NCBI GenBank assembly: GCA_003056265.1
Contig: NBVN01000007.1
Location: 16,381 to 48,380 of the forward strand
Source of the DNA: Zestosphaera tikiterensis
Lineage (GTDB): Archaea; Thermoproteota; Thermoprotei_A; Sulfolobales; NBVN01
DNA length: 32,000 nucleotides
Direction: 5' to 3'
The notes beneath the pieces were generated by a model. It was not told the origin of the DNA. It did not search any database and saw nothing but the letters and a program-made list of their open reading frames with translations. A program made the translations under genes and the position numbers. Shown here piece by piece: positions 1 through 32,000 of this stretch; positions within the stretch are counted from its first letter, which is position 1, and the number at the start of each line of letters is the position of its first letter.

Positions 1-131
1 AGTTTCTGAAGGGTGTGCCATACAGTTTTCTCATTAAGACCAGTAGCTTTAGCTATGTCAGCAGCTCTCCCCCTACCTTTTTGCGAGAGATAGTGAAGGA
101 CTTCAACCTCTGTTGGAGTTCTAGCCGACAT
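1..131 (-). CDS. winged-helix (MarR/ArsR/TrmB-like) transcription regulator, N-terminal part only; the rest lies beyond the window start
   Basis: Not in the supplied track because it is truncated. The reverse-strand ATG at 131..129 reads MSARTPTEVEVLHYLSQKGRGRAADIAKATGLNEKTVWHTLQK and stays open to position 1. The pattern is typical of a wHTH recognition region. Confidence 0.5.
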   Translation of the reverse strand, partial: MSARTPTEVEVLHYLSQKGRGRAADIAKATGLNEKTVWHTLQK

Positions 132-176
132 TACTTGCCACCAGCATATTGTATTTTTCTATGGAAGTTAATAAGC

Positions 177-196
177 TTTTGAAGAATTCTTCAAAA
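177..196. promoter_or_regulatory. perfect 20-bp palindrome TTTTGAAGAATTCTTCAAAA, candidate operator upstream of the truncated wHTH gene
   Basis: The sequence equals its own reverse complement. It lies 46 nt upstream of the minus-strand ATG at 131, in the gap between two minus-strand genes. Confidence 0.45.
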
Positions 197-252
197 TCAG
201 AAATACTTGCTATAGAATACTTTAATTGATGTTTACTATTTGCCAGTCATTT

Positions 253-1428
253 TTATAGTATGGTTTGAACTTCTCTATGCTTAAACCTATTCGATTCAAA
301 TCTAATCGTTTTTCCTATGGCGCAGATTAGGGATCGTATCTTTTCTCTTAATTGGTAAACTTCATCTACTTTATCTTTAAGGACGGATATGTTTTTGTTG
401 TCTATGGCTTCCTTCTTTAGGTTTTCTACTCTTTCGATGACTTCAAGATAGTTTGGATCTACTCTACGCGTGTTTATGAATTCCTTCTTAAACGCTTCTT
501 TAACGCTCATACCTAAACGCTTCTCCAACTCCTCGACGCTCATTTCCTTAGGTAGATCATGCAAGGCTTTCAAAGCACGGGCAATAGCCTCCAGCATGAT
601 CACATAAGTTCGTTTTAGAGCATCTATTGCTTTAAGAAGCTCTAAAGCGGCAGATAAGTCAAGCATTTCAGAAACGAACTCATCCGCTTTATTTATCCAT
701 TCATCAACAAGAGTTCCTGGAACTTCCGTTACTTCTCCATGTTCTACCTTCTTTCTAAACTTTATAATGTCTTCGAGCCATTTAACATACTCTAACTTAA
801 GCAGACCTGCGTCGACGAGCTTTTCCTTCACCTTTACGGGCAATTTACTAGGCGGGGACGGTTCTTGATCTAAGAGCATTAACACGGCTTGAGCTGAGTT
901 GGTCATAGCTTTATAGCAGTTTTCCGCTACTATGAGAACCTTAGATGCTTTAGCTTCAAGCAACTTTCTAGGAACTTCCTCCAGATATTTTTCCGCAGCC
1001 TCCTTAGTCCTAGGTATTTTTCCACTCTTTAAGAGTATCTTCCAAGGCGTAAAGAAGCCTACATCGTATAGGGGTATCCCATCCTTGATAAAAGTGTATA
1101 CTATTGGATGTCCATTACTCGCATATTCCGTGAATTCTGTTAAACTCCATAAATGTATGGAAAGCCTTCTCGAAACGTTACGGGCTATATTATTTAAAAT
1201 ATCTTCTATTTTATCCATATTTATTTTAATTTCCTCTTCTTCTATATGAATAGTATCATCTATTATGACGAGGATATCTATGTCGCTGGATTCATTTAGT
1301 TCGTTTCGAGCAGCAGAACCAACTAACACAATAGACTTAATGAGTTTATTGATGTTTGCGTCACTAAGAACCTTTTTAACAAACAAGCTAACTATTTCCC
1401 CAACTTTAGACGCTAATTCCATAGTCAA
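253..1428 (-). CDS. Pol-beta-superfamily nucleotidyltransferase domain protein with a helical HEPN-like middle region and a coiled-coil C-terminus
   Basis: 391-aa ORF. The N-terminal motif VLVGSAARNELNESSDIDILVIIDD matches the minimal NTase signature GS-x(9-10)-DxD. The downstream helical segment (AENCYKAMTNSAQAVLMLL) is HEPN-like, but no Rx4-6H motif was verified. Confidence 0.8.
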   Translation of the reverse strand: MTMELASKVGEIVSLFVKKVLSDANINKLIKSIVLVGSAARNELNESSDIDILVIIDDTIHIEEEEIKINMDKIEDILNNIARNVSRRLSIHLWSLTEFTEYASNGHPIVYTFIKDGIPLYDVGFFTPWKILLKSGKIPRTKEAAEKYLEEVPRKLLEAKASKVLIVAENCYKAMTNSAQAVLMLLDQEPSPPSKLPVKVKEKLVDAGLLKLEYVKWLEDIIKFRKKVEHGEVTEVPGTLVDEWINKADEFVSEMLDLSAALELLKAIDALKRTYVIMLEAIARALKALHDLPKEMSVEELEKRLGMSVKEAFKKEFINTRRVDPNYLEVIERVENLKKEAIDNKNISVLKDKVDEVYQLREKIRSLICAIGKTIRFESNRFKHREVQTIL

Positions 1429-1622
1429 GGCTCTCTCACCCTCTTATGAAGCCATTTATCTCCGGTTCTACCTATAGGCCATGGAAAATCTTCGCCGTAT
1501 ACATGCACCATGAATTCGTTCCCCTTCAGACTGACATGTTCCTCTTGATCACTTCGAGATATATGTAAGGGTGTATACCAGTCAGACTGTTTCTTAAAGT
1601 TGAATTTCTCCTTCCACGACAT
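1425..1622 (-). CDS. hypothetical 65-aa protein, translationally coupled to the nucleotidyltransferase gene
   Basis: Its stop overlaps the downstream ATG by 4 nt (1425..1428). A TATA-like TTTATATA on the minus strand sits about 35 nt upstream of its ATG. No motif recognised. Confidence 0.5.
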   Translation of the reverse strand: MSWKEKFNFKKQSDWYTPLHISRSDQEEHVSLKGNEFMVHVYGEDFPWPIGRTGDKWLHKRVREP

Positions 1623-1676
1623 ATTTCCACCATTTATATATTTACTAAGAGGGTATATAAACTTTTAGGAGATAAG

Positions 1677-1719
1677 TTCTAATAGTAGATATGTTCACTG
1701 AACATATCTACTATTAGAA
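1677..1719. repeat. 43-bp palindrome with perfect 21-bp arms around one central base
   Basis: TTCTAATAGTAGATATGTTCA-C-TGAACATATCTACTATTAGAA, verified base by base. It lies just upstream of the TATA box of the 1622 operon. Confidence 0.9.
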
Positions 1720-2255
1720 TATTCCACTAAACAAACAGAAAACTCCATCCATGATATTTTGAAGAGATTATGTTCTGATAACTTAAATGCTAACGCCCTA
1801 TGCTTCTAGTGATAAGTTTAAATTAGGGGTAGTAAAGAAATAATTGTAGGGTCAAATGAATAAAGACAAATTAGAGACTCTGCTAACCGCAATGAAAGAA
1901 CTGAAAGAACATTTGGAGAGATCTCGATAACAGAATCTACCCTGTTTGTGGCAAACTGATATATGCTACAGTTTGATACGATGGTCAGAACCAATAATAA
2001 TAATTTTTATGATATTTCATTGAAAGACCTAGAGTAAAACATTGCAGAGAGAAGCGGTTAAAAGAGACTGAAAGAGAGAAAGAAATAAGTAAATGGGAAA
2101 AGCTGTTATATACTAGATGTTGTTAAAGGTTAGAAAGTCTTTAACTTAGAAGACTTCCTAGCCCATAAGAGAGGTAGGGTCCTAAAGGATCCCCTCCTTA
2201 TCTGATTACGTGACCCCACCATCACTACTAAGCCCAAAACGGTCTCTGGTGCTAC

Positions 2256-2930
2256 TTAACTAGTCTTTAGATTGTTCTTACCTAGCTTTAGCCCGTATTT
2301 CATCGCTGCCTCGTTTACTTTCTTTACGAACCTGGGGTAGCTTATCCTGTAGTTTTCGGCTCTCGCCATTCTCCATAAGTCTTTCTTGCTTAGGTATGGG
2401 TATTTACGGATTAGCTTAACGACGAATTCCTCGGGGATCGACGGTGGTCTGCCGACGTGCTTCCCTTCCTTCCTAGCTCTTTCCATCCCCGCTTTGATTT
2501 TCTCCTTCAATGCCTCAACGTATTTTTGGTAGCCGTACGCTAAAGCCCTCACAACTATGTCGAACATTAACTTCCTCAACGCTTCGTCAGGTATTGCCGT
2601 CAGCGACTGAAGCCACTCCTCTTGATAAGTTATTACGTTCACGCCCCTCTCCCTTAAGCCGTCGAGTGTTTTAACTAGGTAGTCATACCTTCTTGAGATC
2701 CTGTCAAGCGAAAAAACGAGTATAGCGGCACCCTCCTTAGAAGCTAACTCAACCGCCTTAACCCACCCAACCCTCTCCTCAGGCTTCGTTTCATACCCGC
2801 TAACACCCGGATCCTCAAACACTCCAACAACCTCAACACCCCTCGACTCGGCGAACCTCCTTAAAGCAAGAACTTGATTCTCAACCTTCTGATCCTCCGT
2901 CGACACCCTAGCGTAGATCACGGCCTTCAA
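2256..2930 (-). CDS. small serine recombinase (resolvase/invertase architecture: N-terminal catalytic domain plus C-terminal HTH)
   Basis: 224 aa. The N-terminus KAVIYARVSTEDQ carries the catalytic-serine motif, and LDRISRR is the conserved resolvase arginine cluster. The basic C-terminus is HTH-like (LSKKDLWRMARAENYRISYPRFVKKV). The start is TTG at 2930 or GTG at 2921, with a TTTAAATA TATA box about 40 nt upstream on the minus strand. Confidence 0.9.
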   Translation of the reverse strand: MKAVIYARVSTEDQKVENQVLALRRFAESRGVEVVGVFEDPGVSGYETKPEERVGWVKAVELASKEGAAILVFSLDRISRRYDYLVKTLDGLRERGVNVITYQEEWLQSLTAIPDEALRKLMFDIVVRALAYGYQKYVEALKEKIKAGMERARKEGKHVGRPPSIPEEFVVKLIRKYPYLSKKDLWRMARAENYRISYPRFVKKVNEAAMKYGLKLGKNNLKTS

Positions 2931-3050
2931 TTCTTCATCCCCGTAATCAAAATACTTAATACCCTTATTTAAACGTTTTGTTTATGAAAACACCCCTTAA
3001 GAAACAGTTGCGAAACCACCCCCTTCCGTTAACAAACCCTATAAAGAGGT

Positions 3051-3106
3051 AATGAGACAAACCTTCACCGTATATGCTAGTTATTATATGTTAGGAAAAT
3101 CTAAAA
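3051..3106 (+). repeat. partial copy (S) of the repeat field found at 23331..23411
   Basis: An ungapped hand alignment of 3051..3100 with 23331..23380 gives 34/50 identities. Shared runs include AATGA-ACAAA, ATGCTAGTT and TTATAT, followed by GAAAATCTA. Confidence 0.5.
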
Positions 3107-3132
3107 TTGCGTTTTTCTAGTGTTTAGGGTCT

Positions 3133-3294
3133 TTAGTTTTTAAAGCTGGTTCGTCGGTAGATCCCTCTTTCAGTTCTTTCTATATACTCTAAATCTTTCT
3201 TTAAGTTCTTAAGTTCTTCCTTCAATTCGACAAAGTGAAGAGTTCTAAGGGTTGTGGTGGAATGCCAACACTTATAAACTTTGTCATTAAGCAT
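3133..3294 (-). CDS. possible 53-aa coiled-coil ORF (below the track size cutoff)
   Basis: ATG at 3294..3292 and stop at 3135..3133. It reads MLNDKVYKCWHSTTTLRTLHFVELKEELKNLKKDLEYIERTERGIYRRTSFKN. There is no homology evidence, so it may be spurious. Confidence 0.2.
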   Translation of the reverse strand: MLNDKVYKCWHSTTTLRTLHFVELKEELKNLKKDLEYIERTERGIYRRTSFKN

Positions 3295-3511
3295 CAAATA
3301 CGTTGAAGCCCCTGATAGTACGTTTTTTAAACTTAATAGAGAGCAACCTCCCGGACATCCTTAGGGAAGATGGTAAGCTAAAATCGCCTAAGTCCATAGT
3401 AGAGAAACTTCATAAGCTATTGAAACAGGATTGATACGTACGTTACTAGGGATTCTTAGAAAGATGACTTACGTTGAAGAAAGACCTTTAATTTCTTTCT
3501 AGTGAACGAAG

Positions 3512-5425
3512 TTACTTATGGATTACAGTTAACGTTGGGGTTTTCTCAGGTTCAGCAAGTCTAGTGATTATGACGTACTTACCGTATTTACTAAGTTCAG
3601 AGACAACTTTGTCGAATCTCCTAGGGTCGAAAGCTACTAAAGCTTCATCCGCTATAATGGGTGCCACACCTTGATATTCCTCAATGATCTTTAACCTATA
3701 GCCTACGAGTACGGCTATCAACGCTAGAGCTGTTCTCTCGCTAGTGCTTAAAACCTCAATCGGTTGTTCGTATTCTCTACCACTTGGGAATTTTCTAATA
3801 ACTCTAATATCAAATACTCGCTTAAGCATACCAGTAGTGGGGTCTTTCTCCTCCCTTTTATATAGCCTCACACCTTTAATCCAAGTGAAGCCCAGTTCTT
3901 TAATGACTTCAGAAGCTATTCTAGAGAACTCATCGCTTATACGTGATAGTGTTTCATATAATTCCTTCTCAACGTTTTCAAGTTCTTTACTTGTCTTTTC
4001 GATCTTCTCCCTTACTTCAGTTAATTTCCTACCAGCTTCACTTCTTTTAGCGATTTTTTCTTCTAAATCTCTTATGTGTTGCTCTACTTCACCAAGCCTT
4101 CTCTCTAGCTCAGCTCTTCTGTCAGCAGCAACGCGTTCTTCTTCTGTAAGTTGCTTTCTTAATTCTTCCAACTCTTTTTCAATTAACCCCCTCTCGTTTT
4201 TAAGCCTTGCTACCTCATCTTTATAATGTTCAAACGCTCTCTCAAGCTCTTCAATCCTCCTCTTAAGAGATGGTAGCTTAACATCCACGATTTCTCTAAC
4301 TTCGTTGTATTTCTTCTGTAGACTCTCTAACTCCTTCCATAATTCCTTAAGCTTTTCATTTGCGTTAGCTATCCTAACCTCATAATCTTTTACTATAGAC
4401 TCCTTACTCTTCATAACCTCGTCTTCTACTTCCACCTCACGTCTAGACCAGAACTCTTCAGGGTTTTCAATAGGTTTACCGCATACTGGACACGCAGATG
4501 CTTTTGTAGCTTTAGCTAGGTGTACAACTGGGATTCTAGCGTCTTGACCAACGAGATACTCTCTACGTTCGTTCTCCAGCTTCTTTATAAGGCTGTCAGT
4601 CCTGTCTATTTCTCCTTTAATCTTTGCTAACTCTTCCTCAGGATTCTCGTGAATGGCGTAAAACTCTCTAACCATAGTTTCATACCTCTCTAGATCCGCA
4701 CGTGCGTCATCTATAGCTTTCGCAGTAGTTGCTATGATGCCCTCAGGTTTCTCTAGGTCTTCTATTCTCTTACTGACTTCACCAAGTCTTCTATTGAGGG
4801 TGGCTATCCTATCTTGTAAACCTCTTACTCTTTCAATAGATATAGCCCTCAGCTTCTTAAGCTCTTCCTCTAAATCCTTCTTTAACTCCTCATATTTCTG
4901 TCTTTCCTCACTTACCTTCTTAAGTTCTTCAACATCCTTAAGGAGGAGGTTCTCCTCAGATTTTAGCTTATCTAACTCCTCCCTTAAGCTTTCCCTCATC
5001 TTTTCATACTCATCAAGCCTGAAGACCTTAACTAAGTAGTCAGTAATATCGGCGTTTGCTTGAGTTACAACCCTTCTGGCAACCTCCCCTAAGTAAGGAT
5101 CTAATATGACATACTTCAACCTATCGCTAACGATAACAGGCTTAGATTCAACCTCTAAAACCCTACCGTTTACTCTCTTAAACCTCCTAATGAATTCCCT
5201 ACTGTCAATAACTATCTTTATATATCCCTCATCAGCATCGATGTTTAGAAGCTGTTCAAGAGGGATAGTGTTGGGTGCGTACATCGCTAGTATAGCTTTA
5301 ACAAGGGAGGTTTTACCAGCAGCATTCGGTGCTACAACTTCGTTTAACCCTTCACTAAACTCAAACTTATGTTTGCCTATAAGACCTCCTACATTTTCAA
5401 CTTCGACCACTATCATGGGCACCAC
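3512..5425 (-). CDS. Rad50/SMC-like ABC ATPase with long coiled coil and central CxxC hook-like motif
   Basis: 637 aa. Walker A is APNAAGKTS (aa 32-40). About 400 aa are E/K/L-rich heptad sequence, with CPVCGKP at aa 312-318, exactly mid-protein. The C-terminal signature-like LSTSERTALAL and Walker B IIADEAL are present. No Mre11, kleisin or nuclease gene lies adjacent. Confidence 0.85.
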   Translation of the reverse strand: MVPMIVVEVENVGGLIGKHKFEFSEGLNEVVAPNAAGKTSLVKAILAMYAPNTIPLEQLLNIDADEGYIKIVIDSREFIRRFKRVNGRVLEVESKPVIVSDRLKYVILDPYLGEVARRVVTQANADITDYLVKVFRLDEYEKMRESLREELDKLKSEENLLLKDVEELKKVSEERQKYEELKKDLEEELKKLRAISIERVRGLQDRIATLNRRLGEVSKRIEDLEKPEGIIATTAKAIDDARADLERYETMVREFYAIHENPEEELAKIKGEIDRTDSLIKKLENERREYLVGQDARIPVVHLAKATKASACPVCGKPIENPEEFWSRREVEVEDEVMKSKESIVKDYEVRIANANEKLKELWKELESLQKKYNEVREIVDVKLPSLKRRIEELERAFEHYKDEVARLKNERGLIEKELEELRKQLTEEERVAADRRAELERRLGEVEQHIRDLEEKIAKRSEAGRKLTEVREKIEKTSKELENVEKELYETLSRISDEFSRIASEVIKELGFTWIKGVRLYKREEKDPTTGMLKRVFDIRVIRKFPSGREYEQPIEVLSTSERTALALIAVLVGYRLKIIEEYQGVAPIIADEALVAFDPRRFDKVVSELSKYGKYVIITRLAEPEKTPTLTVIHK

Positions 5426-5778
5426 CTGTTAAGCACGTGTTCGGTTATACCGAGCTTTTTAAGAGTTTCAACTTCGCTAGAGCTAAGACCCTTTGAAAGC
5501 CATCTTTCAGCAGCTCTCCTGATCTCCTTAGGTATCCAGTCTTCGTCAATATACCTAGCATACATCAGAGACGTCTGCAGACCCCTCTCCTTGGCTTTGA
5601 GATATGCTTGGTAAACGAAAGTAACTGAGTAACCATCGTCGAGACTGAGTAAGTATACAATATCGCCTCTCTTTAATACATCTACATGAATGGGATGCTT
5701 TTGCTTTATCTTGTTTAGCTTTGTCACAGTATTCCTATACAAGTTCAAATCTGGATCTTCAACCTTTAATATCAGCAC
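5413..5778 (-). CDS. hypothetical 121-aa protein with a C-terminal HTH-like segment, coupled to the SMC-like ATPase
   Basis: GTG start. Its stop overlaps the SMC-like gene start by 13 nt. The C-terminus LSSSEVETLKKLGITEHVLNRW resembles a short HTH. Confidence 0.6.
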   Translation of the reverse strand: MLILKVEDPDLNLYRNTVTKLNKIKQKHPIHVDVLKRGDIVYLLSLDDGYSVTFVYQAYLKAKERGLQTSLMYARYIDEDWIPKEIRRAAERWLSKGLSSSEVETLKKLGITEHVLNRWCP

Positions 5779-5842
5779 GTGTTATTTCACCAATAAATGG
5801 TAATGGTTTCAGAAGTATTTAAGCATTAATACAGAAATATTA

Positions 5843-5880
5843 AATAAAATCATTAATATAATAATATTAATGATTTTATT
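5843..5880. repeat. A/T-only palindrome with 17-bp arms and a 4-nt centre
   Basis: AATAAAATCATTAATAT-AATA-ATATTAATGATTTTATT, verified. It lies in the 129-nt gap between the AAA ATPase stop and the 121-aa ORF start. Confidence 0.9.
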
Positions 5881-5907
5881 AATACAAAAATATTAGAGCT
5901 TTAGAGT

Positions 5908-6666
5908 TCATATTACTTCGAGTCTCTCCAGCTTCTCTATGTAGTGCCTTATCACTATTCTCTCCACTTCTCTTGCGGATCTCGGCAACGGATTCATTGA
6001 CGTTATCTCCTCCTTAACTCTGTTGTAGGGTACTCCGAGTTCTCTGCACCTCTTCTCTGCTATTGCTAAAGCCGTATCTATGTCGAGGGGTTTGAACTCT
6101 ATCGGGTAGAGTCTGTCTATTAGTGCTTTATCAACTAACTCGTACCAGTTGGTTGTTGCTATGACTCCTATTCTAGAGGTGTCTAGCTCGTCAAGCATGT
6201 GGAAGAAGACGTTGTCTTGGGCTATATGCCAAGACTCTATGCCTTCTCTCCCGCGTGACATGAATATTGACTCTACGTCGTCGAAGAGTATTATGGTATA
6301 CCCCATAAGTTTTTTCGATTCTTCAAAAATCTCAACGATCCTTATCTCAGATTCGCCATATAGCGGTCTAGCTATGTCGGATGCGTCTACGAGGATAAGG
6401 TATACGTCCTTAAACTTTTTACCTAATTCCCTAGCGACTGCGTAAGCAAGGCTGGTTTTCCCTGTTCCAGGCTCTCCATAGAGTAGGAAACCTTTAATAC
6501 CTCTTTTAACTCCCTCTCTAAACTGATAGTAGAATGTCTTGAAGATTAGGTTGAATATCCTCTTATATTCCTCACCTACAAACCTACTGACGTCATAATC
6601 TTCAGGAACTCCAACAGCCTTAATTACCTTTAAAGGTTTGCTAAGTTCTTTAGCTCTTCTACTCAT
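5908..6666 (-). CDS. classical-clade AAA ATPase, single bare AAA module
   Basis: 252 aa. Walker A is GEPGTGKTS and Walker B is IILFDDVE. GESEIRIVEIFEE matches the GESE..vR.lF motif of FtsH/Cdc48/Vps4-type AAA proteins, and sensor-1 is VIATTN. There is no N-terminal substrate domain. Confidence 0.9.
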   Translation of the reverse strand: MSRRAKELSKPLKVIKAVGVPEDYDVSRFVGEEYKRIFNLIFKTFYYQFREGVKRGIKGFLLYGEPGTGKTSLAYAVARELGKKFKDVYLILVDASDIARPLYGESEIRIVEIFEESKKLMGYTIILFDDVESIFMSRGREGIESWHIAQDNVFFHMLDELDTSRIGVIATTNWYELVDKALIDRLYPIEFKPLDIDTALAIAEKRCRELGVPYNRVKEEITSMNPLPRSAREVERIVIRHYIEKLERLEVI

Positions 6667-7123
6667 AGGTTAATCTCCTTTTTCTAGATTCGTTTTCTAG
6701 GATATGCTTAATCATTATGTACGTGTCTTTAGAAATTTCATATTCTTCGCAATATCCAGCAACTACTCCACCCATAATTGACCCGCTCTCTACATCAAAA
6801 CGATCTTTTATGAATTTAAGCACCAGTTCATTTCTTTTTCTGCCTTCTGAATATTCTGAAGACGTAGAAGGTGAGGAGTACTTCTCTTCTATCGCATCTA
6901 TAGGTATAGATTCCTTATGTTCATAAACGTGTATGTACCCGTGATTGTAGCCCGGATCGAACACGACGTAGTACTTTCTATCTTTACTTACGTAGAATAA
7001 GTAAAGACGACGGAAGTGCTCTCCCCACTTAGTGTTTTCACAGATGTTTACTTTAATACCCTCTATAGATCCTTTCGTATCTCTCCCTAACTCTCCTAAC
7101 ATACCTTTTAACACCTTCTTCAT
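6659..7123 (-). CDS. hypothetical 154-aa protein
   Basis: Its stop overlaps the AAA gene start by 8 nt. No motif recognised. The start may be the second Met at 7102. Confidence 0.6.
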   Translation of the reverse strand: MKKVLKGMLGELGRDTKGSIEGIKVNICENTKWGEHFRRLYLFYVSKDRKYYVVFDPGYNHGYIHVYEHKESIPIDAIEEKYSSPSTSSEYSEGRKRNELVLKFIKDRFDVESGSIMGGVVAGYCEEYEISKDTYIMIKHILENESRKRRLTYE

Positions 7124-7961
7124 GCATTCTACACCATAGAATGTTTAACCTATATCCGTTTGAAGTAACTTGCTCAATGATGTCGTTACTTACCATAAAT
7201 TCAAACGCTTCAGTTCTAACGCTTCTCCACCACTCAATCGGCGGTCTTTTCTTATTTTCATCACTAAGGAAGTAGTTATCTACGTAGTTCACTCTAGCTA
7301 CCTCCAACACATCCCTGATTCTCATTGAATGCGATTCAAGACCTGATAAAGTGTATATCATTGGAAGCTTGATAAACCAAGGTATCACGGGTTTCTCGCC
7401 GAGAGTTCTATGTAGTTTAACTGCTGTGCTCATTATGTAGACACCTATTAACCCGCTTATGACACTTAGCATTTCTTTAAATTGTCTAGGGTCGATGAGC
7501 GTTACTAGGTGTTGAGCTACGGGACCTACAAGTTGGAAGAATTCATCGTTTATTCTATACACATATCGAGGATCGTCACTACTAACCAAGATTTTATAAT
7601 AAGGTAGCGGCTTCAGATAATCCAGCAATCTATCTGTCGGTATCTGAAAAGCATAGCTCCATTCTTCAAGTATGTCCTTAGATATGTACAGTTTTGTCAA
7701 GTCTTTACTATAGTACGCTTCACCACAACGGTCAACAACAGACCATAGAATCTTAAGAGGTTTCTGCCTGAAGAAGCGGTACCTGAGCAAGACGTCTCTA
7801 AACCTAGAAGCTAAAGCATATGCTTCACTAGGGCTAGAAAGTACGCGAGTTTCCTTCTTTGATGTTTGTGCGTTTAACTCATCAAGTATTGCAAGTATAG
7901 TCTCCTCTGTAAGGGGTTTGTAGTTTTTCAATGCCCAAACATTTACTGTTGGTTGAGCCAA
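7053..7961 (-). CDS. hypothetical 302-aa protein with an Arg-rich C-terminal tail
   Basis: Long ORF in an operon. It overlaps the upstream gene by 19 nt and the downstream ORF by 50-71 nt. No motif recognised. Confidence 0.7.
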   Translation of the reverse strand: MAQPTVNVWALKNYKPLTEETILAILDELNAQTSKKETRVLSSPSEAYALASRFRDVLLRYRFFRQKPLKILWSVVDRCGEAYYSKDLTKLYISKDILEEWSYAFQIPTDRLLDYLKPLPYYKILVSSDDPRYVYRINDEFFQLVGPVAQHLVTLIDPRQFKEMLSVISGLIGVYIMSTAVKLHRTLGEKPVIPWFIKLPMIYTLSGLESHSMRIRDVLEVARVNYVDNYFLSDENKKRPPIEWWRSVRTEAFEFMVSNDIIEQVTSNGYRLNILWCRMHEEGVKRYVRRVRERYERIYRGY

Positions 7962-8824
7962 GGTCTCCCCCTCGAAAGTCTTCTCTCCCTCTTCAACATG
8001 TAGTATCTACGGTAAGCTGGCGCTACCACCATGTTTGCGAAAGTTCCTGAGACTTCTAGGGGGTATGTCCTCACGATTATTTTGTTGTCGTAAAGCACTC
8101 CTATAGCTTTAAAGTATTCAACTTCAAACCTATCCCTTAAAGGTCTTAAAGACGCTATGAGTTTCTTAGCTTCACTCCACTCGGTTGGTTCTATCGTTGG
8201 TTTAGTAACTACCGTTCCATCTCTTTTAACGTAGGCTAAAGGCGTTAGCAAACCAATCATCGTGGTGTAGCTTTTTGGAAGTCTTGAAGTTTTCTGCATT
8301 ACGTAAAGTGAGCTTATACCTGACACAACTTTATGGGGGTAGGAAAACGCGTCTGATTCAAAACCTGCGAGTGATTTAAAATCAACTTTTTCAGCAACGT
8401 AAACCGCTACGTGTCTAATAAGCTCGTTGATTACGTCGGGTTTAAGCCTGATTTTACTTGGTGTTGTATTTACAACGTCGGCAAGCCTTAAGTCTTCCAT
8501 AGATTTAAAGGCTGACCTAACGTTATCGACCTCATCCGGTTCAAAACCCGGCACTTCATCCTCAGAAATTTCATATAGGTTCATATCCTTCTTTAGGAAG
8601 CCGTAGCTAGCCTTAGCTAAAGAATAAACAAGCACCTTCTCTAGGCTTTTAGAAGTGAAGGGAAGGAAGTAAATTAACCCAGCGAAAAACGAAGAAACGT
8701 CTACATGACCCTGCACAACAGCTTCAAGAGCTACATCAACTGTAATACCCGCAAACCTTCTTAAGGAAACCCATCTCTTATCTATATATCTATAATCCAC
8801 GTAAACTGACAAATGCACCACCAA
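7943..8824 (-). CDS. hypothetical 293-aa protein, first gene of the AAA sub-operon
   Basis: GTG start at 8824. A TATA-like AAAGTTTATAAGCT lies on the minus strand about 20-30 nt upstream. No motif recognised. Confidence 0.7.
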   Translation of the reverse strand: MVVHLSVYVDYRYIDKRWVSLRRFAGITVDVALEAVVQGHVDVSSFFAGLIYFLPFTSKSLEKVLVYSLAKASYGFLKKDMNLYEISEDEVPGFEPDEVDNVRSAFKSMEDLRLADVVNTTPSKIRLKPDVINELIRHVAVYVAEKVDFKSLAGFESDAFSYPHKVVSGISSLYVMQKTSRLPKSYTTMIGLLTPLAYVKRDGTVVTKPTIEPTEWSEAKKLIASLRPLRDRFEVEYFKAIGVLYDNKIIVRTYPLEVSGTFANMVVAPAYRRYYMLKRERRLSRGRPWLNQQ

Positions 8825-8938
8825 TAAGTATTTCTTTTTCGTAGCTTATAAACTTTATATCTAGCTAGTCGTAAAACTCAAAGCAACGTCTTAATTAAAC
8901 TTTATTTTAAGTAGATGAAGAAACAATGCCAAAACCCT

Positions 8939-9115
8939 TTATATTCTATTTATAAGGTATAATACATTGTTTAGTGCTCCAAGTTTGAAGTCGGCTCTAT
9001 TATCTCTCCTTAGTACTTCGTCGAGTGTTCTGCTGAGGTCTTTTCTCAGCTTAATCTTCTCTATTCTTACTTTCTGTATCGCTCCATTTGGTAGGGAGTA
9101 CTCGTATTCACGCAC
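8939..9115 (-). CDS. possible 58-aa ORF between the CRISPR array and the AAA operon (below the track cutoff)
   Basis: GTG at 9115..9113 and stop at 8941..8939. It reads VREYEYSLPNGAIQKVRIEKIKLRKDLSRTLDEVLRRDNRADFKLGALNNVLYLINRI. The reading frame is also open upstream of the GTG. No homology evidence. Confidence 0.25.
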   Translation of the reverse strand: MREYEYSLPNGAIQKVRIEKIKLRKDLSRTLDEVLRRDNRADFKLGALNNVLYLINRI

Positions 9116-9207
9116 TTCCTTCTCCCTACCTAGGTGGTTATAGTTTTTCCCTCAATCTTCAGCTATTAGGACATGAAGTTGAAGTATAGACCTAATCGGA
9201 TGCCACT

Positions 9208-9530
9208 CTTTCAGTCTTTTTCTATTGTTTCGATACCCGAGGTCTCTCAAAGCCCTCATAGTGTCGTAGATCAGCTGCGTCTTTCAGTCTTTTTCGATTG
9301 CTTCGGAGTATGAAGTGCTTGACTACGCCACGAAATACGTGGTGGGGGAGGACACCGCTTTCAGTCTTTTTCTATTACTTCCCTACTTCTTTCGTAGTCT
9401 TGAGGTTCTGCACTACGTGTTGCCTGAGCCATCTTTCAGTCTTTTTCTATTACTTCCCATATCCGCTTCTAATTTCGGCTTCGCCTTCCAGCCTAGACTC
9501 TAATACCTTTCAGTCTTTTTCTATTACTTC
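9208..9530 (-). CRISPR. cas-less CRISPR mini-array with 5 repeats of 24 nt and 4 spacers of 49, 53, 51 and 50 nt
   Basis: Repeats lie at 9208-9231, 9281-9304, 9358-9381, 9433-9456 and 9507-9530. The three rightmost are identical (plus strand CTTTCAGTCTTTTTCTATTACTTC), and the two leftmost each carry 2 mismatches. The reverse complement GAAGTAATAGAAAAAGACTGAAAG ends in GAAAG like crenarchaeal type I-A/III repeats, so transcription is on the minus strand with the leader to the right. A possible further decayed repeat lies at 9137-9160 (13/24 matches, correct spacing). Confidence 0.8.
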
Positions 9531-9658
9531 AAGTTATTGTTTGACGTAGGAGTATTTAAATATTTCCGTGGTGGTTTTCGGAAAGACCATCAAACACCAT
9601 CAGATGCCGACCATCACGTTGTCGGGTCGTAAACGTATGATTTATACTCCAGTTGTTA

Positions 9659-9682
9659 GAAGCAATCATAAAAGACTGAAAG
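9659..9682 (+). repeat. orphan CRISPR repeat in the opposite orientation to the array
   Basis: GAAGCAATCATAAAAGACTGAAAG on the plus strand matches the reverse complement of repeat 2 at 22/24 and the consensus at 20/24. It is separated from repeat 5 by 128 nt. Confidence 0.65.
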
Positions 9683-9763
9683 GAATCATCTAGTTAAATC
9701 GGATTAAGTCCGATTACCGGACACTTCACGTGTGCTTTGATGGACACCCCCTATAACCCCCTA

Positions 9764-9771
9764 TTTAAATA
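9764..9771 (+). promoter_or_regulatory. TATA box TTTAAATA within the conserved 13-mer TTAAATACTGTCC
   Basis: It sits 34-41 nt upstream of the ATG at 9805. The identical 13-mer occurs at 16511..16523. Confidence 0.45.
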
Positions 9772-9804
9772 CTGTCCGGTTACCGGATTAAGTGGGGTGA
9801 GTAC

Positions 9805-9966
9805 ATGACGAAAGGAGGAGAATCTATCTCTCCGCGGTTAATGCGTTCGGTTTACGCCACGTATAAAATCATATGCGGGCACGGCAGTATTAAGCTCGCA
9901 GATCTGGAAGTTCTGCAAGAACCTCAAAAAACTTGTAACAGAAAGGCTGTTTTTCTACTTAAATAA
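9805..9966 (+). CDS. possible 53-aa ORF (below the track cutoff)
   Basis: ATG at 9805 is preceded by GGTGA about 7 nt upstream and by the TATA box at 9764, and the stop is at 9964..9966. It reads MTKGGESISPRLMRSVYATYKIICGHGSIKLADLEVLQEPQKTCNRKAVFLLK. Confidence 0.35.
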   Translation: MTKGGESISPRLMRSVYATYKIICGHGSIKLADLEVLQEPQKTCNRKAVFLLK

Positions 9967-9981
9967 CTAAACTAATGTAAT

Positions 9982-10083
9982 TAGATTTTCTGGGTTTTAG
10001 GCATGAGAGTAAGCATACACTCTAGTAGAGTGTAAATTTACACTTAGGAAGGATTAGCTTTTCGAGAGCAAGCCTGAAAAATC
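9982..10083 (-). repeat. copy L of a ~100-nt element: TAGATTTTC, then palindrome GTGTAAATTTACAC, then ATTAGCTTTTC, then TGAAAAATC
   Basis: The reverse complement aligns with 23540..23649 and shares exact runs of 22 nt (ATTTACACTCTACTAGAGTGTA), 13 nt (GAAAAGCTAATCC) and 9 nt (GAAAATCTA). The strand label is relative to copy R. Confidence 0.75.
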
Positions 10084-10145
10084 ATTAAGGGTATTGCTTT
10101 TCCGTTGTTTCCCAACAGCCCCTAATACAGGAATATTAATGGTTT

Positions 10146-10266
10146 CATTATAACTGGGGTTAAAGGGGAAGCATTATAACGGGAATTATAGAGAAAACCA
10201 CTATAACTCTAGTTAATATGCACGCGCTGAAGCCGCTTTTTAAACCCCTGCATATTATAGTGGGGG
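10146..10266 (+). repeat. five iteron-like copies of (C)ATTATA(A/G)(C) upstream of the wHTH gene
   Basis: CATTATAAC lies at 10146 and 10172, ATTATAG at 10185, CACTATAAC at 10199 and ATTATAG at 10254. The first and last copies are followed by TGGGG. A TTTTTAAA TATA-like box lies at about 10237. Confidence 0.55.
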
Positions 10267-10291
10267 CGCGTTCACCCCAAGCTGGAGGTGA

Positions 10292-11320
10292 GTGAGGAGA
10301 GGTGGGGATGGGGTGTCCACGCGGTTCGATGTTGGGAATTATGTAGGCGAGGGTGTGGGGAGGAGGACGCACGCGACTGAGGATCCGCTGGAAGAAGCGC
10401 GGAGGCTGTACAGGGAGAAGGGGATCAGCTACACGCTGTGGTGGTTCATCAGAGAGATATGGGCTAGGCGTAGGCACGCGGTAAAGTTCGAAGACCTATT
10501 CAGGTTGCACCAGTACATCGCAGGTGCCCGGAGTAAGAACTCAACTAGAAAGGCGCTGAAGCGGTTGGAGGAATACGGGCTGATAGAGAACCTAGGCGAC
10601 GGGTACTACAAACCGCTTATCATGGATCAGGCAATAGTCGAAGGTTCCATAGACTTTAGCAGAATTAGAACAAGGGATCAGGTGTTAAGGAATCGCAAGG
10701 ACGCTGTTGAAACGTCCATGCAGCTGAAGGATATGCCTAGGGAGTTGATGCCTGTGGTTAAAGAAGCACAGAAGCTGATAGAGCGGGGCGATAAGTGGAA
10801 GGCGGTAGACCTAATAGCACACACGTTATTACCAATCCGCAAAACCGGAGTCCTTATAGCTAGGAAGGACGACCTGTTTTTATATTATGAGAGGAAGACG
10901 GATAAGATGCACATGATAAGGAGCTGGCGACTCACAGCACTACTAGACTTTCTAGGAATAAAAGATGAAGTACTAGTCGCACACAGACACAGCGAGGCCG
11001 ACGGCATTATCCGCAAGTTATTCGGTTCACACGACAACGCCCGGAGGCTACACTACTTACTAAAGGAGAGGGGCTGGTTCGAATACCCGGCTGAAAACTA
11101 TTTCTATAGAATCTTCGAGAACCCCATGACCCACGACTGGTGGATCTCGGTCTACAAGCTAAACAGAGAAACAGACAGAATGGAAGAAGACCTCAGAGTA
11201 GAGGTCGGCAGAAGCGCAATCACGGGGATTCAGGTGAAGGCCGGCACAATAGTGACGAGGGAGCACATTAAAAAAGAGAATGAAGACACATATTTCCGCC
11301 GCACGAAGGGGTGGATCTAG
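10292..11320 (+). CDS. winged-helix DNA-binding protein with a ~200-aa C-terminal domain of unknown function
   Basis: 342-aa ORF with a GTG start, so the true start is uncertain. STRKALKRLEEYGLIENLGDGYYKPL is a typical wHTH wing. G+C is visibly higher than in flanking DNA. Confidence 0.75.
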   Translation: MRRGGDGVSTRFDVGNYVGEGVGRRTHATEDPLEEARRLYREKGISYTLWWFIREIWARRRHAVKFEDLFRLHQYIAGARSKNSTRKALKRLEEYGLIENLGDGYYKPLIMDQAIVEGSIDFSRIRTRDQVLRNRKDAVETSMQLKDMPRELMPVVKEAQKLIERGDKWKAVDLIAHTLLPIRKTGVLIARKDDLFLYYERKTDKMHMIRSWRLTALLDFLGIKDEVLVAHRHSEADGIIRKLFGSHDNARRLHYLLKERGWFEYPAENYFYRIFENPMTHDWWISVYKLNRETDRMEEDLRVEVGRSAITGIQVKAGTIVTREHIKKENEDTYFRRTKGWI

Positions 11321-11368
11321 CTCTGAAGTGGCATAAAGAATGGAGTATCAGGCACTCCTTTCATTGTT

Positions 11369-11575
11369 TTAATGGGTTCTGAATTCCGGTTTGGACAATA
11401 TCAGTATTCCTAATACTAGTACTAGGGTTTGGAACATGGCAATGAACCCCGCTGGTAGATTCCCCGCAATAGCTTCAGAGATAGATTCAAAGTACTGAGC
11501 TTGATGTGAATCACTGCCGCCGTTAATCTGGGTACCGGGATCAGATTGCCTCCCAGATGATGAGATTGGCTTCAC
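11369..11575 (-). CDS. possible 68-aa protein with a C-terminal TM helix, downstream of the M48 protease
   Basis: GTG start 43 nt after the protease stop. The C-terminus FIAMFQTLVLVLGILILS is hydrophobic. No other support. Confidence 0.3.
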   Translation of the reverse strand: MKPISSSGRQSDPGTQINGGSDSHQAQYFESISEAIAGNLPAGFIAMFQTLVLVLGILILSKPEFRTH

Positions 11576-11617
11576 TATGCTCTGAGTATCTTAATAGTAC
11601 TTGAGGTTCTGCTTGTC

Positions 11618-12622
11618 TTAGTGTACTGGTTTTCCTTTCTGCTCTTTGTCGGGGGTGCCGAGTTCTATCCTTGTGTGATACGTCATTAGCAAGGCTAGAC
11701 GTAGCGGTAAAGGTGGGTGAGTATAGTAAAAGGGGTTTATAATCAGGTCTAGGATCCATTTTGGGAAGTTCCAGCTGTATTTCAGTAGTGTGTTATATAT
11801 TTGCTTAGGCGTGGCTGAAGCAGTAATGACGTCTATTATCTCTTTTGCTTCCTTTATTTTTACGTTGTCTATGAATGATGAGTACCTTCTCAACGAACCA
11901 TATACATAAGTTTTTATTAATGCTGCCATAAAGGGTTGTAAACCAGACTTTAGAAGTGCTTCCCTATCGCACTCGTGCTCATTAACCCAGCTAATCACTG
12001 TTGCGGAGAGGGTTATGGCAGCTTCGGAAAACACTAAATATAGAATTGTTAACATAGATATAAGTGAAATTTCACGTAAGAGAGTTATCAGAAGGGCTAT
12101 GCCTGTTACCGCATAAAGCCAAGAATAATCTATAAAAGACGTAAATAAACCAAGCTTACGATGCTTCGCATGACCCGATTCATGGTGTATAACTGCTTTG
12201 AGTTCTTCTTCGGAAAGCACTTCTTTAAGACGGGAGGAAACACATATTATCTTGCCCCGATAGTCATACCAAGCATTTGCGACGTCGCTGCGACAAACGA
12301 TATATTTAATTCCGTCTAACTCCTCCTCTTTTCTTTCTAAGCACCTGAGGCTAAAACGCAACCTTATTGCACGTACCAATACTGCCATCACAAACAGTAC
12401 AACTACTAATATTATGATCGACTGTAGTACTAACAGCACGACGCATAAAAATAAGGCAAAAACAGCTACAGAAAACGCGATGGCTCTCTTCCTTGCTACC
12501 TGAGGATTACCGCCGAAAACGTAACTTCGATAATGCTGTGATAATTCATAGAGAAAGAACAAGTACGCTATGGCTTGAGCGAAAGCAGCTACAGTTATGG
12601 ATAACAGGTCGAGACTATCCAC
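11618..12622 (-). CDS. membrane zinc metalloprotease, M48 (HtpX/Ste24-like) family
   Basis: 334 aa. There are several N-terminal TM helices, the HExxH motif in VIHHESGHAKH, further TM helices, and the C-terminal YTHPPLPLR matching the M48 THPxxxxR motif. Confidence 0.85.
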   Translation of the reverse strand: MDSLDLLSITVAAFAQAIAYLFFLYELSQHYRSYVFGGNPQVARKRAIAFSVAVFALFLCVVLLVLQSIIILVVVLFVMAVLVRAIRLRFSLRCLERKEEELDGIKYIVCRSDVANAWYDYRGKIICVSSRLKEVLSEEELKAVIHHESGHAKHRKLGLFTSFIDYSWLYAVTGIALLITLLREISLISMLTILYLVFSEAAITLSATVISWVNEHECDREALLKSGLQPFMAALIKTYVYGSLRRYSSFIDNVKIKEAKEIIDVITASATPKQIYNTLLKYSWNFPKWILDLIINPFYYTHPPLPLRLALLMTYHTRIELGTPDKEQKGKPVH

Positions 12623-13126
12623 CCTATCACCTTTACCTGATTACTCAGGTTACTAGACGATACTACCACCTGCATGTTAATTACAGCACCGTAATCGACC
12701 CTCCCGCTTACCTCAAACTTAGTCTCACTCATGGTACCACGTGTTCTTGAAGGTTTCAAACATATATATGCGTGGTCATGCGTGAGGACGTCCCAAAATA
12801 CACACCCATGGTTTGGCTAAAACAGTAAGAGTACCGCAAAACTAAAGACCTAACCGAAAAACAGTCCCGCAACCACCTTAAGAAAGTGCCGAAACGATAC
12901 CGCACACCGTGAAATCAACGAATATAAAGTACGTATGTATGTGGTTCGTATACGACATAGAACTCGCTAAACCGCAACGCCATACCCTCCCTTCAGGTAG
13001 ATGTAAATTTACACTTATGTATGAAGCCGATCGCAAATCTCTTAAGCATGGAATTAAAACTGGCAGCAACATTTTGCGATATAGCTCAAATGTTGCAGAT
13101 GCACCTACACCTAAGTGAAACCATGC

Positions 13127-13145
13127 CTTTGATAAGCTTAACAAA
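13127..13145. promoter_or_regulatory. copy a of the TTGATAAGCTTA(T/A)CAA motif (CTTTGATAAGCTTAACAAA)
   Basis: The 19-mer is identical to the one at 19851..19869. It lies 77 nt upstream of the 13222 start codon. Confidence 0.6.
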
Positions 13146-13221
13146 ATAAAGTTAAGTATGAGCTATGTAGCGACATGTTTATAAGCTTCTATAACACTAT
13201 AGTATATAGGGGATTAGGCTT

Positions 13222-13557
13222 ATGGTGATAAGTGGTATAGGGTTATCTACACCAGAAGAGCCTAAAGACGTTAAGAACTTCATAAAGTCCGTAAGAGCAG
13301 GACTTGGCGAAAGTCCCAATATGGACTACGACTCTCTCGCTGTTTGGAGTTTCAATAGACTTCCCAAATATCTCTGGAAGCTCTGGGGGGATGAGTTGAT
13401 AAAGAGGGGTATTACATGGCAGAAGTTTCTAAGGATTTTGAAGCTCCATACTATAGATATTGTAGAGTGGGCGTTAAGGGATTCACTAAGCTGGGAGGAG
13501 CTTGTTAAAAGGATCGAGAAGAGCATTGATAGTTATTCGAGGAGTGGGAATAGATAA
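13222..13557 (+). CDS. hypothetical 111-aa protein, first gene of the methyltransferase operon
   Basis: Its stop and the MTase start share TAATG (1-nt overlap at 13557). No HTH or other motif recognised. Confidence 0.6.
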   Translation: MVISGIGLSTPEEPKDVKNFIKSVRAGLGESPNMDYDSLAVWSFNRLPKYLWKLWGDELIKRGITWQKFLRILKLHTIDIVEWALRDSLSWEELVKRIEKSIDSYSRSGNR

Positions 13558-14774
13558 TGGGTTGTGCGTACCATGTAAAAGATATGCATTTAGTCAGACT
13601 GACTTACCCTGGAAAGATTAGCAAAGAGGAACTCTATAAAATAGTGCAACCTGCAGAATTAAAGGTCGTGAAGGAGTTTAGAGTAGGCAAGCCACTTATA
13701 GATGATGGTTGGAGAAACATGCTGATACTAGGAGATAATCTTCCCGTTCTTAAAGCTCTTCTACAAGATGATAGAATTCGTGGAAAGGTTAGACTCATAT
13801 ACATAGATCCACCCTTCGGTACAGGATCTATTTACCGCGGTAAGAGGCATATAAGTGCAAGCTCAGAGGATGAAATAGCTTATCAAGATATGTCGCTAAG
13901 CCCAGAATACCTAGAGTTCCTGCGAAGGAGATTAATATTTCTATACAATTTGTTAGCCGAAGATGGATCTATATATGTTCACATGGATGTAGATGCTATA
14001 CACTATGTGAAGGTGTTAATGGATGAAATATTCGGCATAGAGAATTTTGCAAATGATATAGCCAGAGTTAAATGTAACCCAAAAAACTTTGAGAGAAGAG
14101 CTTACGGGAATATTAGAGATTCGATACTCTTTTACGCTAAGAACTATGGAAAAAATGTATGGAATGAGCCTAGAGAGCCTTATACAGAAGAGGAAATTGA
14201 GAGACTCTTTCCTAAAGTGGATAAAGATGGCAGAAGATATACCACAGTACCTCTACACGCTCCTGGCGAAACAAAGAATGGCCCTACAGGTCAATCTTGG
14301 AGAGGGATCAAACCACCGCCTGGGAGGCATTGGAGATATCCTCCAGAAGTCCTAGATGAATTAGATAGAAGGGGTCTTATTGAGTGGAGTAGCACAGGCA
14401 ACCCTAGACTTAAGATATATGCTGATGAATACGTAAAGAGAGGTAAGAGAATACAAGATGTGTGGCTGAACTATAAGGATCCAGTCTATCCTGAATATCC
14501 TACAGAGAAAAACTTAGAAATGGTTATGAAGATTGTTGAAGTGTCTAGTAATGTTGGAGATATTGTATTGGACGCATTCTGCGGCTCAGGCACCTTGGCT
14601 GTCGCAGCTGAGAAGCTAGGCAGGAAGTGGATATGTATAGACATTTCACCGCTTGCTATAGAGATAGGTTTGAAAAGAATATTGGAGCTCAAGACTTATA
14701 GACCCTTTGTACTAGTTAATGCTACTGGTAGAGAGTTACCTGAAAGGCTGAGAAAGTTCCTCGAAGGTATCTAG
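13557..14774 (+). CDS. beta-class DNA methyltransferase (N6-adenine or N4-cytosine)
   Basis: 405 aa. Motif IV IYIDPPFG precedes motif I VLDAFCGSGT, which lies near the C-terminus. This circular permutation is typical of the N6_N4 MTase family (M.PvuII/M.RsrI type). Confidence 0.9.
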   Translation: MGCAYHVKDMHLVRLTYPGKISKEELYKIVQPAELKVVKEFRVGKPLIDDGWRNMLILGDNLPVLKALLQDDRIRGKVRLIYIDPPFGTGSIYRGKRHISASSEDEIAYQDMSLSPEYLEFLRRRLIFLYNLLAEDGSIYVHMDVDAIHYVKVLMDEIFGIENFANDIARVKCNPKNFERRAYGNIRDSILFYAKNYGKNVWNEPREPYTEEEIERLFPKVDKDGRRYTTVPLHAPGETKNGPTGQSWRGIKPPPGRHWRYPPEVLDELDRRGLIEWSSTGNPRLKIYADEYVKRGKRIQDVWLNYKDPVYPEYPTEKNLEMVMKIVEVSSNVGDIVLDAFCGSGTLAVAAEKLGRKWICIDISPLAIEIGLKRILELKTYRPFVLVNATGRELPERLRKFLEGI

Positions 14775-15626
14775 GAGATACTCCTCTAGGAAAAGGGCCG
14801 ACATAACAACTTTATCACCTACAGCTACCTTTATCACTCTGTCTGTATACTTCTTATAATACCATACAATGCCATCAATTAGAGCTATGCCCTTTATTTT
14901 TACTCCTTTCATGACTCTCAGCATCTCCTCCATTTTTTCAACGAAGTTAAGTGTATTGCCTAGGTCTCTGTTTTGGGATCCACCTGGCGTGCTCAGAAAC
15001 CTTGCCTCACCCACTATATAGATATCTTTAACTTTAGCTATTACATCGCGATTAAAGAACCCCTGTTCTGGTTCTTTTAGTCCAAGTCTATTCTTTATGA
15101 AATCTGCTATTGATTCATCTGAACCTGCGTAAATACATATTTCATTGCTCCTACATTCTAGTAGCTGATTTGGATTGTTTACAACGTTAAAAGGCTCTTT
15201 TCTAAACTTTCTATTTATCCACTCCTTGAACTTCGCTCCAAGCATTCGGTTTATATCTTTAGGTCTTTCTACTCCTCTTATTATGTTGTCTAGACCCAGA
15301 GAAGCTGTGGCCTCGGCTAATATCCTAATAATTTGAGGGTTACAACTTATGACCTTTTTACGATTAGAATCTCCTAAGTGACGCAATAGAGCTGCATAAG
15401 GATGTTCTATAGGGAATGGATAATCCTTTAAACTAATTAGAAGAGTAACTAAATCTTCGTATTTTTCGCTTTGATAGAGACGTACTATCTGGTTCTTAAC
15501 GTTATTTGGAAGAGGCCTTTCAGGAGGAAGTTCTGCAGGATAAATCTCAAGCAATTTATCAAGATAATTGCTTTTCTGAGCTAATTCCCATGTTTTCAAC
15601 GTCCATGGATTAAGCCTATCTAACAA
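14736..15626 (-). CDS. hypothetical 296-aa protein; candidate type II restriction endonuclease partner of the methyltransferase
   Basis: It is convergent with the MTase and the 3' ends overlap by 39 nt. A possible PD-(D/E)xK-like segment is RDVIAKVKDIYIVGEARF (D...E-x-R). The functional call is mainly contextual. That it is a real coding gene is considerably more certain than the listed confidence, which refers to the endonuclease assignment. Confidence 0.55.
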   Translation of the reverse strand: MLDRLNPWTLKTWELAQKSNYLDKLLEIYPAELPPERPLPNNVKNQIVRLYQSEKYEDLVTLLISLKDYPFPIEHPYAALLRHLGDSNRKKVISCNPQIIRILAEATASLGLDNIIRGVERPKDINRMLGAKFKEWINRKFRKEPFNVVNNPNQLLECRSNEICIYAGSDESIADFIKNRLGLKEPEQGFFNRDVIAKVKDIYIVGEARFLSTPGGSQNRDLGNTLNFVEKMEEMLRVMKGVKIKGIALIDGIVWYYKKYTDRVIKVAVGDKVVMSALFLEEYLLDTFEELSQPFR

Positions 15627-15707
15627 TAGTAATCCCCCTATAGATGTTTCTGAAACTCAATATATGTTTACTGAGTTGATGATCAGGCTCTTGCTAGAGA
15701 TTAGAGT

Positions 15708-15813
15708 TAGATTTTCAAAGCTTCAAGCGTAGGGCTTACCCTTATATACTGCTTAAGTGTAAATTTGCACCTACAGAGAAATTAGATTTTCTGGATTTGC
15801 CCCCTGAAAATCT
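15708..15813 (-). repeat. copy M of the ~100-nt GTGTAAATTT(A/G)CAC element, in the same orientation as copy L
   Basis: The module order is TAGATTTTC (15708), GTGTAAATTTGCAC (15757..15770), ATTAGATTTTC (15781), TGAAAATCT (15805), the same as in L. AGATTTTC-N14-GAAAATCT can form an 8-bp hairpin. Confidence 0.7.
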
Positions 15814-15913
15814 GCTATTGCAGAGATTCCACTTGCAATTTTAGTTATAGACACTTCCCATTACTTTGTTTAGCTTGATGCCGCATGATTATTTCATACG
15901 CATAACCCCGCCT

Positions 15914-16426
15914 TCACCCTTTCTTTTTAAGTATTTTCTCTAGTCTTTTATGTACTGCCGATTTGCTAAGCCCTACCTCCTTAGCTATTTCTCTAATCGA
16001 TAATCCCTTACTATGTAGTGCTAGGATCTTCAGGTCTAGGAACTTATCCCTGCCTTCTTTAGCTGATGTGTTGCCTGTCTTAGCAGGTTCCTCAACCTCC
16101 TTACTTTTGCTTCCTTTACTTAAGATCACGTCCTCTAGGGTTAATAGTCTGTCCTCAAACTCTTTAACCCTAGCTCCGTAGTCCGCAATCCCTGCTTCGA
16201 TGGAGTTAAGCCTCTCAGTAACTTCCTTAAGGTTTTTAAGGTCTTCTTTAAACCTCATGAACTCACTTGAAAGCTCTTTAAAACCATCCCTCAACACGTT
16301 AACCTCACCCCTTAAGGTTATGAGGCCGTAGTAAGCTTTAACTAAGAAATAACCCTCAACACACAAACCAACAGCGAAAGCAACGAAAGCGAGGAAAGCA
16401 ATCAAATCCATAGCCGCGTCCACCAC
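15914..16426 (-). CDS. membrane-anchored coiled-coil protein with a C-terminal HTH
   Basis: 170 aa. The N-terminal TM helix is LIAFLAFVAFAVGLCVEGYFLV, followed by a heptad-rich middle. The C-terminus GLSIREIAKEVGLSKSAVHKRLEKILKK is a LuxR/sigma-r4/resolvase-type HTH. Confidence 0.7.
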   Translation of the reverse strand: MVDAAMDLIAFLAFVAFAVGLCVEGYFLVKAYYGLITLRGEVNVLRDGFKELSSEFMRFKEDLKNLKEVTERLNSIEAGIADYGARVKEFEDRLLTLEDVILSKGSKSKEVEEPAKTGNTSAKEGRDKFLDLKILALHSKGLSIREIAKEVGLSKSAVHKRLEKILKKKG

Positions 16427-16430
16427 CCCT

Positions 16431-16543
16431 GGACAGTGGACAGTCGGTGGACACTGTCCACCCGTCCAAAAACAAAACTTAAGGTGGGGAACACCTTAAA
16501 AACACGCAACTTAAATACTGTCCACCACCGTCCTAGTGGACAG
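16431..16543. promoter_or_regulatory. cluster of six GGACAG/CTGTCC hexamers upstream of the TM-HTH gene
   Basis: GGACAG lies at 16431, 16438 and 16538, GGACAC at 16449, and CTGTCC at 16454 and 16518. GTGGACAGTCGG occurs twice, and GTGGACA-C-TGTCCAC is palindromic. Confidence 0.5.
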
Positions 16544-16637
16544 TCGGGCACTTAAAATAAAGTTAGAAAGGGATGTGGTTTTTATAACTGTCTCATATCT
16601 ATCTAATGGGTTTGTAAACCTGATTTACTACTTAACT
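16518..16637 (+). repeat. direct repeat A (partner B at 22281..22457)
   Basis: The first 53 nt match B at about 47/53. Later shared blocks are TCTCA(T/C)ATCTATCTA and an exact 18-mer GTTTGTAAACCTGATTTA. B carries an extra ~57 nt. Confidence 0.8.
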
Positions 16638-16730
16638 AACCTACTATGGGTTAAAACCGTCTTACATTTATTTTCTATTTAGGGAAACTACAGCAACCCA
16701 TTAAGGGTAGGAGGAGATACTTAAAGGATG

Positions 16731-17312
16731 TTAAGGAGGTTTCAGCAACACTATATACATTCTTTTAATTAGTGAATCGTAAGTTCCTATATCATATCTT
16801 AACGTTACCTTCGGCTCTATTTCATCTATAAGTTCTATTTCTTTATCCCACGTATAGGAATACTCAACTATTACTATTAGGTATAGGTTTTTCTTCGTGA
16901 TGTTAGCGTTGTTAGTTACGTATATTCGTATTTTCTCAACATAACCGAAGGAATCCTTTACAAAAGATGCGGTGATGTTGATGTCTGAATCCATACTACA
17001 TATAACGACCGTATTATTTACCTGAATTGAGATATATGGGTTTATGAATACCCCCTTAGTTACGGTGGTTGTTATAGTGTTTGTTATAACGTATGGTACG
17101 CTAACGGTATGTATTTCATACTCTGTTCGTGTAAACGTATATGCCTTCACTATAGTGCTGTATTCCGTATATGGTGAAGTAATCGTTTTAGTTACGGTAG
17201 TTACTTCACTCGGTAATGAAAGCCGATTAATGCTATACGCTATCATAGCTATAAGTATTATGAAAAACAATACCTTTAATAAAGTATTCCTACTAGACAT
17301 TAACGACCCCAC
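16731..17312 (-). CDS. hypothetical N-terminally anchored or secreted protein with a Thr-rich region
   Basis: 193 aa. The N-terminal hydrophobic helix is LLKVLFFIILIAMIAYSI, followed by T/V/Y-rich beta-like sequence. Confidence 0.6.
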   Translation of the reverse strand: MGSLMSSRNTLLKVLFFIILIAMIAYSINRLSLPSEVTTVTKTITSPYTEYSTIVKAYTFTRTEYEIHTVSVPYVITNTITTTVTKGVFINPYISIQVNNTVVICSMDSDINITASFVKDSFGYVEKIRIYVTNNANITKKNLYLIVIVEYSYTWDKEIELIDEIEPKVTLRYDIGTYDSLIKRMYIVLLKPP

Positions 17313-17934
17313 ATCATAACTATAGAGTAAACACCTTTAAACTTAGTTATCCCTACTTAACACCTAAGTACTGTGATGCCTTCTTTTCAGCTTCTCCTAC
17401 GATTTCGCGGTATATCCTTGGACCTTTCAACATCTCTTCATTCTGACGCTTCCCTCGACAAACTCCTCAACGCACTTAAATGCATTCTTAAATTCGGCAT
17501 CGCTGAGCAGATGTTTCAGTATCTCAACGATATAGTCAATCCTTAGAGTAAGCTAGAAGAAAAGTGGAGAAGCGTACTAACCTCAGGGTTCGAGAGGCAC
17601 GGCTTGCAGTTCTGTTCCTCAGTTACCGTTATTCATCGGGGGGTTATTGCTTCGTCTTTCCGCATTATAGAATTGAGATGCGTAGTGTTGATTATGCTTA
17701 AGACAAGAAGTGTGATAGCTATCGATGGTATCATTACTTTATCACTGCATTATAACTACCTAGCACTATCACACTTTTGATTATGGGATACTCTTTAAAG
17801 CTATTCCTTTTGAAACTAATTATTCTCAGAACCAATCCAATCTTTCTTTTCAACATTTCCAGAAACAAGGAGCTATTTTGGGTTATATCTTATTAAAAGA
17901 TTCTACATCTATAGATTAAATGGAGGTGTAGGGA

Positions 17935-18222
17935 GTGAAATGCCTAGAGAGCGACTATAGTTATAGTGGAGCTAAAGTTCACGTGGTGGTGTATACTTCA
18001 TCTGAAGATATATGCAGGGAGGTTAAAGATGCAGAATCGAGAGGAGTTGCTGGTGTTATGGAGTTTCTCGAAAGGCATGGTGGATGCTATGTAAAATCTG
18101 AGAAACCTCTAGTTGCTGAGTCAGGAGATGGAAGTGTATCTGTTGAGATAAAGCCCATGAACTTTATTGCTAGAACCTTCTGGGCTTCAGCAGTAGAGAA
18201 GGCTAGGGAAGTCTGTAGATAG
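17935..18222 (+). CDS. hypothetical 95-aa protein
   Basis: GTG start preceded by GGAGGTG. No motif recognised. Confidence 0.45.
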   Translation: MKCLESDYSYSGAKVHVVVYTSSEDICREVKDAESRGVAGVMEFLERHGGCYVKSEKPLVAESGDGSVSVEIKPMNFIARTFWASAVEKAREVCR

Positions 18223-18327
18223 TGCACTATACTGTCTAAAAAAGATCGGCTCATTATAACGTTGCTGATGCGTGTTTGAATAAAAGTTATGAACATGGAT
18301 GCTAGGTATTGAGCTAGGTGTTAAGTA

Positions 18328-19350
18328 ATGAGAGTGGGTGTTATCGGTTGTGGCGGTGCTGGCGAAACCCACGTTAGAGGGTATTTAGAGAATGGTTTTA
18401 ACGTAGGAAGTATATACCTATGTGATGTGGATAAAGGTAGAGTTACTGACGTAGCTAGTTCTTTCAACATACCGAGTGAGAACGTCTTCTACGGGGATAA
18501 ATGCCACCTAGATTTTATCGGTAAAGTCGACGTTGTTAGCATAGCTACACCACCTTTCGAAAGGGTTAACATAGTTGAGGACTTATCTCAATACGTTAAA
18601 GGCGTTTTAATAGAGAAACCCCTCGCCCATAACGTTGAGGACGCTGTTAGAATCGTAAATATCTTAAGAAGCTACGGGGTTGTTGACGCTATGGTTTATA
18701 ACTTGAGGTTCTCGCCGGTGTTTGACTACCTTAAAGGCGTTATTAAGGATGCTTCCGTTGTGTTCGTATATCATGAGTTTGGATTCGATTATTTAAACGC
18801 AACTGGTTGGAGGGGTAAGCCTGAGTTTGGCGGTGATCACATTGTCGAGCTCGATATACACGTCATTAACTACGTTAGGTATCTTTTAGGTGAGCCTAAA
18901 GCCATACATTCACATGCTTACGACTGCGTTAATGAAGGGATGTGTAGAGACGTATATACGATATTCTACTTCAGCAGCAATTCCGCCCACACCTACGTAA
19001 GGCATGGAACTGGCAGATCCGGCGATAGGTATTTCTACATGAACGTAGAGGTTCACAACCCTATGGACGACAGCTACAGAGCCTTCACCGACTGGCCTAA
19101 CTTCAAATTACTGCATGGAAGTAGGGAGGTGCCTATCGAAGAACCACATATATGGAGAAACATCTACATTACAAACATTATTAAAAACTTCATAAGCAGC
19201 GTTAAAGGCGTTGAGAAACCCAAGGCAAACGCTATAGACGGCTATAGAGACCTCACTATAGCTTACAGCATTAGAAAATCCATCAAGGAAGGCTATAGAT
19301 TAAATAAACACGTAATTGGAAAGCCCGTAGAAATAGAGTATATACTATAG
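18328..19350 (+). CDS. Gfo/Idh/MocA-family NAD(P)-dependent oxidoreductase
   Basis: 340 aa. The N-terminal Rossmann motif is MRVGVIGCGGAGETH, and the family EKP motif is present in VLIEKPLA. Confidence 0.85.
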   Translation: MRVGVIGCGGAGETHVRGYLENGFNVGSIYLCDVDKGRVTDVASSFNIPSENVFYGDKCHLDFIGKVDVVSIATPPFERVNIVEDLSQYVKGVLIEKPLAHNVEDAVRIVNILRSYGVVDAMVYNLRFSPVFDYLKGVIKDASVVFVYHEFGFDYLNATGWRGKPEFGGDHIVELDIHVINYVRYLLGEPKAIHSHAYDCVNEGMCRDVYTIFYFSSNSAHTYVRHGTGRSGDRYFYMNVEVHNPMDDSYRAFTDWPNFKLLHGSREVPIEEPHIWRNIYITNIIKNFISSVKGVEKPKANAIDGYRDLTIAYSIRKSIKEGYRLNKHVIGKPVEIEYIL

Positions 19351-19374
19351 ACTAGATTTACGTCCATATATAGG

Positions 19375-19402
19375 CTTCAGTCTTTCCGTCTCTATTGTTA
19401 CA
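19375..19402. repeat. solitary sequence resembling the CRISPR repeat
   Basis: CTTCAGTCTTT-CCGTCT-CTATTGTTAC compares with repeat 1, CTTTCAGTCTTT-TT-CTATTGTTTC. Two flanks of about 10-11 nt match around a 4-nt insertion. It lies 25 nt after the oxidoreductase stop. Confidence 0.3.
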
Positions 19403-19538
19403 CAGCTTCCTATGTAGATAGAAGCTAAATACTAGAAAGAAACCTATCGAGGGACTTACGGGAGACGTATAAATTAAGAAGAATATGCTTGTTCATGCTT
19501 ACTGCGAGAAATCACGAAATCTTTTAAGTGCTCTGTGT

Positions 19539-19868
19539 TTAATACTCGCATATAACAACGCATGGTGTGAGGACCTCAACGTTTTTAACTAACCTACCCT
19601 CGAAGTCTCTAACTCTTATGGCTGCCGCGTTTTTATCCTTCCTAACGAACACTTCAGCTTTCAAACCCTTCCCCCTCTCAACGCTTTTTAAGATTTCGAA
19701 AACACCGAATTGAGTGATTAGTTGGATGGACTTCATAGGCTGCCTACCGTAGAAAACCTCCTCAGCCTCAACCCTTAACCGAGTTGAAGTTAAGCTGGTG
19801 TAGCTGAAGCCAACGCTACGCGTTGAACCCACCCTTAACCCCCTCAACCACTTTGATAAGCTTAACAA
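19539..19868 (-). CDS. hypothetical protein with uncertain start (an internal ATG at 19736 would give 65 aa)
   Basis: The annotated TTG start and the first six codons (MLSLSK) are simply the translation of the repeated motif at 19851..19869, so the N-terminus is doubtful. No motif recognised. Confidence 0.35.
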   Translation of the reverse strand: MLSLSKWLRGLRVGSTRSVGFSYTSLTSTRLRVEAEEVFYGRQPMKSIQLITQFGVFEILKSVERGKGLKAEVFVRKDKNAAAIRVRDFEGRLVKNVEVLTPCVVICEY

Positions 19869-19897
19869 AGCTTATAAACTTTGATAAACTTAACAAA
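19851..19897. promoter_or_regulatory. two motif copies (b: CTTTGATAAGCTTAACAAA; c: CTTTGATAAACTTAACAAA) bracketing a TATA-like TTATAAA
   Basis: Copies lie at 19851..19869 and 19879..19897, with the TATA-like box at 19873..19879. The ATG of the Zn-ribbon gene is at 19909, which suggests a leaderless transcript with an operator-flanked TATA box. Confidence 0.6.
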
Positions 19898-19908
19898 GCG
19901 GTGGACTT

Positions 19909-20259
19909 ATGGGTGGTGAGGAACGTAAGCCTTCATGCCCTAGGTGTGGCTTACCTATCGAGCGTTTAGTAAGTAAGAAGGTTTTCGGGAGGGTTTATAT
20001 ATACGCATACCATAGGGGTGGTAGGCAATGTTACTTAGGTCCTGAGGGTGAGTACGTCCTCGTGTCTAAACTTCAGCCATTCACACTCTACCCAATACAC
20101 GACGCGGATAGGTTAGTTGATTACGCGTTCGGCTTCCTAGAATCTATAACACACGAATCTCAAAAACTCACTAAAGAACAAATAAAACAAGTAATAGAAT
20201 ACCTACGTGAAACACTAGAGAAGTTAGAGGAAGAGCTGAAAAGAAGAGAAGGAGGCTAA
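19909..20259 (+). CDS. zinc-ribbon protein with a C-terminal coiled coil
   Basis: 116 aa. CPRCG is followed later by QCYLGP. The C-terminus is E/K-rich and helical. It lies directly upstream of orc1/cdc6 in the same orientation. Confidence 0.7.
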   Translation: MGGEERKPSCPRCGLPIERLVSKKVFGRVYIYAYHRGGRQCYLGPEGEYVLVSKLQPFTLYPIHDADRLVDYAFGFLESITHESQKLTKEQIKQVIEYLRETLEKLEEELKRREGG

Positions 20260-20339
20260 CACCTTCCTCTACTTAGGTGGGGTTAGCGGAATTTTGAGCG
20301 TGTTTGCAGACCGTTAAGTTTATTTTAGCGGAAAAAGAC

Positions 20340-20376
20340 GGGTGTTAGGGGAAATAGGGGGAAGTAGGGGTTTGGG
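20340..20376 (+). other. canonical G-quadruplex-forming motif upstream of orc1/cdc6
   Basis: G-runs lie at GGG 20340-42, GGGG 20348-51, GGGGG 20357-61, GGGG 20367-70 and GGG 20374-76, with loops of 5, 5 and 3 nt. It ends 10 nt before the ATG at 20386. A TTTATTTTA TATA-like box lies at about 20319. Confidence 0.6.
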
Positions 20377-20385
20377 TGTTCCTCC

Positions 20386-21426
20386 ATGAAAATTCTAAAC
20401 ATTGAAGCGTTATTTCATGACTACATACCGTCGTCTCTACCCTGTAGGGAAGTTGAGTACAGTCGAATTGCTGAAGAATTCATGTTTGTTGATAAGGGGT
20501 TTATGCCTTCGAACATCGTTGTTTTAGGTCCGACGGGAAGCGGTAAGACAGTTACTGTTAGGAAGGTGTTAAGTGATATGAAGGTGAATTACGTCTATAC
20601 GGTCGCTGATAAGTTGGCGTACGCGACGCTCGTGTCTATTGCGGAGAACCTAATTAAAAAGAGGTTGTGGGGTTTCTCGTTTGCGGATGTGTGGCGAAGG
20701 CTTGATGAGGCGTTGGATAAGAACGTAACTATAGTGATAGATGAGGCGGAGAGGTTTATAATGAAGGACGAGAGGAGTGATGAGCTCCTCTACTATCTAA
20801 GCAGGAGACCTAAGACGAGCGTTATCCTCATAAGTAAGGTGATGAACGTCTTAGATTACGTGCGGGATGCGGGGGTTCGGTCCTCCCTACGTTCTAAAGT
20901 AGTTGTTTTCAAACCTTATAACGCTGATGAGTTGCTGAGGATCTTAACTGAGAGGGCGAGGGAGGCGTTCGAAGGGGATTTTGCTGAGGAGGGTGTGTTA
21001 AGCTACATTTCAGCTATAGCGGCTCAACGCGGAGGGGACGCGAGGTACGCGATAGACATCTTAAGGGAGGCTGTGAAGTGGGCGTTAAAGACTGGAAGCG
21101 AAAAGATAACGCTGGAGCACGCTGAAAAAGCGAAGAAAAGCGTTGAGGAGAGGTACGTGGAGGAAAGCATGTCAGCACTTTCCACAGCACAGAAGCTAAT
21201 GCTTCTCGCTGCGGTGAAGTCAAGAACTGTTGGGGAGGCTTACAGAAACTTCAACGAGTTAGCGATGAAATACCTCGGAACAACCTACAGCGAAAGAAGG
21301 TTAAGAGACATCCTCGGGGAACTGGAGGAGATGGGCTTCATCTCAATAAAGAGAGAAAAGAAAAGCTGGATCATAGAGAAAAGCACGTGGCTGCCGAAAA
21401 ACATAGAATCATACCTAACACCCTAA
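20386..21426 (+). CDS. orc1/cdc6: Orc1/Cdc6 replication initiator, a short and divergent 346-aa form
   Basis: Walker A is GPTGSGKT and Walker B is IVIDEAE. GGDARYAIDILREA is the hallmark Orc1/Cdc6 sensor-2 region. The C-terminal winged helix is RLRDILGELEEMGFISIKRE. Confidence 0.9.
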   Translation: MKILNIEALFHDYIPSSLPCREVEYSRIAEEFMFVDKGFMPSNIVVLGPTGSGKTVTVRKVLSDMKVNYVYTVADKLAYATLVSIAENLIKKRLWGFSFADVWRRLDEALDKNVTIVIDEAERFIMKDERSDELLYYLSRRPKTSVILISKVMNVLDYVRDAGVRSSLRSKVVVFKPYNADELLRILTERAREAFEGDFAEEGVLSYISAIAAQRGGDARYAIDILREAVKWALKTGSEKITLEHAEKAKKSVEERYVEESMSALSTAQKLMLLAAVKSRTVGEAYRNFNELAMKYLGTTYSERRLRDILGELEEMGFISIKREKKSWIIEKSTWLPKNIESYLTP

Positions 21427-21456
21427 CACAGACACCCCCGGGGGTATTTCCGGTAA
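21423..21456 (+). repeat. ORB-like origin element, left arm of a 34-nt inverted repeat
   Basis: CTAACACAGACACCCCCGGGGGTATTTCCGGTAA overlaps the orc1 stop codon. It matches the reverse complement of 21878..21911 at 33/34. The TTCCGG dyad plus G/C string is reminiscent of crenarchaeal origin recognition boxes. Confidence 0.75.
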
Positions 21457-21515
21457 AAATCGAAACTGTAAACTCTGCAATTTTAGTTTTATCATTCTCT
21501 CATTATAGAACCTTC

Positions 21516-21655
21516 TATTAATAAAAATTAAAAATAAAAATTTAATAAAAATAAAAATAAAAAATAAAAATAAAATTTAAAATTAATTAAATAAATTAAA
21601 AATTATTTCTTATTCTATATTAATTATATTATTTTTATTTAATGAATTCTTTATT
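21516..21655. other. duplex unwinding element of a replication origin
   Basis: 21516..21608 is an uninterrupted 93-nt run of A/T with phased A-tracts (ATAAAAATAAAAATAAAAAATAAAAATAAAA). Only a handful of G/C occur up to 21655. Confidence 0.8.
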
Positions 21656-21828
21656 TAGAGATCATGATACAAACCGCGCCTTCAATGCTTTTGCTTATTT
21701 GCACATCGGTCTCTTTTGAAGATTCTCATGTGATAGTATGGAAGGATTTTCGGTTTTTTGATGGTGGTTTTGAATTTTGTTTTTATTTTTGTGTTTTTTG
21801 TTTTGTTTTCGTTCTCTTTATTGTTTGT

Positions 21829-21846
21829 TTTGATAAGCTTATCAAA
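21829..21846. promoter_or_regulatory. copy d of the motif, a perfect 18-bp palindrome TTTGATAAGCTTATCAAA
   Basis: The sequence is self-complementary. It lies inside the origin, 32 nt left of the right ORB-like arm. Confidence 0.65.
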
Positions 21847-21877
21847 GAACTTTTCTGATCTGCATATCTTTTAGTGG

Positions 21878-21911
21878 TTACCGGAAATACCCCCGGGGGT
21901 GTCTGCGTTAG
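21878..21911 (-). repeat. ORB-like origin element, right arm of the 34-nt inverted repeat
   Basis: TTACCGGAAATACCCCCGGGGGTGTCTGCGTTAG. A further ORB-like sequence, GGTTTCCACTTGAAGTGAACTCCCCC, lies at about 21937..21962. Confidence 0.75.
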
Positions 21912-22152
21912 TAATTTTGGGTTTCTCTGGTTTTGGTTTCCACTTGAAGTGAACTCCCCCTTCCTTTCTGTGTTAGTTTTCTTAACTTGAAGCATTTACC
22001 TACAGAAGTACTTACTTGAAGTGTTTGAAGTTCTCGTCATGTCGTATTCACGCGCGGGGTAACGCAGGACTGTTCAGCTTCCGTTTCGTTTTATCGAGTT
22101 CTCTACCTACAGATCATGACACAAACTCCACTTGCATTTTCTGCGTGGTTTG

Positions 22153-22264
22153 GATAAGCTTATCAGAAACACATCATTTAAAGTTAGTAGTTGCTGCGTG
22201 TGTATCGTAACTCTCACTCTAGAAGCGAGGCTGAATTAATGTTTCTTATTGATAAGCTTATCAG
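22153..22264. promoter_or_regulatory. copies e (TGGATAAGCTTATCAG, core 22153..22164) and f (TTGATAAGCTTATCAG, 22249..22264) of the palindromic motif
   Basis: The exact 12-mer GATAAGCTTATC occurs at both positions, as it does in copy d. Confidence 0.6.
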
Positions 22265-22280
22265 AGTTCCTGCGCTTTAG

Positions 22281-22457
22281 CTGTCCGCAACCGTCCTAGT
22301 GGGCAGTTGGGCACTTAAATAAAGCTAGAAAGAAGCGAGTTCTACAACCATCTCACATCTATCTAGTTGATTTGTTAAATAAATGAGGAACGGCATTCAT
22401 AACTACTACTAAGCCCTATTGTTTAAAGAGTTTGTAAACCTGATTTAATGCTTAACT
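22281..22457 (+). repeat. direct repeat B (partner A at 16518..16637)
   Basis: See repeat A. The stem CTGTCCGC...GTGGGCAG differs from A (CTGTCCAC...GTGGACAG) by two transitions that would keep U-G and G-U pairs in a plus-strand RNA. Confidence 0.8.
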
Positions 22458-22476
22458 TTACTTTTTTTTATTTCGT

Positions 22477-23040
22477 CTAGAGGTACTTTCTCAGTTCTTC
22501 TTCGTACTTCTTTTTTAGTTCTTGGTATTTCTCTTCACTTATTCTTCCGAACTCATATTCCTTCTCAAGTTCTTTTATCTTCTCCTCGATTTTACTTCTT
22601 TCTTTATACCTCCTCAGCAATTCCTCAATCTTAGTTCTTATGTTCATCGGATCTGAAACACCTATCATAATGACTGACCCAGCATACTGGCCTGGAGTAC
22701 TTATAATCACATTCCCATAGTTTAGGATTCTCCCCATTAAGCCTTGAGATATAGCTGTGCCAGTAATCCACTCGTTCTTAATCTCAAATACGTGCCTAGC
22801 AATTATACCGTACTTAACGTAAATACGCTTGTTTGACATAAAATACTCAGAGGCATAGACTCTAAGCACAGCGATTATGAAGAAGATTATACCAAGCCCA
22901 AAGAGGAAAATTGTTAACACTCCAAGAAGGAGGAGTACCCAGTTCGCCTTCCAACTCATCCTACCGTACCAGTAAGGAATTTCTCCCTCAACTAAAACAA
23001 AACCGCTAGGAATCTTTAATTTATCCAATATTAACACCAC
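22477..23040 (-). CDS. membrane protein with a bacterial-type PH domain (bPH_2/DUF304-like) and a C-terminal SHOCT-like helix
   Basis: 187 aa with a GTG start. Two TM helices (VLLLLGVLTIFLFGLGIIFFIIAVL) precede YFMSNKRIYVKYGIIARHVFEI...ILNYGNVIISTPG, which is a YdbS/YdbT-type PH pattern. The C-terminus ELEKEYEFGRISEEKYQELKKKY matches the SHOCT pattern. Confidence 0.75.
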   Translation of the reverse strand: MVLILDKLKIPSGFVLVEGEIPYWYGRMSWKANWVLLLLGVLTIFLFGLGIIFFIIAVLRVYASEYFMSNKRIYVKYGIIARHVFEIKNEWITGTAISQGLMGRILNYGNVIISTPGQYAGSVIMIGVSDPMNIRTKIEELLRRYKERSKIEEKIKELEKEYEFGRISEEKYQELKKKYEEELRKYL

Positions 23041-23310
23041 CTAATATAACTACATCTACCATATAAGAATAGTAAAATAACAAATATAAATCTTACCTTA
23101 CTTATCGAGGCTTATCAAGGAAAGCTAGCTTCCCTTCCGTTTCGTTGTAGAGCTAGATATAATATGATATGGGGAAGTAGTTTCCTCTTACTGCATCCCT
23201 AGGGTTGGAGCACTCCACCGTAGGGCGGGTTATGAATGTTATGAAGCTTCGTAAATTTCATAAGTCCCAAGGGGAACAGGTGTTAACACCGTTGTGGAGT
23301 ATATAATTAA

Positions 23311-23398
23311 GTGTAAATTTACACCCAAATAATGAAACAAATTTTTAGTACTCATGCTAGTTGTTATATATGTGAAAAACTCTTGAAATGAGGTTTTC
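23311..23398 (+). repeat. repeat field part 1: palindrome GTGTAAATTTACAC (23311..23324) plus the segment homologous to 3051..3106
   Basis: It contains an exact copy of the 14-bp palindrome also found at 10030..10043. The alignment with S is described under the feature at 3051. Confidence 0.6.
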
Positions 23399-23401
23399 CC
23401 T

Positions 23402-23649
23402 TGAAAATCTAACTCACGGGTAAAGCAGTAGAAAATCTACCCCTCGATAAGAGTGAGTGTTAGAAAATCTAATAGAGGGTTAGACCCTGAGAGTAGATTC
23501 TCTGGGGGTAAGCCTAGAAAATCTAGTTCCTACGTGAGTTAGATTTCATGAGGTTTTAGAGGTCTTGAAAAGCTAATCCCCCCTCAAGTGTAGATTTACA
23601 CTCTACTAGAGTGTAAGCCTACGCCCACGCTTGAAGCCCTGAAAATCTA
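23402..23649 (+). repeat. repeat field part 2: array of (T)AGAAAATCTA iterons plus copy R (23540..23649) of the ~100-nt element
   Basis: TGAAAATCTA lies at 23402 and 23640, and TAGAAAATCTA at 23429, 23461 and 23515. Inverted forms TAGATTCTC and TAGATTTCA lie at 23494 and 23540, GAAAAGCTA at 23567, and GTGTAGATTTACAC at 23588..23601. GAAAATCTAACTCACG (23403) is complementary to CGTGAGTTAGATTTC (23533). Confidence 0.75.
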
Positions 23650-23655
23650 GTTGGA

Positions 23656-23684
23656 GGTGTAGTTAAGCCTCGATTAACTACACC
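23656..23684. terminator. perfect 11-bp stem with a 7-nt loop; hairpin of unknown role
   Basis: GGTGTAGTTAA-GCCTCGA-TTAACTACACC lies about 70 nt downstream of the stop of the minus-strand gene 23757..24407. No U-tract was checked, so the terminator role is only a guess. Confidence 0.35.
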
Positions 23685-23756
23685 CCCTAGGCGGTTAAAC
23701 CACCCTACATGTGTCAGTATTATATATTATATTATAGGAAGCTAATTCTTTTTCAA

Positions 23757-24407
23757 CTACCCCTCTTTATGTTTGGTTTTCATGTTCTCAACCATTCCAA
23801 TCTTTTCCTTCCGTTCAAACACTCGTATCTCCTCAGGCTTCGGGAGATCCTTAATACTGTAAACCTTAGCGTAAACCCTAGATCCATAAACCCTGAAGAC
23901 CGCGTCCCTCCCGACTGGTTCTACGCCTAAGTCCAAACCAACCCTCACTTCCTTACCTCTCTTCACAATCCTATCCACAAACCCAACCTCCTCAATAAAA
24001 CCTAAGAAGACGAACGGAGCGATAACACGTTGGATATAACACCTATCGGGAGTTAAAGAGAAGGAAACGTTAACAACCCTATACACTATTGGAACAGCAT
24101 GCATAAAGCTCCAGACGAACGTCACCCACCCGTAATCGTCAACGCACATATCAGTCATTTTTCTCATAGGACCAACTGTGTAGTAAAGGTTGAAGTAGTC
24201 ATAATTTGGATTAAGAAGAGAAAGAAAGTTACCAAGAGAAACATATATCTTTCTTAATTTTAACGTTTCATGATCTATCACCGTGTCAACTAAGACGTTA
24301 AGCTCAGGAAACACGTCACAAACAATCTTCACTTTACACATTGCCATTTCCAATGCTATGAAGTGAAAAGAAAATGAATAAACTTTCACGTGAATGTGTC
24401 TAGACAT
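23757..24407 (-). CDS. hypothetical 216-aa protein
   Basis: Long ORF with an ATG start. No motif recognised. Confidence 0.55.
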   Translation of the reverse strand: MSRHIHVKVYSFSFHFIALEMAMCKVKIVCDVFPELNVLVDTVIDHETLKLRKIYVSLGNFLSLLNPNYDYFNLYYTVGPMRKMTDMCVDDYGWVTFVWSFMHAVPIVYRVVNVSFSLTPDRCYIQRVIAPFVFLGFIEEVGFVDRIVKRGKEVRVGLDLGVEPVGRDAVFRVYGSRVYAKVYSIKDLPKPEEIRVFERKEKIGMVENMKTKHKEG

Positions 24408-24912
24408 AGATATAATATATAATAGGAAACATTTTCTTTTTTTAACTAGTTAAACCCTCTTCACCCTCTGGTGCATATTGTTGCTTCTGCTTAAGTTCTT
24501 CTAAATGTAGGTCTAGAGGGGAATTTCGCTAAGTAGATATAATATATTTTTATTATAGGCAGACTTTGGTTTACCTAAAGGTAAACTTTCTTTCCTACGT
24601 TACCTTTTCTACGTTACTTGGTACCCCCTTTAGGGGGTAAGAACGGGTTCGCTTATGATGGAAATGAAATCGCAATCGCTATTATCATTATTATTAGAAC
24701 TGGAATAATAATAGTATTAGGATTAGTTTCCCTTTACTCAGCGATACCCCCCGTCTAGAAAAAAGGTAGTAAAACTTTACCTCTGCTTTTCAGTCCTTTT
24801 CCCTAGAGTTTTATCTGTTATTAGAACCTTTCTTTGAAATGAATCTTCGGATAAAACAGATTTGCTTTACTAGTTGCTGAATTTAAAAAGCACTTTGAAG
24901 GGTTATAGGTAG

Positions 24913-25440
24913 GCCGGTAACAAGCAGATAAACACAACGAGTATTAGGAGTAGGATCAACGATGTTGGAGTAGGTCTGATCAAGGAGAAAATCTACACGC
25001 TAGATACTGGAGAGTATGTTGAAGTCCAAAGTTTAACAGAAATTCTAGGCTGGCTTAGCGATAATAACCGTACATTACTGGAGAAGCAATAGTGCTAGGC
25101 TGGATACGCTTCTTAAAAGGTTTAGGAAGGAGGGAAAGCACGGCGAGCAGCGTAAAGCCCTGAGAATAATAGCAAAGATTGTGGCCAACACGAGGCACTT
25201 GGTTGAGGACTACGCGGCATGGATAGCGGCAAAGACAGGACTAGCAGTAGGGAAGATAGCATCACTCCTACGATAAGCGACAGAGCACTATTCGGGACTC
25301 CGACCACTCACCCGCTTAAGCCTTGCACAAAACCGATAATCCCTCGACAAGTCGAGATACCTGCATCGGTGTCATGTACGTGCGATTGGGCCAGTATGAT
25401 ATCGTCTTTCGAGCTCGATAAGGGAGTATAAAAGGAGTAT
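24913..25440 (+). pseudogene. decayed gene remnant; faint resemblance to the central region of IS200/IS605-type TnpB (OrfB)
   Basis: Successive protein-like open frames lack start codons and are offset by frameshifts. 24913..25090 reads ...KIYTLDTGEYVEVQSLTEILGWLSDNNRTLLEKQ. 25049..25276 reads ...LDTLLKRFRKEGKHGEQRKALRIIAKIVANTRHLVEDYAAWIAAKTGLAVGKIASLLR. Shorter fragments follow. G+C is visibly above local background. The family assignment is weak. Confidence 0.25.
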
Positions 25441-25502
25441 ACAGGATCCTGCTTGTAAGCAAAGACGGTTCCGAGACATTTATAGTACTGAGAGTTAAAG
25501 AC

Positions 25503-25721
25503 ATGTATAGAGCTTGGCTACTAGCTTTTGGCGATCAGAGTACAAGAGTTGCTGATGAGCTAAAATGGGGGACTACTCATGTGTTAGCTGGTATGGTTTT
25601 TAATACTCGACGTGATATTGTACTCATTAAAGATCCTAACGAAAATATCCTAGATGTTAAAGTATCACAAGAGAGGGAAACAGCTCATTTCTTTTTAACC
25701 CACCTTAAGACGGTGTTGTGA
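25503..25721 (+). CDS. hypothetical 72-aa ORF
   Basis: Track ORF only. No motif or promoter seen. It may be part of the decayed region. Confidence 0.25.
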   Translation: MYRAWLLAFGDQSTRVADELKWGTTHVLAGMVFNTRRDIVLIKDPNENILDVKVSQERETAHFFLTHLKTVL

Positions 25722-25904
25722 AGGGGTAGCTCTGTTTTCAACTAAAGTTACTTCCGTGTCCTTTAGTATTGTAGTTAGCTCATTTAGGTTCTCTTTAAAG
25801 ATTCCGTAAGTGATTGCCGTGAGAGAACAGCTAGTCTGGGCATATTTAGAAATATGCATACCCTATTATAACCCTATATTATAGTATATAGTGGTGCATC
25901 CAAT

Positions 25905-26735
25905 ATGGTTGGACCAGTATTTTTGACGCTAATTATATTAGGATTTATAATGATTTTGTTCATAAGATTATGCGGTATGTTGCTTTGGTATACTATTATG
26001 TCTCTTTATGTTTTTTGTGTTTCTCTATTTTTAACAATTAAATACGTTGATAATATATTTTTAAAAGTAAATGGACTGATACTTCTTTCTATTATTTTAT
26101 TACTAACATCTATCGATATTATAGCGTCAATAACTCAAAATCTAGCTTTTATAAAAAACCTTCTATTAAAATTTGGTCATGATTGGGCATATGCTTCTTC
26201 AATAGGGATTATCCATTCTTTAAGTTCGTTATATTCATATTTATTAGGTATAAATTTCTATATGAATAATGATGTATTCTTAGAACAATTAGAACCCTAT
26301 CTTACTACAATGCATTTAGGTATATTAACAATGACAGCGATAGTAACAACAATAATATCATTAATGATTTACTTGCCAAGGTTACAAGAATATTATTCTT
26401 TTAGTATAAGAGTAACTTTGATAATGGCTGCAGCATTATTATCAATTTCAGCTTTTTCTCTAGGTATGTTTTCTGGTATGGCTTCAGAGAGAATTTTAGT
26501 TTATACTTTTATAATAGGATCTATCATTGCATTAGGGCTTGGGGGAATTTTTGGTGTACCTTTATTAGCTTTTTCTTCAGTTAAAATTGTTGATGATAAA
26601 AGAGTACCACTATTCTCAATACCAGCTATGTTAGCTGGTGTAATATTATTTGTATCATTATTCATATACTCTACATTATCTATTAAATCTGAGCTATATA
26701 ATGAAATAAAAGCTATTTTGGACTTAATATCATAA
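25905..26735 (+). CDS. polytopic membrane protein (about 8 TM helices), very AT-rich gene
   Basis: 276 aa, almost entirely of I/L/F/S/Y-rich hydrophobic segments. The composition is visibly more AT-rich than neighbouring genes. Confidence 0.75.
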   Translation: MVGPVFLTLIILGFIMILFIRLCGMLLWYTIMSLYVFCVSLFLTIKYVDNIFLKVNGLILLSIILLLTSIDIIASITQNLAFIKNLLLKFGHDWAYASSIGIIHSLSSLYSYLLGINFYMNNDVFLEQLEPYLTTMHLGILTMTAIVTTIISLMIYLPRLQEYYSFSIRVTLIMAAALLSISAFSLGMFSGMASERILVYTFIIGSIIALGLGGIFGVPLLAFSSVKIVDDKRVPLFSIPAMLAGVILFVSLFIYSTLSIKSELYNEIKAILDLIS

Positions 26736-27073
26736 TTTAAATTTAAGGATATGGTACACATGTGCTATAGGGTTATCAGCTATGGTATCTGTTTGAAATT
26801 CTCATCAAGTGTTAGGATCCTCTCTATGCTATAGTGCTTGCAAGTTAGATTAGGGCTACTAGTGCATATGCAGGTAGTAGGTGATGTCTGCAACAGCATC
26901 CCAGAATACCTAATACCTACACAGCCTAGGTCTTAACGATCCTGACATTATGATTATCTCTATTCTTTTGCTAACCTCAATGCCTGAAGTTATGAAGTTT
27001 AAAACTACATTAACATAACTATATAGCGGTAATTAGTCAAAACGCTAAAACATAGAGGTAAGGAGGATTTGCT

Positions 27074-27439
27074 ATGTCTGTGAGAGACAGCCAGTTCCAT
27101 AATAAAGCGATAGTAGATGAGATTATTGGATTTATTGCAGAGCATTATAGCAGTTTTATGGTTGAGGACGCACTATTTCAGGAATTGAGGGAGTCCATTA
27201 AGAATTTATCAATAGAACTCTATATGAAATACCTTTATGAATGCGAGCAAGTGAGTTATACGTCTAGTTGCCGAGGAGGGATTGAGAAATATCTTAATGA
27301 GCTGCTAAGAACGTTCTATGCTACAAGCAATGAGCCTGTTAGGCTTGGAGCATTTAGAGCATTGCTCCATGAGGTATATAGACGAGTTCATGGCAGTTGT
27401 AACCATACTATAATCGGATTGCAATGGGTTACATTATGA
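27074..27439 (+). CDS. hypothetical 121-aa helical protein
   Basis: The ATG is preceded by AGGAGGA about 7 nt upstream. No motif recognised. Confidence 0.55.
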   Translation: MSVRDSQFHNKAIVDEIIGFIAEHYSSFMVEDALFQELRESIKNLSIELYMKYLYECEQVSYTSSCRGGIEKYLNELLRTFYATSNEPVRLGAFRALLHEVYRRVHGSCNHTIIGLQWVTL

Positions 27440-27629
27440 TTGCTTTTAGTTACTGACGGATTAAGCGTTTGCAGTAGTATTTGATAGTATCACTACCTTA
27501 TCACTACAGCATAACTATCAATAACTACCGCATAGAGTGAAAAACATTAGAATAGAATAAGTGTTATGTATTGTTATGTCTGTTAATTAAGTTTCTAATA
27601 AAAACATATTTAATTTAGGATGCGGGATC

Positions 27630-28676
27630 TTATCGCCTTAAGACAGCCAGAACTATGGCTAACCCGATGAAGAGGGCAATGAATGGCCAGTAATTCTTTA
27701 AGATTTCATTAATTCTCTCTATTGTATCTTCTATGCGTATTAAAGGTTGAGCAGTTGGTACTATGGCCGTTTTGTTAATGGTTCTTGCATCTTCGCCTAT
27801 AGATATTGCTATTGATTTATGTCCTAGGCTATCGTTGGTGGGAGTCACTACTTTATGAATGATTTCATCGTTCGGAAGTCGTAGTACTGCTCCTGTGAGG
27901 TTATAAGTGGCGCTGATCTTAGCATAAGTTACGAGTGATTCGTCCCTCCACCCTTCCAGCTGAACAGCCGAGCCCGCCGTCCAGTCTATAATACCCTCAA
28001 TCCGTAGTAAGGTGGTATGATTATAAGTAAGCAACACCTTGAACGGAGCTTTCAATGCCTTTGCAGTAACCTTATGAAGACCCGAAAGGACATTGTTTAC
28101 AGGCTCTATAACGTAACTGCTAGCCTCAGAACTCGAAAAGTCCCCAGAGAGATCCCCATCAACGAGGATTGTCAAGTTGTAGGGCGAATGCTTTACAACC
28201 CCTACTTCGACATTTATTATTCCCTCAATAGAGACTGTTGAAATAGTAATTACGCTAGGTGATAAAGGTATCGACAGCTTAGTAGGGTCGTAGTAGGTTC
28301 TCACGAACCAAGCCTGCGGTTGCTCTTTCCTCAAGTCTACAACGCCTTCAAGATCTAACATAACAGAGCCATTCTCTATGTCTATAATTCTCACATACCA
28401 GACCCCAACATCTTTTGAAGCATTGAAGATACCGACAACTTTAATGACATCACCAGAAGCTAGGCTTATACTCTTGTTGATTACCTGCTGCACCCCATCG
28501 TTGAATGAAAGTAAAAGTATAACGGTAGCATTGATATTCTTCAAAGCTCTGATATTATCTAAACTTAGAGAAAGTTTATCGGCTTCAGAATTTGAAGCTG
28601 TTAAAGTGGTGTTTAGAGGGATACTCACAACAATGATAAGAACCGCTGCTATGACCGTCAAATTAACTCGTCTCAT
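27630..28676 (-). CDS. surface-exposed glycoprotein candidate with an N-terminal signal/anchor and a C-terminal TM anchor
   Basis: 348 aa. The N-terminus is RRVNLTVIAAVLIIVVSIPL and the C-terminus is YWPFIALFIGLAIVLAVLRR. Many N-x-S/T sequons are present (NAT, NKS, NAS, NGS, NLT, NHT, NDS, NKT). It is the last gene of a three-gene operon. Confidence 0.7.
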   Translation of the reverse strand: MRRVNLTVIAAVLIIVVSIPLNTTLTASNSEADKLSLSLDNIRALKNINATVILLLSFNDGVQQVINKSISLASGDVIKVVGIFNASKDVGVWYVRIIDIENGSVMLDLEGVVDLRKEQPQAWFVRTYYDPTKLSIPLSPSVITISTVSIEGIINVEVGVVKHSPYNLTILVDGDLSGDFSSSEASSYVIEPVNNVLSGLHKVTAKALKAPFKVLLTYNHTTLLRIEGIIDWTAGSAVQLEGWRDESLVTYAKISATYNLTGAVLRLPNDEIIHKVVTPTNDSLGHKSIAISIGEDARTINKTAIVPTAQPLIRIEDTIERINEILKNYWPFIALFIGLAIVLAVLRR

Positions 28677-29391
28677 CGCTTTTCACCTCCTGGGATGTAG
28701 CCGAAAGTCGTAGAAGCCCTTCTTCAATTTCTGACTCAGCCAGAGGAAGAAGCAGGACGCAGTACACTTCATTGACGTCGTCGAACCTAGCCTTAAAGAT
28801 CGCCTTAGCCCGACCGAGGATATGTTCAATTAGATTCACTGCGGTATCAATGTATTCGTCACTTCCGACAGCGAAAATCGCGTAGTCTACATCTTTCCTA
28901 GGCTCGTGTATCGGATACAGAACCAGGATCTCGTTGGTCCTGTCGTCTATGTGTTTACCGCTTTTGAGTAGGTTGAGAATCTCTGCGAATTCATATCCTT
29001 CCATTGGCCTGAACACGAGAGGCTTGGTTACTACGTATAGACCAGGTCCTAAGTTTGTGAGTAAATGTGACGCGTCAGAATGTTCAGAGTTTGTTAAGGC
29101 TACGGCCATGATAATATAGGTCGGTTCAAGAATTTTGTTCATCTCAGTGTGGTTTAGTAGGTTCTCAACTAGGATTAATATATGTCTCCCACCGTTGATT
29201 GCGTCGTTTGCTAGGCCCATGAAGTACTCGAGTTTTTGTTGGGAGACTCTATCATGAGGGTTCACCGCGTCTATGTCGCCGTTAGCATTGTTTGTTGGTG
29301 TTGGATCTTCTCTTTTTGTAGAATTCTTCTTGAGCCATTTTGTATTGTCACCATTCATTTTTAGAATCACCCCCCATTTTTTGATCGGCAA
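28663..29391 (-). CDS. hypothetical 242-aa soluble protein, middle gene of the operon
   Basis: It overlaps both neighbours (14 nt downstream, and 11-44 nt upstream depending on which Met is used). No motif recognised. Confidence 0.65.
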   Translation of the reverse strand: MPIKKWGVILKMNGDNTKWLKKNSTKREDPTPTNNANGDIDAVNPHDRVSQQKLEYFMGLANDAINGGRHILILVENLLNHTEMNKILEPTYIIMAVALTNSEHSDASHLLTNLGPGLYVVTKPLVFRPMEGYEFAEILNLLKSGKHIDDRTNEILVLYPIHEPRKDVDYAIFAVGSDEYIDTAVNLIEHILGRAKAIFKARFDDVNEVYCVLLLPLAESEIEEGLLRLSATSQEVKSDETS

Positions 29392-30091
29392 CGACGAATA
29401 CTATGTGGGTATTGGCTGACGGCTTCGGGAAGTGTTTGTCACACGTGTAGGATGTTATGCCGTGTCCAAGTAACCTTATAGCTACTGAGAAGGTATTGCT
29501 TCTGCGGGCTCTTTCAACTTGGCGGATTAGTTTCCGGGCAAATGGCAGCTCGGATCTTCTTTGAGCCTCAGCGTAGCGTACGTCCTGATTTGAATGTCTG
29601 ACGTTCATTATATACGTAGGAACTCCTTTAATTATAGTTCTCTTTATCGAGCCAATCTTTCCGCGGAACTTCCTTACACCGCCCTCTAGTGGATTATATG
29701 CTATGAGTAGGGTCGACTGACAGAACGCTTTGAGCACGGCCTCAGGCAATTCAGGATTTATTTCCTTGTTAAGAAGGGGTAGCTTCGTAATGCTCCCTGC
29801 ACTAATTAAAGCTATTTTTCTTTGCTGGTCTCTTACGCTTATTGTGAATCTTATCTTGTTTCTCAGTACCACAGTCGCTAAAGCTATAATCGCACCGAAG
29901 TAACTCAAGAGTATCAACGTTAGAATCATTCTTTCCAATGATCCGAGTGAGTTCCAGGAAGCATATAGTAGTGGACCGAAAGCTTCGTAGAACCTAATGC
30001 CAGCATATAAGCCTGTGATGACCAAGCTTATCGCTAGAGCTACCTTAAATATCGATCTGCCGACTGCCTTATAGGAAGTTCCGGACTGCAT
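29348..30091 (-). CDS. hypothetical protein with two N-terminal TM helices and a ~165-aa basic cytoplasmic domain
   Basis: 247 aa. The TM helices are IFKVALAISLVITGLYAGIRF and MILTLILLSYFGAIIALATVVL. It is the first gene of the operon and is divergent from the RNA ligase gene. Confidence 0.7.
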   Translation of the reverse strand: MQSGTSYKAVGRSIFKVALAISLVITGLYAGIRFYEAFGPLLYASWNSLGSLERMILTLILLSYFGAIIALATVVLRNKIRFTISVRDQQRKIALISAGSITKLPLLNKEINPELPEAVLKAFCQSTLLIAYNPLEGGVRKFRGKIGSIKRTIIKGVPTYIMNVRHSNQDVRYAEAQRRSELPFARKLIRQVERARRSNTFSVAIRLLGHGITSYTCDKHFPKPSANTHIVFVVADQKMGGDSKNEW

Positions 30092-30229
30092 GAGTTTACC
30101 CTCATAGTTTAATTCTTTTTCGAGGTTAATAAACCTTTTGGAAGAATTCTACCATTAGAAGAATTAAGCTATTTTAAATGAACTCCAATATATAGAAATA
30201 TTTTAAATCATTTTACGAAAATTATAACA

Positions 30230-31096
30230 ATGGTGCATAGAAATCTTCGTGGGGTGTATACGGTGGTGGAGCAAGAACATCGTTTGGGTTATGTGAAGAT
30301 TCCTAATTTTCATGAGGTGCGTGAGTTACCTACGTGTGGTTCTTGGTTTGTGGTGGAGGAGAAGGTTGATGGGAAGACGTTTGACGGTAGTTCGGCGTGT
30401 GTTGAGGTGTGGGGTGTTGAGTTGTGTGTGTTTGGTGAGTATGTAGGGGTAACTCATTTAATATTTTACAAGGATTTAATGAGTTACGTGTTTGTTTTTG
30501 ATGTGCGGTTGAATGGCATGTATTTAAAACCTCTTCCTAAGGTGTTGATTTCTACTTTGCTTGGTATTCCTCACGCCCCTATAAAAGGTTTTATAAGGGA
30601 AGTTACTGAAGAAGTGGTTACTCAATACTATATAGAGGAAAAAAGCTATTTTAAAACAGACCTCAACCCCGTAGTATGTAAAAAACATCCGCAAATATGT
30701 CAAAACTTTAAAGAACTATACGGCGAGAACTTCAGCGAAGGCATAGTCGTAAAATGTTATGAAGACGGAAAAATAAAAGCAGTAAAATACGTTAAACCAG
30801 AATTCGATAAAATAATAAACGAAATAGGAAGATATGAAAACTACCCAAACACTAACATAGTAAAATTCAACATAGATACAGCAGCAAAACTACAGAAAAC
30901 AAACCTAGAAAAAGTAATAAAGAATAACGCAAGTCAAACACACATTCAGAACCTTCTAAAACTCTTCATAGAAGCATATGAAAACACATACTCAAGTAAA
31001 ACCATAGAAGAAGCGGTTAAAACGCTCCCTGGAAGGAACAAGGATATGTTGAAGATAGCTATAGAAAGATGTGTTAGTAATTTAGAAGCCTGTTAA
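30230..31096 (+). CDS. ATP-dependent RNA ligase-like nucleotidyltransferase (Rnl2-like motif set)
   Basis: 288 aa. The covalent nucleotidyltransferase motifs occur in order: I EEKVDGK (KxDG), III VFGEYVG, IIIa VFDV, IV EGIVVK, V KAVKYVK. Confidence 0.7.
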   Translation: MVHRNLRGVYTVVEQEHRLGYVKIPNFHEVRELPTCGSWFVVEEKVDGKTFDGSSACVEVWGVELCVFGEYVGVTHLIFYKDLMSYVFVFDVRLNGMYLKPLPKVLISTLLGIPHAPIKGFIREVTEEVVTQYYIEEKSYFKTDLNPVVCKKHPQICQNFKELYGENFSEGIVVKCYEDGKIKAVKYVKPEFDKIINEIGRYENYPNTNIVKFNIDTAAKLQKTNLEKVIKNNASQTHIQNLLKLFIEAYENTYSSKTIEEAVKTLPGRNKDMLKIAIERCVSNLEAC

Positions 31097-31128
31097 TACT
31101 TAATATAAAAGGTTTATATATTGTTCTA

Positions 31129-31629
31129 TTAGAAAAAAGCTAGTGTTTTTAGTGTCTTTTTTATTCTTACTATTGATTCATGATCCCCTTCTTTAAATAG
31201 CTTTAGCAACGGGAGGAGAGATTTCAGAATTTCTTCTCTCTTTAACGCTTCTTGCGTTGGAGTATCGTGAACTGAATAAGGTTCTATTATGTAGCTTGAA
31301 CCAAATACGTGCTGGAATATCTTGAGAGCTCTTTCCATGTGAAAATCTGAGGTAACTAAAGCTATGTTTTTAGCGTTTACTTTCTGAGCGATGAGCTTAG
31401 CGTAATAAGCATTATCTAACGTATCCTCCGAGTTAGGATCAGAAAGAAGCTTTTCTGGAGATATTCCTTCACGAAGAGCTATGTGTGTCATATACTCAAC
31501 TTCATCCCTGTTTCCAACAAGCAGTAATTGTTTACAGACACCATTCTTAATTAGCTCAACACCTTTTAAGGTTCTCATCTTTCCAGCCTCTCCAAGACCA
31601 CCGCCTAAGACTACTGCTAAATCACACAT
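31129..31629 (-). CDS. DUF218 (YdcF/SanA/ElyC-like) domain protein
   Basis: 166 aa. The motifs VVLGGGLGEAG and LVTSDFHMERA match the GGG and TSxxHxxRA patterns of the family. Confidence 0.8.
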   Translation of the reverse strand: MCDLAVVLGGGLGEAGKMRTLKGVELIKNGVCKQLLLVGNRDEVEYMTHIALREGISPEKLLSDPNSEDTLDNAYYAKLIAQKVNAKNIALVTSDFHMERALKIFQHVFGSSYIIEPYSVHDTPTQEALKREEILKSLLPLLKLFKEGDHESIVRIKKTLKTLAFF

Positions 31630-31640
31630 AGCCTACAACC

Positions 31641-32000
31641 TCAGAAAAACATTCCATGAAGACCCGAAAGCTTGTTTAGTGCTCTACCTAGCCTGAGAAC
31701 TAGGTACAACCATAACTTTAGGAAGAGCTCAAAATGGTACTCATCAAAACTGCTTAGATCTAAGATTTCTCCTGCCACTGACTTATTTGGATCCTCAGTA
31801 CTTATAAGCTCCTTCAACTCTTTAATTACTTCACAATACCTCTTAAACTCATCTCCCATGAGCACTCTTCCCTTTTCTAGGACTTCATCTTGTTCTCCTA
31901 AGCTTAGCAAGTAGAGTATTTCAAACGCTGTTCTCATGGTTAACGGAAGATCGCCAACAAGATCCTCTAACGTTCCAAACTCCCTGTTAGTTCTTTTTAC
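31641..32000 (-). CDS. hypothetical protein, probably truncated by the window end
   Basis: The track ORF starts at the ATG at 31937, but the frame stays open upstream to position 32000 (VKRTNREFGTLEDLVGDLPLT-MRTAF...). The true start may therefore lie outside the window. Confidence 0.5.
   Translation of the reverse strand, partial: VKRTNREFGTLEDLVGDLPLTMRTAFEILYLLSLGEQDEVLEKGRVLMGDEFKRYCEVIKELKELISTEDPNKSVAGEILDLSSFDEYHFELFLKLWLYLVLRLGRALNKLSGLHGMFF

Follow-up and report, generated by a model that had tools for sequence, protein, structure and literature searches.

A recurring archaeal operon that pairs an SMC-like ATPase of the ASRP family with a Cdc48-like AAA ATPase

Six co-oriented genes in a 32,000-nucleotide stretch of Zestosphaera tikiterensis DNA (contig NBVN01000007.1; the whole of this stretch is referred to here as the window) form a real, recurring operon around a known family of SMC-like proteins, the SMC-related proteins specific to archaea (ASRPs), to which ClsN (coalescin) and the Sph proteins belong. 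That an ASRP is partnered by an AAA ATPase of Cdc48 type, a small protein and a winged-helix pair appears to be new to the literature. A possible role, which we favour tentatively, is that of an accessory and horizontally mobile operon encoding a multi-subunit DNA-binding machine based on the ASRP, remodelled by the AAA ring and acting on mobile or extrachromosomal DNA.

Gene layout and conservation

A preliminary description, made from the window alone, had presented the cluster as six co-oriented and mostly overlapping genes. All six minus-strand ORFs were found at the positions and lengths below, and the overlaps between neighbouring genes, re-measured, are 19, 71, 8 and 13 nt, as had been claimed.

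8825..8960, minus strand: region upstream of the first block, read directly from the sequence
7943..8824, minus strand: 293-aa predicted tandem winged-helix protein, paralogue A of the upstream "X" slot
7053..7961, minus strand: 302-aa predicted tandem winged-helix protein, paralogue B
6659..7123, minus strand: 154-aa accessory gene, in a slot of variable content flanked by the 302-aa and AAA genes
5908..6666, minus strand: 252-aa single-domain classical-clade AAA ATPase (PF00004)
5779..5907, minus strand: internal spacer, 129 nt, 81% A+T
5413..5778, minus strand: 121-aa small "middle" protein
3512..5425, minus strand: 637-aa SMC-like ATPase of the ASRP family (NF045487)

These ORFs are far beyond chance, as the five core proteins each have homologues (E-values from 1e-13 to 1e-140) whose genes keep this order on independent contigs. 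The unit had been described as one of six genes whose co-occurrence in other genomes was to be checked; five of them recur in unchanged order in all 10 independent close loci, whose flanks are unrelated, so that the self-contained neighbourhood stands while its sixth member does not. That member, the 154-aa gene, has a homologue in only one locus besides the window (L002/L012; 40% identity, E = 9e-24). Its slot is empty in L001, L003, L013, L109, L110 and L112 and holds unrelated ORFs of 45 and 91 aa in L114 and L115, and the gene is therefore optional to the unit. Its product has no significant match in Pfam, NCBIfam, PHROG, PADLOC or PDB, the best being PADLOC PDC-M04B (E = 0.005).

At greater distances, where ASRP identity falls to 21-26%, the trio formed by the AAA, the small protein and the ASRP is still kept; its carriers are Heimdallarchaeota, Archaeoglobales, Thermoplasmata and two bacterial metagenome-assembled genomes (MAGs), one of Dehalococcoidia and one of Deferrimicrobium. 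The distribution is patchy, with a close relative in only three of 185,579 species representatives. The relatives of the window cluster are Desulfurococcales/Ignisphaera-like MAGs, and one close relative is a korarchaeal copy nested among crenarchaeal ones.

The spacer between the two blocks had been called A/T-only and palindromic. Its length and its palindrome, a perfect 17-nt inverted repeat (5843-5859 / 5864-5880), hold, but its composition is 81% A+T. It also contains a T5 tract after the AAA stop codon (5886-5890), a TATA-like TTAAATA (5816-5822) and a GGTGA (5787-5791) located 9 nt ahead of the GTG start of the 121-aa gene, elements that may represent a terminator, a promoter and an operator. 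The matching spacers of L002, L003, L013, L110, L112 and L016 carry their own, differing inverted repeats or repeated motifs. Upstream of the 293-aa gene, a TATA-like TTTATAA and a GGTGG precede the TTG start, and this region is probably the promoter of the first block.

The ASRP and its AAA partner

The 637-aa ATPase matches NCBIfam model NF045487 over its full length (1-593 of 593; E = 5.9e-103; 345.5 bits, the cutoff being 300), and by this profile match it is a member of the ASRP family. The earlier assignment to zinc-hook, SMC/Rad50-like ATPases was thus sound, although the suggestion of an undescribed module has to be narrowed, as the ATPase family already has a name. ASRPs have an N-terminal Walker A, a C-terminal Walker B and a long coiled coil with a central CxxC zinc hook (PMC9389158), and the corresponding features of the window protein are as follows.

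5309-5332, minus strand: ASRP Walker A
4481-4492, minus strand: ASRP zinc hook, CPVC
3644-3649, minus strand: ASRP Walker B, DE (intact)

The hook, CPVC(G) at residues 312-315 of 637, lies mid-coil and at the midpoint of the protein, as originally noticed, and does not vary within the close clade. A likelier start than that of the longer ORF call is the ATG at 5416: it overlaps the 121-aa gene's stop codon as ATGA and couples the two genes translationally. A database protein 98% identical to this ASRP (P0063) is 634 aa long. Models of Rad50, SMC, LmuB and JetC match the ASRP weakly or through the coiled coil: Rad50 models score 58 bits where the cutoff is 700, and JetC models reach the coiled coil alone (about E = 1e-7). 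Among PDB sequences the top match of the ASRP profile is the N-terminal head of archaeal Rad50. The protein falls outside both the ClsN clade and the Sph clade, and shares 24-25% identity with the euryarchaeal ASRPs recovered (from a Halobacteriota MAG and Methanosarcina sp.).

In every AAA-type locus the ASRP gene has directly upstream of it a gene for a small protein of 92-148 aa. Homology between its close and distant versions is supported by hhalign (probability 86.8%, E = 4e-6, 90 columns), and the 121-aa protein has no match in Pfam, PDB or PADLOC. In a separate ASRP clade the partner is RdfA instead of the AAA ATPase, and the type of partner tracks the ASRP phylogeny. One may consider a module for the cytoskeleton or for cell shape, comparable to Haloferax Sph3-RdfA or Pyrobaculum arcadin-4, in which the ASRP would form filaments or scaffolds that the AAA ATPase disassembles. 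Haloferax volcanii does need both Sph3 and its neighbour RdfA to be rod-shaped and motile, and overexpression of Sph1 gives rods (PMC10869688); the arcadin-4 NCBIfam model also matches the ASRP (E = 2e-12), but its 45.9 bits are far under the cutoff of 860. Since RdfA (PF21811) was not found in the cluster and bears no relation to the 121-aa protein, RdfA-type ASRPs form a clade of their own, and winged-helix subunits with a palindromic site point to DNA and not to the cell envelope, we consider such a module very unlikely.

The 252-aa protein is indeed a bare classical-clade AAA module with the GESE..F motif noted earlier (PF00004, E = 2e-22; PLYGESE...F), and its closest solved relatives are Cdc48/VCP D2 domains (E = 2e-25).

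6454-6477, minus strand: AAA Walker A
6346-6360, minus strand: AAA pore loop, YGESE
6268-6282, minus strand: AAA Walker B, DDVES

It is the best conserved gene of the cluster, with 78-82% identity where the others have 34-59%, and 37-45% in loci where the ASRP is down at 21-26%. The invariants of its family include GxxGxGKT, YGxSE, DDxES, WH..Q..FFH, TTN and DR. Classical-clade AAA proteins are typically protein remodellers. In every family member, though, the Walker B is DDxE and not DExD; hydrolysis may thus be slow or absent, which would fit poorly with a processive unfoldase.

The winged-helix pair, the neighbourhood and possible roles

Four products had been considered unassignable. For two of them, of 154 and 121 aa, this stands, but the 293-aa and 302-aa proteins are, by profile comparison, paralogues of each other (hhalign probability 95.7%, E = 9e-9, 245 columns) and are confidently modelled as tandem winged-helix folds (AF2 pLDDT 89.3 and 93.6, respectively). 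The 293-aa protein, which ends in a long basic C-terminal helix, has 55 homologues, all of about 280 aa and none with Pfam matches; the 302-aa protein has 62 homologues (48-64% identity), only 10 matches among 1.84 billion representative proteins and none in BFVD. In Foldseek searches of the PDB nothing was found at E < 0.6 for the 293-aa model or at E < 0.05 for the 302-aa model. The best local matches, below significance, were MukE (probability 0.69), JetB (0.47) and ArsR/MarR winged-helix proteins for the former, and the Rio2 N-terminal winged helix (0.84), the AspA centromere binder (0.77) and MarR/ArsR/Rrf2 regulators for the latter. The X protein of L009 has a weak MksE Pfam match (E = 0.03), also below significance. 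No homology of X proteins in distant loci to this pair is detectable, so only the AAA-small-ASRP trio is demonstrably ancient.

The cluster had been placed between a serine recombinase and a CRISPR array, with a restriction-modification system further on, and all three were located.

2256-2930: serine resolvase
9208-9532: CRISPR-like array, 5 repeats
13557-15626: Tsp45I restriction enzyme and N6/N4 methylase

The defence-island or integrated-element setting drawn from this is borne out in part. Of the 10 loci, 7 have defence or mobile-element genes no more than 10 kb away (a raw count with no background control), but only the window has an adjacent CRISPR array. The AAA-type module has no relative on the viral contigs, phage genomes or plasmids searched, so the direct link to mobile elements rests on the neighbours; ASRPs as such are present on 17 haloarchaeal megaplasmids. 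The part in defence or in maintaining mobile elements that was first suggested is an inference from this setting.

In the DNA machine that we tentatively favour, the ASRP would dimerise through its CPVCG hook and bind or tether DNA. The 121-aa protein would sit on it as a middle component, either at the heads or along the coiled coil close to the hook, and the 293/302-aa pair would form a heterodimeric subunit, KITE-like or sequence-specific in DNA binding, that may also bind the locus-specific palindrome ahead of the 121-aa/ASRP sub-operon. The AAA protein would assemble as a ring whose task is to remodel, reset or unload the complex. Such a machine would organise, silence or maintain mobile or extrachromosomal DNA rather than cut it, and the conserved gene set contains no nuclease or other toxic effector; Mre11 and a recognisable kleisin are missing too. 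The lack of a nuclease, Mre11 and kleisin had already been noted for the cluster. Composition is constant over deep divergence, effectors are not swapped and the AAA protein is the most constrained, which argues that it is integral to the machine.

We counted in favour of this reading the ASRP membership, the gene order in the 10 close loci, the deep trio, the partner type tracking the ASRP phylogeny, the paralogous winged-helix pair, the repeated sub-threshold KITE hints (MukE, JetB, MksE), the locus-specific inverted repeats, the patchy distribution with its korarchaeal copy, the defence or mobile-element neighbours and two precedents within the family, the megaplasmid ASRPs and the properties of ClsN given below. 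Counted against it were the sub-significance of the winged-helix/KITE likeness, the DD Walker B, the L001 copy amid housekeeping genes, the distant X proteins and the absence from viral contigs, phage genomes and plasmids.

That housekeeping setting would suit a coalescin-like organiser of the host chromosome, standing in for the condensin that Crenarchaeota lack and structuring poorly transcribed regions, with the winged-helix and AAA proteins as loader and unloader. The ASRP shares its family with ClsN (PMC9389158), which is essential and defines the B compartment, and the relatives belong to a lineage described as having no SMC-like proteins except Rad50 (PMC11344861). The distance from the cluster to an Orc1/Cdc6 gene that has an origin-like inverted repeat is 12.6 kb, echoing the proximity of clsN to oriC2 (PMC11344861). 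We nevertheless regard this as unlikely: an organiser should be widespread and syntenic, unlike a cluster so rare among species genomes, with flanks that differ everywhere and a korarchaeal copy; clsN of Sulfolobales has conserved housekeeping synteny and no AAA; and many non-crenarchaeal carriers belong to phyla reported to have SMC as well (PMC9389158).

Comparison with known systems

The preliminary description held the partner set to be unlike those of Lamassu, Wadjet and Rad50-Mre11, and the AAA, small and winged-helix genes, with no LmuA, LmuC, Mre11, kleisin or nuclease match, agree with this. In layout the cluster resembles Lamassu/ABC-3C (LmuA-LmuC-LmuB, DdmABC): both have an upstream catalytic protein, a small middle component and a coiled-coil, Rad50-like ABC ATPase that carries a CPxCG zinc hook and is some 600-650 aa long (about 630 aa), in matching order and sizes (10.1101/2025.03.14.643221; PMC10586767), and both are sporadic, with defence-like neighbourhoods. 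LmuC models resemble HTH proteins, and LmuC sits just upstream of LmuB (PMC12663957). In an abortive-infection system of this kind the ASRP dimer and the 121-aa protein would hold the AAA protein as an inactive monomer, and sensing of foreign DNA (ends, replication intermediates) would release it to form a hexamer, a toxic or virus-blocking unfoldase. Such a switch is plausible because AAA ATPases are active only as oligomers, and fast divergence of sensor-side subunits beside a conserved effector-side AAA would be in keeping with it. LmuB models are also the best PADLOC matches of the ASRP (E = 1.6e-19), but they score best in the coiled coil (residues about 120-523), and the ASRP profile finds no LmuB chain when run against PDB sequences, even though the PDB fold library includes Lamassu structures. 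Moreover, PADLOC matches neither the AAA protein to LmuA nor the 121-aa protein to LmuC, the ASRP Walker B is DE and not the usual E-to-Q variant of LmuB (PMC10586767), and Lamassu has nothing that corresponds to the one or two additional winged-helix genes. The upstream protein is an invariant AAA constant over deep divergence, whereas Lamassu freely swaps effectors (nuclease, protease or SIR2) bearing the LmuA C-terminal domain (PMC12663957). On balance we hold a Lamassu-like function to be rather unlikely, yet, like the chromosome organiser, a serious alternative.

Like the window operon, MukBEF, MksBEF(G) and Wadjet (JetABCD) encode an SMC-superfamily ATPase with winged-helix accessory proteins, MukE and JetB being those approached by the 293-aa model and MksE, weakly, by one distant X protein; subunit composition is fixed in Wadjet as well. 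In contrast, the predicted dimerisation site of the window protein is a zinc hook and not a hinge, kleisin (MukF/JetA) and Toprim nuclease (JetD/MksG) were not detected in the cluster, and these systems have no counterpart of the AAA ATPase. The latter resembles Cdc48/VCP/p97 D2 and classical AAA domains in its Walker A, aromatic-Gly pore loop 1, sensor-1 Asn and one Arg finger, but is a single module with neither N-domain nor second ring, with its DDxE Walker B and a family-specific WH..Q..FFH segment. The archaeal Rad50-Mre11-HerA-NurA operon likewise joins a zinc-hook coiled-coil ABC ATPase to a ring-forming ATPase. It differs in its Mre11 and NurA nuclease, which the cluster lacks, and in its Rad50, whose models stay far below cutoff here; its ring ATPase is a DNA translocase of HerA/FtsK type, that of the window a classical-clade AAA.

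Within the ASRP family itself, to which the window protein belongs over its full length and with a score above the curated cutoff, ClsN of Sulfolobales is encoded without an AAA partner, and the Sph-type proteins (Sph1-4) of haloarchaea pair with RdfA where the window type pairs with AAA, small and winged-helix genes (PMC10869688). The paper defining ASRPs reports no consensus of neighbouring genes, and its Table S1 has AAA, VCP-like or proteasome-associated ATPases near several of them. ClsN, Sph1 and Sph3 have phenotypes in chromosome organisation or cell shape, not defence (PMC11344861, PMC10869688), and ClsN, which binds and compacts transposon-rich, poorly transcribed chromosome regions, may itself derive from an extrachromosomal element (PMC11344861).

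A conserved operon and its two ATPases

The six co-oriented genes lie exactly where the preliminary description had placed them, with overlaps of 19, 71, 8 and 13 nt and a 129-nt gap between the two blocks:

7943-8824, minus strand: 293-aa protein
7053-7961, minus strand: 302-aa protein
6659-7123, minus strand: 154-aa protein
5908-6666, minus strand: 252-aa AAA ATPase
5413-5778, minus strand: 121-aa protein (the small protein)
3512-5425, minus strand: 637-aa archaea-specific SMC-related protein (ASRP)

The order of a ~280-aa protein, a ~300-aa protein, AAA, a ~120-aa protein and ASRP is common to ten independent loci (the window, L001, L002, L003, L013, L109, L110, L112, L114 and L115; hereafter close loci) whose flanks differ every time, so that five genes do co-occur as a neighbourhood. 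The idea of a six-gene unit holds only in part: the 154-aa gene has a homologue in L002 only, and elsewhere its slot is empty or occupied by unrelated 45-aa or 91-aa ORFs. The conserved unit is thus five genes plus a variable sixth slot.

The 637-aa product is an ASRP, matching the curated NCBIfam equivalog for this family, NF045487, from end to end (model positions 1-593 of 593; E 5.9e-103, 345.5 bits against a cutoff of 300). The family's definition dates from 2022; among its members are coalescin (ClsN) of Sulfolobales and Sph1/2 of Halobacterium, and it carries a zinc hook and is laid out with an N-terminal Walker A, a C-terminal Walker B, coiled coil between them and a central zinc-hook CxxC (PMC9389158). 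In the window protein the family motifs are APNAAGKT (residues 32-39), CPVC (312-315) and ADE (592-594), all invariant in the close clade; the zinc hook, CPVCG, is at mid-protein, Walker A is invariant, as is Walker B, which has the canonical DE (D593-E594), and coiled-coil Pfam families match residues ~120-520. The Rad50-like ATPase with a hook-like central CxxC therefore stands, but not as an orphan, given the full-length family match above cutoff. Models of Rad50, SMC, arcadin-4, LmuB and JetC scored far under their cutoffs or matched mostly via the coiled coil; the best PDB-sequence match of the ASRP profile was the N-terminal head of an archaeal Rad50, and none of its 40 PDB matches was an LmuB chain. 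Translation most likely starts at the ATG at 5416, which overlaps the 121-aa gene's stop codon as ATGA. An exact-sequence look-up gave no match, probably because the start given in databases is the ATG three codons further on; a database protein 98% identical to the window ASRP is 634 aa long.

A lone AAA module of the classical clade makes up the 252-aa protein (PF00004, E 2e-22; 80.3 bits against a gathering cutoff of 21.2), and its closest solved relatives are the D2 domains of Cdc48/VCP. It is by far the most constrained gene of the operon, at 78-82% identity vs 34-59% for the others. Walker A, the Tyr-Gly of pore loop 1, the sensor-1 Asn and one Arg finger are invariant in 12 aligned family members, which share a family-specific segment, WH..Q..FFH. 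Walker B (window 6268-6282) reads DDxES in 12/12, with homologues from loci L001-L022 included, vs the canonical DExD, the Glu having been replaced by Asp. A similar DDxE is found in the non-hydrolysing D2 ring of NSF. Judged from this substitution, ATP hydrolysis may be slow or absent, and the protein could be a slow, switch-like ATPase. The PADLOC models for TRIP13 (E 5e-17), IetA, AbiO and Nhi match it as well; a CBASS TRIP13-HORMA module was rejected, since the cluster holds no HORMA or CD-NTase match and the PDB puts Cdc48/VCP first.

Partner proteins and the spacer between the blocks

The preliminary description counted four unassignable proteins, which remains true of two. The 121- and 154-aa proteins have no significant match in Pfam, NCBIfam, PHROGs, PADLOC or PDB sequences, but the 293-aa protein is a paralogue of the 302-aa one (hhalign probability 95.7%, E 9e-9, 245 columns), and both have confident AlphaFold models (pLDDT 89.3 and 93.6, respectively). 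In both models, as read from the DSSP strings, an N-terminal helical part is followed by a pair of winged-helix-like modules, and the C-terminal helix is long and basic. Foldseek of the two models against the PDB gave no significant full-length match, the local matches being winged-helix proteins; for the 293-aa model these include MukE (probability 0.69) and JetB (0.47), at E 1.3-3. The protein encoded upstream of AAA (the X slot, filled here by the 293/302-aa pair) in the distantly related locus L009 matches Pfam MksE weakly (E 0.03, 15 bits against a cutoff of 27). All these hints of a KITE relationship (MukE, JetB, MksE) converge, and all are below threshold.

The pair belongs to small families w/o annotation (62 clusters for the 302-aa and 55 for the 293-aa protein), and the 302-aa profile found just its own tiny family among 1.84 billion representative proteins. 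PDB-sequence profile searches with the 293-, 302-, 121- and 154-aa proteins and the distant X proteins returned nothing, PHROGs gave only coiled-coil and generic AAA matches to the cluster proteins, and weak PADLOC matches to MADS mad3 and mad8 were seen. The X proteins of distant loci have no homology to the 293/302-aa pair detectable by hhalign. In one of them, L017 (Deferrimicrobium), two tandem paralogous X genes (4665-6587) independently parallel the pair; in two others, L009 (1000-1890) and L016 (1406-2323), the X proteins bear N-terminal Cys-rich CxxC motifs resembling a zinc ribbon. The small protein is shared more widely: hhalign shows homology between its versions in close loci and those in distant ones (probability 86.8%, E 4e-6). 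RdfA was rejected as a relative of the 121-aa protein (hhalign probability 0.2-0.3% against the RdfA alignment).

The 129-nt spacer between the AAA and small-protein genes does contain a palindrome, a perfect 17-nt inverted repeat, but is 81% A+T and not A/T-only as described before. From the AAA stop codon in the 3' direction it carries a T5 tract, the palindrome, a TATA-like TTAAATA ~41 nt ahead of the GTG start of the 121-aa gene, and GGTGA 9 nt ahead of that start. We read these elements as a putative terminator, operator and promoter, in which case the 121-aa/ASRP pair would be a separately controlled unit. A scan for bacterial sigma-70 promoters and hairpin terminators, a model not applicable to archaea, stayed at background level, and Rfam and tRNA searches found nothing in the window.

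Spacer between the AAA and small-protein genes, by locus
Window: 5843-5859 / 5864-5880, inverted repeat, 17 nt, perfect
L002: inverted repeat, 15 nt, sequence differs from window
L003: inverted repeat, 13 nt, sequence differs from window
L013: inverted repeat, 9 nt, sequence differs from window
L112: 10-nt inverted repeat and five CTAGAAA copies, own sequence
L110: repeated TTATCA motifs, own sequence
L016: inverted repeat around GAATTC, found by eye, not scored by the palindrome search

The position is kept while the sequence changes, which suggests a candidate operator or loading site in co-evolution with a DNA-binding subunit that itself evolves fast.

Distribution and genomic surroundings

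Among 185,579 species, each represented by one genome, close relatives occur in only three, a Thermoprotei MAG, a Desulfurococcales MAG and the korarchaeon Ca. Methanodesulfokora washburnensis. The same scan returned distant ASRPs at 21-26% identity. An ASRP alignment that includes such distant members is too divergent for a locus scan; a metagenome scan with the AAA alignment picked up the generic Walker A pattern, so that L029-L108 are ordinary AAA proteins and were left out.

Distant loci of AAA type (classified by partner gene)
L009 and its duplicate L010: metagenome contigs
L014, L018: Heimdallarchaeota
L015: Dehalococcoidia MAG
L016: Archaeoglobales
L017: Ca. Deferrimicrobium MAG
L022: Thermoplasmata

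In all eight, a homologue of this AAA (phmmer E 1e-46 to 1e-56; 304-391 bits with the family profile) lies upstream of the ASRP gene on the same strand, with a 92-148-aa ORF between the two and a 243-349-aa gene in front of the AAA. The ASRPs of a Halobacteriota MAG, Methanosarcina, Methanosalsum and Methanoperedens adjoin a PF21811 RdfA gene instead, and in a rough neighbour-joining tree these RdfA-type ASRPs group in a single clade, the remaining clades being those of the AAA-type ASRPs. ASRP relatives are also present on contigs binned as bacterial, namely L015, L017 and the Fidelibacterota MAGs L019 and L021, which could reflect either cross-domain transfer or mis-binning; L015 and L017 have the AAA-small-ASRP layout, and no AAA was detected in the two Fidelibacterota loci.

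A defence or mobile-element (MGE) marker was found within 10 kb in seven of the ten close loci, a raw count taken without a background rate; L001 sits among housekeeping genes.

Defence and MGE markers near close loci
Window: resolvase, CRISPR-like array, restriction-modification
L003: two methylases, Mrr, GIY-YIG
L109: Tsp45I fragment, MazE
L110: PIN, AAA_14/DUF4143
L112: DUF5906, resolvase-type HTH
L114: CsaX
L115: two AAA_15/AAA_21 ATPases, DUF3226, SLOG/DprA-like gene

Immediately downstream of the ASRP operon in L115 (5721-12084), the markers listed belong to a series of defence-like genes, which includes an ATPase_2 gene and in which the AAA_15/AAA_21 ABC ATPases come with small partners. 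IMG/VR viral contigs and INPHARED phages yielded nothing for the 302-aa protein or the ASRP, BFVD nothing for the ASRP or, by Foldseek, for the 302-aa protein, and PLSDB plasmids nothing for the AAA; RdfA-era ASRPs are found on 17 haloarchaeal megaplasmids.

In the window itself, the resolvase, repeat array and restriction enzymes reported earlier are all present, together with several other features:

253-1428, downstream of the ASRP gene: 391-aa protein with a nucleotidyltransferase domain (NTP_transf_2/Polbeta)
2256-2930, downstream of the ASRP gene: 224-aa serine resolvase
9208-9532 (leader to ~9570): CRISPR-like array, five ~25-nt repeats with a GAAAG end on the minus strand, spaced 73-77 nt, and a TTTAAATA box in the leader
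13557-15626: convergent type II pair, N6/N4 DNA methylase (E 3e-43) and Tsp45I-family endonuclease (E 2e-37)
20386-21426: Orc1/Cdc6 gene (Cdc6_lid E 3e-20, Cdc6_C winged helix)
21423-21456 / 21878-21911, right after Orc1/Cdc6: 34-nt inverted repeat, 97% complementary, enclosing a 421-nt A/T-rich stretch with AATAAA tandem repeats
19850, 19878, 21827, 22150, 22246 (region 19850-22267): the palindromic motif TTGATAAGCTTATCAA five times, close variants included, flanking the Orc1/Cdc6 gene on either side

No cas gene turned up among those window ORFs that were scanned, and CRISPR adjacency was rejected as a conserved feature, as no other cluster locus has an adjoining array. The Tsp45I fragment in L109, an unrelated locus, is likewise upstream of the cluster. 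By its sequence, the stretch 20386-21911, which lies 12.6 kb away from the ASRP operon, is built like an archaeal replication origin, and the TTGATAAGCTTATCAA motif may be a candidate binding site linked to the origin or to orc1 regulation. It has been proposed that clsN arrived together with an origin (PMC11344861), which the origin-like region here echoes.

Possible function and comparison with known systems

The operon is an ASRP system whose set of partners is deeply conserved and had so far gone unrecognised. Of the undescribed SMC-plus-AAA module first suggested, then, the partner set is new and the ATPase, from a known family, is not; the original observation is confirmed and its interpretation supported in part. 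The paper that defined the family saw no consensus among flanking genes, and its Table S1 lists an "AAA family ATPase", "VCP-like ATPase" or "proteasome-associated ATPase" 1-3 ORFs away from some ASRPs, in Bathyarchaeota, Desulfurococcaceae, Ignisphaera, Methanodesulfokores and Heimdallarchaeota LC_3 (PMC9389158). The AAA-ASRP association was thus visible there yet went unrecognised because neighbours were compared by annotation name. We found no paper describing it in a literature search whose scope left the ABC-ATPase classification of Krishnan et al. 2020 outside.

Our tentative preference, held at somewhat less than even confidence, is for an accessory, horizontally mobile SMC-like DNA-binding machine that acts on mobile or extrachromosomal DNA or on the element that carries it. 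An ASRP dimer would tether the DNA, the small protein and the winged-helix pair would serve as structural or DNA-specificity subunits, and the AAA ring would remodel or reset the complex, the target being mobile or extrachromosomal DNA or the carrier element of the operon. The fixed composition and strong AAA constraint speak for a machine rather than a sensor whose toxin can be exchanged, and the patchy distribution and the neighbours favour a role in conflict or in MGE biology over one in the core chromosome.

A bolder proposal, which we consider possible but somewhat doubtful, is that the operon defines a new class of SMC-like holo-complex, in which a Cdc48-like AAA ring and a small middle subunit, both obligate, accompany a zinc-hook ABC ATPase, conserved from Crenarchaeota to Heimdallarchaeota and transferred to some Bacteria, and functioning either as an ATP-driven loader/unloader of DNA tethers or as nuclease-free anti-MGE immunity. 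We know of no subunits of the ASRP family comparable to kleisin/KITE or Mre11; the AAA-small-ASRP trio and the winged-helix subunits are candidates for loading, regulating or removing zinc-hook SMC-like proteins. The presence of the module in Heimdallarchaeota bears on the origin of cooperation between SMC-like machines and Cdc48-type remodellers, and an anti-MGE system would add nuclease-free effector logic to SMC-based immunity (Lamassu, Wadjet). Under either reading the operon is small enough for direct expression and testing.

As to other members of the family, coalescin shapes Sulfolobus chromosome compartments (PMC11344861), and a chromosome organiser of that kind could be imagined here too. 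The patchy distribution and the defence and MGE neighbours make this rather unlikely. Judged by synteny, membership of the ClsN/coalescin clade itself was rejected: the Fur, nucleoside hydrolase and metallophosphoesterase genes that accompany clsN in Sulfolobales (Table S1, PMC9389158) are absent from the window. A cell-shape module appears very improbable. Sph3 is needed for rod shape in Haloferax, and in haloarchaea RdfA and Sph3 are paired and both required for it (PMC10869688); an Sph-RdfA pair was rejected for the window operon, as none of the six proteins matches PF21811 and RdfA-type ASRPs form a separate clade.

Rad50-Mre11/SbcCD does not fit, the best Rad50 model reaching 58 bits against a cutoff of 700 and the cluster lacking a metallophosphoesterase. 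Wadjet/MksBEFG resembles the operon in its winged-helix accessory subunits and fixed composition, but relies on a hinge together with a kleisin and a Toprim nuclease, and here no such parts were found; this identity was rejected because there is a zinc hook instead of the hinge and JetC matches only at ~E 1e-7, in the coiled coil, and PADLOC gave no JetA, JetB or JetD match in the cluster.

The operon is like Lamassu/ABC-3C in layout, with its order of catalytic protein, small middle component and ~630-aa zinc-hook ABC ATPase, the middle components of Lamassu looking HTH-like and being encoded just upstream of LmuB (10.1101/2025.03.14.643221; PMC12663957; PMC10586767). Only order and sizes agree: none of the LmuA models matches the AAA, PADLOC has nothing for the 121-aa protein, and the PADLOC LmuB matches to the ASRP (best E 1.6e-19) score best within residues 120-523, so that neither the Lamassu partners nor an LmuB identity was accepted. 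A Lamassu-like abortive system, to which this layout might point, is unlikely in view of the fixed composition and the strongly constrained AAA; where Lamassu has a swappable effector upstream, the protein here is an invariant AAA, and where LmuB typically has a deviant Walker B, E to Q (PMC10586767), the Walker B of the ASRP is intact, with D593-E594 invariant.

Follow-up and report, generated by a model that had tools for sequence, protein, structure and literature searches.

An orphan mini-CRISPR array on a plasmid-like replicon of Zestosphaera tikiterensis: probable remnant of a complete CRISPR-Cas locus

How does a short CRISPR array come to lie on a replicon that carries no cas gene, and can it still be of use there? 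The question is raised by a locus of Zestosphaera tikiterensis at which an array of five repeats, with spacers of around 50 nt, faces a further repeat in the opposite orientation across 128 nt of intervening DNA. The locus was analysed within a stretch of 32,000 nt, referred to here as the window, and a preliminary description of that stretch had suggested a mobile mini-array dependent on host Cas proteins, with a leader bracketed by divergently transcribable repeats. Our results lead us to conclude that a complete CRISPR-Cas locus has probably been eroded to what is now seen on a circular, plasmid-like element of 33.5 kb, and that the array is probably transcribed, with crRNAs that may be used in trans. 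Below, we set out the anatomy of the locus and the comparison with related genomes from which its origin may be read, and then weigh the other readings that the evidence might be thought to allow.

The array, its leader and a relic of cas1

The array lies on the minus strand (Table 1). With at least three direct repeats of constant length and unique spacers of similar length between them (five and four, respectively), it has the make-up of a CRISPR array, as had been described. The repeats follow one another at start-to-start distances of 73, 77, 75 and 74 nt; on the plus strand they read CTTTCAGTCTTTTTCTATTACTTC and variants thereof, and the minus-strand, crRNA-sense form is GAAGTAATAGAAAAAGACTGAAAG. 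The minus strand is taken as the crRNA sense because the repeat on that strand ends in GACTGAAAG, and this places the leader on the high-coordinate side, in agreement with the leftward transcription proposed earlier. A GAAAG-type 8-nt handle at the repeat end is typical of crenarchaeal repeats. The three leader-proximal repeats (starting at 9433, 9507 and 9358) are identical to one another, the two older ones deviate at sense positions 4, 5 and 9 only, and the 3' half of the repeat, including the 8-nt handle ACTGAAAG, is invariant.

Table 1. Features of the mini-array locus and of the replicon that carries it (positions in the window).
Feature	Position	Strand	Description
CRISPR mini-array	9208-9530	-	Five 24-nt repeats, four spacers
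Array repeats	9208-9231, 9281-9304, 9358-9381, 9433-9456, 9507-9530	-	
Array spacers	9232-9280, 9305-9357, 9382-9432, 9457-9506		49, 53, 51 and 50 nt
CRISPR leader	9531-9613	-	83 nt; homologous to leaders of cas1-adjacent arrays in relatives
TATA box	9553-9562		TATTTAAATA; 23-32 nt upstream of the first repeat
Relic of the cas1 3' end	9614-9655	-	13 codons and stop, QLEYKSYVYDPTT then stop; stop TGA at 9614-9616
TAA triplet	9656-9658		Between cas1 relic and inverted repeat
Inverted solitary repeat	9659-9682	+	GAAGCAATCATAAAAGACTGAAAG; 128 nt from the first array repeat, adjoins the cas1 relic via TAA
Putative degenerate terminal repeat	9137-9160	-	13-14/24 match, not robust
Third, decayed repeat-like 24-mer	2051-2074	+	GAAGCGGTTAAAAGAGACTGAAAG; 18/24
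Part of a circular replicon of 33,529 bp	1-32000	.	Window = C15:16381-48380

A chance origin of this set of repeats is excluded, as the only sites in the 32-kb window that match the repeat at 18 or more of 24 positions are the five array repeats, the inverted copy and a single 24-mer at 2051-2074. This last site lies about 180 nt from a serine recombinase gene on the same replicon; it keeps the 3' GACTGAAAG but has three mismatches at otherwise family-invariant positions, and no promoter motif was seen upstream of it. The decay of repeats that had been described at the left end of the array did not stand up, since the site in question (9137) matches at 13-14/24 only, a score reached by 0.4-1% of window positions, and for this reason we do not count it as a repeat. 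A search of the array locus against Rfam found no matching family.

The 128 nt between the first array repeat and the inverted copy had been taken as leader over their full length. When the family was searched by BLAST, homology to leaders of relatives extended from the first repeat outward (E=7.7e-8 for G048 and E=2.9e-7 for G020), and the TATA box falls in identical columns of the alignment throughout the six leaders, that is, the 83-nt leader of the window and those of five related genomes. What stands beside the newest repeats is thus a leader bearing a promoter predicted from sequence. In the relatives, this leader starts directly after the stop codon of cas1, which is encoded on the same strand and ends 63-84 nt ahead of the first repeat; in the window, the stop of the putative cas1 relic is 83 nt from the first repeat. 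The Cas1 proteins of the relatives end in TEYKPYIYDPTS (G048), KYEAYTYDPASGS (G020) and NYEAYIYDPTSGTS (L042), each followed by the stop codon at the same distance from the first repeat, and the G020 reading frame with the end KYEAYTYDPASGS is itself recognisable as Cas1 both by TIGR00287 (E=1.9e-14) and by the PADLOC Cas1 model (E=5e-18). On the strength of these alignments, the 128 nt are read as 83 nt of genuine leader, the last 13 codons of cas1 with their stop, and a TAA triplet. The earlier view of the whole segment as leader is accordingly corrected for its distal 42 nt, which are cas1 relic, and for the 3-nt TAA that follows. A shared bidirectional leader was also considered and is rejected, given the cas1 relic in these distal 42 nt and the alignment of the leader with those of relatives. 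Likewise, we found no evidence for the divergent transcription that had been envisaged from the palindromic TATA sequence, the position of which is conserved in relatives as that of a one-way array promoter.

The inverted repeat had been correctly reported on the opposite strand as a 22/24 match to the second array repeat (9281), and it matches the leader-proximal repeats at 20/24. All 21 positions that the repeat-family pattern GAARNAATNNNAAAAGACTGAAAG specifies are kept in it, and its differences from the array repeats are confined to position 5 and the variable triplet, which is CAT instead of AG(A). Because every one of the 21 family positions is kept, we regard it as an intact repeat of a different variant rather than as a decayed copy of an array repeat. 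Indeed, substitutions among the five array repeats and the inverted copy all fall at positions 4, 5 and 9-11, which are also variable between genomes, and leave the handle untouched. The orientation of the inverted repeat is that of the cas6-side divergent array in relatives. Since it has this orientation and also adjoins the cas1 stub, we read it as a deletion scar: it is most likely the remaining repeat of an opposite, divergent array, and would mark a deletion that removed the cassette between the two. This fits one of the two explanations offered in the preliminary description, namely the remnant of a second divergent array. A deletion would be the simplest of several rearrangements able to place an inverted repeat beside a cas1 stub.

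A similar arrangement is found in another MAG (L046), on a 357-kb chromosomal scaffold, where an inverted solitary repeat is followed by 43 nt, a cas1 end, a leader and a mini-array of four repeats. The neighbouring genes there are housekeeping genes, encoding a SufS-like aminotransferase and a DUF438/PAS protein, and the cas1 remnant consists of the last ~38 codons (KKSIWILRIKEVGKFKNSILKRFKYEAYIYDPTSVIST and stop). The break point therefore differs from that in the window, which indicates a recurring layout and not one passed on as a single unit. As an independent case, L046 lends support to the deletion proposed for the window.

Relatives, host systems and the fate of the array

Several hot-spring MAGs, labelled Desulfurococcaceae archaeon or Sulfolobales archaeon, have arrays with the repeat pattern GAAGCAATnnnAAAAGACTGAAAG. 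IMG/VR contains no member of the repeat family, and the JGI metagenome contigs lack the exact repeat variant. In related, Desulfurococcaceae-like archaea of hot springs, repeats of this family (GAAGNAATNNNAAAAGACTGAAAG) form two divergent arrays with a type I (Cas7b-like) cassette between them, in the layout array <- leader - cas6 - csa3 - ... - cas7 - ... - cas3' - cas1 - leader -> array. One array thus comes after cas1 and the other after cas6, the product of which has a C-terminal glycine-rich loop (...GIGTSRAIGFGH...). In G020 this system is decaying: the "array" on the cas6 side is a single repeat, only the C-terminal half of cas1 is left as an open frame, and the arrays consist of 1-2 repeats.

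The relatives also put the length of the spacers in perspective, which had been singled out as unusual. Sulfolobales spacers are mainly 35-43 bp long (Garrett et al., 2015; PMC4390879), and the 49-53 nt of the mini-array are real and lie above this range, but they are not peculiar to the array, the spacers of the relatives having a median of 51 nt (IQR 50-54, range 38-66, n=95). There is no difference in length between the mini-array and the relatives (p=0.48), and we therefore reject the long spacers as a special property of the mini-array. The spacers of the array on host contig C8 are 37-48 nt long and differ both from those of the mini-array (p=0.0036) and from those of the relatives (p=1e-8). 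Spacers of ~50 nt are a trait of the repeat family and its cassette, and not of the mini-array.

The host genome, in an assembly that is 93% complete, contains three CRISPR-Cas systems. At the end of contig C8 lies a type I cassette with a 14-repeat array (C8:216041-216933, repeat GAAACAATAGAAAAAGACTGAAAG), which adjoins cas3' and homologues of the type I cassette of the relatives, including a Cas7b-like protein. Contig C3 carries a complete type I-A locus with cas2, cas4, csa1, cas1, cas3'', cas3', cas5a, cas7, csa5 and csa3, flanked by a second repeat family, GTATCAAAAAAGAATGAATTGAAAG, and contig C9 carries a type III locus, as indicated by RAMP genes. A comparison of the mini-array repeat with the cas-associated arrays of the host had been called for, and proved informative: the mini-array repeats are within 0-2 nt of the repeat of the Cas3-linked C8 array, to which the oldest of them is identical. 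The repeat is hence a cas-associated one, its family standing beside cas3' on C8 and flanking cas6...cas1 cassettes in relatives. The only Cas1 found in the assembly is that on C3, which belongs with the other repeat family. Searches of the 93%-complete assembly with PF01881, TIGR01877, PDLC01127 and the Cas6 protein of G020 revealed no cas6; the contig breaks off within the C8 cassette at the point where cas6 lies in the syntenic locus of G020. A weak cas6 match at 277 kb on C14 was rejected as a membrane protein.

Searches for the targets of the spacers all came back negative. The five spacer sequences had no protospacer in the organism's own genome, and the whole locus found no target by blastn among INPHARED phages and PLSDB plasmids, where 28-nt matches to a Campylobacter phage and to Priestia are attributable to chance. 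The four spacers had no match in IMG/VR at the level of exact 23-24-mers, and among 325 genomes of the order the array and each spacer taken separately gave partial matches of at most 27 nt, which is chance level. Nor do the spacers of the host target the plasmid. Most environmental spacers have no known match, and the missing matches therefore do not count against the locus being a CRISPR array.

These observations suggest an origin for the locus along the following lines. The ancestral locus would have comprised two divergent arrays flanking a type I (Cas7b-like) cassette, as in the relatives. A deletion may then have taken out the whole cassette, from the point in cas1 that precedes its last 13 codons to the inner edge of a repeat in the opposite array, such that the inverted repeat (9659-9682), the cas1 stub (9614-9655), the leader (9531-9613) and the array (9208-9530) were what remained. 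The spacer length of ~50 nt would be the signature of the adaptation module that was lost, and the array is therefore probably frozen; with the loss of the matching cas1, the addition of further ~50-nt spacers is unlikely. The array itself is probably still transcribed from the conserved leader promoter, and crRNAs with the 5' handle ACUGAAAG may be used in trans by effector complexes of the host. The candidate effector is the type I cassette on C8, the array repeat of which is 0-2 nt different, and the type I-A and type III systems, with a repeat ending in AUUGAAAG, are possible further ones. They would be directed at competitors of the plasmid or at elements invading the host. We favour expression and use in trans, which are plausible even though cas6 was not found in the assembly, in view of the intact promoter, the identity of the leader-proximal repeats, the restriction of repeat substitutions to family-variable positions, the invariant handle and the homologous interference cassette that the host keeps.

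Alternatively, the array might be a dead relic, that is, a non-functional fossil that hitch-hikes on the replicon, is not usefully transcribed and enters no effector complex. Several observations would accord with this, which we nevertheless consider unlikely. The cas1 stub testifies to a locus in decay, and the same system is caught decaying in G020; the one Cas1 of the host belongs to another repeat family, and neither a cas6 gene nor a spacer target came to light. However, the TATA box is intact and at its family-conserved position, the three leader-proximal repeats are identical, and the substitutions among the repeats are restricted to family-variable positions, whereas solo copies of the repeat on the chromosome (see below) have suffered indels. 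Moreover, the host retains a homologous interference cassette with a near-identical repeat.

Solitary repeats on the plasmid and on the host chromosome

Three large chromosomal contigs each carry the proximal 30 nt of the leader together with one repeat, with 2-4 mismatches in those 30 nt. What these solo copies (C8:35881, C14:458703 and C2:315148) have in common with the plasmid leader is only the TATA box, 22 nt and the one repeat, and two of the three have indels or a mutated handle. Together with the identity of the oldest array repeat to that of C8, these copies link the plasmid to this host. The sequences downstream of the solitary repeats showed no significant second match in the genome. 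A single 18-nt match, between the DNA downstream of the C14 unit and C12:30830, is at chance level.

One might see in these three copies and the inverted repeat of the plasmid a functional class of their own, and in the ~50-nt spacers the mark of an undescribed Desulfurococcaceae type I (Cas7b-like) variant with a longer Cas1-Cas2 ruler; we regard this combination as a distinctly speculative one. Were it correct, the solo repeats might be handles for the reversible integration of the plasmid into repeat sites of the host, crRNA-like or Cas6-dependent regulators of adjacent genes, or RNA decoys that shield the plasmid from host CRISPR systems.

A related proposal concerns the inverted repeat by itself, which would then be no scar but a functional unit: an RNA anti-CRISPR decoy of the Racr kind, a Cas6 site that defines a transcript end, or a handle at which recombination would lead to integration into arrays of the host. 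RNA anti-CRISPR activity has been described for solitary repeat units (Racr) (Camara-Wilpert et al., 2023; PMC10651486), and like them the inverted copy is a single repeat on a mobile genetic element that matches the repeat family of the host, here at 9659-9682 and intact at every family-conserved position. Its distance of 128 nt from the array exceeds the 100 bp by which such units are set apart from other repeats. In addition, Sulfolobales viruses and plasmids are reported to carry stand-alone repeats (Medvedeva et al., 2019; PMC6858448), plasmid arrays have been proposed to recombine with those of the host (Pinilla-Redondo et al., 2021; PMC9071438), and units of a promoter plus a single repeat occur on the chromosome of this host too. 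We nonetheless think a function of this kind improbable. Unlike the known solitary units, the inverted copy has no convincing promoter of its own and sits 128 nt from an array and beside a gene relic; the DNA upstream of it is the cas1 stub, without the promoter motif that is common to the other units. The only TATA-like hexamer there (TTTATA) is inside the relic codons and ends 13-14 nt before the repeat, and in archaeal promoters a hexamer so placed would start transcription inside the repeat. Furthermore, repeats of this family are probably unstructured, and archaeal repeats of this sort are not known to have Racr activity. Finally, that the same layout exists on the chromosome of L046 argues for a structural by-product. 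We therefore keep to the reading of the inverted repeat as a deletion scar.

The replicon and its place among known systems

The contig from which the window is taken, C15, is identical at its two ends: C15:1-14851 equals C15:33530-48380 at 100% identity over 14,851 bp. From this terminal redundancy it follows that C15 represents a circular plasmid-like replicon of 33,529 bp which was assembled past its start, the circularity being read from the assembly. Window positions 17150-32000 are consequently the repeated copy of C15:1-14851, and C15:14852-16380 is the only part of the circle outside the window. Other contigs share no sequence with C15 at E<1e-20, and its GC content of 39.6% is below the 41-44% of the six largest contigs. 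Among the genes of the circle is one for an Orc1/Cdc6 initiator, the closest PLSDB matches of which are genes of Methanothermobacter plasmids and which lies beside an AT-rich tract, and, directly beside the array, one for a 342-aa protein 38% identical to an ORF of the Pyrococcus abyssi plasmid pGT5 (E=1e-32), for which no relatives were found in metagenome contigs. It also encodes a serine recombinase, a nucleotidyltransferase, an ASRP-type SMC-like ATPase with its AAA+ partner (an ASRP cassette), a Tsp45I-type restriction enzyme with its methylase, and an M48 peptidase. Ten ORFs of unknown function had no PHROG match, and no conjugation or viral structural genes were recognised on C15.

No scanned ORF matched a Cas family, either in the 32-kb window, which had been described as free of cas genes, or in the 1.5 kb of the circle outside it. 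The suggestion that the array is borne by a mobile element likewise gains support from a 33.5-kb circle with plasmid-type genes, as far as the assembly goes. The array can accordingly be described as a cas-less mini-array on a mobile element: its location is plasmid-like, the element has no cas gene, and the repeats are 22-24/24 identical to those of the C8 array of the host. We give very little credence to the view of C15 as a chromosomal region or a mis-binned contig, by which the array would be a normal orphan array of the chromosome within a variable defence island. It is true that crenarchaeal chromosomes do carry orc1-linked origins and that C15 has no recognised genes for conjugation or viral structure. 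However, a redundancy of 14,851 bp that is perfect and reaches both contig ends is the expected signature of a circular molecule, the GC content is below that of the six largest contigs, no other contig shares sequence with C15 at E<1e-20, plasmid-type genes are present, and mis-binning is unlikely because leader-plus-repeat copies sit on three large chromosomal contigs.

The locus is of a known kind, exemplified by the arrays of pNOB8 and pKEF9 and by SPV1-type mini-arrays, but it comes from a different lineage and its origin is unusually clear. Small CRISPR loci without cas genes are found on the Sulfolobus conjugative plasmids pNOB8 and pKEF9 (Garrett et al., 2015; PMC4390879). As in those cases, the array is short, made up of 24-nt repeats from the family of the host, and borne by a crenarchaeal plasmid of some tens of kb that lacks cas genes and presumably depends on Cas proteins of the host. 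In contrast to them, the present replicon has no recognised conjugation genes and an initiator of the Orc1/Cdc6 type, its host is a Desulfurococcaceae-like hot-spring MAG, its spacers, for which no match to a virus was found, are ~50 nt long where those of Sulfolobales measure mainly 35-43 nt, and a cas1 stub documents the origin of the array. Mini-CRISPR arrays have also been described in the viruses SPV1 and SPV2, together with stand-alone repeats on Sulfolobales viruses and plasmids (Medvedeva et al., 2019; PMC6858448). The resemblance here lies in a promoter-bearing, host-like leader, host-matching repeats, the lack of cas genes and the presence of stand-alone repeats alongside. The Zestosphaera array differs in having four spacers rather than 1-2, in that no spacer match pointed to reciprocal targeting of sibling elements, and in that the adaptation module behind its spacers appears to be absent from the host, which makes spacer turnover doubtful.

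Orphan arrays are frequent on plasmids, and it has been proposed that they use host Cas proteins in trans or recombine with host arrays (Pinilla-Redondo et al., 2021; PMC9071438). The array studied here is a short orphan plasmid array of this type, and both proposed functions apply to it as hypotheses. In that survey decay was one suggested origin, whereas here it is visible in the 3' relic of cas1 and the scar repeat. The origin of these common arrays usually has to be guessed; in the present case it can be read from the cas1 stub and the scar repeat, which lead back to a two-array locus, and a second genome (L046) shows the same product of decay. The length of spacers becomes usable, in addition, as a marker of the adaptation module from which an array received them. 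Should the array be active in trans, plasmid-encoded CRISPR guidance would reach a lineage beyond the Sulfolobaceae.

Leader-repeat modules and solitary repeats

A module of ~55-60 nt with the layout of the leader-repeat junction of the plasmid array (the five-repeat, cas-less mini-array on the circular, plasmid-like replicon) was found at three chromosomal sites of the Z. tikiterensis genome (G000). In each chromosomal copy a TATA box (TTTAAATA) is followed by 22 nt and then by one repeat. Across 30 leader nucleotides these copies differ from the leader of the plasmid array at 2-4 positions, and homology ends abruptly at both edges of the modules. The repeats of the C14 and C2 copies carry indels.

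Features discussed in this part (C2, C8 and C14 are chromosomal contigs of G000)
Feature	Coordinates	Strand	Context
Leader-repeat module, C8 copy	G000:C8:35881-35934		antisense into hypF; lies 3 nt past the hypF stop
Leader-repeat module, C14 copy	C14:458703-458757		within the 5′ UTR of a 371-aa gene
Leader-repeat module, C2 copy	C2:315110-315171		a small ORF and an Hsp20-like gene lie downstream
342-aa protein gene	window 10292-11320	+	adjoins the array

Repeat debris is strewn throughout this genome. Intergenic DNA of contig C12 (G000:C12:33415 and C12:54637) holds one solitary repeat of the second family, which flanks the type I-A locus, and one 19/24 copy of the first, which is that of the plasmid array. 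Lone first-family repeats (GAAACAATTTAAAAAGACTGAAAG) also occur in Methanomethylicota MAGs (loci L039, L041 and L052). These are preceded by conserved AT-rich promoter-like sequences, with conserved coding starts directly downstream, and since the contigs come from two MAGs labelled as another phylum, repeats standing alone in 5′ UTRs may be widespread.

Neighbours of the array on the circular replicon

Window 17150-32000 (C15:33530-48380), its rightmost 14.85 kb, exactly duplicates the start of the contig (C15:1-14851), so that the features located there, such as orc1, the AT-rich tract and the ~100-nt structured elements, exist in one copy only on the 33.5-kb circle. The 342-aa protein beside the array has no match in Pfam, NCBIfam or PHROG, and its 38% identity (E=1e-32) to the hypothetical ORF of pGT5, a 3.4-kb plasmid of Pyrococcus abyssi, suggests a plasmid-maintenance or replication-associated family common to Euryarchaeota and Crenarchaeota. 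Just past the scar repeat (the inverted solitary repeat beside the cas1 relic), at window 9699-9800 and 9805-9966, an imperfect inverted repeat (TTACCGGACA ... TGTCCGGTTA) lies on both sides of a TATA box (CTATTTAAATAC), directly downstream of which is a 53-aa ORF without a family match. The ORF looks like a small gene under operator control.

A type I cassette with ~50-nt spacers in relatives

Related archaea carry a type I cassette (L030/L043 in G020, JAWBTQ010000007.1; L034, L037, L047 and L051) flanked by the first repeat family, here with ~50-nt spacers. The cassette comprises cas6, csa3, two unrecognised proteins, a Cas7b-like protein, two further unrecognised proteins, cas3′ and cas1. 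Four proteins of the cassette have no match in NCBIfam or PADLOC. Spacer length is bimodal in the arrays of genome G044, at about 35-42 and 48-60 nt. The cassette may represent a not yet described variant of type I whose spacer ruler is longer.

Follow-up and report, generated by a model that had tools for sequence, protein, structure and literature searches.

A predicted Orc1/Cdc6-dependent replication origin adjoining a short-wing orc1/cdc6 gene

Behind the orc1/cdc6 gene of the 32-kb stretch of DNA analysed here (the window) lies an AT-rich segment bounded by a long inverted repeat. This raises the question of whether the segment is a replication origin and, if it is, whether it differs in kind from the origins already described. 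An earlier note had proposed a compact origin with unfamiliar recognition sequences. Judged from its sequence, the region 21423-21911, with accessory sites to ~22270, is likely to be an Orc1/Cdc6-dependent replication origin that forms a replicator-initiator pair with the adjoining orc1, and we hold this reading with considerable confidence. The design is very probably of a long-known type, i.e. two inverted initiator-binding sites, a meltable A/T stretch and an adjoining initiator gene, and the locus would be a new example of it and no new kind of origin. The sequence features listed in the earlier note were all found in their places, far above chance expectation, and its reading of them as a replication origin holds as far as sequence analysis reaches (intact Orc1/Cdc6, stability minimum, recurrent layout, ucm-like motif); its claims of novelty fared less well.

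Table 1 Features of the predicted origin, the initiator gene and their flanks, in window coordinates.
Feature	Position	Strand	Remarks
Two copies of palindromic TTTGATAA(G/A)CTTAACAAAG	19850..19899	+	just upstream of the 116-aa Zn-ribbon ORF
116-aa ORF, N-terminal CPRC...CYLGP Zn-ribbon-like region	19909..20259	+	directly upstream of orc1
G-rich direct repeats GTGTTAGGGGAAATAGGGGGAAGTAGGGG	20343..20379	+	at the orc1 promoter; GGGGAAAT-type; missed in the earlier note
orc1/cdc6 initiator gene, 346 aa	20386..21426	+	Pfam, TIGR02928, PDB match, family invariants
Left putative ORB arm CTAACACAGACACCCCCGGGGGTATTTCCGGTAA	21423..21456	.	C/G-string DUE-distal, TTCCGGT core DUE-proximal
Core of the putative duplex unwinding element (DUE), 93-nt pure A/T run	21516..21608	.	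63 A and 30 T on the + strand; degenerate AATAAA repeats
ucm-like motif AGATCATGATACAAAC	21659..21674	+	contains ATGATACAAAC
T/G-rich tract, degenerate TTTTGTT-type repeats	21749..21830	+	imperfect mirror of the A-rich run; peculiar to the locus
Palindrome 1, TTTGATAAGCTTATCAAA, 18 nt	21829..21846	.	within the spacer, beside the right arm
Right putative ORB arm TTACCGGAAATACCCCCGGGGGTGTCTGCGTTAG	21878..21911	.	inverted repeat of the left arm
Third ORB-like element GGTTTCCACTTGAAGTGAACTCCCCCTTCC	21936..21964	+	TTCC-N4-GAA spacing as in the Pyrococcus mini-ORB TTCCAGTGGAACT
Two more ACTTGAAG units, degenerate half ORB-like repeats	21983..22026	+	same orientation; direct-repeat analysis
37-nt repeat, second copy, with ATGACACAAAC (9/11 to ucm) at its end, then degenerate ORB-like CTCCACTTGCATT	22090..22138	+	
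Palindromes 2 and 3, GGATAAGCTTATCA at 22152 and TGATAAGCTTATCA at 22250	22149..22266	.	

The inverted arms and the sequence between them

As the earlier note had described, the inverted repeat (21423-21456 / 21878-21911) consists of two 34-nt arms that are complementary at 33 of 34 positions and lie 421 nt apart, the left arm overlapping the stop codon of orc1 (TAA, 21424-21426). An exact 26-mer at the arm core is found at just two sites in the window, one in each arm, with 0 expected from shuffles. The string CCCCCGGGGG is likewise confined to the arms within the window (21435 and 21890), and the TTCCGG/CCGGAA dyad reported beside it is present at 21448 and 21881. Compared with published ORB fragments, the arms combine TTCC with a C5G5 string and miss the GAA half of the classic ORB dyad; the full TTCC-N4-GAA dyad is found in the third element only, which also includes a C-string. 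The CCCCCGGGGG core appears to unite two variants found in relatives, one with a C-string and one with a G-string. It had been taken as a sign of a differing recognition code, but it is no evidence for one, because Haloarcula hispanica oriC1 has G-strings where its ORBs end and, beside these ORBs, a G-rich inverted repeat, and both were demonstrated to function there (PMC3936714); such strings and repeats in ORBs are already known.

The third ORB-like sequence and the repeated ACTTGAAG units that had been noticed beyond the right arm are indeed there, with GGTTTCCACTTGAAGTGAACTCCCCC at 21936-21961 and ACTTGAAG at 21942, 21985 and 22014. The half-site GTGAA-CT-CCCCC of the third element has the same polarity as the CGGAA-ATA-CCCCC of the right arm. 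Seven matches to GGAA-N(1-5)-GGGG or -CCCC were found in the window, five of which flank orc1.

The uninterrupted A/T run between the arms spans the full 93 nt given for it, while the next-longest A/T run in the window measures 28 nt. The 100-nt segment at 21543 is the least stable duplex of the 32 kb (nearest-neighbour dG -89.8, mean -128.3, z 4.9). The A-tracts of this run had been called phased; they recur every 6-7 nt, with TRF periods of 6 and 13, and with this spacing they are not helix-phased. The tract of almost pure G and T on the plus strand was also recovered (73 of 82 nt are T or G: 57 T, 16 G, 5 A and 4 C). As a distinctive origin feature it does not stand, being peculiar to this locus and without conservation in relatives. 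A conserved mirror skew, A-rich on the left of the spacer and T-rich on its right, was searched for in 16 related spacers and rejected: one fits, four show the opposite skew and the rest show neither.

Close to the middle of the spacer lies ATGATACAAAC (21664-21674), which is identical at 10 of 11 positions to the Sulfolobus ucm ATTATACAAAC (ucm sequence from PMC12141716). Its centre is 2 nt off the midpoint between the arms, and it is the sole ucm match with at most one mismatch in the window. The direct repeat GATCATGATACAAAC of the earlier note includes this motif, and the repeat itself, GATCATGA(T/C)ACAAAC, was located at 21660 and 22112. These 15 nt are part of a 37-nt repeat (21638-21674 / 22090-22126) whose copies are 78% identical. 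Among 105 fetched loci the exact ucm 11-mer was found in two, L019 and L020, which share one orc1 gene; the L019 copy is located within the 111-nt spacer (DUE) between the ORBs. Allowing one mismatch, we estimate 3 independent matches in the 16 spacers, compared with ~0.6 expected, a modest enrichment for a short AT-rich motif. None of three small ORFs of the window had a PDB match to UBP (9EFD-9EFF).

Other contents of the segment were considered and set aside. No tRNA was found in the window and nothing in Rfam matched at gathering thresholds, which leaves an explanation by RNA genes unsupported, and a scan for bacterial-type promoters and terminators found nothing exceeding shuffles. The two ORFs inside the predicted origin, 21664-21858 (+) and 21783-21995 (-, a JGI-called gene), encode low-complexity peptides and were taken as spurious.

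The initiator gene and its flanks

The 346-aa protein encoded by orc1 has an AAA+ domain (Walker A GPTGSGKT, Walker B DEAE, sensor-2 GGDARY), an initiator-specific motif (ISM, WGFS), a lid and a winged helix whose wing is short. It matches Cdc6_lid, AAA_16 and Cdc6_C in Pfam and scores 212 bits with TIGR02928 (cutoff 181). Its best PDB match is Sulfolobus solfataricus Orc1-1 (2qby_A, E 3.8e-39, residues 4-322 aligned) with 138 bits, followed by Orc1-3 with 98 bits; the next archaeal chain listed, Pyrobaculum aerophilum Cdc6 (1fnn), reaches 57 bits. Equivalog models of the named ORC1 types are missed by the protein (178 bits vs 501), and the clade is therefore divergent. The earlier description of a short and divergent Orc1 is thus right in that the protein falls in a distinct clade in which the wing is shortened, but its recognition-helix motif ERRLRD, its ISM and its ATPase motifs are kept, and GPxGSGKT, DE, GGDAR and WG, at the Walker A/B, sensor-2 and ISM positions, are invariant across the clade.

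The named relatives of this Orc1 are from Nezhaarchaeales and Marsarchaeota, and the family is otherwise almost solely metagenomic. Searching genome contigs with the family alignment gave, among the matches listed, relatives of at most 30% identity. With tblastn, distant matches only were found in plasmid and phage collections (Methanothermobacter plasmids, 36%; haloarchaeal plasmids and viruses, 24-32%), which do not identify the type of replicon, and blastn of 19800-23200 against plasmids gave no match. For the neighbouring oxidoreductase, homologues are metagenomic only.

Upstream of orc1, two TTAGCGGAA motifs (20283-20293 and 20325-20335) lie near the promoter and its G-rich direct repeats. 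Similar GGGGAAAT, GGTGAAAT or TAGGGG arrays were found upstream of orc1 homologues in L015/L022, L021, L002/L029, L034 and L023. The G-rich repeats are probably sites of autoregulation by Orc1.

The 116-aa ORF has no Pfam or PDB assignment, and a homologue search with it returned a single close relative; L026 and L032, beside their predicted origins, likewise encode a protein with its Zn-ribbon-like region. A comparison of ten functionally unassigned ORFs with PHROGs yielded no informative viral annotation, the only match being that of the 116-aa ORF to a family itself of unknown function. The palindromic motif upstream of this ORF is the same as that of the three palindromes of the origin region. 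The perfect palindrome that had been seen after the G/T tract is confirmed as 18 nt long, and the 14-nt core of TTTGATAAGCTTATCAAA occurs again at 22152 and 22250, with near-copies at 13130, 19854 and 19882. Both copies of the motif at 19850..19899 are kept in the related contig L105. The palindromic motifs are probably sites for a dimeric DNA-binding protein, and from the shared motif we infer a link between the upstream copies and the origin.

Recurrence beside related genes and likeness to known origins

Of 20 metagenomic homologue loci (35-52% identity), 15 have, no more than 1.5 kb from orc1, an inverted repeat that exceeds all 15 shuffles; some of these loci are near-duplicates, so that fewer of them are independent. 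In 16 inspected pairs the spacers measure 111-421 nt and are AT-enriched relative to their own locus. The description of the present origin as compact does not fit this series, in which its 421-nt spacer is the longest. Most of the inspected arms follow one grammar, namely a C- or G-string and then (A/T)(G/T)TTCC towards the spacer. TTCCGGT, as in the window, was found in L023, L026 and L033, and TGCCGGT in L018, while the L021 contig stops 60 nt past the orc1 stop codon, in the left-arm-like CCCCCTCCCCTTTCC. The third element has counterparts as well: it has TTTCCACTTG in common with the ORBs of L037, and related variants are present in L035 and L039 (TTCTACTTG or TTTCCACTTG, and GTCCACTTG). 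Besides the missing GAA half of the arms, its placement speaks against the origin reading: the segment lies downstream of orc1, between convergent genes, where the more familiar position is upstream. The downstream placement is, however, also found in several relatives. In two related strains from the same sample, L102 and L105, similarity to the window ends before orc1, which suggests that orc1 and the putative origin form an exchangeable module.

A close parallel is oriC1 of Sulfolobus / Saccharolobus (orc1-1; Orc1-1 and UBP), in which inverted ORBs also surround an AT-rich DUE beside the initiator gene and each ORB binds one Orc1 monomer with a defined polarity. Sulfolobus oriC1 requires ORB3-DUE-ORB2 plus the central ucm (PMC12141716). 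Both loci have the 11-bp motif midway between the ORBs (ATTATACAAAC there, ATGATACAAAC here, 10/11) and an extra ORB (ORB-like here) outside the inverted pair, and among solved structures the Orc1 of the window is nearest to Orc1-1. Unlike the Sulfolobus origin, whose core is ~130 bp, the present core is 489 bp; its arms consist of a TTCCGGT half-site followed directly by the C5G5 string instead of the classic 36-bp ORB; it lies downstream and not upstream of orc1; and its Orc1 is ~50 aa shorter, with a truncated wing.

H. hispanica oriC1, which has a functional tie with the cdc6 gene next to it, similarly has a C-string at the end of the left ORB and a G-string at that of the right one, and C-runs and G-runs are both associated with each ORB (PMC3936714). 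Its G-rich inverted repeat, however, lies inside the ORB pair and apart from the G-strings, whereas C5 and G5 abut here as a 10-nt palindrome distal to the TTCC core, and the present organism, at 40% GC, is no halophile. Pyrococcus abyssi oriC includes two 34-bp ORBs as an inverted repeat, as well as 13-bp mini-ORBs, and has ORB clusters on both sides of cdc6 (PMC1904270). The length of the arms, the inverted order, the TTCC/GAA elements (the third element TTCCACTTGAAGT and the mini-ORB TTCCAGTGGAACT are spaced alike and agree in 10 of their 13 positions) and the ORB-like sites on both sides of the initiator gene are shared with it. In contrast to P. abyssi, the dyad is without its GAA half in the main arms, a dp1-linked ORB cluster is absent, and mini-ORB copies are far fewer.

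From this anatomy we infer protein binding, DNA melting and firing at the predicted origin. Each 34-nt arm would take one ATP-bound Orc1 monomer, the two monomers being oppositely oriented, with the winged helix on the DUE-proximal TTCCGGT core and the AAA+ ISM on the distal C/G-string. Binding would deform and underwind the DNA, the 93-nt A/T run between the arms would melt, and two MCM hexamers would be recruited head to head. The central ATGATACAAAC might serve as a Sulfolobus-ucm-like site for a small nucleoid protein (UBP-like), midway between both helicases. The GGGGAAAT-type repeats of the orc1 promoter would allow Orc1 to regulate its own gene, and the third ORB-like site and the ACTTGAAG units beyond the right arm may provide for additional or cooperative initiator binding.

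An active origin would provide an origin-initiator pair for the short-Orc1 clade. The ucm-like motif at its centre suggests that the design of Orc1 plus a nucleoid protein (Sulfolobus, 2025) may reach this clade, whose named relatives fall outside Sulfolobales and Desulfurococcales. It would also bring with it a set of roughly a dozen natural ORB variants, each alongside its own initiator, as material for work on the reading of the TTCC core and the G/C-string by the winged helix and the ISM. Breakpoints at the level of strains, together with the apparent swapping of the orc1-origin module, illustrate how archaeal replicons may acquire origins. The textbook picture is thereby extended only, and not changed.

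A wider reading joins these elements. Together, orc1 and the putative origin may make up a replicator-initiator cassette that is complete in itself and is exchanged horizontally, in an uncultured, Thermoproteota-like lineage of hot-spring archaea. The cassette would combine a central ucm of the Sulfolobus type, an undescribed ORB grammar (a bipolar C5G5 string abutting a TTCCGGT half-site) with the short-wing Orc1 clade as its reader, and, as a second control layer, a dedicated dimeric factor on the TTTGATAAGCTTAWCAAAG palindromes, some of which lie in the origin region and others at the promoter of the conserved Zn-ribbon gene beside it. By analogy with Sulfolobus oriC2, the type-B ORB beyond the right arm might also bring in a second Orc1 paralog. 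We regard this wider reading as rather doubtful.

Alternative explanations of the inverted repeat

The arms and the promoter repeats may bind Orc1 at a site that does not fire, either because an integrated element's origin has been silenced or is decaying there, or because the site is a set of operators for a regulatory, non-initiator Orc1. Several observations favour this: only 5 of 8 predicted cdc6-adjacent origins of H. hispanica showed ARS activity (PMC4010727), ORB clusters are able to act as negative, titrating elements (PMC3936714), and Orc1-2 paralogs are regulators rather than initiators (PMC9738581). The divergence of L102 and L105 before orc1 would also fit an accessory, possibly integrated, element. 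Decay, however, should have led to loss, whereas the ORB-DUE-ucm-DUE-ORB layout is intact, with arms matching at 33 of 34 positions and an unbroken A/T run; the encoded protein is nearest to the initiator-type Orc1-1, and its ATPase, ISM and winged-helix motifs are all intact. A dormant or purely regulatory site is thus quite unlikely.

Two further explanations regard the arms as parts of a mobile or of an invertible segment, and we give both very little credence. A MITE or an IS remnant that landed after orc1 would account for a unit of 489 bp with near-perfect 34-nt terminal inverted repeats and an AT-rich non-coding interior. Such a unit, however, is present in one copy in the window, its flanks (AACACC / TAATTT) show no target-site duplication, and among the 105 fetched loci the arm sequence is carried only by L001, which is identical to the window. 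A single IMG/VR match to an arm 19-mer lies inside an ORF of an unrelated contig of 62% GC with no other similarity and was set aside as chance. Diverged relatives carry different arms with the same grammar at the same place beside orc1, which is unexpected for a transposon.

It is just as hard to credit that the arms are recombination sites of an invertible switch, in which a recombinase flips the 421-nt segment and alters the expression of the flanking genes. The segment is short, asymmetric and enclosed by inverted repeats, a serine recombinase of the resolvase/invertase family is encoded at 2256-2930, and the spacer between the ORB arms is inverted between L023 and L026, whose orc1 genes are 92.7% identical. 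This recombinase gene, the nearest one, is nevertheless 18.5 kb off, and the window and L001 (100% identical), the two contigs compared, have the spacer in the same orientation. Both flanking genes point into the segment, so an internal promoter would have no gene to drive. The grammar of the arms resembles that of ORBs, and at the predicted origin the inverted ORBs should now and then undergo homologous recombination, with an inversion that would be harmless, such an origin being symmetric.

Layout of the predicted origin

The locus beside orc1 is in all likelihood an Orc1/Cdc6-type origin of well-formed, known design, in which predicted initiator-binding boxes (ORBs) enclose a duplex unwinding element (DUE) and, here, a motif resembling ucm of Sulfolobus. 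The earlier note had proposed a replication origin, and we retain this reading as a prediction: an ORB-DUE(-ucm)-ORB layout stands beside an intact orc1, and inverted arms around an AT-enriched spacer recur at related loci. The features listed in that note are real and correctly placed. The two 34-nt arms are complementary at 33 of 34 positions and lie 421 nt apart, the left one overlapping the stop codon of the 346-aa orc1 ORF. Their exact 26-nt core, ACCGGAAATACCCCCGGGGGTGTCTG, is found nowhere else in the window and in none of 100 shuffles. The pure A/T run measures 93 nt (runner-up in the window, 28 nt), and nearest-neighbour energies place the least stable 100-nt segment of the 32 kb at 21543 (z 4.9) and the least stable 200-nt segment at 21469 (z 4.6). 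The A-tracts, described as phased, are spaced at 6–7 nt (TRF periods 6 and 13), out of helical phase. Also present are CCCCCGGGGG, an 18-nt palindrome, three ACTTGAAG units and a third ORB-like sequence, whose half-site GTGAA-CT-CCCCC has the outward polarity of CGGAA-ATA-CCCCC in the right arm. The pattern GGAA-N(1-5)-GGGG/CCCC occurs seven times in the window, five of them flanking orc1.

The G/T-skewed tract (57 T, 16 G, 5 A, 4 C) is peculiar to the window locus, and so is the way it mirrors the A-run. Of 16 spacers compared, one is A-rich on the left and T-rich on the right, four show the opposite pattern and the rest neither. No function is assigned to the tract beyond adding low-complexity, easily melted DNA; a role is conceivable given that A. 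pernix Orc1 binds T-rich single-stranded DNA (PMC8287685).

In Sulfolobus oriC1, ORB3-DUE-ORB2 is essential, as is the 11-bp ucm midway between the ORBs; this motif is the binding site of the nucleoid protein UBP, which touches the MCM N-terminal domains (PMC12141716, 2025). The ucm sequence, ATTATACAAAC, was taken from oligonucleotides of that study. ATGATACAAAC in the window matches it at 10 of 11 positions and is centred 2 nt off the midpoint of the spacer. It is the window's sole match with at most one mismatch; since 1.1 such matches are expected by chance over 32 kb, the improbable part is its location, a match no more than 5 nt from the spacer centre having an estimated chance of roughly 4e-4. 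Exact ucm was found in two of 105 fetched loci, which carry the same orc1 gene (L019, 5597-5607; L020, 2719-2729). In L019 the spacer that contains it is AT-rich, 111 nt long and bounded by inverted G-string ORBs; it precedes a homolog whose product is 42% identical to the window's Orc1. The L039 and L040 spacers each hold a 10/11 match; of twelve others, eleven do no better than 8/11, and L030 reaches 9/11 in very AT-rich sequence. The 15-nt direct repeat GATCATGA(T/C)ACAAAC is present and forms the end of a 37-nt repeat. From its identity to ucm, its central position and the exact ucm in the L019 spacer, it is best read as a putative ucm-like element that has a second copy of weaker identity (9/11).

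Initiator and related loci

In the 346-aa ORF, Pfam recognises Cdc6_lid, AAA_16/AAA_22 and a C-terminal winged helix of Cdc6 type. It scores 212 bits against the NCBIfam orc1/cdc6 subfamily model TIGR02928 (cutoff 181) and far under the equivalog models of named ORC1 types. The nearest solved structure is S. solfataricus Orc1-1 (2qby_A, E 3.8e-39), followed by A. pernix ORC1 and Orc1-3. Its nearest relatives share 43-56% identity and measure 327-439 aa (mostly 352-377 aa); nearly all are metagenomic, and those with names are Nezhaarchaeales and Marsarchaeota. Across this clade the Walker A, Walker B, sensor-2 (GGDAR) and initiator-specific motif (WG) positions are invariant, most members keep the recognition-helix motif SERRLRD, and the wing has 6 fewer residues than that of a sister subclade. 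The protein, previously called short and divergent, is thus indeed compact, but it is a complete initiator-type Orc1. The predicted origin belongs to this short-wing clade, which is hitherto unstudied.

The flanks of orc1 in fetched contigs encoding Orc1 homologs were searched for inverted repeats. Fifteen of 20 loci have, no more than 1.5 kb from orc1, an inverted repeat that beats all 15 Markov shuffles, the independent loci being fewer because some are near-duplicates; the window repeat scores 60 bits (shuffle maximum, 28). The 16 inverted pairs examined, some upstream and some downstream of orc1, enclose spacers of 111-421 nt that are AT-enriched relative to their own locus. Read toward the spacer, most arms consist of a C/T-string (CCCTCTCCCCC) or G-string followed by (A/T)(G/T)TTCC: CCCCC-AG-TTCCGGTCAG in L023 and L026, GGGG-TGG-TTCCGGTCCC in L033, CCC-AG-TGCCGGTAACT in L018, GGGGGGAGGG-ATTTCCATCGCTTCC in L019, CCCCCC-TTTCCACTTGTAA in L037 and CCCCCGGGGG-TAT-TTCCGGTAA in the window. 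The TTCC strand bears the C-string in some relatives and the G-string in others, so that the C5G5 palindrome of the window, which the earlier note did not associate with described Sulfolobus or Aeropyrum ORBs, reads as a fusion of both polarities and not as something foreign. TTTCCACTTG is common to the third element of the window and the ORBs of L037, with related variants in L035, L039 and L040.

Just 5' of orc1, GTGTTAGGGGAAATAGGGGGAAGTAGGGG is made up of successive GGGGAAAT-like direct repeats, and comparable arrays precede orc1 homologs in L015/L022, L021, L002/L029, L034 and L023. In Thermococcales, ORB clusters flank cdc6 on both sides (PMC1904270). We infer that Orc1 may regulate its own gene through these repeats. 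Downstream of orc1 in L002 and L029 (about 1257-3440), an AT-rich spacer framed by one inverted pair is missing. In its place, iteron-like copies of AAATCCCTATGAG, at least 11 in number and facing both ways, extend over 2 kb; they may represent another origin layout or a cluster that titrates the initiator.

Probable module exchange and alternative readings

Two related contigs, L102 (Ga0079640_1002776) and L105 (Ga0079640_1056212), come from the same sample (window 17860-20260 compared). As far as 19352, L102 agrees with the window at 95% identity. L105 shares two small ORFs 5' of orc1 up to about 20260, its 116-aa product being 93% identical to the window's. Past these breakpoints both run into other sequence without orc1, and in L102 further stretches resembling the window are reordered and reoriented; the orc1-origin region thus varies between strains and is mosaic. 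L026 (4076-5544) and L032 (14-1482) share a 99.5% identical flank, including a 215-aa Zn-ribbon gene, and differ in their orc1-origin modules (orc1 about 69% identical in nucleotides; ORB types TTCCGGT and TTTCCGCC), as though one module had replaced another at a single site. Between L023 (2585-2919) and L026 (3637-3913) the spacer between the ORB arms is inverted (87.9% identity, reverse strand) and orc1 is 92.7% identical, evidence for DUE flipping through recombination between arms. These comparisons match the published view of archaeal replicator-initiator pairs as mosaic and acquired from extrachromosomal elements (PMC4010727), and the predicted origin is probably part of an exchangeable module. 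Relatives can be chromosomal, as an L017 homolog (50% identity) has the genes for ribosomal proteins S12 and S7 at a distance of 5 kb. The 32-kb window holds no tRNA, Rfam RNA or ribosomal protein and its proteins gave no informative virus-family match; it also encodes a serine recombinase, an archaea-specific SMC-related protein, an M48 peptidase and an oxidoreductase.

That spacers can flip, as the L023/L026 inversion shows, speaks for an invertible switch worked by a recombinase. We disfavour it here, because the recombinase gene is 18.5 kb off, the genes on both sides point inward and the orientation is the same in the window and the identical contig L001. The arms as terminal inverted repeats of a MITE are likewise disfavoured: the unit is single-copy in the window, has no further copy in the 105 fetched loci apart from the identical L001 and lacks a target-site duplication, the one IMG/VR match to the arm is chance only, and relatives conserve the grammar instead of the sequence. 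A dormant or regulatory Orc1 site that does not fire is the serious caveat to the origin reading, since in model species only some of the origins predicted beside cdc6 are active (PMC4010727). The predicted origin is of a known design; together with its relatives it offers a useful natural series of ORB variants paired with initiators.

Neighbouring elements

Features of the window
Feature	Position	Strand	Remark
CRISPR array	9208-9532	-	5 repeats of GAAGTAATAGAAAAAGACTGAAAG, 24 nt; spacers 49-53 nt
CRISPR-repeat-like copies	9659-9682 (+), 2051-2075		isolated; strand opposite to array
GTGTAAATTTACACTTA motif sites	9979-10075, 13002-13024, 15746-15770, 23308-23331, 23560-23652		intergenic
Palindromic motif copy	13128-13146		upstream of ORF 13222-13557
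N4/N6 DNA methylase	13557-14774	+	type II restriction-modification pair
Tsp45I-family endonuclease	14736-15626	-	type II restriction-modification pair
Repeated block, 39 nt	16518-16556, 22281-22319		90%, direct
Repeated block, 34 nt	16604-16637, 22424-22457		88%, direct
Palindromic motif copies	19852-19871, 19880-19898		-57 and -29 of 116-aa Zn-ribbon ORF; kept in L105
Zn-ribbon-like protein	19909-20259		
Direct repeats	20343-20379		
orc1	20386-21426		
Arms	21423-21456, 21878-21911		
A/T run	21516-21608		
ucm-like motifs	21664-21674, 22116-22126		
G/T tract	21749-21830		
Palindromic motif copies	21829-21846, 22149-22168, 22247-22266		origin region

The palindrome TTTGATAAGCTTAWCAAAG has six copies in the window, where nine matches with at most three mismatches occur (2.7 expected). 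Its core TGATAAGCTTATCA recurs at 22152 and 22250, with near-copies at 13130, 19854 and 19882. The palindromes look like a candidate operator of a dimeric regulator common to the origin and neighbouring promoters. The window, L026 (4413-5060) and L032 (498-1145) each encode, next to the orc1-origin unit, a small protein with a Zn-ribbon-like CPRCG...CYLGP N-terminus (pairwise E 4e-7); in L018 the DUF6788 protein encoded 5' of orc1 contains a stretch of loose similarity, C..C...YIY..GGRQ..YLG.

The methylase and endonuclease genes are convergent and overlap by 39 nt. The GTGTAAATTTACACTTA motif (palindromic core TGTAAATTTACA) includes a 67-nt inverted pair (9979-10045 / 23586-23652), 84% complementary and 13.5 kb apart, which brackets orc1, the predicted origin and the restriction-modification genes. 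The motif could serve as a common promoter or operator, or could delimit a larger element. Near the CRISPR array Pfam recognised no cas genes; the array's repeat ends in the crenarchaeal-type ...GAAAG and is degenerate in the last two units. Each pair of repeated blocks sits just 3' of a minus-strand gene, and the 39-nt block holds an 8-bp hairpin, CTGTCCAC...GTGGACAG; the blocks, which had no Rfam match, could be a common 3' element or small RNA.
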